Assembly: GCF_026571515.1 (NCBI RefSeq)
Contig: NW_026865326.1
Span: 248,001-312,000 of the forward strand
Direction of reading: 5' to 3'
Length of the DNA stretch: 64,000 bases
DNA from: Ruditapes philippinarum
Lineage: Eukaryota
Shown piece after piece: positions 1 through 64,000 of this stretch; positions within the stretch are counted from its first letter, which is position 1, and each line of letters begins with the position of its first letter. The notes beneath the pieces were generated by a model. The model saw only the letters and a program-made list of their open reading frames with translations, ran no database searches and had not been told where the DNA came from. A program made the translations under genes and the position numbers.

Positions 1-1288
1 AATATGCAATAAATATTTTAGGAGAAATTATCCTACCTAAATATTACTATTAAAGCTCAATGAATTTAAATACATTTCATGCTTCAATAACATCATATCT
101 GATCACGGTTTTAATTTAAAGCCGAGGTCTGGTATATGCGAAACTTATTTTGAAGTTAATAATATTGCGTTTTATCGGGAAAATATCTAATGTACGAATA
201 TACATATAATCATATATCATACAACAAAGTTACGCAAGGGCAATTTTCTCATTTAATTTTGACAATTTATGCACAAATTCATTACATATAAGTGATTTCG
301 CACATAAAACCCCAAAAACATTTGTAAATGTTTCATTGATTCGTAGGATTTATTTCATTTGTGTGTTTAAAATTTCTTAATGTTTGCTGATATTTGCTGA
401 TTATTTATTATGTGGAGTTTTTGTGTAACTTTTATGTAAACTGTATGTCTTGGCCATATTTAGTATGTAAATGGACAAAGGCATTTATAATGCCGATTTG
501 CCAATAAATGAAATGAAATGATATAACTATTATATGTTCTGCTACATCAATTTTAACTTTCTTTGAATTTCTAAACTAAAATTATATTTTGTCAGAAACA
601 TCTTCCTTGAAGTCAGCTCAGTACCATCTGTCTTGAACTCAGCGAGAAATATAACAAGATCTTTGCCAAACGTTTTATTTATCATTAATGCGTGAATGCA
701 GTTACTTTTTACATTGTTACTTTTTAAAATATCATAAAACATTGAACTATTCAATAAAAGCATTAAAATCTTATGTATACCAAATTATATAAGGTAAATT
801 CTTTAGTCACTTAAGTGGCATGACAGTTTCGCGTAAACGTTGGTACAGTCTTTTGTCTAAGGTTCTGAATGACCGGGTCACGTGAATCAGTGGGCGGAGC
901 AATCTCTTCTCTGGCGTAATGTCAATTGTCAAAAATTATTCACAAATAAAAAGCTTTTAAGTTGTTCGTACAATCAGTTTCAATTTCATTCCGAGAACAG
1001 TCCTTTCATATATTTTGCACCCCCCACACACACACTTCATGAATTGCCAAAGTTTATCTATGTAAGAATTTCCATTATGTTTTTAGCTTCCTGCTTAGCA
1101 TTAATTTCTATCATTAATTTCTCACTATATATTGGTTTATAGATTTTATATCTGGTGTATTTCGCACAGCACACTGACAAATGTTTACTGAAACACTGTA
1201 AACCTATTTATAAATTACTCCGGCCTTCAATGATGAGACATAGGTCACTGATCACGGTTTAAAATATGGGACTATCGGAAGGCGGCTT

Positions 1289-1301
1289 GACTATATAAAT
1301 A
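1289..1301 (+). promoter_or_regulatory. Putative TATA box of CYP copy 1
   Basis: GACTATATAAATA about 70 nt upstream of the ATG; conserved in copy 2 at about 12535-12547. Confidence 0.55.
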
Positions 1302-1365
1302 CACTACGTTTTTTGTTCAGGCAGTTTTATCTTATATACGCTTAGATATCTGCTGTGTTTTCAAC

Positions 1366-4300
1366 ATGGAAGTAAATCTAATAAGTTTCCTAAGTACCCC
1401 GGTTGTACTTGTTTTTATAACAGTTTTCTTACTATGTTACTTGTATTTAGGTAGACGGTCAAACCTTCCACCTGGACCCCCGGGTTTACCATTGATAGGC
1501 AACCTGATATGGTTTAATAGACTTAAAAACAGAAAACTAAAACAGTATCAAGGATTTTATGAGGCTAGTAAAACATACGGGGATATAGTGTCGGTAACAG
1601 TATTAGGTCAAAGGATTGTTGCCCTACACGGATACGATACTATACGTGACGCTTTTGTGAAACATAGTGACGTGCTAAACAGTCGACCAAGCTGGCTCCG
1701 AGCAATTAAAGAAGCTATTAAAGAAGGGAAAGGTTAGACTGTTTTCTGACATTCTGTAGATAGTGATATTTAGAATCAAATGGGATATGTCTTTTACCAT
1801 ATTAAAGTTTTATAACTGATTTAGTCAGTATTCAGGTAACGCGATAGATCAGAGGTGGCGCGATAGCTCAATAGGTTAGACCACTGGCTGTCACTCCTGA
1901 GATCCCGGGTTCGATCCTGGGTAACACCCTTGGGATTTTTCAGAGACACTGTCAGTGTTTCCCACCTAACAAGAGGTGTACCGCGAGGGGTTTGACATTA
2001 ATGGAAGATAGATAGATTCAATTCAACTTTCAATATTACAAAGCTGACAGTAAACTCAAAGAATCTACACAGATATTGGAAATCAATAATATATGATATA
2101 TCATAATGTGTACATAAAACGAGGCGATGCAAATATCCATTTGAAACGACGTACGTGTATTTACTTTTTTTATATAGCTTCATCCAGTTTTGAAGCAGCA
2201 TGCCTCCGGATTGATACTAATTTTTTATGAAAATTTTGACAATGACATGCGGACATTTCTTTTGATGTACGGTGTTCTGTTTGGGCCTTTTAAATAGTCG
2301 CCTATTGATCACCGACACTGGAAAACAGCCTAAGGTCCCCGAAAGAGACATGCGAAGGTTAAGGTAAATCCCCGCGAGGGTGTAGCATAGAGCTGCGAGA
2401 ATGTTAAAGCCGTTACATGTTATGAATAGCGCGACAGACGATATTTTAACCGACCAAAACACCGTGATAACGATTTGCTTGACGAAGGTTGAATACAGAT
2501 AAGGTCACAAAGAGTTAGTGTTGAAAAATAAGATTTACTGTGTGAAAATTATCAAGTTAATCTGATAAATATCTGTTATTTATCATGTTAACACGAAAAC
2601 TAACTAGTTAGTTAGATAGTTAACGCGATAATTATATGGTTAACTGTTGGCAGAAATATGCCACCATACTACCGAAATTAAAGTCAATGTACATGTACAA
2701 GTATTATAAAAGAAAAAGAAAAAAGCAGCTACGATACCAATTCTTTAAAATGGTTATTTTTCTATAGTGATCATTGTATTATATATTCAGGTGCATAGTA
2801 CTGTTGAAACATATATCAAATCATTAATATGATGAAATAAAATGTCCGACATGGGTTAAACTAACGGAAATGCCAGTCTGATAAGCAAGAAAAGTAATAT
2901 CCTAAATAAAATAGCACGAACACTTAAATATTAGGTTATAGAGCTCTATTGCCGCCATATCTATTTAAAATCAATATAAATACAAAATTGATTGCAGGGG
3001 TTGTTTGGCAGAGCGGTGAACCATGGAAAGTTCTCCGGAAGTTTGTACTACAAACATTGAGAGATTTTGGGGTAGGAAAGACGTCATTAGAGGAAAAGAT
3101 AATGCACGAAGTTGATGCTGCTAATGAAGTTCTTACCGCCTCCGAAGGAAAACCGTTTGATGTACGACTTCTTACGTCAATGATGATTACCAACGTTATA
3201 TACGGAATTGTTTTTGCGAAGAGGTGAATATCTTTTTCTTTGAATAAATATTTGAGTGAGAAGTACTTACTCCAAAAGGGGATGTACATGTACTCAAATA
3301 TACAGCACTCTATGAAATTGTTATAAAGGGAAAAAGGTGAGGAAGTTGCTCTGGGCAAAGGGGTGGGTTTGATTTAAAAGAATCGGTCACACTTTGCGTA
3401 TCAGATGACAATCAAGGAAACAATTGCTGTTTGTATTCTTGCTATATTAATATTGTCACGGGTGAAAATTAAAATTTCATGTACCTGTATGTTATTATTT
3501 CTTTGAAGGTTTGATTACAAAGATGAAAAGCTACATGAAATCATCGAGAATTTGGATAGAATATTTCGTATTGGCGGAGGAGTACTAACAGCGGACGGAC
3601 AACTTCCATCATTTATTTTGAAAATTATTAACCGCGAGGTGATTATATAAGATAACTTTTTTATTATATTTTCCCATGTACAGGTGTTAAATTATCCTGT
3701 CTTCTAATATGTTTCAATCATAAACCTTAGGATTGGTTTCGGATGGATAAGTGATCAACCTGTAGCTTTCTTACAGTTCTTAATCTATTTAAGACGCCCG
3801 CATGAGAAAAAAGTTTTAAACTTACTTTTTTTGTAAATTGACATGTTAAGTTCTTAAAGATATTGACATGTTGATTTTTTGAAGAAATTCACTTCTATAG
3901 CTTTTGAAATAAATAAAAAAATCTTATGAAATTTGCATAGTGTAACCTGTTCATATTTTCTTTAACATTCCAATGGTTATACTCTTTTTTTTACGTCAAT
4001 GGCAACGTTAACGTCTTATAACATCATTTGTGAAATTACGTTAAGGGTAGTTTTCTCACGCTAGCATAATTATTATATTAAATATACATGACTTTCTTAA
4101 AGTTGTAGGCATTCTCATGAACGTTATATGAATATATCTGTCCTATAATAATTTAAGTGGTTCATAATGGTAATTTTAGATTCAATAAACTGCTGAACCT
4201 ATGTGGTTAAACAACATTTTAGGAGGTTCATTGCTTTCATAAGATAGTTAAACAAATAATGTTTAACTATATTAAATATATTATTTGCATCACCAGGTAC

Positions 4301-7166
4301 ATATTAAATGACTAAATATATACTTTTTTTCTTAAAAGGCTTACGAAACTAAAATGAAACGTTTGGAAACAATTAGATGGATCAAAGAACATATTTACAG
4401 CGAGATAAATAACCACGAGAGTACGTATGATAACGAGAACATACGAGATTTTGTCGATCTATATATACAGGCAAAGCTTCAACGTACTGATGAAAATACT
4501 TTTAACAGTAAGTTTCAAAATTATTTTTCATATTAAATAAGAAAAAAATAAAAAATAAAGTCCAAATATGTGACCCTGCTAATTTGATTTACGTCTTAAG
4601 TTTTAGGTTAATAACAATACAAAAAACAACATTAACAACAAACAGTCAGTTAAAAAGGTTCAAAAGTCAACGCCTAATGAAAAACCCTAAAACAAGTAAA
4701 ACCGTCACCACCAAATGAAAAGAAAACGCAAATGAAAAGGTTATAATGTAGAGTAAAACTTCTGGTTATAAAATAAATTCTACATGAAAAAGGTTATAAG
4801 ATGGGTTAAACTGTCACCATCAAATGACAAAGGTTAAAATCTTCCGGTTATGAAATAAGTAAAACCATTACCACTAAATGAAAAGTTTATAAGGTAGGCC
4901 AAACATTCACCTATAAACAACAGATGAAAAGTGTATAAAAAGTCTCTATCAAATGAAAGGTTATTAATTGGGTCGAACCTTCACCCGTCAACACCAAATG
5001 AAAAGTTTAAAAAATAGATTAAACTTTCTCGTTATAAGATGGTTTAAACCGTTCATAACATAATCATGTATATAATAAATATGTGTTTTGTATGATAACA
5101 TATTCGTTCCTTTTTCAGAGGGTAACATTTTTCGGGTAATCATGGATCTGTTTATAGCTGGATCAGAAACAACTTCAAACACAGTGAACTGGTGTATATT
5201 GTACATGCAAGAGTATCCAGATATACAGAAAAAATGTCAACAAGAAATCTCAGAGGTAAAAGGACCACAGTTTTTCATATAATTACCTCCCTTTGCGTTG
5301 GTATCTAATTAAGATATACTAAAGTACAGCGGTCGACTATTGACCCATTAATTTTCTAGATTACATAAAAGTTCACTATCTCTATTGAGGAGTGTTTTTT
5401 TCTTTATAATCTGTTATGACATATACATATATGTATGCATAAATGTGTTATCTACAGTTATAATACAATACTGGTGTGACCGAGTGGTTATCGCGTCGGA
5501 CTAGTAATCTAAGGATTGCTCAAATTCTGTCAGGGGCAAGCCGTTTGTTTCCTTGAGCAAGATAATTTACATTCATTGCTTAGTACTGGTTGGTTCCAGG
5601 AACGGATTCGAGAGTGTTTCAATAAACTTTTAGCTTCCAGCACAATCGAACTACAAATGTAAAATAAATTTGTATAAACTAATATAATACTAGTACTTCC
5701 TCGTTATTTTTGTAGAAATGCGGTGACAAGGTGGTGACATGGGCAGATAGAGGATCTTTACCCTATATTGAGGCTACTCTTCTAGAAATACAAAGACTGG
5801 CCAATATTGGTGAGTATCCGTCTGTAGTTGACTTTAATAAGGTTCAGAAAAAATGATCAAATGCTCAACTGGTGTAAGCAACTGCAATTTGACAAACATA
5901 AAGTAAAAATATAGAAGCTATTTAGTGAGCTTATCCAAACATCTTATATGCAAGGATATACGGTGTACTCGTATACCCACTAAAATTATGAACGCATTTG
6001 AGGACATTATCCTGATAATAATCTGATTAAGAATGTCCAAGTTTAGTTGAAAACGAGTATTGCTTGCACATTTTGTCTGTTAAGTTTGAAATAATTAATA
6101 CAAACCATTTTTAGATCTACATTCAGTTTTAAGCGCATTGTCAATTAAAATGTAAATTAAAATGTGAATATGTGTGTTCTAGCAACAGTGTTTTGCCGCA
6201 AAATAATTTTTTTAACTATTTTTTTTTTAATTTTAGCTCCAATGTCAGTACCACACACAAACGAAGTTGACATGGAACTAGGAGGATACTTTATACCACG
6301 AAGGAGCCTTATTGTCGCAAGTTTATACTCCTCCAACATTGACCCTCGTCATTGGGATGAACCCGATACATTCAAACCTGACAGATTCATGGAAAATGGC
6401 AAACTGAAGAAAAATCAAGCTCTTATTCCGTTTTCAATAGGTAACGATACATATCCATCGTTGCTTAGTGTGATTTCTAGCCTAGTTTGAGTTAAAAGCG
6501 TTCAAACGCTTTTCTTTTTAAGATCATTTTGCACAATATTGAGGTTCATAATTTTACACATGTCATAACAAACTCCTCACAGTGATTGCCTCCCTTGGCA
6601 GATTGTACTGATAAAGGGAGATAACTGAGTATGAGGCTGTTGTGATAATGGTATCAAATAAATACAACAGATGTTACTTTCATCAATACACAAAAAGATG
6701 TTAGGAAATGCATGGATCTGTAATATTTTCCAAGTATAAAGACTTTATATGAAGCATTAATATCCATCGTTAGCTGTCGTAGAACAGCGCAAATGCATAT
6801 TTGCCTTTCTTTTAATCTTGTTTTGCATTTAAGTTAACTATTCACTTCATCGTTTTAGGGTTGTATCTGTTCCAGTTCATTTAACCATTTACGTTTCTTT
6901 TGTTTTCATGTTCCGTTATATTTAAAAAATGTATAGCAACGGCAAAAGTTCGAGATATATATATTCCTTTTTAATTTTAAGGTCCTCGTATCTGTTTAGG
7001 AGAATCTTTGGCAAGGATGGAAATGTTTCTGATATTTACAAATCTGCTGCAGCGATTTACTTTCTGCCGAGAAGACGACAACGTCAAGCATTCATTCGAA
7101 AATATAGTTGAACAATCCACAAGTGCGCCACAACCATACAAAACACGTGCAATGAAACGGGTTTAG
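1366..7166 (+). CDS. Cytochrome P450, clan 2 (CYP2-like), copy 1; 8 coding exons, 503 aa
   Basis: Exons 1366-1732, 2998-3223, 3509-3638, 4339-4507, 5119-5255, 5716-5809, 6237-6440, 6982-7166; all introns GT-AG with compatible phases (1512 nt). Motifs: N-terminal TM anchor + [12 protein letters not shown] hinge, C-helix WKVLRKF, DFGVGK, I-helix AGSETT, K-helix EIQR, PDRF (PERF-type), heme motif FSIGPRICLG. Subfamily not assignable without phylogeny. Confidence 0.95.
1853..1995 (+). mobile_element. tRNA-derived SINE (internally deleted) in CYP copy 1 intron 1
   Basis: Pol III A-box-like GCGATAGCTCAATAGG and B-box GGTTCGATCC; orthologous longer copy at 13066-13370; this copy lacks about 160 bp of the body. 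Confidence 0.7.
4640..5050 (+). repeat. Degenerate tandem repeat (AAACCGTCACCACCAAATGAAAAGGTTATAA-like) in CYP intron 4
   Basis: Recurrent CCACCAAATGAAAAG and GGTTATAAG motifs; paralogous tract at about 17150-17470. Confidence 0.5.
5471..5680 (+). mobile_element. tRNA-derived SINE with conserved central domain, CYP copy 1 intron 5
   Basis: GTGACCGAGTGGTTA head; core TCCTTGAGCAAG…GCTTAGTACTGGTTGGTTCCAGGAACGGATTCGAG shared with copies at 19530, 29370 and 50230. Confidence 0.75.
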
Positions 7167-7968
7167 GATAAGGTCTTACAAGACAACCCGTGCTGCAGTT
7201 CAGGTTATATGCAGTCTATAACAGAAATCTGAAATATAAATGAATATGAATGAAGATTACGAGCTGACGGTGGCGTGAAAGATGTATACTGTATTAATGT
7301 GGGCGATGTGTGTATTAAAGTTTTACACGTGTATAGTATTGCATTTGTGCCTTTAAACTGAATCTTTACGATTAAAGTGATCTGGCCGGTAAAGTTAAAC
7401 TATCCGAAATAAAAACTACATCTCAATAGAGATGTGGTGGATCAAAAATTTACCACCAGATAAATGATAGAGTTTAGAAGAAAAATAAGATCAAAACAAA
7501 CAAAACATTTTATACATATTTATGTAAGTTTATACTCTTAATTATTTTAATTATATCGAATTATTGCGCGCATGGACTATGAATGTTGTGGGCAACAAAA
7601 TAGAAATGAAATTGTAATATTTTTTTTTAATAGTAGAAATTTATTTTGCAGAACAACTTAACTTTTAAAAGGGCATTCAGCTGTTATATTGAGTAAAACT
7701 ATAATATTTTTTTCAACAGTGAAGTATAACATAGAATATTGTAAAGTGTTATTAATTATTTTTGTACATTAATTGCAGCATTCTTTTATGTTTCTAGATT
7801 TTCATGTGAACGATTTGTTATTATGCACAGTACTCAATAAATATAAGATTTTATCTTTTGATATTATAATTTGTTTAATTATTTACAAAATTTGTACAAT
7901 TGTGAAATAAAATTGCTATGTACAAACTAATTTGAACGCAGTGTATATTTGACTCCTTTTTAACAGGT

Positions 7969-10900
7969 AAAAATCCTTGTTCCCGCTCCAATGAAACAGG
8001 TTATTTTATTCAAACACCCTTGTTAGAGCTCAATGGAGCAGGCTTATTTATTCAAACACCTTTGTTAGAGCTCAATGAAGCAGGTTGATTTATTCAAACA
8101 CCCTTGTTAGAGCTCCGATGAAGCAGGTTTATATATTCAAACACCCTTGATAGAGCTCCAATGAAGCAGTTTTATTTATTCAAACATCCTTGATAGAGCT
8201 CCAATGAAGCAGTTTTATTTATTCAAACATCCTTGTTAGAGCTCCAATGAAGCAGTTTTATTTATTCAATCACCATTGTTAGAGCTCAGATGAAGCAGGT
8301 TTATTTATTAAATCACCCTTGATAGAGCTCCGATGAAGCAGGTTTATTCATTCAAAAAGCCTTTTAGAGCTCAATGAGGCAGGTTTATTTATTTAAACAT
8401 CCTTGTTAGAGCTCAAATGAAGCAGGTAAATTTATTCAATCACCCTTGATAGAGCTCCGATGAAGCAGGTTTATTCATTCAAAAAGCCTTGTTAGAGCTC
8501 CAATGAAGCAGTTTTATTTATTCAAACACCCTTATTAGATCTCAATGAAGCAGGTTTATTTATTCAAACACCCTTGTTAGAGCTCCGATGAAGCAGGTTT
8601 ATATATTCAAACATCCTTGTTAGAGCCCAAATGAAGCAGTTTTATTCATTCAAACATCCTTGTTAGAGCTCCAATGAAGCAGGTTTATTTATTCAAACAT
8701 CGTTGTCAGAGCTCAAATGAAGCAGGTAAATTTATTCAATCACCATTGTTAGAGCTCAGATGAAGCAGGTTTATTTATTAAATCACCCTTGATAGAGCTC
8801 CGATGAAGCAGGTTTATTCATTTAAAAAGCCTTGTTAGAGCTCAATGAAGCAGGTTTATTTATTCAAACATCCTTGTTAGAGCTCCGATGAAGCAGGTTT
8901 ATATATTCAAACATCCTTGTTAGAGCTCAACTGAAGCAGGTAAATTTATTCAATCACCCTTGTTAGAGCTCAGATGAAGCAGGTTTATTTATTAAATCAC
9001 CCTTGATAGAGCTCCGATGAAGCAGGTTTATTCATTCAAAAAACCTTGTTAGAGCTCAATGAAGCAGGTTTATTTATTCAAACATCCTTGTTAGAGCTCC
9101 GATGAAGCATGTTAATATATTCAAACATCCTTGTTAGAGCTCCAATGAAGCAGTTTTATTTATTTAAACACCCTTGTTAGAGCTCCGATGAAGCAGGTTA
9201 ATATATTCAAACATCCTTGATAGAGCTCCAATGAAGCAGGTTTATTTATTCAAACATCCTTGTTAGAGCTCCAATGAAGCAGTTTTATTTATTCAAACAT
9301 CCTTGATAGAGCTCCAATGAAGCAGGTTTATTTATTCAAACATCCTTGTTAGAGCTCCAATGAAGCAGGTTTATTTATTAAATCACCCTTGATAGAGCTC
9401 CAATGAAGCAGGTTTATTTATTAAATCACCCTTGATAGAGCTCCAATGAAGCAGGTTTATTCATTCAAACATCCTTGTTAGAGCTCCAATGAAGCAGGTT
9501 TATTTATTCAAACACCCTTGTTAGAGCTCCGATGAAGCAGGTTAATATATTCAAACACCCTTGATAGAGCTCCGATGAAGCAGGTTTATTCATTCAAAAA
9601 GCCTTGTTAGAGCTCAGATGAAGCAGGTAAATTTATTCAATCACCCTTGTTAGAGCTCAGATGAAGCAGGTTTATTCATTCAAAAAGCCTTGTTAGAGCT
9701 CAGATGAAGCAGGTAAATTTATTCAATCACCCTTGATAGAGCTCCGATGAAGCAGGTTTATTCATTCAAAAAGCCTTGTTAGAGCTCAGATGAAGCAGGT
9801 AAATTTATTCAATCACCCTTGTTAGAGCTCAGATGAAGCAGGTTTATTCATTCAAAAAGCCTTGTTAGAGCTCAGATGAAGCAGGTAAATTTATTCAATC
9901 ACCCTTGATAGAGCTCCGATGAAGCAGGTTTATTCATTCAAAAAGCCTTGTTAGAGCTCAGATGAAGCAGGTAAATTTATTCAATCACCCTTGTTAGAGC
10001 TCCGATGAAGCAGGTTTATTCATTCAAAAAAGCCTTGTTAGAGCTCAGATGAAGCAGGTAAATTTATTCAATCACCCTTGATAGAGCTCCGATGAAGCAG
10101 GTTTATTCATTCAAAAAGCCTTGTTAGAGCTCAGATGAAGCAGGTAAATTTATTCAATCACCCTTGTTAGAGCTCAATGAAGCAGGTTTATTCATTCAAA
10201 AAGCCTTGTTAGAGCTCCGATGAAGCAGGTTTATTCATTCAAAAAAGCCTTGTTAGAGCTCAATGAAGCAGGTTTATTCATTCAAAAAGCCTTGTTAGAG
10301 CTCAGATGAAGCAGGTAAATTTATTCAATCACCCTTGTTAGAGCTCCGATGAAGCAGGTTTATTCATTCAAAAAAGCCTTGTTAGAGCTCAATGAAGCAG
10401 GTTTATTCATTCAAAAAGCCTTGTTAGAGCTCAGATGAAGCAGGTAAATTTATTCAATCACCCTTGATAGAGCTCCGATGAAGCAGGTTTATTCATTCAA
10501 AAAAGCCTTGTTAGAGCTCAATGAAGCAGGTTTATTCATTCAAAAAGCCTTGTTAGAGCTCCGATGAAGCAGGTTTATATATTCAATCATCCTTGATAGA
10601 GCTCCGATGAAGCAGGTTTATTCATTCAAAAAAGCCTTGTTAGAGCTCAATGAAGCAGGTTTATTTATTAAATCACCCTTGATAGAGCTCCAATGAAGCA
10701 GGTTAATTTATTAAATCACCCTTGATAGAGCTCCAATGAAGCAGTTTTATTTATTCAAACATCCTTGTTAGAGCTCAGATGAAGCAGGTTTATTTATTCA
10801 ATCATCCTTGATAGAGCTCCGATGAAGCAGGTTTATTCATTCAAAAAAGCCTTGTTAGAGCTCAATGAAGCAGGTTTATTCATTCAAAAAAGCCTTGTTA

Positions 10901-10986
10901 GAGCTCCGATGAAGCAGGTTAATATATTCAAACATCCTTGTTAGAGCTCCAATGAAGCAAGTTTATTTTTTTCAACACCCTTGTTA
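7969..10986 (+). repeat. 43-bp satellite/minisatellite array 1 (about 70 units)
   Basis: Consensus ACATCCTTGTTAGAGCTCCAATGAAGCAGGTTTATTTATTCAA; contiguous units with no spacers; starts about 800 bp after the CYP copy 1 stop. Confidence 0.97.
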
Positions 10987-11137
10987 CACGGGGCAGTGGG
11001 TGTTACGATTTAATCACATAGGGCCTATTGATGTGGATAGATATCTATAATGAAAATAATTACAAAACTTGTTGCCTTTTTTCTATAACAACACTTAATT
11101 ATTAATATTTAAATATATTTAATATAATTATTAATAC

Positions 11138-11410
11138 AGTTCCTCCCACAGATTGCGGGCATAAACATACTTTTACTTTCGGGTCATACGCCTCTTTTCA
11201 TTGATTGGCACAAACGTGTCGCATTGAAAAACCCGTGATCACCTCCGCTGTATGAACACATTTGCATGTTTCAATGTTAATACTGCTTAAGGCGGTGCTA
11301 TGGGGCGTGGGCGGTAACTTGCATTTACCATCACCGTCCATGAACAGGAGCCTGCAACATTTTGCAATCTTGCTGTTTTTATGTATTTATTAAGGGATTC
11401 TGTTTTTCTC
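11138..11410 (+). mobile_element. Old dispersed repeat fragment (unclassified)
   Basis: Homologous to the reverse complement of 51563-51842 and to 43860-43960 (shared CCGTCCATGAACAGG…TGCAACA and CATACGCC-CTTTTCAT). Confidence 0.55.
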
Positions 11411-12534
11411 TATCTCACTTGTAATTAATATTAATCAAGATACCAAACATGTTTCGCCTATATGACTTCTATGGGTGTGTTTTACACCTATTTCTGGCTT
11501 CTAGAATTATATATATATTTTATAATTTCAAAATGTTATATTACGCGAAATTTAGGTATTTTCGTTCTATTATATTTGTGAAACTAAATATGTATTTTCT
11601 TGGCCTAAATTAGATCTTGTAAACAGGCTTAAATTACAGTAAACATAACACGTATTATTGCTGAATTATGCAGGCAAAGGCTCGAATTTCGTCATTACAT
11701 GTATTTGTATATTTTGGTTTAACTTATTTGGTTATTTTATATGGACACATGACGTCAACAAGGCAAGTGTTCTTATTAAAAATAATTTAAGAGAGGTGTA
11801 TAGGCATTTATTGTCAGTTCAGTAAAAACATTTTTCCAGTAAGGTCGCATCATTCTTTCCTCAAATGTTTGGTACATTTAAGTTATTTCGTCGGGACGAG
11901 CCGTTCAAATACTTCATTTTATCACTTTATATCAGCGTGATACATCGCTAAAGACTCAAAACTGAGTAGGTTAGCGTTTGTGAGGTAAGCGTTAAATCAA
12001 TCTGAATCTGCTTCTGATGAGCGATGCCAGACTAACAAACACTCGGTACACTTTAGGTATATTAACTTGGATTGTTTTTGCTACAAACATTTATTTGTAT
12101 TTAGTTCTCAATTTTTGAAATTAAAGGACTCCAATGAGTTTCTTTTTTACATGATAGGACTAGAGATATGAACCGCATTTGATGAGCGCCTGGACAAATT
12201 AATATCTTGTTTGCAATGATTCATATCATTCTCTCTAAAATGACTAAAAAGTAAAAGCATCTCATATTGACAATTTTATTCCGAGTACATTTCTGTCATA
12301 TCGTCGCACCCCTCCCCCTTATTGCCTAAGTTTAATTTATCTATGTAAGAATTTCGAATTTGCATTAATTTCTTATATTGGTTTGTAGATTTTATATCGT
12401 ACGTATTTCACACACTGACAAATGTGTAAATGCATTACTGCACCGATAAACTGTAAACCTATCCATAAATTACTCTGACCTTCAATGACTATATCGGTCA
12501 CAGGTTAAAATACGGGACTATCGGAATATGCCTT

Positions 12535-12547
12535 GACTATATAAATA
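12535..12547 (+). promoter_or_regulatory. Putative TATA box of CYP copy 2
   Basis: GACTATATAAATA about 55 nt upstream of the ATG, paralogous to the copy 1 site. Confidence 0.55.
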
Positions 12548-12595
12548 TACTACGTTTTATTTGATATACGTTTAGATATCGACTGTGTTTTTAAC

Positions 12596-15500
12596 ATGGA
12601 AGTAAATCTATTAAGTGTCCTAAGTACATCGGTTGTACTTGTTTTTATAACAGTTTTCTTACTATGTTACTTGTATTTAGGTAGACGGTCAAACCTTCCA
12701 CCTGGACCCCCGGGTTTACCATTGATAGGCAACCTGATATGGTTTAATAGACTTAAAAACAGAAAACTAAAACAGTATCAAGGATTTTATGAGGCTAGTA
12801 AAACATACGGGGATATAGTGTCGGTAACAGTATTCGGTCAACGATTTGTTGCCCTACACGGATATGATACTATACGTGACGCTTTTGTGAAACATAGTGA
12901 CGTGCTAAACAGCCGACCAAGCTGGCTCCGAGCAATTAAAGAGGCTATCAAAGAAGGGAAAGGTAAGATTGTTTTCTGACATTCTGCAGATTATGATATT
13001 TAGAATCACGTGGGATATGTCTTTTAACATATTAAAGTTTTATAACTGAATTAGTCAATATTCAGGTGGCGCGATAGCTCAGTGGTGACGCGATAGCTCA
13101 GTTGGTTTGACCACTGGCTGTCACTCCTGAGGTCCCAGGTTCGATCCTGGGTAACACCCTTGGGATTTTTCAGAGTCAGTTTTTCCCACCTAACAAGAGG
13201 TATACTGGTAGGAAATCCAGGTAATCTTCGCACGTATCAGTGCTATATACTGGGCATGTAAAAAAACCGAGAGGTCTATTCAATAAGAGCTAGTTCCCAG
13301 ATTTCCTTGTATCTCATAGCTTTCTCTGAAATGACTAGTCTATAGTCATGTCTACGTCCCCGCTGAGGGATTTCACATTAATGGAAGATAGATAGATTCA
13401 ATTTGAAACGTTTCAACAACTTTCAATATTACAAAGCTGACAGGAAACTCAAAGAATCTACACAGATTGGAAATCAATAATGTATGATATATCATAACGT
13501 GCACATAAAACGAGGCGATGCAAATATCCATTTGAAATGACGTATATGTATTTACTTTTTATCTAGCTTCATCGAGTTTTAAAGCAGCATGCCTCCGGAT
13601 TCATACTACTTTTTAAATGAAAATTTTGACAATGACATGCGGACATTTCTTTTGATGTACGGTGTTCTGTTTGGGCCTTTTAAATAGTCGCCTATTGATC
13701 ACCGACACTGGTTGAAAGTTAAGGTTAATCCCCGCGAGGGTGTAGCATAGAATGAACGTTAGATGCTGGTAAAGTCTTATCGATGAATAGCGCGACAGAC
13801 GACAATTTAACCGACCAAAACACCGTGATAACGATTTGCTAGACGAAGGTTGAATACAGCTAAGGTCACAAAGGTTAAGTGTTGAAAAATAAGATTTACT
13901 GTGTGAAAATTATCAAGTTAATCTGATAAATATCTGTTCTTTATCATGTTAACACGAAAACTAACTAGTTAGTAAGATAGTTAACGAGGTAATTATATGG
14001 TTAACTGTTGGCAGAAATATGCCACCATACTACCGAAATTAAAGTCCATGTACAAGAATTAAAAAAGAAAAAGAAAAAAAGCAGCTGCGATACCAATTCT
14101 TTAAAATGGTTATTTTTTCTATAGTGATGATTGTATTAACATAATACTGTTGAAACATAATTATATCAAAATGTATCATTAATGATGAAATGAAATTTCC
14201 GAGATGGGTTAATTAATTAACGGAAATGCCAGTCTGATAAGCAAGAAAAGTAATATCCTAAATAAAATAGCACGAAAACTTAAATATTAAGTTATAGAGC
14301 TCTATTGCCGCAATATCTATTTAAAATCAATATAAATACAAATTTCATTGCAGGGGTTATTTGGCAGAGTGGTGAACCATGGAAAGTTCTCCGGAAGTTT
14401 GTACTACAAACATTGAGAGATTTTGGGGTAGGAAAGACGTCATTAGAGGAAAAGATAATGCACGAAGTTGACGCTGCGAATGAAGTTCTTAACGCCTCCG
14501 AAGGAAAACCGTTTGATGTACGACTTCTTACATCAATGATGATTACAAACGTTATATACGGAATTGTTTTTGCGAAAAGGTGAATATCTTTGTCTTTGAA
14601 TAAATATTTGAGTGAGAAGTACGTACTCTAATAGTGGGGTGTACATGTACTCTAATATACAGCACTCTTATGTGAATGTTATAAAAGAGAACACGGTTGC
14701 TGGACAAAGGGGGTGAAAAATTGGCCTATTTGCTTTAAAAGAATCGATCGCACATTGTATATCAGATGACAATCAAGGAAACAATTCCTTTTTGCATTCT
14801 TGCTATATTAATATTGTCACGGGTGAAAATTAAAATTCCATGTACCTGTATGTTATTATTTCTTTGAAGGTTTGATTACAAAGATGAAAAATTACACGAA
14901 ATCATCGAGAATTTGGATAGAATATTTCGTATTGGCGGAGGATTACTAACGGCGGATGGGCTACTTCCATCATTTATTTTGAAAATTTTCAACCGCGAGG
15001 TGATTATATAAGATAGCTATTTCATAATCTATTCCCATGTACAGGTCTTAAATTAACCTGTCTTCTAATATGTTCCAATTACAAGGCTTATGATTTCGAA
15101 TAGATAATTGATCAACCGGAACTTTTGTTATTTATTTTAGACCGCCGACATGAGAAAATAGTCCTGAACGTAACTTACATTTTTCTTTGTTGACATATTA
15201 AATTCTTAAAAAAAATACAATAATAAATTAAAGAAAATTTGAATTTACTTATTGTTACCTATTCATATTTATCTTTAGCAGTCCATTTTTTACGTCAATG
15301 GCAACGTTAACGTCTTATAAAATCATTTGCAAAATTACGATTAGGGTTGTTTTTCTCACGCTGGCATCATTATTATATTGAATATACATGCATTTCTAAA
15401 AGCTGAAGGCATTAGCAGGAACGTTATTTGAATATGTCTCTCCTATAATAATTTAAGTGGTTCATAATGGTAATTTTAGATTTAATCAACTGCTGAACCT

Positions 15501-18500
15501 AAGTGGTTAAACAACATTTTGGGCCGTTCATTGCTTTCATAAAATAGTTAAACAAATAATGTTAAACTATATCAAATATATTATTTGCATCACCAGGTAT
15601 TCATTAAATGACTAAATAATAATTATATACTTTTTATTTCTTAAAAGGCTTACGAAATTCGATTGAAACGCCTGGAAACAATTAGATGGATAAAAGAACA
15701 TATTTACAGCGAGATAAATAACCACGAGAGTACGTATGATAACGAGAACATACGAGATTTTGTCGATCTATATATACAAGCAAAGCTTCAACGTACTGAT
15801 GAAAATACTTTTAACAGTAAGTTTAAATTCATTTTTCATATTAAATAGGGAAACATTAAAGTGAAAATACTTAAGAATGTAAAATTTGAAAGCACATGTA
15901 TTGTTCTTTTTAAAGTCGGACATCCAAAATGTAATGTATCATATATAAAGGTTTCAAATTTGAGCGGGATTTTTTTTAAAGTAGACATACATACTAGATA
16001 CTAATAAACATATAATTGTTGTACAACTTTGTATTCCCAGTGGATGCTGAAAATAAATAACTTTCAGCGGACAGAACATAATTTTATTTTTAGCTCGACT
16101 ATTCGATAAGAATAAGTAGAGCTATTGTAGTCACCCGAGCGTCGGCGTCGGCGTAACCACTTATGTTTAAGTTTTTGTAATAGTTTAAGTTTAAGTCCAT
16201 TGACATATGGCTTTGAAACTTTGCACATTTGTTCACCATCATTACCCCAACCTGTAAACAGGAGGAGGTAACTGTATCAAACATTTTGACAGAATTAGGC
16301 CCCCTTTTCGACTTAGAATTTACGTTAAAGTTTTTGTAATAGTTCAAATATTTTCAAAGTCCAGTGACCTATTGCTTTTAAACTTTGCACACTTGTTCAC
16401 CATTATTACCCCAACCTGTAAACAGGAGGAGGTAACTGTATCAAGCATTTTGACAGAATTATGCCCCTTTTTGGACTTAGAATTTACGTTAAAGTTTTTG
16501 TAATACATCAAATATTTTCAAAGTTCATTGACATATGGCTTTGAAACTTTGCACACTTGTTCACCATCATTAACCCAACCTGTAAACAGGAGGAGGTAAC
16601 TGTATCAAGCATTTTTTTTACAATCCAGCACTAAGAATAGTCGAGCGTTGCTGTCCTACCGACAGCTCTTGTGACTTGCACATTACACAGTTCAGTTTCA
16701 TACATACGTGATAGCTGTACTTATACAATACATTTAGTCATAAATTTATAATGAATTATTAACTTACATGAAACACAATGTCACGTAACATTTAATATTT
16801 ATATGAGCCTTTGTATATTATTTCCAAATTTCCATGTCAACAAATCATAGGTCATAGCGTTGAGGAAAAACAGTTTTATTTGTAGTTACACACAACATAT
16901 ATATCGTCAGTAAAAATATACACATTACATACATTGTAAAACGGAATGTATATATATTTTATCACACTCAGGAAACTGCAAAATTAATTAATAAAATAAT
17001 AATAACAGTCAAATTATGTGACCTTGCTAAATAATTAGATTTACGCCTTACGTTAAACTGCTTGATAAAAGCCTTCCCCAAAATGATAATCTGCTTGATA
17101 AAATCCCCCCCCCCAACAAAAAAGAAAAAAAAAGAAAAGAAAAACCAAGAGTCAGTTAAAGTGGACCAAACCGTCAACGCCTCATGAAAAACACTAAAAT
17201 ATGTAAATCCTTCACGAAAACGTAGGTAAAGATAAGGTTATAAGGTGGAGTAAAACTTCTGGTTTATAAAATAACTACTACATGACAGGGTTATAAGATG
17301 TCTTTAAACTGTCACCATCATAAGAAAAAAGGTCAAAACCTTCCAGCTATGAAATAAGTAAAACGTGGCCACTAAATGAAAAGTTAATAAGTTGGGTCAA
17401 ACTTTCACCCGTCAACACCAAATGAAAATTTTATAAACAGGTTTAACCGTTCTCGCCAAATTAAAAGGCTGTAAACTTGCAGGCAATATGTGAAATCTTC
17501 ATGCTTAAAATAAATACTAGTATGTGTTTTGTATGATAACATATTCGTTCCTGTTTCAGAGGGTAATATGTTTCGGGTAATCATGGATCTATTTATAGCT
17601 GGATCAGAAACAACATCAAACACAGTGAACTGGTGTATATTGTACATGCAAGAGTATCCATATATACAGGAAAAATGTCAACAAGAAATCTCAGAGGTAA
17701 AAGGACCACAGTTTCCATATATAACGTAATAGTTACCTCCCTTCGCATTGGTATTTAATTAAGATATACTAAAGTACAGCGGTCGACTATTAGCCCATTA
17801 ATTTTCTAGATGACATAAAAAGTCACTATCTCTATTGAGGAGTGTTTTTTCTTTGTAATCTGTCATGACATATATACGAGGGATGTCCGAAAAAATTCAT
17901 ATACTTTTCATTTTTTATTGTATAACAATACATATGTACACATTTTGTCAGCAATTTGTATACATATTAAGTGTCCAGCTTTATTTGTCATCCAATGAAA
18001 ACGCTGTATTTCTTAAAAATTATGTGTGTTAATTTTCATAGAAGAAAAAAAGTCGATACTATATTGAAATCCGTTCTTATACTGCCCTCACACATACCTC
18101 GCGACCTTACTGCGTACTTACTGCGACCTTGCTACGACCCAGGACGCAGCACAGTCACCATGGACGCAGCAGGGACGCAGCGATGTCGTAGCGAAAAACC
18201 CAAGGACGCACAAGGTCGCAGACCGTCGGCGACTATTTTGAACATGCACAAAACAGTCGCAGAAACTCTGCGTTCTTGCTGAGTCCTGGTTAGGTCGACG
18301 TGGGATCGCAGTGGAGTCGCCATAGTCGCAGCAGCATCGTAGTAAGGACGCAATAAGAACGCAATAGACGTAGTACACTCGTACTTAGGACGCCGTAAGG
18401 TCAGACTCAGAATGAAATTTACTGGTAAAAAGTATTGTTTTTATAGACGTAGCAAGAACGTAGTAGGGTCGTCTTACAGTCGCAGGACAGTCGCCGGACA

Positions 18501-21292
18501 AACGCAATATTCGTCGTAGAGTCGCCGTAAGGACGCAGAGAACATAGCACAGTCGCAGTTAGGTCGCCGATGATCGCCGTGGGGTCGCCTTGGGGATGCA
18601 ATTCAGACGCAGTGGAAACGCCATGGACGTAGAAGGGTCGTATTGAGGACATAGAGGAAACGTACTGAACACAAGACTGCAGAGCCCCGGACCGTCTGCG
18701 AGAGAAATTTGAAAGAAAACCAACGATTTTCGAAAGAAAAATGCTATTTTACTAGTTTTCAGGTCGCAGTAAGGTCGTGGTTTATGTGTGAGGGCACCAT
18801 AATTAGTGTTCATCCTTAGCTGTTCTACAGAAATTAGAAACATTCTCCTGTCGCTATCGCTCCCGTCGAAGTTTCTAATTTCTGTAGAACAGCACGGATG
18901 AACACTAACATATACATAGCGAACAAAAAAGATCAAAAATTACTGATCTGTCACTAACGTTTGTATTCTAACAGCAATTACATACAACACATATACATCA
19001 TCCTGGAGCACTTTGACAACGTCAACGGCGTCAAATTAACTTCATGTTTACCCGCTATTCAATTTATTCCGATTTCAACAGCCACGGTACATGTCTAGCA
19101 TAAACTAAATACTTGTTATGTTGCTTTTACTTTATGAATTTCATATTTAAAATTATTTCTTAAAAACAAAAATTGCGTATGACGTCATAAGTTTCACTTA
19201 ATATCATGTAATAGTATCTCATGATGTCACAAAATTAAAACGAGAATTTGCGTTAAAATTACAATTTTTAGCAACTTAATACTCGAGTAGCTAGCGTCAT
19301 GAAATCAAAGTGATTCGTGATTCGTTGATCATGTTGCCATGGTGATCGCCGCTTTGCGAATATTACATTGATGATGATTTTTTAATTTTAAAAATATGAA
19401 GCAAATAAATACTTTAGCAAAATATTCAATCTTCATATTGGTAATGACTGTTTATAGTCTTGTCTACGAACTTTCCGGACAACGTTCATATATGTATGCA
19501 TAAATGTGTTATCTAGTTATAATACAATACTGGGCGTGGCCGAGTGGTTAACACGTCGGACTAGTAATCTAAGGATTGCTGACCGCGTGGGTTCAAACCC
19601 TGTCAGGGGCAAGCCTTTGTTTCCTTGAGCAAGAAACTTTACATTCATTGTTGCTTAGTACTGGTTGGTTCCAGGAACGGATTCGAGAGTGTTTCAATAA
19701 GCTTATAACTCCAACACAATCGAACTAAAATAAATTTGTATAAACTAATATAATACTAGTACTTCCTCTTTTTTTTGTAGAAATGCGGTGACAAGGTGGT
19801 GACATGGGCAGATAGAGGATCTTTACCCTACATTGAGGCTACTCTTCTAGAAATACAAAGACTGGCGAATATTGGTGAGTATCCGTCTGTAGTTGACTTT
19901 CATAAGGTTCAGAAAAAATGATCAAATGCTCAACTGGTGAAGGCAACTGTTAAGTTAAACAGAATACTGTAGATGCTACATGTATGTGGTGAGCTTAACC
20001 AAACATCTTTATTGCAGTGATATACGGTGATATACGGTATACTCATATACCCACTTAAATTATAAACGCATTTGAGGACATTATTCTGATAATAATCTGA
20101 TTAAGAATGTCAAAGTTTAGTTGAAAACGAGTACATTGCTTGCATATTTTGTCAGTAAAGATCGAAAGAAATAATGCAAACCATTATTAGATCTACATTC
20201 AGTTTTAAGCACATTGTCAATTAAAATGTAAATTAAAATGTGAATATGTGTGTTCTAGCACCAGTGTTTTGCCGCAACATCATTTTTTTTTACTTTTTTT
20301 TTTATATTTAGCTCCAATGTCAGTACCACACACAAACGAAGTTGACATTGAACTAGGGGGATACTTTATACCACGGAGGAGCCTTATTGTCGCAAGTTTA
20401 TACTCCTCCAACATTGACCCTCGTCATTGGGACGAACCTGAAATATTCAAACCTGAACGATTCATGGAAAATGGCAAACTGAAGAAAAATCAAGCTCTTA
20501 TTCCGTTTTCAATAGGTAAAGATAAATATCAACTGAAGAACTAATATGAAATACTAAGAAAATATACCCATGGTTAAATTGAAAATCGTTGCTTAGTGTG
20601 ATTCTAAGCCTAGTTTGAGTTAAAAGCGTTCAAACGCTTTTCTTTTTAAGATCATTTTGCACAATATTGAGGTTCATAATTTTACACATGTCATAACAAA
20701 CTCCTCACAGTGATTACCTCCTTTTGCAGATTTGTACTGATAAAGGGAGATAACTGAGTATGAGGCTGTTGTGATAATGGTATCAAATAAGTACAACAGA
20801 TGTTACTATAATCAATACACAAAAAGATGTTAGGAAATGCATGGATCTGTAATATTTTCCAAGCATAAAGACTTTATATGAAGCAGTTATATTCATTCCT
20901 TTGTTAGCTGTCGTAGCACAGCGCAAATACATATTTACCTTGCATTTAATCTTGTTTTGCATTTGAGATAACTATTCACTTCATCTTTTTAGGGTTGTAT
21001 CTGTTCCGGTATATTTAACCATTTACGTTTCTTTTGTTCCGTTCAAGTAAAAAATGTATGGCGACGGCAAAAGTTCGAGATATAAATATTCCTTTTTAAT
21101 TTTTTAGGTCCTCGGATCTGTTTAGGAGAATCTTTGGCGAGGATGGAAATGTTTCTGATATTTACAAATCTGCTGCAGCGATTTACTTTCTGTCGAGAAG
21201 ACGACAACGTCAAGCATTCATTCGAAAATATAGTTGAACAATTCACAAGTGCTCCACAACCATACAAAACACGTGCAATGAAACGGGTTTAA
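12596..21292 (+). CDS. Cytochrome P450, clan 2 (CYP2-like), copy 2; 8 coding exons, 503 aa
   Basis: Exons 12596-12962, 14354-14579, 14870-14999, 15648-15816, 17560-17696, 19781-19874, 20312-20515, 21108-21292; exon sizes identical to copy 1; PERF and FSIGPRICLG intact; about 21 aa differences from copy 1 by manual comparison. Confidence 0.95.
13066..13370 (+). mobile_element. tRNA-derived SINE in CYP copy 2 intron 1
   Basis: Duplicated head GCGATAGCTCAGTGG/GCGATAGCTCAGTTGG, B-box GGTTCGATCC, and a non-tRNA body (…CTGGGCATGTAAAAAAACC…). Confidence 0.75.
16087..16672 (+). mobile_element. HINE/pearl-like non-autonomous element with about 164-bp internal repeats, CYP copy 2 intron 4
   Basis: 5' TTTTAGCTCGACTATTC; subterminal inverted copy GAATAGTCGAG near the 3' end; (GTCGGC)n; 3' palindrome GCTGTC-CTACC-GACAGC; absent from copy 1; near-identical element at 46892-47486. 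Confidence 0.8.
18080..18799. mobile_element. GC-rich MITE (possibly PIF/Harbinger-like) nested in the mariner-type element
   Basis: About 35-bp TIRs TGCCCTCACACATA…CGACCTTACTGCG / CGCAGTAAGGTCG…TATGTGTGAGGGCA; TTA/TAA flanks; internal GTCGCAG/GACGCAG motifs. Confidence 0.7.
18804..18907. mobile_element. 104-bp hairpin MITE
   Basis: About 37-bp arms TAGTGTTCATCC..GCTGTTCTACAGAAATTAGAAAC and its reverse complement around a loop of about 29 nt. Confidence 0.75.
19530..19745 (+). mobile_element. tRNA-derived SINE, orthologous to the 5471 copy, CYP copy 2 intron 5
   Basis: A-box GTGGCCGAGTGG, B-box GGTTCAAACC, same central domain. Confidence 0.8.
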
Positions 21293-21790
21293 GATAAAGT
21301 CTTACAGGACGATCTCTGCGAAGTGTCATGTGCTGCAGTCCAGGTTATATGCAGTCTAACTGTGGTCAACTGTAACAGAAATCTGAAATATAAATAAATA
21401 TGAAAAGAGAGTACGAGCTGACGGTGGCGTTGAAGACGTATACTCGTACATTGTGTATTAGTGTGGACGATGTTCAAGTGTGTTAAAGTTTTACACGTGT
21501 ATAGTATTGCATTTGTGTCTATAAACCGAATCTTTCCGATTAAAGTGATCTGTCCGGTATACTTAAAACTATCCGAAATAAAAACTACATCTCCATAAAG
21601 ATATGTTGGATTTCAAATTGACCACCAGTTAAATGATGGTTTTTAGAAGAAAAATAAGATTAAAACGAACAGAACATTTTGTACATATTTTAGTAAGTTT
21701 ATTCTCTTTATTACTTTAATTATATCGAATTATTTCGTGCATGGACGATGAATGTTGTGGGCAACGAAATAGAAATGATATTGTAATATA

Positions 21791-22790
21791 TTTTTTGTGC
21801 CCTCACTTTAGTGGCGGGCATTTAGATTTACCCTTGTCCGTCCTTCCATCCGTCCTTTCTCTTTTGTGTCGCACGTAACTCAAAAAGTATTTGACCTAGA
21901 ATCATGAAACTGACCAGCATGTGCAGTTGTCTACCTGGGTATTTTTGTCTGGATTTATTTAGTATTTTTAGAGTTATTGCTCTTGACTTAGTAAAACTTT
22001 GCAATTTTCAACTTGTGTCACATGTTACTCTAAAAAGATTTGACCTAGAGTCATGAAACCTTACAGGAATTTTGATCTGCATGTGTAATTGTGCACCTGG
22101 GTATTTTTGTCTGGATTTATTTAGTATTTTTAGAGTTATTGTCCTTGCCTTAGAAATTGTTTACAATTTTCAATTTGTGTCCCATGTAACTAAAAAGGGA
22201 TTTGACAGTCATTAAACCTTATGGGAAGGTTGATCATCATATGTTGGTGTGCACCGTGGATTTCGCTTTAGGATTTTTCTAGTAATTGTAGAATTATTTC
22301 CCTTGACTTAGTAAAAACTGTTTCATTATGTTGTGTTATTTGTTCCTTGAGTGCTTGAGTTAGAATCAACCAACTTTACAGGAATAATGAGCAACATCAC
22401 TAAATTACAGGAATAATGATCAACATCACTGTGAAGCTATGCAACTAGGACTTTGCATGTGGATTTTTTTCAGTTTTGTTAGAGTTATTGCCCTTGACTT
22501 ACAGTAGTATAAATTTGCTATTTTCAACTTGTTCATGCATAGCTCAAAAAGTATTTGACTTGTAGGCCTGAAAGTTTACAAGAATGTTGGTCAGCATGTG
22601 TACTTATGCACCTTGGGGTTTGCTGGTGGATTTATTCAGTATTTGTAAAGTTTTTGCCCTTTACTTAGTGAAAAAAAATAGTTTTCAACTTGTGGCACAT
22701 GTAGTCCAAAAAATATTTGACCTAGAGTCATAAGACTGACAGAACAGTGGCGTGTGGGGGCACCCTTGTCTTATGGACACATTTCTAGTT
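21791..22790 (+). mobile_element. HINE/pearl-like element with degenerate 150-160-bp repeats, inserted 3' of CYP copy 2
   Basis: Subterminal IR GTGCCCTCAC / GTGGGGGCAC, (GTCC)n-like microsatellite, 3' palindrome TGTC-TTATG-GACA; inserted in a T run that is empty in copy 1 (about 7620). Confidence 0.7.
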
Positions 22791-23342
22791 TATAATAGAA
22801 CTTTATTTTGCAGAACAACTCAACTTTTAAAAGGGTATACAGCTGTTATTTTGAATTTACTTTTACAGTTAAAGTCAATAAAACTATAATAATGTTTTCA
22901 ACAGTGAAGTATTACATAGATTATTGTAAAGTGTTATTAATTATTTTTGTACATTAATTGCAGCATTCTTTAAAAAAGTATTTCATTAAACTTTATTTTG
23001 CAGATTAACTCAACTTTTAAAAGGGTATACAGCTGTTATTTTGAATTAACTTTTAGAGCTAAAGTCAATAAAACTATAATAATGTTTTCAACAGTGAAGT
23101 ATAACCTAGATTATTGTAAAGTGTTATTAATTATTTTTGTAAATTAATTGCAGCATTCTTTTATGTTTATAGATTTTCATGTGAACGATTTGTTATTATG
23201 CGCAGTACTCAATAAATACAAGATTTTATCTTTTGATATTATAATTTGTTTAATTATTTACAAAATTTGTACAATTGTGAAAAAAAATTGCTATGTACAA
23301 ACTAATTTGAACGCAGTGTATATTTGACTCCTTTTCAACAGT

Positions 23343-26300
23343 AAACATCCTTGTTAGAGCTCCAATGGAGAAGGTCTATTTATTCAAACATCCTTGTTTG
23401 AGCTCCAATGGAGAAGGTCTATTTATTCAAACATCCTTGTTAGAGCTCCAATGAAGAAGGTCTATTTATTCAAACAACCTTGTTAGAGCTCCCATGGAGA
23501 AGGTCTATTTATTCAAACAACCTTGTTAGAGCTCCCATGGAGAAGGTCTATTTATTCAAAAATCCTTGTTTGAGCTCCCATGGAGAAGGTCTATTTATTC
23601 AAACATCCTTGTTTGAGCTCCCATGGAGAAGGTCTAGTTACTCAAACATCCTTGTTAGAGCTCCCATGGAGAAGGTCTATTTATTCAAAAATCCTTGTTA
23701 GAGCTCCAATGGAGAAGGTCTATTTATTCAAACATCCTTGTTTGAGCTCCAATGGAGAAGGTCTATTTATTCAAACATCCTTGTTTGAGCTCCAATGGAG
23801 AAGGTCTATTTATTCAAACATCCTTGTTAGAGCTCCAATGGAGAAGGTCTATTTATTCAAACATCCTTGTTTGAGCTCCAATGGAGAAGGTCTATTTATT
23901 CAAACATCCTTGTCAGGGCTCCAATGGAGAAGGTCTATTTATTCAAACATCCTTGTTAGAGCTCCCATGGAGAAGGTCTATTTATTCAAACATTCTTGTT
24001 AGAGCTCCCATGGAGAAGGTCTATTTATTCAAACATCCTTGTTAGAGCTCCAATGGAGAAGGTCTACTTATTCAAACATCCTTGTTAGAGCTCCCATGGA
24101 GAAGGTCTACTTATTCAAAATCCTTGTCAGAGCTCCCATGGAGAAGGTCTATTTATTCAAAAATCCTTGTCAGAGCTCCAATGGAGAAGGTCTATTTATT
24201 CAAACATCCTTGTCAGAGCTCCAATGGAGAAGGTCTATTTATTCAAACATCCTTGTATGAGCTCCAATGGAGAAGGTCTATTTATTCAAACATCATTGTT
24301 AGAGCTCCGATGGAGAAGGTCTATTTATTCAAACATTCTTGTTTGAGCTCCAATGGAGAAGGTCTATTTATTCAAACATTCTTGTTAGAGCTCCAATGGA
24401 GAAGGTCTATTTATTCAAACATCTTTGTTAGAGCTCAAATGGAGAAGGTCTATTTATTCAAACATCCTTGTGAGAGCTCAAATGGAGAAGGTCTATTTAT
24501 TCAAACATCATTGTTAGAGCTCCAATGGAGAAGGTCTATTTATTCAAACATCATTGTTAGGGCTCCAATGGATAATGTCCATTTATTCAAACATCCTTGT
24601 TAGAGCTCCAATGGAGAAGGTCTATTTATTCAAACATCATTGTTAGAGCTCCAATGGAGAAGGTCTATTTATTCAAACATCCTTGTAAGAGCTCCAATGG
24701 AGAAGGTCTATTTATTCAAACATCCTTGTTAGAGCTCCAATGAAGAAGGTCTATTTATTCAAACATCCTTGTTAGAGCTCCAATGGAGAAGGTCTATTTG
24801 TTCAAACATCCTTGTTAGAGCTCCCATGGAGAAGGTCTATTTATTCAAACATCCTTGTTAGAGCTCCAATGGAGAAGGTCTATTTATTCAAACATCATTG
24901 TTAGAGCTCCCATGGAGAAGGTCTATTTATTCAAACATCCTTGTATGAGCTCCAATGAAGAAGGTCTATTTATTCAAACATCCTTGTTAGAGCTCCAATG
25001 GAGAAGGTCTATTTATTCAAACATCCTTGTTAGAGCTCCCATGGAGAAGGTCTATTTATTCAAACATCCTTGTATGAGCTCCCATGGAGAAGGTCTTTTT
25101 ATTCAAACATCCTTGTTAGAGCTCCCATGGAGAAGGTCTATTTATTCAAACATCCTTGTTAGAGCTCCCATGGAGAAGGTCTATTTATTCAAACATCCTT
25201 GTCAGAGCTCCCATGGAGAAGGTCTTTTTATTCAAACATTCTTGTTAGAGCTCCCATGGAGAAGGTCTTTTTATTCAAACATCCTTGTTAGAGCTCCAAT
25301 GGAGAAGGTCTATTTATTCAAACATCCTTGTCAGAGCTCCCATGGAGAAGGTCTATTTATTCAAAAATCCTTGTCAGAGCTCCAATGGAGAAGGTCTGTT
25401 TATTCAAACATCCTTGTTAGAGCTCCAATGGAGAAGGTCTATTTATTCAAACATCCTTGTATGAGCTCCAATGGAGAAGGTCTATTTATTCAAACATCCT
25501 TGTATGAGCTCCAATGAAGAAGGTCTGTTTTTTTAAACATCCTTGTATGAGCTCCAATGAAGAAGGTCTGTTTTTTCAAACATCCTTGTATGAGCTCCAA
25601 TGAAGAAGGTCTATTTATTCAAACATCCTTGTATGAGCTCCAATGGAGAAGGTCTATTTATTCAAACATCCTTGTATGAGCTCCAATGGAGAAGGTCTAT
25701 TTATTCAAACATCATTGTTAGAGCTCCGATGGAGAAGGTCTATTTATTCAAACATTCTTGTTTGAGCTCCAATGGAGAAGGTCTATTTATTCAAACATTC
25801 TTGTTAGAGCTCCAATGGAGAAGGTCTATTTATTCAAACATCTTTGTTAGAGCTCAAATGGAGAAGGTCTATTTATTCAAACATCCTTATTAGAGTTCAA
25901 ATGGAGAAGGTCTATTTATTCAAACATCATTGTTAGAGCTCCAATGGAGAAGGTCTATTTATTCAAACATCATTGTTAGGGCTCCAATGGATAATGTCTC
26001 CATTTATTCAAACATCCTTGTTAGAGCTCCAATGGAGAAGGTCTATTTATTCAAACATCATTGTAAGAGCTCCAATGGAGAAGGTCTATTTATTCAAACA
26101 TCCTTGTAGAGCTCCAATGGAGAAGGTCTATTTATTCAAACATCCTTGTTAGAGCTCCAATGGAGAAGGTCTACTTATTCAAACATTCTTGTTAGAGCTC
26201 CCATTGAGAAGGTCTTTTATTCAAACATCCTTGTTAGAGCTCCAATGGAGAAGGTCTATTTATTCAAACATCCTTGTTAGAGCTCCAATGGAGAAGGTCT

Positions 26301-26965
26301 ATTTATTCAAATATCCTTGTTAGAGCTCCCATGGAGAAGGTCTATTTATTCAAACATCTTTGTTAGAGCTCCAATGGAGAAGGTCTATTTATTCAAACAT
26401 CTTTGTTAGAGCTCCCATGGAGAAGGTCTATTTATTCAAACATCCTTGTTTGAGCTCCAATGGAGAAGGTCTATTTATTCAAACATCCTTGTTTGAGCTC
26501 CAATGGAGAAGGTCTATTTATTCAAACATCCTTGTTAGAGCTCCCATGGAGAAGGTCTATTTATTCAAACATCCTTGTTCGAGCTCCAATGGAGAAGGTC
26601 TATTTATTCAAACATCCTTGTTAGAGCTCCCATGGAGAAGGTCTATTTATTCAAACATCCTTGTCAGAGCTCCAATGGAGAAGGTCTATTTATTCAAACA
26701 TCCTTGTTAGAGCTCCCATGGAGAAGGTCTATTTATTCAAACATCCTTGTTAGAGCTCCCATGGAGAAGGTCTATTTATTCAAAAATCCTTGTCAGAGCT
26801 CCAATGGAGAAGGTCTGTTTATTCAAACATCCTTGTTAGAGCTCCAATGGAGAAGGTCTATTTATTCAATCATCCTTGTTTGAGCTCCAATGAAGCAGGT
26901 CTATTTATTCAAACATCCTTGTTAGAGCTCCCATGGAGCAGGTCTATTTATTCAAACATCCCGTT
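23343..26965 (+). repeat. 43-bp satellite/minisatellite array 2 (about 84 units)
   Basis: Consensus ACATCCTTGTTAGAGCTCCAATGGAGAAGGTCTATTTATTCAA; same left flank as array 1; the ORF-track peptides repeat every 43 aa (= 3 units). Confidence 0.97.
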
Positions 26966-27616
26966 GAAGGCAATTTAATTATTGTTGATATTACATAGCT
27001 AAAGCTTGGACTATTTCTTGTCACAAGTGATTATATTCTGTCGTATTTCACGCTATATTTGTATGTTGTTGTTGTCCATTGTGTTAGGGTTAATTAATTT
27101 CATCAAACATATATCGAGATGGAAAGCTTTCCAACGTTATTAGTCTGGTCAAATGAAGCATTTTAAAAACACAATGAAATGTATTGTAGGATTTTTTTAC
27201 TCATTTTTATCAAACCATGTTAAAGTATAGGCTCTCATTGAACGCTTATAGAAAGGGAGAAAATTGAAATGTATGGACTAATATTAGGCGTAGAAATGAT
27301 TTCATTGACATTGTCGTCATGTCTTGAAATTGTTCTTACTTCACAATGTGTATATTTATCCCATATATATCTAGTTTGTCTTTAATTAGGGTATATTCCA
27401 AACCATGTTAGAAATCTACCTTATTTTATGAGTTTTTAATCTAAAATATATGTCTTGACTTTTTACCTCTCATGAAAATATTTTAATGTGTGGCGAAAAA
27501 GACCAGGATAGAACTATCAAAGAAAAGAACAAACTGTAAGACTCCAAGCTAACGAAAAGGGAACGCTAGAGCTATTAGGTATATGGTGGAAGAAGATCAA
27601 CTTTTCTCTTTGCCAA

Positions 27617-28285
27617 ACCTTACCTTACCTCTTACCTTACCTTACCTTACCTCATCCCTTACCTTACCTCTTCCCTTAGTATTAACTTAGTTTACATCTT
27701 ACTTTACCTCTTACCTTACCTCTTTTTTTACCTAACCTTACCTTTTACCTTACCTTACTTCTTAACTTACCTTATCTTACATTACCCCCACTTACCTAAC
27801 CTTACCTCTTACCTACCTAACCTCTTTTCTTACCTTACCTTACCTCTTACCTTACCTTATCTTACCTTAATTCTTATCTTACCTTACCTCTTAACCTATC
27901 TTACTTCTTACCTTACCTCTTACCTTACCTTAATTCTTACTTTACCTTATCTCTTACATAACCTTACATTACTTTACCTCTTACCTTACCCCTACCTTAC
28001 CTCTTACTTTACCTTACTTCTTACCTTACCTTACGTCTTACCTTACTTCTAAGCTTACCTTACCTCTTACCTTACTTCTTAGCTTATCTTACCTTTTACA
28101 TTACCTCTTACCTTACCTCTTACCTAACCTTACCTCTTACCTTATCTTTTACCTTACGTCTTAGCTTACCTTACCTGTTACATTACCTCTTACCTTACCT
28201 CTTACCAACCTCTTACATCACCTTACCTCTTACTTTACCTTACCTCTTACCTTACCTTACTCTACCTTATCTTATTTGACTTATC
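27617..28285. repeat. (CCTTA)n / CCTCTTA pentanucleotide-based simple repeat
   Basis: About 670 bp of degenerate CCTTA units. Confidence 0.95.
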
Positions 28286-29132
28286 TTTACGTTAATTTAC
28301 TTTCTTATATTGTAGCATCTTAATCCTTACATCAGCTAAAATATGTAGTAGTTTTAAAGGGAGAAAACCTTACATAAACCTCGCGATTAATATCTGATGG
28401 ATTATGTTTTCTGGAGGTCAAAGGTTGCAGTTATAACATGTCTATTTAAACCAAGATTAGATCAAGTATGACGTTTTTCCAATTCACTCTTATCGATCCG
28501 TTTGTAAATACAACTTAATTTTGAAACCGTATATCTCTTTTGTAAATATAGGCATGTTAAACAGTAACAAATGTTTTAAATCGAAGGGAATTTAGTTTGA
28601 TTTATTACTAGACAGGTATGTTATAAATATTTCAATTAAGCATAGTTTTGAAATAAATAAAGCATAACTTTGAAAATAACTAAACGCTACTATTTCAATA
28701 CTAATTAAGCATAACTTGAATATTTATTAAGCATAACTTTGATACTAACTAAGAAAAAGTTTAATACCCATTAAGCGATAAAAATTAAGTATAACTTTGA
28801 AGATAGTTCACATCCATCATTTTCAGAATATTAGTTCCCTGAATTTTAAGATGAAAACAAATTAAGACACGATATTATATGTATGAATTTGTCTTAGTAT
28901 TATTTGATTTCATTTATTTGCGAAATGATTTGACTTGTCATAAATTCCTCATCGCTTGGTTTAACAAGAAAAGGTTTAATTCTGACTTTTATATTCCTCA
29001 TATAGCAGTGAAATATCGATCAACCATTCATTAACTTCACCTAGGACATTTTATTTATTTTACGACAGGAGCTGATTGATTTTGATATTGATATATACGT
29101 TAGATAGGAATAGTGGGTGGGGTAAAGACACT

Positions 29133-32100
29133 ATGGCGGATGCCAGGCAGTTTAACCTGAAGTTTGACGCTTCCAAAGGTCAGGCAGTAGACGAATACTT
29201 GGAATATAGAAGGTAATGTTTCTGATCTTAATACTTTTGTGCGTTGCTTCAAGAACGATCCCAAATCACTTTGTACTTTCTTAGTTTAGCTTGATACCTT
29301 AGCAGGGCTGGTTGGTTTAAACATATCTATTTAAGCTCGATTTCGAAGCAAGTTCTTGCCACTTACATTAATCACTTTCGAGTCCGTTTCCTGGAACCAA
29401 CCAGTACTGGTGTCATATGATGAAACATGGTCCTAACCCGATTAGTGCCCGGACCCATGATTCCTTGGTTGAGAGGCAGGCACCTTAACCTCTAAGCTAC
29501 CGCTCTCCTGGGCTGGTTAATGTCGGTCTGCAGATTATCCAGTCAGCCTACCACTTGCCGGAGTTCTACCTTGGAGCCCGTTCATGTCGGGTTCAATGTG
29601 CATGGGTCACGCCAAAGTCACAATATAACGTACAACTAATGTGATTAAAACGCATCCATGTGAAAACACAATTATAAAATGAATAAATATAACGTGCTTT
29701 ATCAGAATTCATTAATTTTGCTGCTTGATTTACAAAACAGAAAAGTATATTTAATAAGAGCACTCATTCTATAAATCTATAACTATCATGGATAAGCGAT
29801 CTGAATCGATAAATATAAAGTACGTGGGAGTGGGTGTGACCGAGTTACTGTATTGTAAACAAGAAGCTAAAGTCTAATATCCATATCTCTTTGAAATGCA
29901 AATATCCAAATATACTGCATGTACCGTTTGTTGTAAATATACCGCACATATGTATTACATTTCACACTTAACACAAAAGATCATTTGGTCACATATTTAT
30001 CAGTTAAACATACAAAATGTACATATGATATATATATAATATGTACAAAGAATTCTCATTAAATGACCTATTCCTTTTTAATAGTTGTTGTGAAGTACGT
30101 AAGAAAACATACTTTAATTCATAATTGCCCATTGTGAATGTTTGATTATGTTATTAATATAAATAATTCAATTTTAGGTTGTGCATGTCGCATAAAGGGA
30201 GATAATTAGAGGATCTTCTGTAATACTTTGAATGGAGTTCATTCCCTTCCTAATCACTGAGGTCGCAATTTCTTCTAATCCACAATACTCAATATCAACT
30301 GAAGACCCTTTAACTCTAAACAAATAAATTGGGTATTAAGATCCTTTTCTAACTGTGCATGCAGATTGAACTTGCTGCATATAAGACTCTGCATTGACTA
30401 AAATGATTGGATATGTTGTATGGAATTTATTTCATTCACATTTCAGTCCGCAAGCCAATGCTTCAGTGGGTGGATGGACCTTAACACATAACTTAATTGT
30501 TTAACAGTAAATAGCAAAAAGAATATGTGTTATCATTTTTGTGTACCTAATGCCTTTCTATGATAATATGTTTCAGTAATAGTTAATTAGTTTGCTTCTT
30601 ACTATAAAAAAACTATTCGTACTCGTATGTAATTACAGGATTGTAGGAGAAGATGACGGTGGTAAACTGTTTACACCTGAGGAGTTTGAAGAGTATAAAA
30701 AGAAGGTCCTTCCTTTGGTAAGACTATCAGTTTTAATCGCAAAATTATTTATTATCGTTTATTTATGTTATTACATAACATATTATAGTACTATATTTTT
30801 CACCATGAGGCATTTCATTCACACACAATTATGAAACATGCCTATAGAGTAACAATAGCTACATTGCCTGCATTTTAACTGATTTCCCATTTTGTAAGCA
30901 TAATGAATAAGTTTAAGATACTAGTATGAAAACAATATGTTTATTGTTTATTAGTTTATTTAAGTCTCATCCATTACATGTACATATAATACAAATATAC
31001 ATTCAATAAAACTTAAAATACATGTAAATGGTCATTTTTATGAAGAATTATAGGAGACTACATGTATGTTGTTACAAACATGTTACAAGTATCATAATAT
31101 ACAATCCACATTTACAAGGTTAGATCAGATTAAACCTTACACAGATAGGTATTTTACATAGTCATATATGAGCAGTCCAGTAAAATCAAAAACAATACAC
31201 ATCTGAGTAGTTGATTCATAATATTACTTAACTATAAGATTAAAATTTAATTTGTTACAATACTTTAAAACAGCTAAGATGTTCAATTCTTTACACTTTG
31301 ATATATCTCAAAAACAGCTAAAATCTTAAATTCTTTTAAAAAAAGGTGTTATCACTAAATGGCCTTTTTAGAAACAATTTCCATTGATAAAAAAGTGTTA
31401 AAACCATATAAAACTATATATGTACGTAAAAATACCTTATTATAATACAAGCATATAGCTAGTTTTTTTCCAGCTGGAGTGCTGATAATGCTCATTTACA
31501 AGCATAAAATGCAGCCATCTTACACATATATACAATCTGACCAGACCATATATGGTCTTGCTTCTCAATCTTAGCTTTTTCATATCAAACCCCAACCCCT
31601 TTAAACGTGTAATACTAAATGACAGATTCCATTTAAAAGCAGGAATAGTTTATTTCTAGAGGTAGAAATGTATATGTACATGATGGATGTAAATATTCCT
31701 TTGTTGCACAAACTATATCTCCAATGTTTTCAAACCTCGTATCATTTTATTATTATACGGTTTATAATTTGTATTTTAATATTAATTACACAGAGAATGA
31801 AGAATAGGCTGTATACCAGTCACAGTGGACCAACGGGCATGGACTGTAAGCTAGTGGGACCCGAGACGCTATGTTTCTGTAAACACAGGTAATTAATGCC
31901 AAATAACGTAACTATGTCCAATTTGTCAACTATTTGATATTGGTTGATAATAAACATAAAAATAACCAACACTTCATACGATTTTTGACCAATTTCATAA
32001 TACTAAAGGGTGTCTTTGACTATCTTATGAAATAATTATCTACTAGTATTTAACCGTCGTATAAAAATAGTTATTTATATAGTCGTTGCATAAACATATA

Positions 32101-35100
32101 TAACATGTATATGCCAGGATATGTAAATGTATCAAGTCTTATCATTCTAAACGTATTTTTATTTAATTTCAGGTACAAGCAACATAAGACGGATTTTGAG
32201 GAGATTCCCAAAGAACGTCCTATAAAGTTACCATGCCGGGCCTCCAAGTGTAAATGTGTCAGCTATCACTACGTACCACTAAATGGTTCTCAACCTATAC
32301 GGTGTCATTGTAAACACACATCGGATGAACACGCAGAGTTCGGAAAGTTAGTTTGCAAAAAAGGTAACCGCTTGTATTAGCAAGCAAAGTATTGTTAACC
32401 AAGATTACATAACATACGCAGATTTAAAATTCACGTTGCCACATTTATGCCTATAATTCTCCAATGATGTCAGACGCATTTCTTTTATTCTTACAGCTGG
32501 ATGCACAAAATGCACGGGATTCACGAGTTCGTTCACGTGCGGATGCGGTGCTCCAGTAAGCCAACACAAAATGATTGTTGAGACAGGAGAAGAACGCGAA
32601 GCTCGGGGGCATCCTCTAGGGGAGGCAACACCGTACGCTGCTATGGGCGGTATAACGGGATTCTCGTCTATGGCGGAAGGATACATGAGACTTGATCCTA
32701 GCGGGAAAGGTCCGTAGAAAGTAACCAAGAACTTCAAACATAACTCTTATATTAATTTTTCATATCATTTTATTATTCATGTTTTCTTTTCATATTTTCT
32801 TTTCATATAGATATAAATTGTTCCAAGATATGATACATTTTTTAATTTAATTAAAATGGATACTATATATAAAGTACAAATCGAAATATAATACACTGTT
32901 ATTATATATCAGCAATACTTTTACTAGTTAAATACTTTATCAATCCAATTAATACACACATGTACTGTGCATTTTACGGTTAAATTGAATATATTCAAGT
33001 TTAGAATATATGTTCCATAATACAGTCACAAAAGACATTACTTTTAATTTTACGCTCAACCTGGAAAAGCGCAACACGCCCCAGTAAAATAGTTTCTTTC
33101 AGTTCCTTCATTATAAAATCTTGTAATAATAATTCAGTAAACTTCACTAAGCCAAATGATCCAGATAAAATCATTTGTAATGCTTACTTATTTCAAGTGT
33201 AAGTTATAATGTATTTCTGTTAACCTAATCTTCTTTTCAGGTGCCCCTAACAAAGGGTTTTTGGAGCAATCTGTGACGTCATCAGATAACCCTTTCTTGA
33301 GAGCCAACGTACACGCTATAAAGCAGCATCAAATGAACAAGAAGCAACATGGTAAGGAAAAATCATTTAAATTATTTGCACGAGTATACATTTTATTTAA
33401 CAAAGTAGCTGACCTGAGTTGCTCCGACATACTGAGCAAAATGCGCTGTTGAATTTCAGTATGATTATGATGAAGTGTTTCATAGCTATTTTGCAAAGTT
33501 TGATATATTTATATGTATCCATTGAACTTTACTGTAAAGGAAAATCAAAATCATGTATATTAAAAGAATGATATATTTTCTAGTAAATCTAATGTATATA
33601 TCATTGTATTGTTTAAATCTATGGTGGCTAATGTGTGCCATACCGTACTTTTGATCCGCGGGGCGTTTGGCGAAAACACCACTTTTTTTTGCCTGGCGCC
33701 TCGACATGGCACAAATCAGCCACCATAATTATTCACTTTTTTTTGGACCTTACAATATATATTTAAGACTCCTTAAATTTTTCTTTTTCGCTATTTAAAC
33801 TGACTGGTAGGTCCAGTAATGGTTAATGCATTAGCCTATGTATGAAAGTCATCATGAGTCTTCCATGTTTAGATTTTATACGCACGCACATATATTTACA
33901 ACAGTACCTTAGAATAGATTTGTAAACATATATATAGTATATATAATTGTCACAATAATCAGTCATGTTTGTAAACATCTTCCTATTTTATATGTAATGA
34001 TGGAGTGTAGGACTTAAAGCCCTCTCCGTTTCCCGTAACGACGAATATGAAGAATTGATAGATATATGATTAGCAAATCATTTATAAAGATTTTTTTCAA
34101 TAAATTAATTTTAATATAAGCTAGACTATTTCGTATATGGTTTAACGCAGCAGATGATTTTATATACATGTAGATTTGAGAGTTTTCTTTTAGCAGGTTT
34201 TTCATATAAGATTTTATTCGGCACATTATTTCATATAAGATTTTATTCGGCACAGTATTTCTAAAAGGACATTAAAAAGCAGATTATTTCATATACTTTT
34301 TTCAGCAGCTTATTTCATAAATAAATATATATAATATTTTAATCAGTAGATTCATACAATACGTTTCCAGTATATTATATCATACATATTTGTACAGCAG
34401 ATTAATTCTTATAAATTTGTACAGCAGAATATTGTATATTACATGTTATTTTGCAGATTATTTCATATAAGACTCTTTAAGCAGATTATTTCATATACAA
34501 ATTCGTTCCGGCGATTATTTCCTATAAGATTTAATTCAGAAGATTATTTCAAATTCGAAACACACGTTTGTATTTCAGATATTGAAGCAGGTATATTTGT
34601 TTCCTGACACGTAGTTTCTTTGTGAATTCATTTCCCTCTTTTGATTAACCCTGTTCTTTAATTTCTTATCAAAAGGTGTTATATTCTAACTGGATTTCTT
34701 TTGAATTAGACCATTGTTAGAGTATGATAAAACATTTTTATTTTTCTTAAACATTGTAGATGAAATAATAGTTCATGACTTAAACAATTCTTACAATTAT
34801 AGTCGAGCCATAGTTTGTATAAAGTGTCGAGCCATAGTTTGTATAAAGTGTCGAGCCATAGTTTGTATAAAGTGTCGAGCCATAGTTTGTATAAAGTGTC
34901 GAGCCATAGTTTGTATAAAGTGTCGAGCCATAGTTTGTATAAAGTGGCATAATTTATTGACAAAAGGGCAGACATAAATAGAGGATAATATAACTTATTC
35001 TTTATATAAATACAGAATTTATTATCATTGAGTGATATGAAAATAAATATTTCACGAGTGGCAATAGTCATGAGATGAACAAATCCTGTATTTATAGAGA

Positions 35101-38100
35101 AAAAACTTGAATTTTCTGTTTGTTTTATACTTTTTCACTTTTTTTGGACCTTACAATATATATTTAAGACTCCTTAAATTTTTTTTTTGACCTTACAACT
35201 TCTCTTTAATTTTGTGTACTGGCTGAATTAAAATAAATTAGTCCGACAAGACACCAGTGAAAATACGGAAAATATGTTTCACTGCAGTAAAAACATAAAT
35301 TTGATAGTGAAAATACGATAAATGAAAATACGCATTTTATCTTATCAGTATTTCTCAATATTTCATTTATAAGTATATAATAAAGTTAAATAGTATTCAG
35401 TAAGCTGGTTTTGAGAACACATAGAAATGTTTGTGGTGTGTCACATTTTGCAAAATGAAACTTTAGATTTACTAACTTTGGTGAAGTTTCTTGTAGCATA
35501 TTTGTTTGTTTGTGATGTCTCGCAAATACAATTTAGAACAATTAATCATTATTCAGACAGAAATAAATAAATAAATAAATAAATAAATAAATGTAAATAA
35601 AAGAACACCACTAATGAACGGGTGTTTTTCTTTACTTTAAGCTGATCCTAGGACCAGGTTTTAATATACGTCTTTATGGTAGGTTAAGTTTTAATGTACA
35701 TTTTTTTATAGTAACCACCTACAATAAGACTTAAAATTACTAGTTTACTAAATTATGACAGGAAGCAGCTGTGTATCATCGGACATGAAACCCTTTATAT
35801 TGTAATAAAGTGATATAAATATAAATAGTTAGTCACATGGCTTTTTAACAGTCTTATTTTTAGACTGTTTTATTTCATGCAAATAAAGTAATTATATTTT
35901 TCTCCTTTTGGCGGACAGTAGGGAAAGAGACATATATGAATACTCACATTGATCCTGTCAAAGAACAGGCTTTCACAAACAACATGAAATATCTTGATTT
36001 ATGTTATTAATAATAATTGTAAATTAATTCTTATTTTAAAGGTTAAAGCTGTAATAAACAGTTTTATGCATTTTATGATTAAGTTATAATATGCAGATGT
36101 ATGCAGACGTTCAAGGTTAATAAAAAATTAATTCCTGTCCTTAAAATAAACACGTTCTAGCAAAAACAAAACTATTTTATTGTGAAATTAGGTTCCGCTC
36201 TAAACAATAACAGGGGAAGTAGTTTTGGTTCTTAAATGAGGCTTGTGATATTAGGCAAAAGTGAGCAAGAATCGTCAAGAATCAATAGGCGAAAAGAGCT
36301 ACATCCTCGTCCATAATGTATAGAGTAGTTCACAATGAATAAGTAATAGAAAGAGCATCGAAACACCAGGCTATCTGATTTGTTCAAGGGGGCGTAGCCC
36401 CCCCCCCCGAGTATTAATCAGATTGCCGAGTGTTTTGATGTTCTTTCTCTTTTGTATCATAGTCAAACATAAAAACACGTTCCCTGGTGTCACAATATGA
36501 AACCCCGGCAAAAAGGAACCAATGAACGAACATCTGAATATGATTTTTCTGTCGCTTTCCCTTTCTCTGCCGTCACAATATGTGAACACCAGCAAAAATG
36601 AGCCAATCAATGGGCATGCTCTGGAGTGCGGGTATCTAATACCTGCACTCCAGTTAACGCACTGTGCATGTATATGTATACGATTTAACTCTGACACATT
36701 TTCAACAGAAAGGTCCCCAAACTATGATACAACTAACATAAATCGTTTCAAATGTTGAAAAACGAGATAATTTACGAGACAACTGTTTCCTTATGTTCAA
36801 AAATAAAAATACTATATTTGTCTTTCTCTTGTTATTTTATCAACTCTTATGCACTTGTCACAATCTGTCATGCTGAAAAAAACCTATTCTCTCTTCACAA
36901 TCCATCGTTCTCGTGTATAATATTGTTACGTCCATTGAAGACGTTGTTAAGATACGAAGATTTTTGTGAACATCAACCATGTTCACGTGTTAAATATTGT
37001 CACTTTCTTTGAATATTTTTGTTAACATAAACCATGTTCAAGTGTAAAATATTGTCACGTGCATTGAAGATTGTTGTTAACATCAGCCATGCTAACGTGT
37101 AAAATATTGTTACGTGCATTGAAAATTTCTGTTAGCATCAACTATTCGCATGTAAAATATTTTTACGTTTATTGAAGGTTTCTGTTAACCAACCAACAGG
37201 TTTGCGATCTAAAGATTGTTATATTCGTTAAACAAGATTATTAATTATATGCCATTGTTTCAACCTTGTCCACGTGTCAGATGGTTGTTATGATCCTTCT
37301 CTTTTAACTTGTTTATCTATCAGAAAATTGCTATATTCATAACTGATATTCTAACTATAGATTTACTATGTACGCGTGTCAAATAATTTTTTAATCATTT
37401 TTGTCACGTGTAAGAATATTTCTGTGCATTGCTTATCCTACATTTTCGTTTTAACATCGTACACGTGTTAGATGATTGTTCTGGTTTTGTTTTTTAACAC
37501 CATAGGCCTACATTACGCATCAGTTATATGTATCAGACTTTGTCCTAATTGTTGTTTATTTACCATTGTGATGGTAGCAGTTGTTTAACATTGTCGTTAT
37601 AAATCAAACAAATTATGTAGATTAACAGTCATACATAACCTTGTAAATAAACGACAATAGAAAGAAAAACTAAAATAACACTCATGCGCACGTGTGGAGT
37701 TATTTGACAATGGTAAACAATGTTTCATTCGATTGTTTTAAAATAAAATAAGAATGCAATTTAAGATAAGTTAAAGTTATGCATCATTCAATCCAAAAGC
37801 CATGTGTCTGCTGTTATTGTCGGAAAATATCAAACACATCTGTGCTGTGTTATGTCAAATGTCTGTTATTTTTGTAAATAAAAATAAAAAAGTATGAATT
37901 GAATTTACATATGTATCGATTTAAAAAAACCATAACAAATTTGATTCCATTTCATGAAATTATTATTGCAGCATTTAGGACAAATCTCGTATACCTTAAA
38001 TAAACTAAAATAACTACACCCGTGATATAGATTATTTTCGTTCAATGAAACAGATCATTATCATCATCATCATCATCATCACTATCATCATCATCATCAT

Positions 38101-41100
38101 CATAATCATCATCATCATCATCATCACTATCATAATCATCATCATCATCGGCTGCAGCAGCGGTAGGAGTAGCAGCAACAGCGGCAGAGGCAGCAGCGCA
38201 CAGTATTATCATCATCATCATCAGCAGCAGCAACATAATCNNNNNNNNNNNNNNNNNNNNNNNNNNNNNNNNNNNNNNNNNNNNNNNNNNNNNNNNNNNN
38301 NNNNNNNNNNNNNNNNNNNNNNNNNNNNNNNNNNNNNNNNNNNNNNNNNNNNNNNNNNNNNNNNNNNNNNNNNNNNNNNNNNNNNNNNNNNNNNNNNNNN
38401 NNATAATCATTAGCAGCAGCAGCAGAAACGACAGCAGTAACAACAACAACCGCAAACATTACATTGTACACGTGTACAAGTCATTGGCCGCATGGATCAT
38501 AAGAGTATTTATATACTCGTTACAGAAGTTATGATGGTATGCTGTATGTTTGTCTCTTCGGCGTCAAAAGATTGATGGTTATTTACTCATTAATGTTTTA
38601 CCATGATGATGGAAAAAAGAATACAGTTCATCTTAAAACAAACTTCGTAAGAAGAGACATTTTTGAGTGATATCCCAAATTTTACACTTATACATGATAG
38701 ATCTAAGTAATGTTGTGTCGCCACGAAAACTGTTTGTACGTGTACACTTTGCGTAGCGGGGGAAAAAAACGCACACTGACGGGGACCAGCCATCATTATA
38801 TCCGGTTGGGCATGAATATATTAACATATTATACCTTGTATAAAGTTTTTCATTATAAATAACCCACCATAAGGCCAGCTTTGTAAGATGGTATTTGTAT
38901 TACTGGTGAACCCTCTTTTACACTTATACACACATTAATTTACTGCAAACATCTGACGGCATCTCATTTTCCTTATATATCTTACATTTTCATGATGAAC
39001 CATAGGTCATACCTATCTTCATAAAATCAACTTTATAACTTGGTATTTTTGTCCATGAAGCATTTTTATAACACTAAAATAAATCATAGCACTGGTTGTA
39101 TGTCACAGGTTTGAGAGATATTACTATAAGCAGTAATAAAACATGGAAGTGTAACGTATGTCAAAATGTTGCTTTAACGTTGATTATAAGGTTGTTAAGA
39201 ACATTTTCATGACCTTACTCGCACACTTTGAATTAAATGTGACTCTTTATTAGGAAAAATGTTCTTAAACAGAAACGAATACATTTTACTTATCATGGGT
39301 TGTGTAATGTTTGAATATAGATGTTTTAGAGTATAGTAGATACGTATTACCTGACAAAAGGAGCGATAAATGTGAAATTATTTTGTCATAAAGTTAGCAA
39401 AATGTCAACAAAGTAGTATTTTAACTGACATACAGAATACTAAATCACTGTACTAATTGACAAAAGAAAAAAAAACAACAGAAGAAAAAAAAGATGGTTC
39501 AGGTTATTGGCCAATGAATAACAGTTTGGAAAGTATAAAAGCACACGCACACATCCATGCACGCACACGCACGCACACCCATGCACGAACACGCAAGCAC
39601 ACACACACATACACAAAAAAAACAACAACAACAACAACAACAAAAAAACCTGAGAAAATAGTAGAAAAGCATTTCATGGTCAGAATGGGCCTTTCAGTCC
39701 TATAGCTACTTATCTTCTCCAACAATTACCGTCTTGAAGCCGAACGTGTATTTTCATACGCATCTCGACGTTAAGTAGACCTTCTAGAGGCACATTATGA
39801 ATGTTGTTATTATGCTGTTTTTTTGTGGTATTTTTAACATCAAATGTGATTAGACACATAATATACGAATTATGACTATATTAATCAATGACTATTATAA
39901 CACGGTTTATTCATATTTCTATCACGTTATAGCTAAATCTACAAATGAGCATGTTGATATAATAACTTATGACTTCATGTAAATAGTTCATGTTTATTGA
40001 AGGTGACTTATATGCCCATTTGGCCGGGTGTATTTAATATGTTATATTATTTGAATTGTAAAATATGTTAACACAAATTACTACAATAAAAATAAGTTAC
40101 CTACTTGTTACTCTTTCATGAAACTATTGTTTTTATTTTTTTTGTATCATTAGAGTTCAAAAATAACTTTATATTGTTGTCCCCTACATATCTAATTGTA
40201 TTTTTGTAATTTTACTATTTCCCTTTCATTTCAACATTATTATTTTGTACAATTCATACGTTCATGNNNNNNNNNNNNNNNNNNNNNNNNNNNNNNNNNN
40301 NNNNNNNNNNNNNNNNNNNNNNNNNNNNNNNNNNNNNNNNNNNNNNNNNNNNNNNNNNNNNNNNNNNNNNNNNNNNNNNNNNNNNNNNNNNNNNNNCATA
40401 CGATATTCAAATTCACTTTTTTGCATTTAAAAGTAATAAAAATAAGTACAAGAACTATATGTTTATTTACAATATTTACTGACCGATCCATTGACTTAGT
40501 TTTTTTATGACTATTTTCAATAATGTTTGTTGCGATTTGCTGAATTAATACTCTACAAGTGATATAAATATTGCTTTCTTTTTTGATATATTACCGCAGG
40601 TTTCATTTTCTTGTGTTGCAACGGAATTTCATCTATTTTGTAGGTTTGACTGGACCAGAGGACGAAATATTTGACGATATAGGCGAACGAGTGTCGTCCA
40701 GGCGGCGCCCGGGGGAGGATGACATGACATACTATGAGCGTAGATACCAAGAGAGAGTACGAAATTAATCAAGTTAAATTGACCCATTCTAAAGTAGGAC
40801 TGTGCGCGTACGATTATATTCTAAATATAGCTATTAACAGCCTCCAGCTAAATTTGTTTGTTTGATTTAGCCTCGAATGTCGCCTTCATATTAAAAGAAG
40901 CGACTTTCTCATGGTATATGATGAAAAAGAATTTAAATTTTAATTGTGTGGTGCTTGCTGTATGTGATATACGCCTATAAAATGAATAATTTTTTTTCAT
41001 GTACAATCGTAGTGATTACTATTTAAATAAATTTATTCATATTTCAGCAAGCAAATCAACCTAGTGGCCGAGAGCTCGACTCTCAAATGGACAAACTGAC

Positions 41101-41155
41101 TATCGGATCAAGGAGAGCTGTCGAAGAAAAGCCAAGATCTGGTCGTAGAAAATGA
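29133..41155 (+). CDS. FAM221A: Protein FAM221A (DUF4475 family), 8 coding exons, 329 aa (333 aa with the candidate microexon)
   Basis: Exons 29133-29212, 30639-30717, 31794-31888, 32173-32363, 32497-32709, 33241-33351, 40644-40756, 41048-41155; GT-AG with consistent phases. Peptides AVDEYLEYRRIVGEDDGGKLFTPEEFEEYK, TGMDCKLVGPETLCFC, VPLNGSQPIRC, PYAAMGGITGFSS and RRPGEDDMTYYERRYQER match vertebrate FAM221A as I recall it. Two N gaps lie in intron 6. Confidence 0.93.
29310..29510 (-). mobile_element. tRNA-derived SINE (different head, same central domain) in FAM221A intron 1
   Basis: Minus strand reads GAGCGGTAGCTTAGAGGTTAAGG… then CAGTACTGGTTGGTTCCAGGAAACGGACTCGAA. Confidence 0.65.
34802..34945 (+). 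repeat. Perfect 24-bp tandem repeat x6
   Basis: (GTCGAGCCATAGTTTGTATAAAGT)6; source of the spurious CRAIVCIK and LDTLYKLW ORFs. Confidence 0.95.
36345..36732 (+). mobile_element. About 390-bp dispersed non-autonomous element
   Basis: Highly similar to the reverse complement of 60106-60488, with shared termini (TAATAGAAAGAGCATCGAAACAC … CCCCAAACTATGATACAA). Confidence 0.75.
36915..37200 (+). repeat. Degenerate tandem repeat, about 55 bp
   Basis: Recurrent CATCAACCATGTTCACGTGTAAAATATTGTCACGTGCATTGAAG. Confidence 0.65.
38054..38452. repeat. (CAT)n/(CAG)n/(CAA)n microsatellite interrupted by an assembly gap (38241-38402)
   Basis: Directly visible. Confidence 0.95.
40267..40396. other. Assembly gap (N run)
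   Basis: 130 Ns. Confidence 0.99.
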
Positions 41156-44100
41156 ACAACATTCATAATCTTATTGTATTTGAACTGTGATAAGACGGTT
41201 TTGTGTCTATATAAATATTTAGAAAAAGCAGTTTCTATTCACAAATACATATACATATATATACGATTATGTGAAGCATTATTGCTCAAGTATTTTTGCT
41301 TTTTAAGTCGCTTATACTTTGTCAAATGATATATAGATACTACAATTTTATTTTTATATTTCCACATTAAGCGAATTAATAAGCTGTTTAAATATTCATT
41401 CATAATATTGTATATTTTTTAAAATGATACCACGTGATCAATAAGTTTATTTCTAAAGATCGTTACTGATAAGACTGTATTCACCGAACTAAATATACAT
41501 TTATAATATTGATAATTTTACATGATGCCATGTAACCAGTAAGTATATTTCTTTTATATCATCATTTAAGAAAAAACTGAATTTATTCACTTAAAAAGAT
41601 TTATGATTTTATAAAAGAGTAGCATGTGATTTATGTAAGTTTTCGATATTTCCTTTATTCATAAGAACCACTTGACGACCTTTAACCTTTAAACAAAACA
41701 TTAATAAGTTACTAATGCTCAGTTTGTTATTTAGAAGTTTTTATAACACATTATCACGTGCCTATTATATACTGTCTATAATCATTTAATTTATTAAATC
41801 TGTATTTTATATTTTTTTGTTGTACATTTAGATTCTACATAGAAACTTTTATTAAGTACTACATGGGCCAATTAATGTTACAAATCTTAAACATGTCGCT
41901 TTTCTTTTCTCTACCAATTCATCATTTCACTCTGTTAAAATGTCAACAGTTACCTTAATCTATGATTTAGTTTTTGTTTTTATATATATATAAAAAGCAA
42001 AAATTGTAATCAGTAAAATAAATGGAAATTTTCATAAATTTATTAGGTTTAAGGTGGGAAGCATTTTGGCGCACGTATATTCTTTTTTAATATTTATATA
42101 TTATGAGGCGACTTTAACCAAATGTTTTGGGACAAACTAATTAATTTGAAATTAGATGAAAAAAAAAAAAAAGATTTCCTGTAGGCAAACGCCGATTCAC
42201 CGGCCAATAAATTTTACCTGTACAACGTAAATGTAAAAAACAACAACATTTTCCCGTTTCATCTGTATGAAAACATACTCACGAGCTTTTGTTCTTTGAA
42301 AGTAATAGCTATTTTTAAATTATTCATATCGCAGTTAATTTTTTGACTGAGTAATACTATTATGTGACACAGCTTGTTTTCGTATAAGCAATAGCGTGTT
42401 AAGTATACTAAACACCTTCAGGTCAAATAGTTGTTTTCTTTTCTGTTCAACGCCAACAGTCTGAAGATATTATGTCTCTTTATATCCCCTGTTTTGTCCT
42501 GTTTTGTCCTGTTCTATCTTTACATGTCCACTATTGGATCATTTTTCAGCCATTTGACAGCTTTGTGATCCTTTGCTAAAACTTGACTTCTAAATATCTT
42601 TAATTTTGTCACTGTACCTAAACAATTACTTATAGAATTTTCGTTAAAATTCATCCAAACATTTAAAGCGTTTATGCTCTTGCGTACACTTATCATTATA
42701 CAATTATGTATGGAATTTTCATTGTTACTCCTACATTCATACAGTTATCATTATCATTAAGCATTTGACCATATATTTTAGGCAAGAATTTTTATACTTC
42801 AGGCATTCCATCATTCATATGCTAATTTCACAGCCATCTTGCAGATGACATTTGATAACATAATACAATAATTAGCATTATAGTTTTCATTTATACATTT
42901 TTGTTGTCGATCTTTTCAACTTTTGCATTCTCTGCAGTTGGTCCTGTAATCAAATACAATGATTTACAGTGATATATTATTTATGTTGATATGTTAATTA
43001 GCTGAATTACAAGAAGTCGACGGTGAAGTAATTGTTCAACATGATATATTTCTCAAAAGTGCCGTCAGGCAAGGAGTATGTTTTCTAACCTATTTGTTTA
43101 TGCTTCATTGATGCTTTGCATCGATTATACAACGAACCTGACACATAAACAGTGGTTAAAATATCAAACGGACCATTTGGTATTATAAAAAATCAAATAC
43201 AAATATAAAATATGGTTGCCAATATTTCTGAATGTAAATGTCAATGGAATTAAAACAGATCGATTCCAATAGTTCTTCTAGAGATATAATTACTCGTTGC
43301 GTTACGTGCTTCAACTCTTAATTAAACTTGTCTAAACATGAAAAAGAAACAACGGAAATGTATTGAATGAGTCATGTGCTAATGACGAATAACATAAGGT
43401 GTTCAAAAAAGAGAAAAAGAATCAACAACAATAACAGCAACCTCCTTTCCTATGAAACATCATTAACAATTTACACCGTTTTGCTATTTTTTTCTTTTAC
43501 ACGCACAGACTGTGTGTACATGGACAAACAATGGAAGAAGATTTACATTAGGCAAACGACTAAAACCGCAAGTTGACGTGCTGCTATGAAGTGTTTTCAG
43601 AACTTTACGACACAATGCCAATCAATGTCAGCAATTAAACGTTTCATGATTACATGGACTGGTCTAAGTCAGCCGCATATTGCGTAACGCAAGATCATCA
43701 TACTATGTGCTTAACCATTTTATTATTTGTATTAGTCTGAACTTAAAACATTATCGATATACACCATTTCATTTTCCCCCCGACCGATTAGGTAGAATGT
43801 AAACACAAATTTTATGTTTGTCATGGTTCGGATCGGACAGCCCGAATCACAAAGGATCAATACCGTCCATGAACAGGCTTAATCAAACCAAGCATGCAAC
43901 AATTTCAATTTTGTCGTTTTGGGTGTTCTTTAAGGATACCGTTCGTTTTTCTCTATTTTATCTATATTTATCGTGAATCCCTCCTTTTTCTAAAAAGCAT
44001 ACAAAGGTTCACTGTTGTAGGATTAACTAAGTTATGTACATGTTATAAAGTTCTCAGCTAAGAAATCTGTATGTTCTAAACAAATGATGTACATGGTTCC

Positions 44101-44728
44101 TCTTAACAATTTTAAAGCTTAGTTAATAAATATACAATACATTTCTCTTCCTAAAAATCTTTTTATTCGCCTTTTATTACAAAGTAAGAAAATATGAGAT
44201 TTTATCAAACAGAGTGGTATTTGTTATGATATCAGGTGTAGGAGTCCTTTTTTGTATATTTCACCGCGATGAAATTACAAAACTAGCCAGAAGAACTCTG
44301 CACACATGGTTCTTAACTAAGGTCCGTCCATACTACACCATAATGATTTAGCAAAAATATATGATATGTAAATGTAATTATACATCTATGTAAGTAGAAT
44401 TATTTTAATTTAATGAAAATGTTAATTGGTATCAGTCTGCCTTAAAGATTGTTTCTAAAACACGTCACTTGGATAATAAATATTTTAACACTTTGGTAGA
44501 TAATTACGATGAATGGAAACTTATCACAGAATTGTAAATATATATTTCACCATTATGTACACATATTGATATCAATAGCAATTTACAGTAAGTTTAGCCA
44601 GTATTCTTTCAAAGTTAGAGAAATTGCCTTACTCCTTCATTTCATTTTCCATAATGGTTTTGAAGCTTTTTCCATTTTGGCTTCATAAAGATGATATTTG
44701 ACTCGAACACGATTACTATGACTTACAA

Positions 44729-45721
44729 TCACAAGAACATTAGTACACTTCCAATTATTACAAACAGTCCTGGCTTCATAACACTTGCACCTGAACCGCC
44801 TGTGCTTGTGTCTTGTTTCCCAGAATCAGCCATGGTGTCGTGCACATGATCATCATGCGTATGAGTGTCATGCGGTTCGTGTGAATGGTCTATTGAACTT
44901 CTGTCGTCAACAGTTGATGTCGTAGTGAGGGCTGGTGTAGGCGATGGCGTGACAGGTTTTAAAGGCTTGTCTTTCATTTGTTCTGCCGCCGTCTCGTTTG
45001 CTTTAGTAATAGCTTCATTATAATTCAAACAGGCTTTTACTGCAATAGTTTTCAGCCCTTGCGGAGACTCGCTTTCTTGTTTAAAATAGAATGTGCAGTT
45101 AAAATCGGAATTTCTAAAGCGGCATTTTCTAAAGTTGTCTCCATCGGTTGCCCTTGGAAATCCGAAAACGAGTCTAAACTTTGCAATCAAGGAACACTTT
45201 TTTGGACAGTCATTCATAAAAGCCGTACATTCAGCACATTCTTTATAAGTTTTACAAAATCCTTGTTCATGTGATAGTTCACAAAGTATGCCAGAATGTC
45301 CAGGTTCGCATATACAATTACCTTGATGACAGAAACCGTGTCCACTGCAAGCGTCTGCATCTGTTGACAGACATGCTAGTACTTGAGGAGATTCAGTGAT
45401 TGCAAGTGGAGAAAGTAGGTCATCTAAGGTTAGTCCTCCTCCGGTATCAGGGCCTCCAAGAAATGTGTCACCAATATTTCCGATATTTGTCAAATCTGCG
45501 TCATTGATTTCACATTTAAGTCCACTGTAACCATGGTAGCAGGTACATGCTCCGCCAGAACAACTTCCGTGTCCGTTACAAGGATATCCATTTGCTCCAT
45601 GACAAAGGTAAGACAAGAGGGCGTCTTGTATTGCATTCTTAGTCTGTAACGTGTCACCATGTCCGCCATGTGAATTTACAGTTTTAATTATTACCGTTAC
45701 AAAGATAAATATTCCATACAT
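44729..45721 (-). CDS. Intronless secreted/GPI-anchored EGF + integrin-beta-tail-like protein (330 aa)
   Basis: Uninterrupted ORF, GC-richer than its flanks. Hydrophobic N-terminus; EGF modules CNGHGSCSGGACTCYHGYSGLKCE and CSGHGFCHQGNCICEPGHSGILCE; CKTYKECAEC…CPKKCS…CRFR…CTFYF…C pattern like the integrin beta-tail domain; P/S/T stalk; His-rich patch; terminal hydrophobic segment with no cytoplasmic tail. Confidence 0.85.
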   Translation of the reverse strand: MYGIFIFVTVIIKTVNSHGGHGDTLQTKNAIQDALLSYLCHGANGYPCNGHGSCSGGACTCYHGYSGLKCEINDADLTNIGNIGDTFLGGPDTGGGLTLDDLLSPLAITESPQVLACLSTDADACSGHGFCHQGNCICEPGHSGILCELSHEQGFCKTYKECAECTAFMNDCPKKCSLIAKFRLVFGFPRATDGDNFRKCRFRNSDFNCTFYFKQESESPQGLKTIAVKACLNYNEAITKANETAAEQMKDKPLKPVTPSPTPALTTTSTVDDRSSIDHSHEPHDTHTHDDHVHDTMADSGKQDTSTGGSGASVMKPGLFVIIGSVLMFL

Positions 45722-46891
45722 TTTCCTTCGTTTTTAAATAACTCTTATATAAATATTATGTTTAAATTTTAAGATTTGGTTACTGGTGTCAGCACTGTAC
45801 GTTATATGTTCCTTGAATATTCGTTGAAACAATTAATTACGTATGTATACATCCGTGATTACACATTATTTAGTCACACAAGATGTATTTTACAGGAGGC
45901 AATTCGCAAATGATTAACCAATTTTATACAACAGTGAGCAACATAAATATTTCGCAACTAAATTTTAAGTTTTATTTCCTCAAAGCGGAATGACAACCGC
46001 TGTTTGAATTACTCCCAGCTGGTTACGCTTAGTGAATTAGAAAAAAAAATATGATAAATGAGTGCATGGTCAAAGTTTGTAAAACACATACATCATAATT
46101 AGTAAAATAGGATGAGGATTGGACGGTTGTTAAATATGAAAGATTCGTTAACTTTTAACTTAAATAAAACAAGACATAAATTAACGCCTACATGATAAAA
46201 GTTGTCACGAATTGTCCAGTTTATATCTCTATTTATATCAGGATTTAAATAACACTTTGTTTGACCAAAATAAATTGTATAAATATTTGTTTTGTCTATT
46301 TGATATTGTGTCATTTACACTCGTTAACTAGATTTTATGATTAGAATAAACTTGTTAGACGAACAATTAAGCTGGAAACTGTTTTGTCTGAGACAACAAG
46401 CGATTCATAAATCTAAAACAATAAAGAAATGTTAGTACAAAATCCCTATATCCAGACAAAATAGCATGCAAAACGGTTCGGTGTTTGTTTACTTGAAAGT
46501 ATCTATCTCGTATTCCTAAAGTTCGTTCTCCTTCGTTCTAGTTTTGGAAATGATAACAATTGCAATTTTGCCCTTTGTTGTTTACATTTTTTTTTTATTA
46601 AAAAGATGACAATGATAATGTGAATACCTGTAAACCAGCCCCAACACCGTCTGTCTAGAAGTTAAGAAACAACTTCAATAAAATTATTATAATTAAGGTT
46701 AATTGATATTGAATAACAGGGCGTAAAATTATGGACAGTGTAACATTGACGGGAATAGAAAAATAAAATCAACTTGTGAAATCTTGTTCACAATAAGTGT
46801 ATTTACAAGAAATAAAAATCAAACTATGTCTTGTAAAGCTTCCCGGGCTATTCATCCACACAAAACAAAGAAAGGAAATAATTCTATAGTA

Positions 46892-47486
46892 AACAAGAGC
46901 TGTTGGTAGGACAGCAACGCTCGACTATTCTTAGTGCTTGATAGTAAAAAAAAAAATGCTTGATACAATTACCATCTCCTGTTTACAGGTTGGGGTAATG
47001 ATGGTGAACAAGTGTGCAAAGTTTCAAAGCCATATGTCAATGGACTTTGAAAATATTTGAACTATTACAAAAACTTTAACGTAAATTCTAAGTCGAAAAA
47101 GGGGCATAATTTTGTCAAAATGCTTGATACAGTTACCTCCTCCTGTTTACAGATTGGGGTCATGATGGTGAACAAGTGTGCAAAGTTTCAAAGCCATATG
47201 TCAATGGACTTTGAAAATATTTGAACTATTACAAAAACTTTAACGTAAATTCTAAGTCGAAAAAGGGGCATAATTCTGTCAAAATGCTTGATACAGTTAC
47301 CTCCTCCTGTCTACAGGTTGGGGTCATGATGGTGAACAAGTGTGCAAAGTTTCAAAGCCATATGTCAATGGACTTTGAAAATATTTGAACTATTACAAAA
47401 ACTTTAACATAAGTGGTTACGCCGACGCCGACGCTCGGGTGACTACAATAGCTCTACCTATTCTTATCGAATAGTCGAGCTAAAAA
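46892..47486 (-). mobile_element. HINE/pearl-like element with three 164-bp repeats
   Basis: Reverse complement of the 16087-16672 element; unit starts at 46957, 47121 and 47285. Confidence 0.85.
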
Positions 47487-48535
47487 TTATATATGTTTGG
47501 TCCGATTTTAAGTCGCACCCAAATGGCGACTTTCCAGTTTAACTAGTGGTTGAAGATCTCAGGTGCTCCTCTAGGCACGGAAGTGCTCCAAAATAGATCC
47601 CGAAGCATAATTATATAACATATGAAATCTGTATATAATTATGTACGGTTAGAAATTATTGTTAGGTAAATGCGTATTCCAATGAAATATTTAGACATAT
47701 GTATGCCTATAAATTATTAAACATTTATTGGTTTATCTTGTAACGCTTAAATAACATTACAAGCTAAATACATGTCGAACAAGATCATTTATGTTTTAAT
47801 ATCATGATGTTATGTGTCCTTTTGCTTTTATAGGAGGTTTTATTTGCACATGTATACATTTAACATACAGCCAAATCGTTAATATGATAGTACATTTATT
47901 ACGTGTAAACAGTCTGACATTTTTGAGGTTAATATGTTTTGGCTGGCATGTCAAAAGATGCCTAAAGGAAATAACATGTTTTGAATCATAAATTTTTTTT
48001 TCTGGCGGAGTGGAAGTCACTGCTTTACGGTAAAACCTCTTATAAAGTCCATTTGTGCTATTATTTGGAAATGATTTCATTGAATGAACAATTTGATCAA
48101 ATAAATGTCATTTACAGAGGCAAAACAAAGATAGATGTTGACATTTACACAGGATAAATGAAGAATGAACAAACATAATAATAAAGTGAGGCGTTGCATT
48201 TGAATTTTATTTTATTGTTGATTTATTTCATACGAAAAGATTGTATATTTCAGACAATAATAGTGTAATAATAACATGTTTTATAGAACATATTTGCAAC
48301 ATATGTCAATGTCTTCATATATTATAAATGTTAAAAGGCATACAATGTATGTTTTAATATGTGATACATTACTTTAATTACATTGAATTTGAAAATAAAA
48401 TCACTTAATCACTAAATCGACAAAAAGTTACACGCAGCTTATATAACAATATCATAATATGTCGTTGACAGACACAACCGTAAAGAAAAAGTTTGATTGA
48501 CTTTTGTTTTATATCATTTTTTGGTTTATACAGAA

Positions 48536-50198
48536 TTTATTATGCCCCCACTTCAAAGAAGAGGGGGTATATTGCTTTGCATTTGTCGGTCCGTCGGTCC
48601 GTTGGTCCGTCGGTCCGTAGACCAAATGGTTTCCGAGTGATAACTAAAGAACCCTTAGGCCTAGGAACTTCAAACTTGGTATGGTGATTGGTCATGACCA
48701 GTAGATGACCCCTATTGATTTTTGGGTCAAGGGGTCAAAGGTCAAGGTCACATTGACCTTGTAGGTAAAAACGGTTTCCGATCAATAACTAAAGAACGCT
48801 TAGGCCTAGGAACTTCAAACTTGGTATGGTGATTGGTCATGACCAGTAGATGACCCCTATTGATTTTGGGGTCAAGGGGTCAAAGGTCAAGGTCACATTG
48901 ACCTTGTAGGTAAAAACGGTTTCCGATCAATAACTAAAGAACGCTTAGGCCTAGGAACTTCAAACTTGGTATGGTGATTGGTCATGACCAGTAGATGACC
49001 CCTATTGATTATGGGGTTAAGGGGTCAAAGGTCAAGGTCACATTGACCTTGTAGGTAAAAATGGTTTCTGATCAATAACTAAAGAACGCTTAGGCCTAGG
49101 AACTTCAAACTTGGTATGGTGATTGGTCATGACCAGTAGATGACCCCTATTGATTATTGGGTCAAGGGTTCAAAGGTCAAGGTCACATTGACCTTGTAGG
49201 TAAAAATGATTTCTGATCAACAACTTAAGACTCTTAGGCCAAGGAACTTCAAACTTGGTATCATGATTGGTCATGACCTGTAGATGGCCCTATTAATTTT
49301 GGGGCCGAAGGTCAAGGTCACATTGACCTTGTAGGTAAAAATGATTTCTGATCAATAACTTAAGACTCTTAGGCCTAGGAACTTCAAACTTGGTATCATG
49401 ATTGGTCATGACCAGCAGATGAACCCTATTGATTTCGAGGTCAAGGGGTCAAAGGTCAAGGTCACATTTACTTGAAGTTAAAAACGGTTTCCACTCTATA
49501 CCTAAAGGACGCTTAGGCCTAGGAACTTCAAACTTGGTATGATGATTGGTCATGACCATAAGATGACCCCTATTGATTTTGGGGTCAAATGTCAAGGTCA
49601 CATTGACCTTGTAAGTAAAAGTGGTTTCCGATCAATAACTAGAGAACGCTTAGGTCTAGGAACTTCAAACTTTATATGATGATTGGAAATGACCAGTAGA
49701 TGACCCCTATTAATTATGGGGTCAAAGGTCAAGGTCACATTTACCTTGTAAGTAAAAACGGTTTTCGATCAATAACTAAAGAACACTTAGGCCTAGGAAC
49801 TTCAAACTTTATATGATGATTGGTCATGACCAGTAGATGACCCCTATTGATTTTTGGGTCAAGGGGTCAAAGGTCAGTGTCAAATTGATCTTGTACTTTA
49901 AGATGGTTTCTGACCAATAACTCAACAACTCAAGTTGCCTTGGTTGATATTTTTATATTAAACTAAAAATGCTTTTGGTATACACATTTGAAGGTCTTAA
50001 GTAATATAACAACTTGGCTGTCATTAATGAGGCCTACATGATTCACAATAATTATTACCTTGTGACTAGTCATCAACAAGTAGATAACCCTTTTTAATTT
50101 TTTGTTCACTGGGTCAGAAGTCCTGCATAATAACCTGATCACATGACTAATTGGCTGCCCATAGGGGGCATACATGTTTTACAAACATATCTTGTTTT
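48536..50198 (+). mobile_element. HINE/pearl-like element with about nine 145-bp internal repeats
   Basis: Subterminal IR TATGCCCCC / GGGGGCATA; (GTCC/GTCG)n microsatellite; unit starts 48656, 48801, 48946, 49091; 3' palindrome ATGTTT-TAC-AAACAT then CTTGTT. Confidence 0.85.
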
Positions 50199-50214
50199 AA
50201 TTGGATTGTGTAGG

Positions 50215-50383
50215 AAGCTTTTTCTTATAGACACACTTTCGAATCCGTCCCTGGAACCAACCAGGACTGAGTAATGAGAGTGCTTAAGGAAACAACGACT
50301 TGTCCCTGACAGAGTTTGAACCCATGCGGATAGCTGTCATTAGATTACTAGTCCGACTCGTTAACCATTCGGCCATACCGCCA
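50215..50383 (-). mobile_element. tRNA-derived SINE (family of the 19530 copy)
   Basis: Minus strand reads GGCGGTATGGCCGAATGGTTAAC…GGGTTCAAAC…GGTTGGTTCCAGGGACGGATTCGAA. Confidence 0.75.
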
Positions 50384-51369
50384 CATATGATTTTTTTGGT
50401 GATGCCATATGTAAAATCAGGATCATGCAGTTAGTTTTGGTCAAATATAAACCGGTATATTTGTTGACCAAATATAATTTATTACACACATTTGCTAAAA
50501 GCCAGTTTGATACTAATCAATGATTACCCTTTCATCACCTGATACATTGACCATCAAGGATTATAAAATTTCATAACAATATAACAACACGAATGTCAAC
50601 ATCGTTGTTTCATTATGATTTTATCCTATTGGATCTAATTTTATTGACAGGTCTCACCAATGTCGATGTAATAATCAAAAGAAAAATACAGGTCTTTCTC
50701 GTAACACTTGCAAAATGTCCTTGCCCAGTATCGTTCACAAATTAAAGCAAGTTATATACTCCTTAACAGAAATCAACGTATTTTACATGTATTATAATTA
50801 TAATTTTAGAATGCATAGAACGAAGAATCTGTCAAATACTTGACATGATGTATCTATGTCATAACCAGAATTATTTATCATACCATTTGCAATTACATGT
50901 AATTCCACATTTGGGTTAGACTTTCTTTGCGGAGAAATTGTGAGACCAGACGTACATTTTTGAAAGAATATAAAACGAAGAACATCTCCAAGCTTTGGTA
51001 ATTTTTGTATGATTTAGTCATCTTAATTTTAGTTTAGTTTTCAGTTTTTTACTCTCCTGTGCATCAATCGAATGTTCCACTTTCACACAACACTGATGTA
51101 TTGCAAAATTATCATTATTCGTGGGACACTTATTTTCGTGGTTGTCGTGGATACGTCCACCAAGGAATTCAAGATCCAACGACATTTCATTTCGTCTGCT
51201 GTTAGATTATTTTGCATCACATTATTTACATTTTACCTTTTGGAAAAATAGACAGTCGGCGAATTTAAGAACCCCAAAAATGTTCTGTGTGACAAAAAGC
51301 CCACGAATAAAGGGAATTCCCGGTATTTACTAAGCAGCTGGGAGCGTAGAAACGGACACTAGCTTACGA

Positions 51370-52986
51370 TTAATGTTTGCGGGCTTTTCGTCGGTTTTCT
51401 CGTTCGTCGCCTGTTTCAACAGTCATTCTGTGTTCACAAATGGGTACTCCACATCCGCACAATAACGAACTTGTGAACCCAGTGCATTTATTGCACTCAG
51501 CTGAAATGAGTAAAAAAGAGAAAATAAGAATCCCTAAAGAAAGTCCAACACGACATAATTAAAAATGTTGCAGGCTCGGTTTGATTGAGCCTGTTCATAG
51601 ATGGAACTGTAAAGTTCAAACTACCGCCGACGACCCCTAGCTAGCACCGGCGTAAGCAGAATTTAACATTTAATCATGGTAATGGTAAAAGTTTGAATTT
51701 AGAAACATCCGTAGATGTGTTCCAACGGCGGTTATCATTGAACCTTCAATGTGACACTTCCGTGCCATTCCATGAAAAGCGGCGTATGGTCCCCAAGTAA
51801 TAGAAAGCGTGTGCCCTAAACGAGAAAACAATGGGCGGAACTAAATAAAATGGAATTTTGAAAGGGGATCAGAGGTTATGAAGCCTGCATATCACAGATA
51901 AGACGTCAAAAGACAAAGTTAAAAAGCAGGCAACATATCCTTAGGGTGATTCAACATTATTCAAGTAGGAATATTGGAACCACCCAACTAGAAAATTCCG
52001 AAAAAGTTAAAACTAAAAATACCACAAGCACAACAATAATGTCGTGCTGAACGATCTTTAAGGATCGGAAATATAACATCTCTGATTGAACTCTACTTTT
52101 ATCTAAATAATACAAGATATCTGCAGAATGTACAAATTTGACATTGTAAGAAATCGATTTTCAGACTATTGTACGTTTTCCAGACTATATTAGTCATGCG
52201 ACAGTACTTAAAATTAAAATAGTCTACACCGACAATTTCTTCTTGTAACAGTGATAAATTATGACCGACAACTTAGATGTACATTATTAAATAATGATGT
52301 AACATGACTATCAATCATATAATAATGTTTAAAAGTAAGTGCTTTAATTTTTTTAAATCCCAATTATTAAGATACTTAAATAATAAATGTTTTTTTTTTG
52401 CATTCACTTAGAACTGTGAATAAAGTACCGTGTACGAAACCTCGCAAGCAATTTACTTGAATATTACCTCTTTTACAAACAAAGTTTCCAAATTCTTCAT
52501 GTTCTTCTGGGGCGTGTTTACAATGACACTTTATGGCTGAACAGCACTTTGCCGGTACATAGTAATAACTGGCACATTTACAACCAGGGGCACGGCAAGG
52601 CAATCTAATTGGACGTTCTTTCGGAATAAATTCAAAGTCGGTCTTGTGATCCTTATATCTAAAAATTATAATTAAACTGTGTAAAATAAAAGGTTTTCTT
52701 GCATTTTGTATTTATAATAGACACGTGTAATTCTTCTTTAGCGTATCCTTTTCAACGATTTTGAAAGTAATTCTTTTTATAAATATATACAAACATTTTA
52801 TAGAATGTGAATGATTAGACTGAATGATTTTGTATAAATTTTTATATTAATAAAAAATACCAAGATAATTTCTTACACATGCTGACAAAAGCACTGTGTC
52901 CCTGGTTCCATTGTTCTACAATCTCTGCCAGTAGTGCTGGTATAACTGGTGTATATACCATTACTTTTATATAGTTGACTCGTCAT
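51370..52986 (-). CDS. Truncated FAM221A-like Cys/His-rich protein, paralogue A (143 aa)
   Basis: Exons 52986-52877, 52658-52468, 51500-51370; GT-AG, with phases 2 and 1 identical to FAM221A introns 3 and 4; open throughout: MTSQLYKSNGIYTSYTSTTGRDCRTMEPGTQCFCQH…PKERPIRLPC…KCCSAIKCHCKH…ETGDERENRRKARKH*. Confidence 0.85.
51841..51985 (+). mobile_element. Small decayed RT fragment in paralogue A intron 2
   Basis: Reads LNKMEF*KGIRG…RRQKTK…GILEP, resembling LINE RT LxKLExYGIRG…GVPQGSILGP. Confidence 0.35.
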
Positions 52987-53333
52987 CTTCTAAAACATGA
53001 AAAATATAATATTACGATATACACAATATAAAAAACAACAAACAGTGGCATAATACAATTAAAGTGGCCTTCAACTTTTCCAAAGGCTAGATACGTTATT
53101 TTTAAATAAATCATTTCATACAATTGTAAAATCAAAAGAACGAAACAGTACGCTAATGCTCACTGCTACTGCTAACTTCCTACCCGTCTCGATACCTCTA
53201 ATCTACTGGTCCACTCTCTATATCTAAATTAGTAAAGCGGACGATTTGTTTCCTGATTTTCTCTTTTTAAAAACGAGCGTCACTTACACGTTATAAGTAG
53301 CTCTCGGGACGCCGGTTTGAATACGGTTTAAAA

Positions 53334-53572
53334 ATGAGCCGCGTCACGACAAAACCAACATAGTGGGTTTGCGACCAGCATGGATCCAGACCAGCCTGCG
53401 CCAACGCGCAGTCTGATCAGGATCCATGCTGTCCGCTTACAAACCCTATAACAAGTAGAGAAACTGATAGCGAACAGCATGGATCCTGATCAGACTGCGC
53501 GGAGGCGCAGGCTGGTCTGGATCCATGCTGGTCGCAAACCCACTATGTTGGTTTTGTCGTGACGCGGATCAT
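53334..53572. mobile_element. Fold-back MITE with about 104-bp inverted arms
   Basis: ATGAGCCGCGTCACGACAAAACCAACATAGTGGG… pairs with …CCCACTATGTTGGTTTTGTCGTGACGCGGATCAT; internal CAGCATGGATCC sub-repeats. Confidence 0.85.
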
Positions 53573-54774
53573 ATTTAGTTTTTAACAACACAGAATTGTC
53601 TTTTCAATAGATCATAAAAACGGAAGGTCACTTTAAAATCTCTATACTGATTATGACTCTCGAACTTTTATTGTGTATATAAGATGCCATAATTTCTACA
53701 TACCTTATTAAACCCAGTAATGATTGATATGTACAGGTTTAGTGTTCATTTGAAATTAGATTACAAAATTAAATTGGTCAGTTTAATTTGGTAAATACTA
53801 ACTAATGAACACTGACCGATTTAGTGTTTGAAATCATTTCTATGAACAGTCGATCTACAAGACTGATTAATAGTTTTAGCTAAGAAAAATTGTTACGATA
53901 CATTTGAAACGTTAATCGTACTTGACAAAGAAAAATAAAAAAGCTAAGTCTCTTTGAATCACTATGATTGTTTTTGTGAGTATTATATATCCTGTTAAAG
54001 AAGAAAAAATATATATCAAACAGTTACCTTGTTGTAGTTATCAAACTTCCCACGCGTTTAAATCAGTACGATTTTACTACTGGCTTACTTTAGATATAGA
54101 TCGATACGAGCGAATTGGAAACGCGTCATAAATGGTCTATTTATAGTACTAAATGTAATACAACAATCCATATATAACTTTACCCTACGAGACTTAACCC
54201 ATCTCAGATATTGAAACATTCTTACCGAAAGACAGAAATAAGAATAGATGCATTTTTTCTTATCTTTTTCTATCTCTAATTAAAAGATTCTAAAATGCAA
54301 ATTGAAGGAAAGAAATACATGAAAGAATATGCAAGAATTGGCATTTCTTAATCAAAGATTTAAAGATTTAGTTTTTTAACCGCAGATAAAACACTTGATC
54401 TGCAAGTATGTTATATGTTGTCCCGGAGAAATTTTGAATATCGAGTTTCAGTTGAAAACGTTAATGGTACTACATGAGACTTAATTCGTCCGGATTTTTA
54501 AACTTTATTGGTTTACAAGCAGATTTAGCTTTACTAAGATATAAATTATACAAAGACAGTGTTAGTATTTTAAATAAGTAGGCATACAACCTGCATTATA
54601 AATTATGTTGTTATTTTTTTTTAGTTTTTTTAGTTTTTAATTCTTACATGTATTTCTCAAACTAGACATTTTTACAACTATTGCATTTTTGCCCACGACC
54701 CATTCATAAAAATAATAAGATAAGATAAGATAAGATAATATAAGTAAATTTTATTATAGTGACATTGTGTTATG

Positions 54775-57700
54775 TACATACATAATAACGATACCTTTTT
54801 ATTTTTACAACACCCGGCCACGTTGGGCCTACAAGTTACTTAATTTTTTAATCATTTTCAAAAATATATAATTTATAACATAATTTAGATATTAACTAAT
54901 TATATACATGCACGAACAAATAGTGATTTAAATGTTCTTGGACATAAAAACATCTGCATTATAAGAGAAATAGGACGTATACAAGTTTACTTTTTTCCAA
55001 TTACTTTCGGTATCAAATCACATATATGATACATATACAGTTGTCATTCATGTACATATCATTAGTGCAAATACATTTACAACATTAATTAATTAATTAA
55101 TTTCTGTACAGAGACATCCTTCTTCTGTTCATAGCTTCAACTAAAAATTTAGCAACATGCACATAATGATAATTGACAGCATATACTAACTTATTTACTT
55201 CAGACATATGTTCAAAATCAGGATTTCTATCTTTACATTTTGATAAAAGGTTCTATCGTAAGTCATTATATTTAATGCAGTTTAAAAGAAAATGAGTCTC
55301 ATCTTCTACAACATTAACTGGACAAAAGTGACAAAATCTTTCGTTTACATTTAAACCGACATATCTTCCCGTTTCTATCTTTAATGGAAGTATACCACAT
55401 CGGAATTGGGCTAAATGAGACCGTTCAATCTTAGTTAATGACGAAAGCAAATACTTTTCAGTATTATAATGTTGTTTAAATTCAATTATATGTTCTAAGT
55501 TTGGCAACATTTCTAACATTATTACACCAATCCGTTTTATATTTAACAAACAATGCATCTTCAACATCTTTTAGGTTTACAGGTAACTTGTTTTCATAGT
55601 AATGTGACATTTGAATCTGTTGCAATATAGTTTTTACATCATAGCACCATGTTTGAGTAAAATCTAAGTGCTCATGTAAATTAACACCCAAATATTTATA
55701 CATATCCGTAAACAATACAAAACAATCGCCTATTCTAAATTGAAAATTACTTCTATTTTTACCCTTATTTCTGAAATGCACAACCTTTGACTTTTCATTA
55801 TTAATAATACGTCGCCATTTCCGACACCATTCATGAACATAATCTAACATGTCTTGCATATCTTGTTCATTTCTCAGACAACAATAAAATGTCATCAGCA
55901 TAAAACAAACAACAAAAGTATATCATTATTAAACTGTACACCCTTGTTAAGAGTCTTTAAACCTTCAGCTAGATCGTTTATGAAGTAGGCAAAGATTGTT
56001 GGCGATCCGCTGTCTCCTTGCTTTACGCCAGACAGAGTCGGGAACCAGTCAGTTAACATACCCTTTAACTTAACACAAGACGATGTATCCGTCAAAATGG
56101 CCTTTATTGAGTTATAAAATTTTCCATTTATACTATTAGACAAAAGTTTATACAAAAGAACATCCCTATTGACAAAGTCAAATGCCTTTTTTATATCAAT
56201 AAAAGTTCCAAATGTATCAAGATTACTTAAAAGTCTATTTCTAATAATAGTACATGAGGTATAAACATGGTCCTCACACGACCGTTTCGAACGAAATCCG
56301 TTCTGCTCATCAACAAGTAACTCTTGATCTTCTAAATGTTTCTTTAGTCTATTATTTAACACAGCTGAATATAATTTGCTAACCACCGAGAGTAAACTTA
56401 TTCCTCTGTAATTCAAGGGTATACGTTTATCTTAAGTAATATCTTTTGTTATAGGGGCAATCATTGCTTTTCGCCATATACTTGGTATAATACCCGTATC
56501 AAAACACAAGCAAAAAAGTGAATGGAGTACATCTATTATGATTGGAAATTTTAACACTTCGCATGGAATTTTATCAAATCCCGTGCTTTTACAATTTTTG
56601 GCGGCTTTTACAACAATTTCAATTTCATAACGATTCAATGGCAAATAAAGAGCAGGATTATCTTCGAATAAGGGGTCGAGCATCTGATTTTCCATAAAAC
56701 GTTTTTCTCTGAGAATTTCCTCATAAAACTGGTTATCAAAATGATCACAATTTTTATTTACATTATATAGATCTTTAAAATCCCCAGACCATTTTTTAAA
56801 CACAAATTCACTATCGTGAATGATATCTCCGTTATCATCATACACTTCAAGAGGTGTCGAAGGTTTCCGTTTCGGACCAAGATTTTTAATATGATCCCAG
56901 AATGCTCTAGGGTCATTTGTGCAAGTACTCTCAATGTCGATCGAAAGATTTCGCTTGTAGGCTCGTTCAGCGCGTCGTAACTGTTTATCGAACAGACGTC
57001 TTGTCTCTGTGAATTCACTTTGCAATCGTAGTCACGTCCGTCTATCACCATGGAAACGCATGAAATTCCGCTCTGAGATGCATACGGCCTGCCACAGTTG
57101 CTCAATATCGTCGTCCCAGTAAGGCTTAAACGATTTGTAGCGTTTACGGGTTTTCTTTGAACAGTCAAATGACGGTATATGTTCATTCATTTCTTTTACT
57201 AAAGTATTACAAAATTGATCATAAATCAAATCAATATTGTGTTGATTTTCCCTACATAATTCAATATTACGTATCAAATTGCGAAATGCTGTTTTGGCCA
57301 AATTTGAAGACAAAAGTCATCTGGAATTCGTTTTAACTTGTATATCCGTGTATTAAATGGTGGTCGTGACTGCTGATTCGCGGGATTGTTAGTCTCGTCT
57401 GTTATAGCGGTACTATAATTATTTGTAAATCGTAAAATGTAGTGATCCGGTAATTTACTACGCTCTCCGATTAGACTCTTAAGATTATGCTTATCAAGAA
57501 TCGATGCAGGGGAAATAACTTCAAAATTATAACAAGCATTAAAGCAGTCATGTGGAACACAAACGTAGTCAACAACAGATTTTCCGCGAACTGAACCTGA
57601 CGTAAAAGTGTTTCTATCTTCATTAAACGGCCTTTTAAAACACACATCTTTGAGGCAATCAGAAAATCTACAAACGTCTGTCCATGCTGATTAACACTCT

Positions 57701-59160
57701 TGTCAATACACTTTCTCAATGGTATACCGTCAATGTCCGACATTATGTCCTGAAGTTCGCCGATCCTTGAATTATTATCCCCAATAACGAAAATAGCTTC
57801 ACAATCAGATAAAAGATAAATTTGTCCCAGCAAATGAGCGTAAAAGTCTGTTCAGTCCCCATGGTGAGTTTTCCGGTGGTAAGTATACGGAGTAGACGAT
57901 AATTTTATAATTTGTAGATTTTGCTGTGAACGAGAGTCCCAATATTCCATCATATGATTTGTCAATAACATCAACACGAAAATCATCAAACAAACAGTTT
58001 TTCACGAAAATTCCGACACCCCCTGAGCCTTTGGGTGCATTAACATGAGTTAACATTCTGTTATGTGAATAAAATCGGTAGCCTTCAAGAGCAATAGTTT
58101 GTGTGGCTTTTAAATGAGTTTCATTTACACAAATTATGTCAGATTTCATATGCAATAAGATTTGTGATCGAAGTTAATGATTTGATTCAGTCCAACCAGC
58201 AACATTTAAATGAGATACAGATATGGAATGTTCGATAAGCCGGGCGTTGGCTTATACCGGTGTAGCGGGTCCTCTTGATATGGGAACGCCATCGGCAGAA
58301 GCAGGCGTTTTCTTAACGATGCGTCCATTTCCAGTTACTCGGAATTGATTACCATTTGGTAATTCCGACAGTAAAGTTTTTGCATTCAGCTCAAGTATAC
58401 GTTCGGTGTGAGTTTTACTTCCGTATACATACACACGCTTATATTCCGGCTTCGACAATAATCTCTTCTTTGAACGGAGTACCTCGATCTTTTGCTTGAG
58501 ATTGTCAAAAGCAGTTTTCAATAACGGGGGTTTACCGGTATTCCTGTCTGAGCATCGACTCGCATCGGTAATTTTCACTTTGCTTGATATATCACTACCG
58601 AGAGCAGAGATCAAATCTTTTGTGCGTCGTCTAACGGTTGTTTTCCTGGGCGCAACGGTAAATTAGTAGCAATTACCATGAGCTCACAGTTATTGACCGT
58701 TTTATCTTGCTTCAAGCCAGAAATAGATTTCAGTGAATTCAGCAAAGTCAGCAAATCTTTTGTCCCAACAGGCAAATTGTAGGTCAAAATCAACTTTCAC
58801 TGCTTTTATTTTATCATCAATTGTTGCTAATACGTCCTTCCTCAATTTATCAATTTTGCTATCAAATGTCTTCTGGAGACTCTCTTGCCCCTTTTTTAAA
58901 ACAGCAAGTACTTCCATGATTTTATCAAAACGTTCATTTCACTGCAATCTTCACTATCAGCCATTTTTGATTGTTTGTATAGGGGACTTATCCCACCCGG
59001 AGATTCTCTTGCTCTTTTTTTCTCTAAATTTGAACGAGTTTCACTCATTATATTTCATATAAAAATAATATGTCAGTTGGTTTGTTTACTAAATGGCCCG
59101 ACTAGCCCTTCACAGTTTTCTTTATGACACATTTTCTAGAAGAAATCGGCCATGAAATGT
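54775..59160 (-). mobile_element. Decayed, near full-length non-LTR retrotransposon (LINE, CR1/L2 group)
   Basis: ORF1 remnants (about 59048-58252); APE endonuclease (DIICVNETHL, GGVGIFVK, VYLPP, IGDNNSRIG, VDYV, PDH); RT (NYRGISLLS, EQNGFR, DIKKAFD, GVKQGD, YADD near 55890 in a shifted frame, YKYLGV); C-terminal LKIETGRY…CHFC…EDETHFLLNC; many frameshifts; AATAAA near 54800. End coordinates approximate. Confidence 0.92.
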
Positions 59161-60105
59161 TAAAATGATCACAAGCAATTATCATTTCAACACGATTGAA
59201 CTGTATATATTATTTCAGCTAACTAGGTGTTAGGACAATTCGTTACAAAGTTTATGTTGACAATGTAAGGACGAAATACACACACATTAATACGTCACCG
59301 TTAACAACTTTTGATCTTGAATTGCTAAAAAGACGAATTCATCAACATAAATAACATAAACATATTCATCCAGGCAAAAAAATGAGATTGTTTCATTGAG
59401 AATAAAGACATATTGATATATATTCAACAAACAACATACATTTCTCCTTTTAAATACTATACGTATATATTTATAAGATTTTATTTATAAATATTCCTTA
59501 GACAAAACAATGAATTGAATATTTTCATGCTTAAAGTGGGTTGATCTGGAATGGGCATATTTTCATTTGTATTTCAAATTATTGACAAAAGATAATAGAA
59601 GTGTATCATTTAAATACTCTTATAAATTTAAACATTTGTTAAAAACAACAATGGCAATGTTGTTCCTAGTGATTTAGTATGTTTTTATATGTAGGATAGT
59701 AATAATGTGTTGCAGAACAATTCTATTATAAACTACATTGTATATTTATATATTTGTAATGTCGGATCATTAATTTCACACTTAATAAAATATCCATATA
59801 TATCTTTCTTTCATGGCTTGTTGTCACCAAAGATACTTAATATATTTTAGATATATATTTATGACATTGCAGACATTCCGATATGGACACATTCGCTTTA
59901 AGCTTTATAATGATAAAATATTTCTGTTTGCAATAATGTAACATCAAAGGTATAAGCGAGGCAGAAATTCATTAGCTTTGGACATATTAAATGTACTGTG
60001 AAAGAGGTACCTAATTGTCAGAAGACAAATCATACGCTTTAGTATAGTTCATAAACGAACATATTAACAATTGACAGAATCATAAATGGTTAAACTAATA
60101 TTGCA

Positions 60106-60488
60106 TTGTATCATAGTTTGGGGACCTTCCTGTTGAAAATGTGTCAGAGTTAAATCATATACATATACATGCACAGTGCGTTAACTTGAGTGCAGGTATT
60201 AGGTACCCGCGCTCTAGAGCATGCCCATTCATTGGTTCATTTTGTCTGGGGTTTACATATTGTGACGACAGAGAAAGGGATAGCGATAGAAATATTATAG
60301 TCAGATGCTCGTTCATTGGTTACTTTGTCCTGGGGTTTTATATTGTGACATCAGGAAACGTGTTTTATTTTTGTCTATGATACAAAAGAGGAAGAACATC
60401 AAAACACTCGGCAATCCTGATTTATACTCGGGGGCTACGCCCCCTCGTACAAATCAGATAGCCTCGTGTTTCGATGCTCTTTCTATTA
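60106..60488 (-). mobile_element. Second copy of the 390-bp dispersed element
   Basis: See 36345-36732; both give the near-identical spurious ORF MSELNxIHIHAQCVN. Confidence 0.75.
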
Positions 60489-61052
60489 CATAACTAATGA
60501 GGGGCTGCTATTTTATATGTTTAACTGATAACCACACTAGCGTCACTTTTACACACTCTTCATGGTCAAATCATTTACTGAAAAAATGAACGAATTTAGA
60601 AAAGCTTTACTTTTGTGTCTAAACGGAACGTTTAAAAGGTGTTTTGAGGATGATATTTATAAAAGCGGTTAATATTGTAAAACACTGACAAAAACTTAAG
60701 ACATGATATCGTGATAGTTTTAATGTAGTAAACCACCATTAACAGGATATGATGAGAAATAAAATGAAATATTTCCTCATTGGCCTTTTCAGTTAAAACA
60801 ACAGTTTCTCATTTTCTGAATCAAATAAACTTTTAATTAAAAATAAAAAGAATTAATCATGTTTACATATGTAAGCCCGACAATAACATGTTTTAGTAAG
60901 GTCTTATTTCAATTCTGAGAATATATATTTAAAAATAATAAATTAAGTGTAAAACTATACAAAAACAAGCACAACAATATCGACACCACGAGAAAAGAAC
61001 ACTAGCAGTAATGACCACATTGTACATCGCACTGTTAAGAAACAACACGTCA

Positions 61053-62239
61053 CTATTGGCCATTTCCTCCACGCCTTGTTTCACGCTCATCACCTGTTTC
61101 AATAGTCATTTTATGGTTATTAACGGGTACACCACATCCGCAAATGAATGAGCTAGAAAATCCAGTACAGCTAGTACATCCAGCTGAAAGAGATGGATCA
61201 ACTTATAACACTTGACAAATGATAACATTTTAGCCATTGGGATATAAATCATTTTATCGTAATTTCTATTATTTTATTTTATTTAAATTATCCAATAAAA
61301 GTATAAGTTATATATACAGTATATACATAAAGTGATCGATAAACATCCATCTGTTATGGAAGTTCCTGTAATTCTCAGACATTTTCTTTGCAATTGCATT
61401 GTTATTATAAAATTAAAGTTCCTACAGAAAGGGCTAAGCCGATTGGAATATACATTTGAGTTATACACATATATAATATGCACTGTATATAGACTTACCA
61501 ACCGAAAGTGATAAGCCTTTGTCACCAGTATAGCGCCACGCCAGTCTTAACTTCATTGAAGTATGCAACGGTTAGCTTTAATTTATACTGAAATGCCGTT
61601 AACCTTTTCAACAACACGTAAAAATATTCATTACCTCTTTTACAAATATATTTTCCGAATTCTGAATGTTCGTCGGGAGTGTGTTTACAATGACAGCGTA
61701 TTGGCGAGCAGCAGTTGAGAGGAGGTACGAAGTGAAAGCTGGCACATTTACAACCAGAGACCCGGCATGGTAACTTTATTGGGCGTTCTTTAGGGACCTC
61801 CTCAAAATTAACCTTGTGGTTCTTGTAACTACATATAATATAGATACAATTGATGAAACGACGGAAAGTTAGTATATATAACGTAAAATATGTTGTAGCG
61901 TAAACTTCCCTTTCGTGACAATTAAAGCAATAAAATGTTATTTTGAAAATGAAAGAATGCATATTCAGTCTCGAATCATTTCTTCGGCAAGTCTAAAAAG
62001 CATAATTAGAGGTAATGATTTAAACTACGAAAGACATATCTGAACTCAATAGAAATGTTAAAAATAATGAGTAGATAAAAAAACCAGATTGTTTCAGAAT
62101 TCAAAAATACAGATCCGAAGTATTATTACCCATGTTGACAGAAACACAATGTTTCTGGTTCCATTGTTCTACAATCTCTGCCAGTAGTGCTGGTATAACT
62201 GGTGTATATACCATTACTTTTATATAGTTGACTCGTCAT
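61053..62239 (-). CDS. Truncated FAM221A-like Cys/His-rich protein, paralogue B (144 aa)
   Basis: Exons 62239-62130, 61828-61635, 61183-61053; open throughout: MTSQLYKSNGIYTSYTSTTGRDCRTMEPETLCFCQH…PKERPIKLPC…NCCSPIRCHCKH…ETGDERETRRGGNGQ*. Confidence 0.85.
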
Positions 62240-63459
62240 CGTTTAATCTTAAATCTCAATACAGTAGACCTTTATTTAAACATAATACTTAATAAACATA
62301 TACATGTACACAGATATACACAGAAAGTAAATACATTTTAATACAATTAAGATTTCTAATGGCAAAGTCAGTAAATATTACCTAACAATTTTTATTCTTT
62401 GCGAATTATCATTCTAGATATCAGATAAATTCATCAGATAGTATCTTCACATTAATAAAGAAACAACAATTGCGCGATTTTTAAATGCAGTTTTAAGTAT
62501 TGTATCAATGCAAAAAAAAATTAGTAAGTTAATAGTCTTATTTAACAGGTAATACACATTTTTATGATATGTTTTCATAGGCAATATATTTAATATAATA
62601 AAATAGATCACTTATAAATTTATAATCATTATTTTGAAAGCTCAAAAACTCACCGATAAATGTTATCAAAATATTTCTTTAAGTAATATATCATGGGAAA
62701 TAATGTTTATAATACTAGTAATCTATTTTGCTTTATAAAGTATAATACGCAACGTTTAACTATTGTACTATCCAATAAATAGCGTACGGAATTATTTAAC
62801 CTTTCGATTTAAATTATTATAATGTCAAGTTAAAAGTTTCAATCTATATATAGGGTATTTATTATGACTTTTTCAAAGGTAGTATTATACGTATTAAAAA
62901 TAGGCTATACACAGGAAAATAAACTTTACTGCCAATTAGTGTATTCTATATATGTATTTACAAGTCCAAAATTATAGTTTATAGAAATTTCATTAATCTT
63001 TGCATTCATAAAAATAATTTGTATTAAAATTGAATTATTTATTATACTTATGCTATGCTATTAAAAAAAAAATTAAAGGGACGCTTATTTCAATGTCTAA
63101 TTGGCATTTCATTTTGAACATTTGTAATGAATTACCAAAATGCAATTTCATACTTATTTACACATATTAAAACACACCTTTCCACACAAATGTAATATAG
63201 AGGAGTTTATTTACGTTATGTGATGTGTTGCATAACCACATGTCTTATCATAATTTACTACAAGTGTACTCATCTTTTACTAAGCACCATATGTTTGAGT
63301 GTAATATTTTTGGGGATAATTTTATAAACGCCGTGCGAAAGGTTTTAAATGTTGATTTTCTGTTTAACAATTCAGCTGAAGGACGAATTTAACCGTATAA
63401 ATGAGTTTTAAAGTGATTTTGTGCAAGGGAAGAGGATGACCCCCTCTTTAAAGATTTCA

Positions 63460-63714
63460 GAACTTACAGCGTGCTATCAACAACATGTACGACATGCCTG
63501 AACGACCAAAAACAGATCATTTGCCGACCTCCAGCCGACTCCTGGCGGGTGTACCATGTAGCCGGTATCTCTCCCAGGCTCTGGTGATGACGGTGTATTG
63601 TACACCAAGCGTTGAACCAACCTGGCCCCCTGCTGCACCATCCCTACAGCCCATCATAACTCTGCTTCTTATGTTAGCATTCGCCATATCGAGTAAAACA
63701 AAAGACTCCATCAA
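63460..63714 (-). mobile_element. Tc1-like transposase N-terminal HTH remnant
   Basis: GQVGSTLGVQYTVITRAWERYRLHG followed, after a frameshift, by DLFLVVQACR; resembles Tc1 VAxxLGVSxSVISRLWxRYxxTG…DRYLxxxARR. Confidence 0.55.
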
Positions 63715-64000
63715 AACATGAAAATATTAGGGTGCATGCGTTCCATGTTACCTAAACGAGTTGTAACGGGTTAGTCAACACGGATTCATGTCAGGGGACT
63801 ATCTGAAAACATTGCTGAATCAGAATTTTCAAAAATTGGAGAGAAATATGTTTTATACTTGTGATGATAAAAAATCAACTTATGGTGCTTAGTAGTTGAG
63901 TAGTATTTAACGTAATCCTTATTAGTTCCACTAAAAGATTAATATACATATAACCAATTAACATTTTGATTATAATTTATCTTCACATAACGCAACTTTA

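What the first reader, a model, noticed from the sequence alone, without database searches (positions are those of the whole stretch)
51370..62239. A tandem pair of intact 'mini-FAM221A' genes reduced to the Cys/His core, with a gained Cys-Cys motif
Seen: two 3-exon minus-strand genes correspond to exons 3-5 of the full FAM221A 10-20 kb away, with identical intron positions and phases. They have a new start (MTSQLYKS), lack the conserved N-terminal helical part and everything from PYAAMGG onward, and stop at the same codon position despite different tail sequences. Exons 2-3 differ at many synonymous sites between A and B and the introns are unalignable by eye, yet there are no stops or frameshifts and all 13 parental core Cys are kept. 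The parental LNGSQ loop became KCCS/NCCS (16 and 15 Cys in total). Inference: these are selected, functional small metal-binding or thiol-rich proteins born by partial inverted duplication of a normally single-copy gene of unknown function. They would also delimit an autonomous fold in FAM221. I know of no description of such a family.
Basis: partly seen in the sequence, partly recalled or inferred. Interest (0 to 1): 0.8.

Follow-up and report, generated by a model that had tools for sequence, protein, structure and literature searches.

The report
Two short clam FAM221A-core genes
Two intact, transcribed and selectively maintained short genes in the Manila clam encode only the cysteine/histidine-rich core of the uncharacterised FAM221A protein; they are real but already auto-annotated and have a counterpart in the hard clam.

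Summary
The window is Ruditapes philippinarum. Two minus-strand 3-exon genes (A 51370-52986, 143 aa; B 61053-62239, 144 aa) copy exons 3-5 of a full-length plus-strand FAM221A gene (29.1-41.2 kb), with the same intron positions and phases. Only the exons align. A-B dN/dS is 0.15 at dS about 1. All 13 Cys and 5 His that are invariant or nearly so across the family are kept. Neutral simulations almost never keep the frame and never keep all the Cys. Spliced transcript contigs exist for A (exact junctions in two runs) and for B. AlphaFold2 gives a confident compact model (pLDDT 88) with no PDB counterpart.

Corrections:
- Both genes are already RefSeq models named "protein FAM221A-like".
- Mercenaria mercenaria has a 149-aa counterpart with its own Cys-Cys loop, so the short form probably predates the split of the two genera (tree 95/90; AU test does not exclude two origins).
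- Cys-Cys in this loop also occurs in 9 full-length homologues.
- Bivalves carry two old FAM221A lineages.
- The stop position varies between alleles.

Metal binding is inferred, not tested. Verdict: a real, selected, truncated-paralogue lineage of a known family of unknown function. Moderate interest.

The parts
52877..52986 (-). Mini gene A, exon 1 (ATG at 52986; 36 codons plus 2 bases of a split codon; donor GTAAGA)
   Evidence: The transcript contig in run X2 covers 52991-52877 and joins to 52658.
52468..52658 (-). Mini gene A, exon 2 (63 whole codons, contains the KCCS loop)
   Evidence: The junctions 52877|52658 and 52468|51500 are seen in contigs of X1 and X2.
51271..51500 (-). Mini gene A, exon 3: coding 51500-51370 (stop TAA 51372-51370), then 3' UTR to at least 51271
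   Evidence: X2 record 10 reaches 51271.
62130..62239 (-). Mini gene B, exon 1 (ATG at 62239; donor GTAATA)
   Evidence: The product equals RefSeq XP_060570316.1 / P0091.
61635..61828 (-). Mini gene B, exon 2 (64 whole codons, NCCS loop, one extra Pro)
61053..61183 (-). Mini gene B, exon 3 (stop TAG 61055-61053)
   Evidence: The spliced Logan protein P0086 matches except for the last residues.
29133..41152 (+). Full-length parental FAM221A gene (8 coding exons). Exons 3-5, at 31794-31888, 32173-32363 and 32497-32709, are the source of the duplicates.
   Evidence: tblastn with the Mercenaria full-length protein P0217 gives 8 pieces at 81-96% identity. Splice sites.
55253..58614 (-). LINE-type retroelement remnant (endonuclease and reverse-transcriptase ORFs) between A and B. 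Not part of the genes. Absent from the allelic contig C1042.

Best explanation
A and B are functional, protein-coding, truncated paralogues of FAM221A. A partial inverted duplication copied exons 3-5 of the neighbouring parent. Its products begin at or near the start of the former exon 3 and end soon after the last conserved His.

The short form most probably arose before Ruditapes and Mercenaria diverged. It then duplicated in tandem in the Ruditapes lineage to give A and B.

Each product is a stand-alone FAM221 core. This is a compact domain whose 13 Cys and 5 His are inferred to hold several structural zinc ions. It lacks the conserved N-terminal segment and the C-terminal PYxAMGG...RLDPSG and later motifs of the full protein.

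Mechanism (inferred, not shown): the mini protein keeps the binding surface of the core but not the terminal motifs. It would therefore act as a separate or competing binding module relative to FAM221A. An extra Cys pair sits in the loop between ligand groups C65 and C81.
For: **Shown.**
- Gene structure and intron phases match the parent.
- The genes belong to Pfam FAM221: 155 bits for A against a cut-off of 25.
- dN/dS is 0.148 for A-B, 0.10 for A-parent and 0.075 for B-parent. For A against its C1042 allele it is 0.12, with 13 synonymous and 7 non-synonymous differences.
- In the neutral simulation at the observed dS, 0.14% of 20,000 runs keep the open frame, 0 of 20,000 keep all Cys, and expected identity is 15% against 74% observed.
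- All 13 Cys and 5 His that are invariant or nearly invariant in 77 full-length homologues are kept in all 3 mini proteins.
- Spliced contigs with the exact junctions cover A in runs X1 and X2, while the unique intron stretches have depth 0-10.
- A 145-aa spliced B product sits on a 1253-bp Logan contig.
- The Mercenaria 149-aa counterpart groups with A+B at 95/90 support.
- The AF2 model has pLDDT 88 and pTM 0.76.

**Inferred.** Zinc binding, and the role as a binding module.
Against: - The AU test does not reject a separate origin of the Mercenaria gene (p 0.165).
- The mini branches are long (0.42, 0.16 and 0.47, plus a 0.61 stem, against 0.0095 for the Mercenaria parent), so long-branch attraction could make the clade.
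- Several family-invariant non-ligand residues are changed, for example G27, G75 and R10. A and B keep only 51 and 50 of 77 conserved columns, so the ancestral surface may not be kept.
- The C1042 copy of B carries a frameshift that removes the predicted C-terminal helix.
- The two raw-read RNA runs show depth of about 0-2 on the exons, so expression is low or restricted.
- No metal, partner or tissue data exist. The AF2 alignment is dominated by full-length proteins.
Confidence: 0.75

Rival explanations
1. A and B are decaying, non-functional partial duplicates that merely happen to be still open and transcribed.
For: - They are truncated copies next to the parent.
- The tails differ between alleles, and the C1042 copy of B is frameshifted in exon 3.
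- Depth is low in the raw RNA runs.
Against: - dS for A-B is about 1.05 with dN/dS 0.148.
- Under neutrality the open frame survives in 0.14% of 20,000 runs and all Cys in 0 of 20,000.
- Splice sites are intact in both copies and in the C1042 copy of A.
- A counterpart exists in Mercenaria.
Confidence: 0.04
2. They are metallothionein-like metal- or thiol-buffering proteins: induced by Cd/Zn/Cu, holding labile metal through the enlarged Cys set including the Cys-Cys pair.
For: - They are small, with 15-16 Cys and 7 His.
- A new Cys-Cys pair is kept in all three mini proteins.
- Exon 2 of B gives a weak Metallothio_5 hit (18.1 bits, E 0.0029).
Against: - That hit is below the 25-bit cut-off. 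It is absent for the whole A protein at E <= 0.01.
- Cys is only 11% of residues, and aromatic residues are common (sequence).
- The Cys/His pattern is the fixed family pattern of a folded domain, not a flexible thiolate chain.
- CC in the loop also occurs in 9 full-length homologues.
Confidence: 0.1
3. The Ruditapes and Mercenaria short genes arose independently, as two convergent truncations with convergent Cys-Cys gain.
For: - The AU test does not reject Mercenaria mini + Mercenaria parent as a clade (p 0.165, delta lnL 6.3).
- The CC pair sits one residue apart in register in the two genera. The start and end points also differ.
Against: - The ML tree joins the three mini proteins at 95/90.
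- They share changes at otherwise invariant columns: G27, G75 to C, and P95.
Confidence: 0.2
4. The three exons are part of longer genes, with further coding exons that restore a full protein.
For: - An AG lies 3 bases before the ATG of A. The first 8 letters of the X2 contig do not lie on the window, so a 5' non-coding exon is possible.
- RefSeq models the C1042 copy of B as 177 aa with another 3' exon.
Against: - An in-frame TAG lies 6 bases upstream of the ATG of A.
- The stops lie inside exon 3, and the transcript contig runs 99 bases past the stop.
- RefSeq models are 143 and 144 aa.
- The Logan transcript of B encodes 145 aa.
- No other FAM221 exons lie near A or B.
Confidence: 0.05

Closest known systems
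FAM221A/B family (Pfam PF14753), full-length FAM221A of bivalves (e.g. Mercenaria XP model P0217, 333 aa)
   Same: - They share the core domain, with every conserved Cys and His.
- Intron positions and phases are the same.
- Pfam score is 155 bits.
- The ESM Atlas model of A superposes on a FAM221A cluster (TM 0.85 over 135 residues).
   Different: - The conserved N-terminal segment (54 conserved full-length columns are absent) and everything after the core are missing.
- The proteins evolve much faster.
- A Cys-Cys pair replaces part of the NGSQ loop.
- The function of the family itself is unknown. In the listings I saw no biochemical study.
Mercenaria mercenaria 'protein FAM221A-like' XP_045175385.2 (149 aa)
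   Same: - It is a short stand-alone core with a CC loop.
- It lies on the same chromosome record as the Mercenaria full-length gene.
- It groups with A and B.
   Different: - It starts at the parental Met position.
- It keeps a degenerate PY..GG..G stretch at the C-terminus.
- Its CC pair is shifted by one residue.
- I saw a single copy only.
Metallothioneins
   Same: Small, Cys-rich, with C-x-C and C-C motifs.
   Different: - Cys content is only 11%.
- Many aromatic and His residues are present.
- A confident folded model is obtained.
- The Pfam metallothionein score is below its cut-off.

Membership tests
FAM221 (PF14753) | Pfam profile score above the gathering cut-off | tested here: met
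   A scores 155.2 bits and the Mercenaria mini 193.8 bits against a cut-off of 25. 8 of 8 exon peptides are above the cut-off.
FAM221 (PF14753) | Conserved set of 13 Cys and 5 His in the core | tested here: met
   All are kept in A, B and the Mercenaria mini, judged against 77 full-length rows.
FAM221 (PF14753) | Conserved N-terminal segment and C-terminal PYxAMGG...RLDPSG and later motifs of full-length members | tested here: not met
   54 conserved full-length columns have no counterpart in the mini proteins. Mercenaria keeps only a degenerate PY..GG.TG. A and B cover profile positions 32-162 of 196.
Metallothionein | Match to a metallothionein profile; very high Cys content without aromatic residues | tested here: not met
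   Metallothio_5 scores 18.1 bits, below the cut-off of 25, on exon 2 of B only. There is no hit for the whole of A at E <= 0.01. A has 16 Cys in 143 residues and many Tyr/Phe.
Metallothionein | Metal-inducible expression and labile multi-metal thiolate clusters | not testable with these tools
   No metal-exposure expression data or protein chemistry was available.
Non-functional duplicate (pseudogene) | Stops or frameshifts, dN/dS near 1, no spliced transcript | tested here: not met
   Frames are open in the window. dN/dS is 0.075-0.148. Spliced contigs exist. Exception: the C1042 copy of B has a 1-base deletion in exon 3.

The most novel reading that the evidence does not exclude
The venerid mini-FAM221A proteins are a clam-specific lineage of stand-alone multi-zinc domains with a fold that has no solved counterpart. 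They would have left the parental function behind and would use the added, solvent-exposed Cys-Cys pair for a new activity, such as redox or metal sensing or lipid anchoring. This would give a natural minimal construct that makes the biochemistry of the whole uncharacterised FAM221 family directly testable.
Probability: 0.2. Interest if true: 0.6.

Novelty: new variant of a known kind. Interest (0 to 1): 0.4.

Why it matters
FAM221A/B is a widely conserved animal protein family. In the paper listings I saw, it has no known biochemistry and no solved structure.

A naturally truncated form that selection has maintained marks the boundaries of a domain that can apparently stand alone. It keeps all conserved Cys and His. 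That makes it a convenient 143-residue construct for metal analysis and structure determination.

It is also a clean example of a new gene born by partial duplication and then kept for a long time. The practical value is modest. The genes are already auto-annotated, restricted to venerid clams as far as I could see, and without phenotype or expression context.

Tried and rejected
- **Genomic context of the transcripts.** The look-up of encoding contigs was meant to fetch the Logan contig of the B transcript and the Mercenaria locus. Synteny in Mercenaria therefore rests only on both proteins listing the same 73,516,942-bp record.
- **Structure comparison.** This led nowhere. Foldseek against the PDB gave 0 matches at E <= 0.001. 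VIA-align against 48,161 chains gave a best Z of 2.0. The PDB sequence profile gave nothing below E 0.33. The ESM Atlas found only FAM221A itself.
- **Zinc-site geometry.** Model coordinates are not exposed, so I could not measure it.
- **Papers.** The search (any 2 of 6 terms) was badly designed and uninformative. 'FAM221A-like' gave 0 papers. The FAM221A and FAM221B listings showed expression and association studies only. In PMC6735960 I read only two passages, a knockout fertility table that lists Fam221b. In PMC13280272 I read only one passage, a gene table. Supplementary files were not opened.
- **Start codon in Ruditapes.** I first took it for the parental Met with a 5-codon internal duplication. 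The DNA alignment fits a collinear reading about equally well, in which the start lies 6 codons upstream of the parental Met position. The question is left open.
- **Other reads.** I rejected the metallothionein and pseudogene readings (see the membership tests).
- **Further copies.** The own-genome search with exon 2 of B gave 6 matches from 7 candidates: A, B, the parent, the two C1042 copies, and the second FAM221A lineage on C191. I saw no further mini copies and no intronless copy.
- **Status of C1042.** I did not resolve whether it is an allelic haplotig or a recent segmental duplicate.
Full report
**What is there**

The window is part of contig C13813 of a 1.41-Gb assembly. The exact product of gene A is a RefSeq protein of Ruditapes philippinarum, the Manila clam.

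On the minus strand lie two three-exon genes:
- Gene A has exons 52986-52877, 52658-52468 and 51500-51370.
- Gene B has exons 62239-62130, 61828-61635 and 61183-61053.

Donors are GT and acceptors AG. The first intron splits a codon after its second base and the second intron after its first base. The products are 143 and 144 residues.

A full-length FAM221A gene lies on the plus strand at 29133-41152. tblastn with the Mercenaria full-length protein finds eight coding pieces there at 81-96% identity. Its exons 3-5 (31794-31888, 32173-32363, 32497-32709) have the same intron positions and phases as the short genes.

All 8 exon peptides that I scanned pass the Pfam FAM221 cut-off. The duplicates are inverted relative to the parent.

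**Is it more than chance or decay?**

Between A, B and the parent only the exons align. Introns and flanks do not.

Nei-Gojobori counts were made exon by exon and pooled as counts:

| Pair | dS | dN | dN/dS |
|---|---|---|---|
| A-B | 1.05 | 0.156 | 0.148 (bootstrap 0.069-0.258) |
| A-parent | 2.52 | 0.249 | 0.10 |
| B-parent | 2.78 | 0.210 | 0.075 |

The A-B path runs only through short-gene lineages, so the constraint acted on the short genes themselves.

A neutral simulation at the observed dS kept an open frame in 0.14% of 20,000 runs and kept all Cys in none. Expected identity was 15% against 74% observed (100 of 135 codons).

In an alignment with 77 full-length homologues, all 13 conserved Cys and all 5 conserved His are present in A, B and the Mercenaria short protein.

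Exon 1 is much more alike between A and B (dS 0.30) than exons 2-3 (dS 1.5-2.2). This suggests gene conversion or nucleotide-level constraint at the 5' end. I did not resolve this.

**Transcripts**

- Fourteen runs guessed to be RNA hold 17-24% of the sampled words of the 1.8-kb A locus. That is about its exonic share.
- Laid on the window, a 544-base contig of run X2 covers 52991-52877, 52658-52468 and 51500-51271 in one piece. These are exactly the predicted junctions plus 99 bases of 3' UTR.
- Run X1 shows the 52658/52877 joint at depth 87. Unique intron stretches have depth 0-10 in both runs.
- Two runs of raw RNA reads, sampled at about 4-6%, gave depth of only about 0-2 on the exons. Expression there is low or tissue-restricted.
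- For B, a Logan contig of 1253 bases encodes a 145-residue product spliced at the predicted junctions. The genome search found no intronless copy.

**Already annotated, and not alone**

- A is XP_060570304.1 and B is XP_060570316.1. Both are named 'protein FAM221A-like'.
- A 21.8-kb contig, C1042, is collinear with window 43997-63442 at 78-97% identity. It carries a second pair of copies and is probably the other haplotype.
- On C1042, A is intact but three codons longer, and Ser replaces the extra Cys at position 121. B lacks one codon in exon 1 and has a one-base deletion after 'TIE' in exon 3. RefSeq models it as 177 aa.
- The common stop position is therefore not a conserved feature.
- Mercenaria mercenaria, in the same family Veneridae, has a 149-residue 'FAM221A-like' protein. 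It starts at the parental Met position, ends a little later, and reads PLCCTSP in the loop. It is listed on the same 73.5-Mb record as the Mercenaria full-length gene.

**History**

An ML tree of 37 proteins puts A+B together at 100/100. It puts the Mercenaria short protein with them at 95/90, inside the bivalve FAM221A lineage that holds the Mercenaria parent.

The Ruditapes parent was left out of the tree, because I did not build its spliced product. Its exons are 94-96% identical to the Mercenaria parent over exons 3-5.

The AU test did not reject a tree that joins the Mercenaria short and full-length proteins (p 0.165). A single origin is therefore favoured but not proven.

The tree also shows two old FAM221A lineages in bivalves. 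The second Ruditapes gene is on contig C191.

The profile search with the three short proteins listed 120 of 121 hits. By length, name and the sequences that I read, only the Ruditapes and Mercenaria entries are short spliced forms. I did not read all 120 sequences. Most short hits that I read are single-exon ORFs called on unspliced contigs.

**The Cys-Cys loop**

A pattern scan of all 315 stored proteins found CC in this loop in two groups:
- the Ruditapes and Mercenaria short proteins and their exon ORFs;
- 9 full-length homologues from metagenome sources, which read GCC.

The pair is in a different register in Ruditapes, Mercenaria and those proteins. It is a recurrent variant of the family and not a unique gain.

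**Structure**

AlphaFold2, using an 80-row alignment, gives A a mean pLDDT of 88 and pTM of 0.76. Only the first five residues score below 50.

No solved structure resembles it. The only Atlas neighbour is FAM221A itself.

**Reading**

These are real, selected, expressed genes for a stand-alone FAM221 core. The inferred mechanism is a zinc-stabilised binding module that has lost the terminal motifs of the parent.

The short proteins evolve much faster than the parent and have changed some invariant non-ligand residues. A shifted function is therefore plausible. The metallothionein and pseudogene readings fail their tests.

I found no paper on these short genes, or on FAM221 biochemistry, in the listings. 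Supplementary files were not consulted.

**Verdict**

This is a new variant within a known, functionally uncharacterised family.

Noticed in passing
window 55253-58614 (-): A LINE-type retroelement remnant lies between A and B, with reverse-transcriptase and endonuclease ORFs (RVT_1 78 bits, Exo_endo_phos 30 bits). It is absent from the collinear contig C1042, so it is an insertion polymorphism or a difference between copies.
   Followed up: partly
C1042 (L007/L010) about 9272-18059, against window 60979-61058: The collinear contig carries about 8.8 kb of extra DNA immediately downstream of the stop codon of its B copy.
   Followed up: no
window 23343-26961: A large minisatellite: 84 copies of a 43-bp unit, 94% matches. 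It produces long artefactual ORFs.
   Followed up: partly
window 51488-52159 and 53252-53400: Stretches in intron 2 of gene A and upstream of it have very high depth in all four runs, with many strand-switch and back joints. They are repeats (transposon-like) that are abundantly represented in RNA runs.
   Followed up: no
window 60106-60492 and 36340-36732: A 390-bp repeat at 89% identity, inverted, is shared between the region downstream of gene B and an intron of the parental FAM221A gene.
   Followed up: no
G000 contig C191 about 163466-169032 (L009): A second full-length FAM221A-type gene of Ruditapes. It belongs to the other old bivalve lineage and is 77-90% identical, exon by exon over most exons, to the Mya arenaria 327-aa protein.
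   Followed up: partly
window 52870-52993 against 62123-62246: Exon 1 of A and B is 91% identical in DNA, with dS 0.30 against 1.5-2.2 for the other exons. The similarity ends within about 7 bases of the exon. Possible gene conversion or constraint on the 5' coding end.
   Followed up: partly
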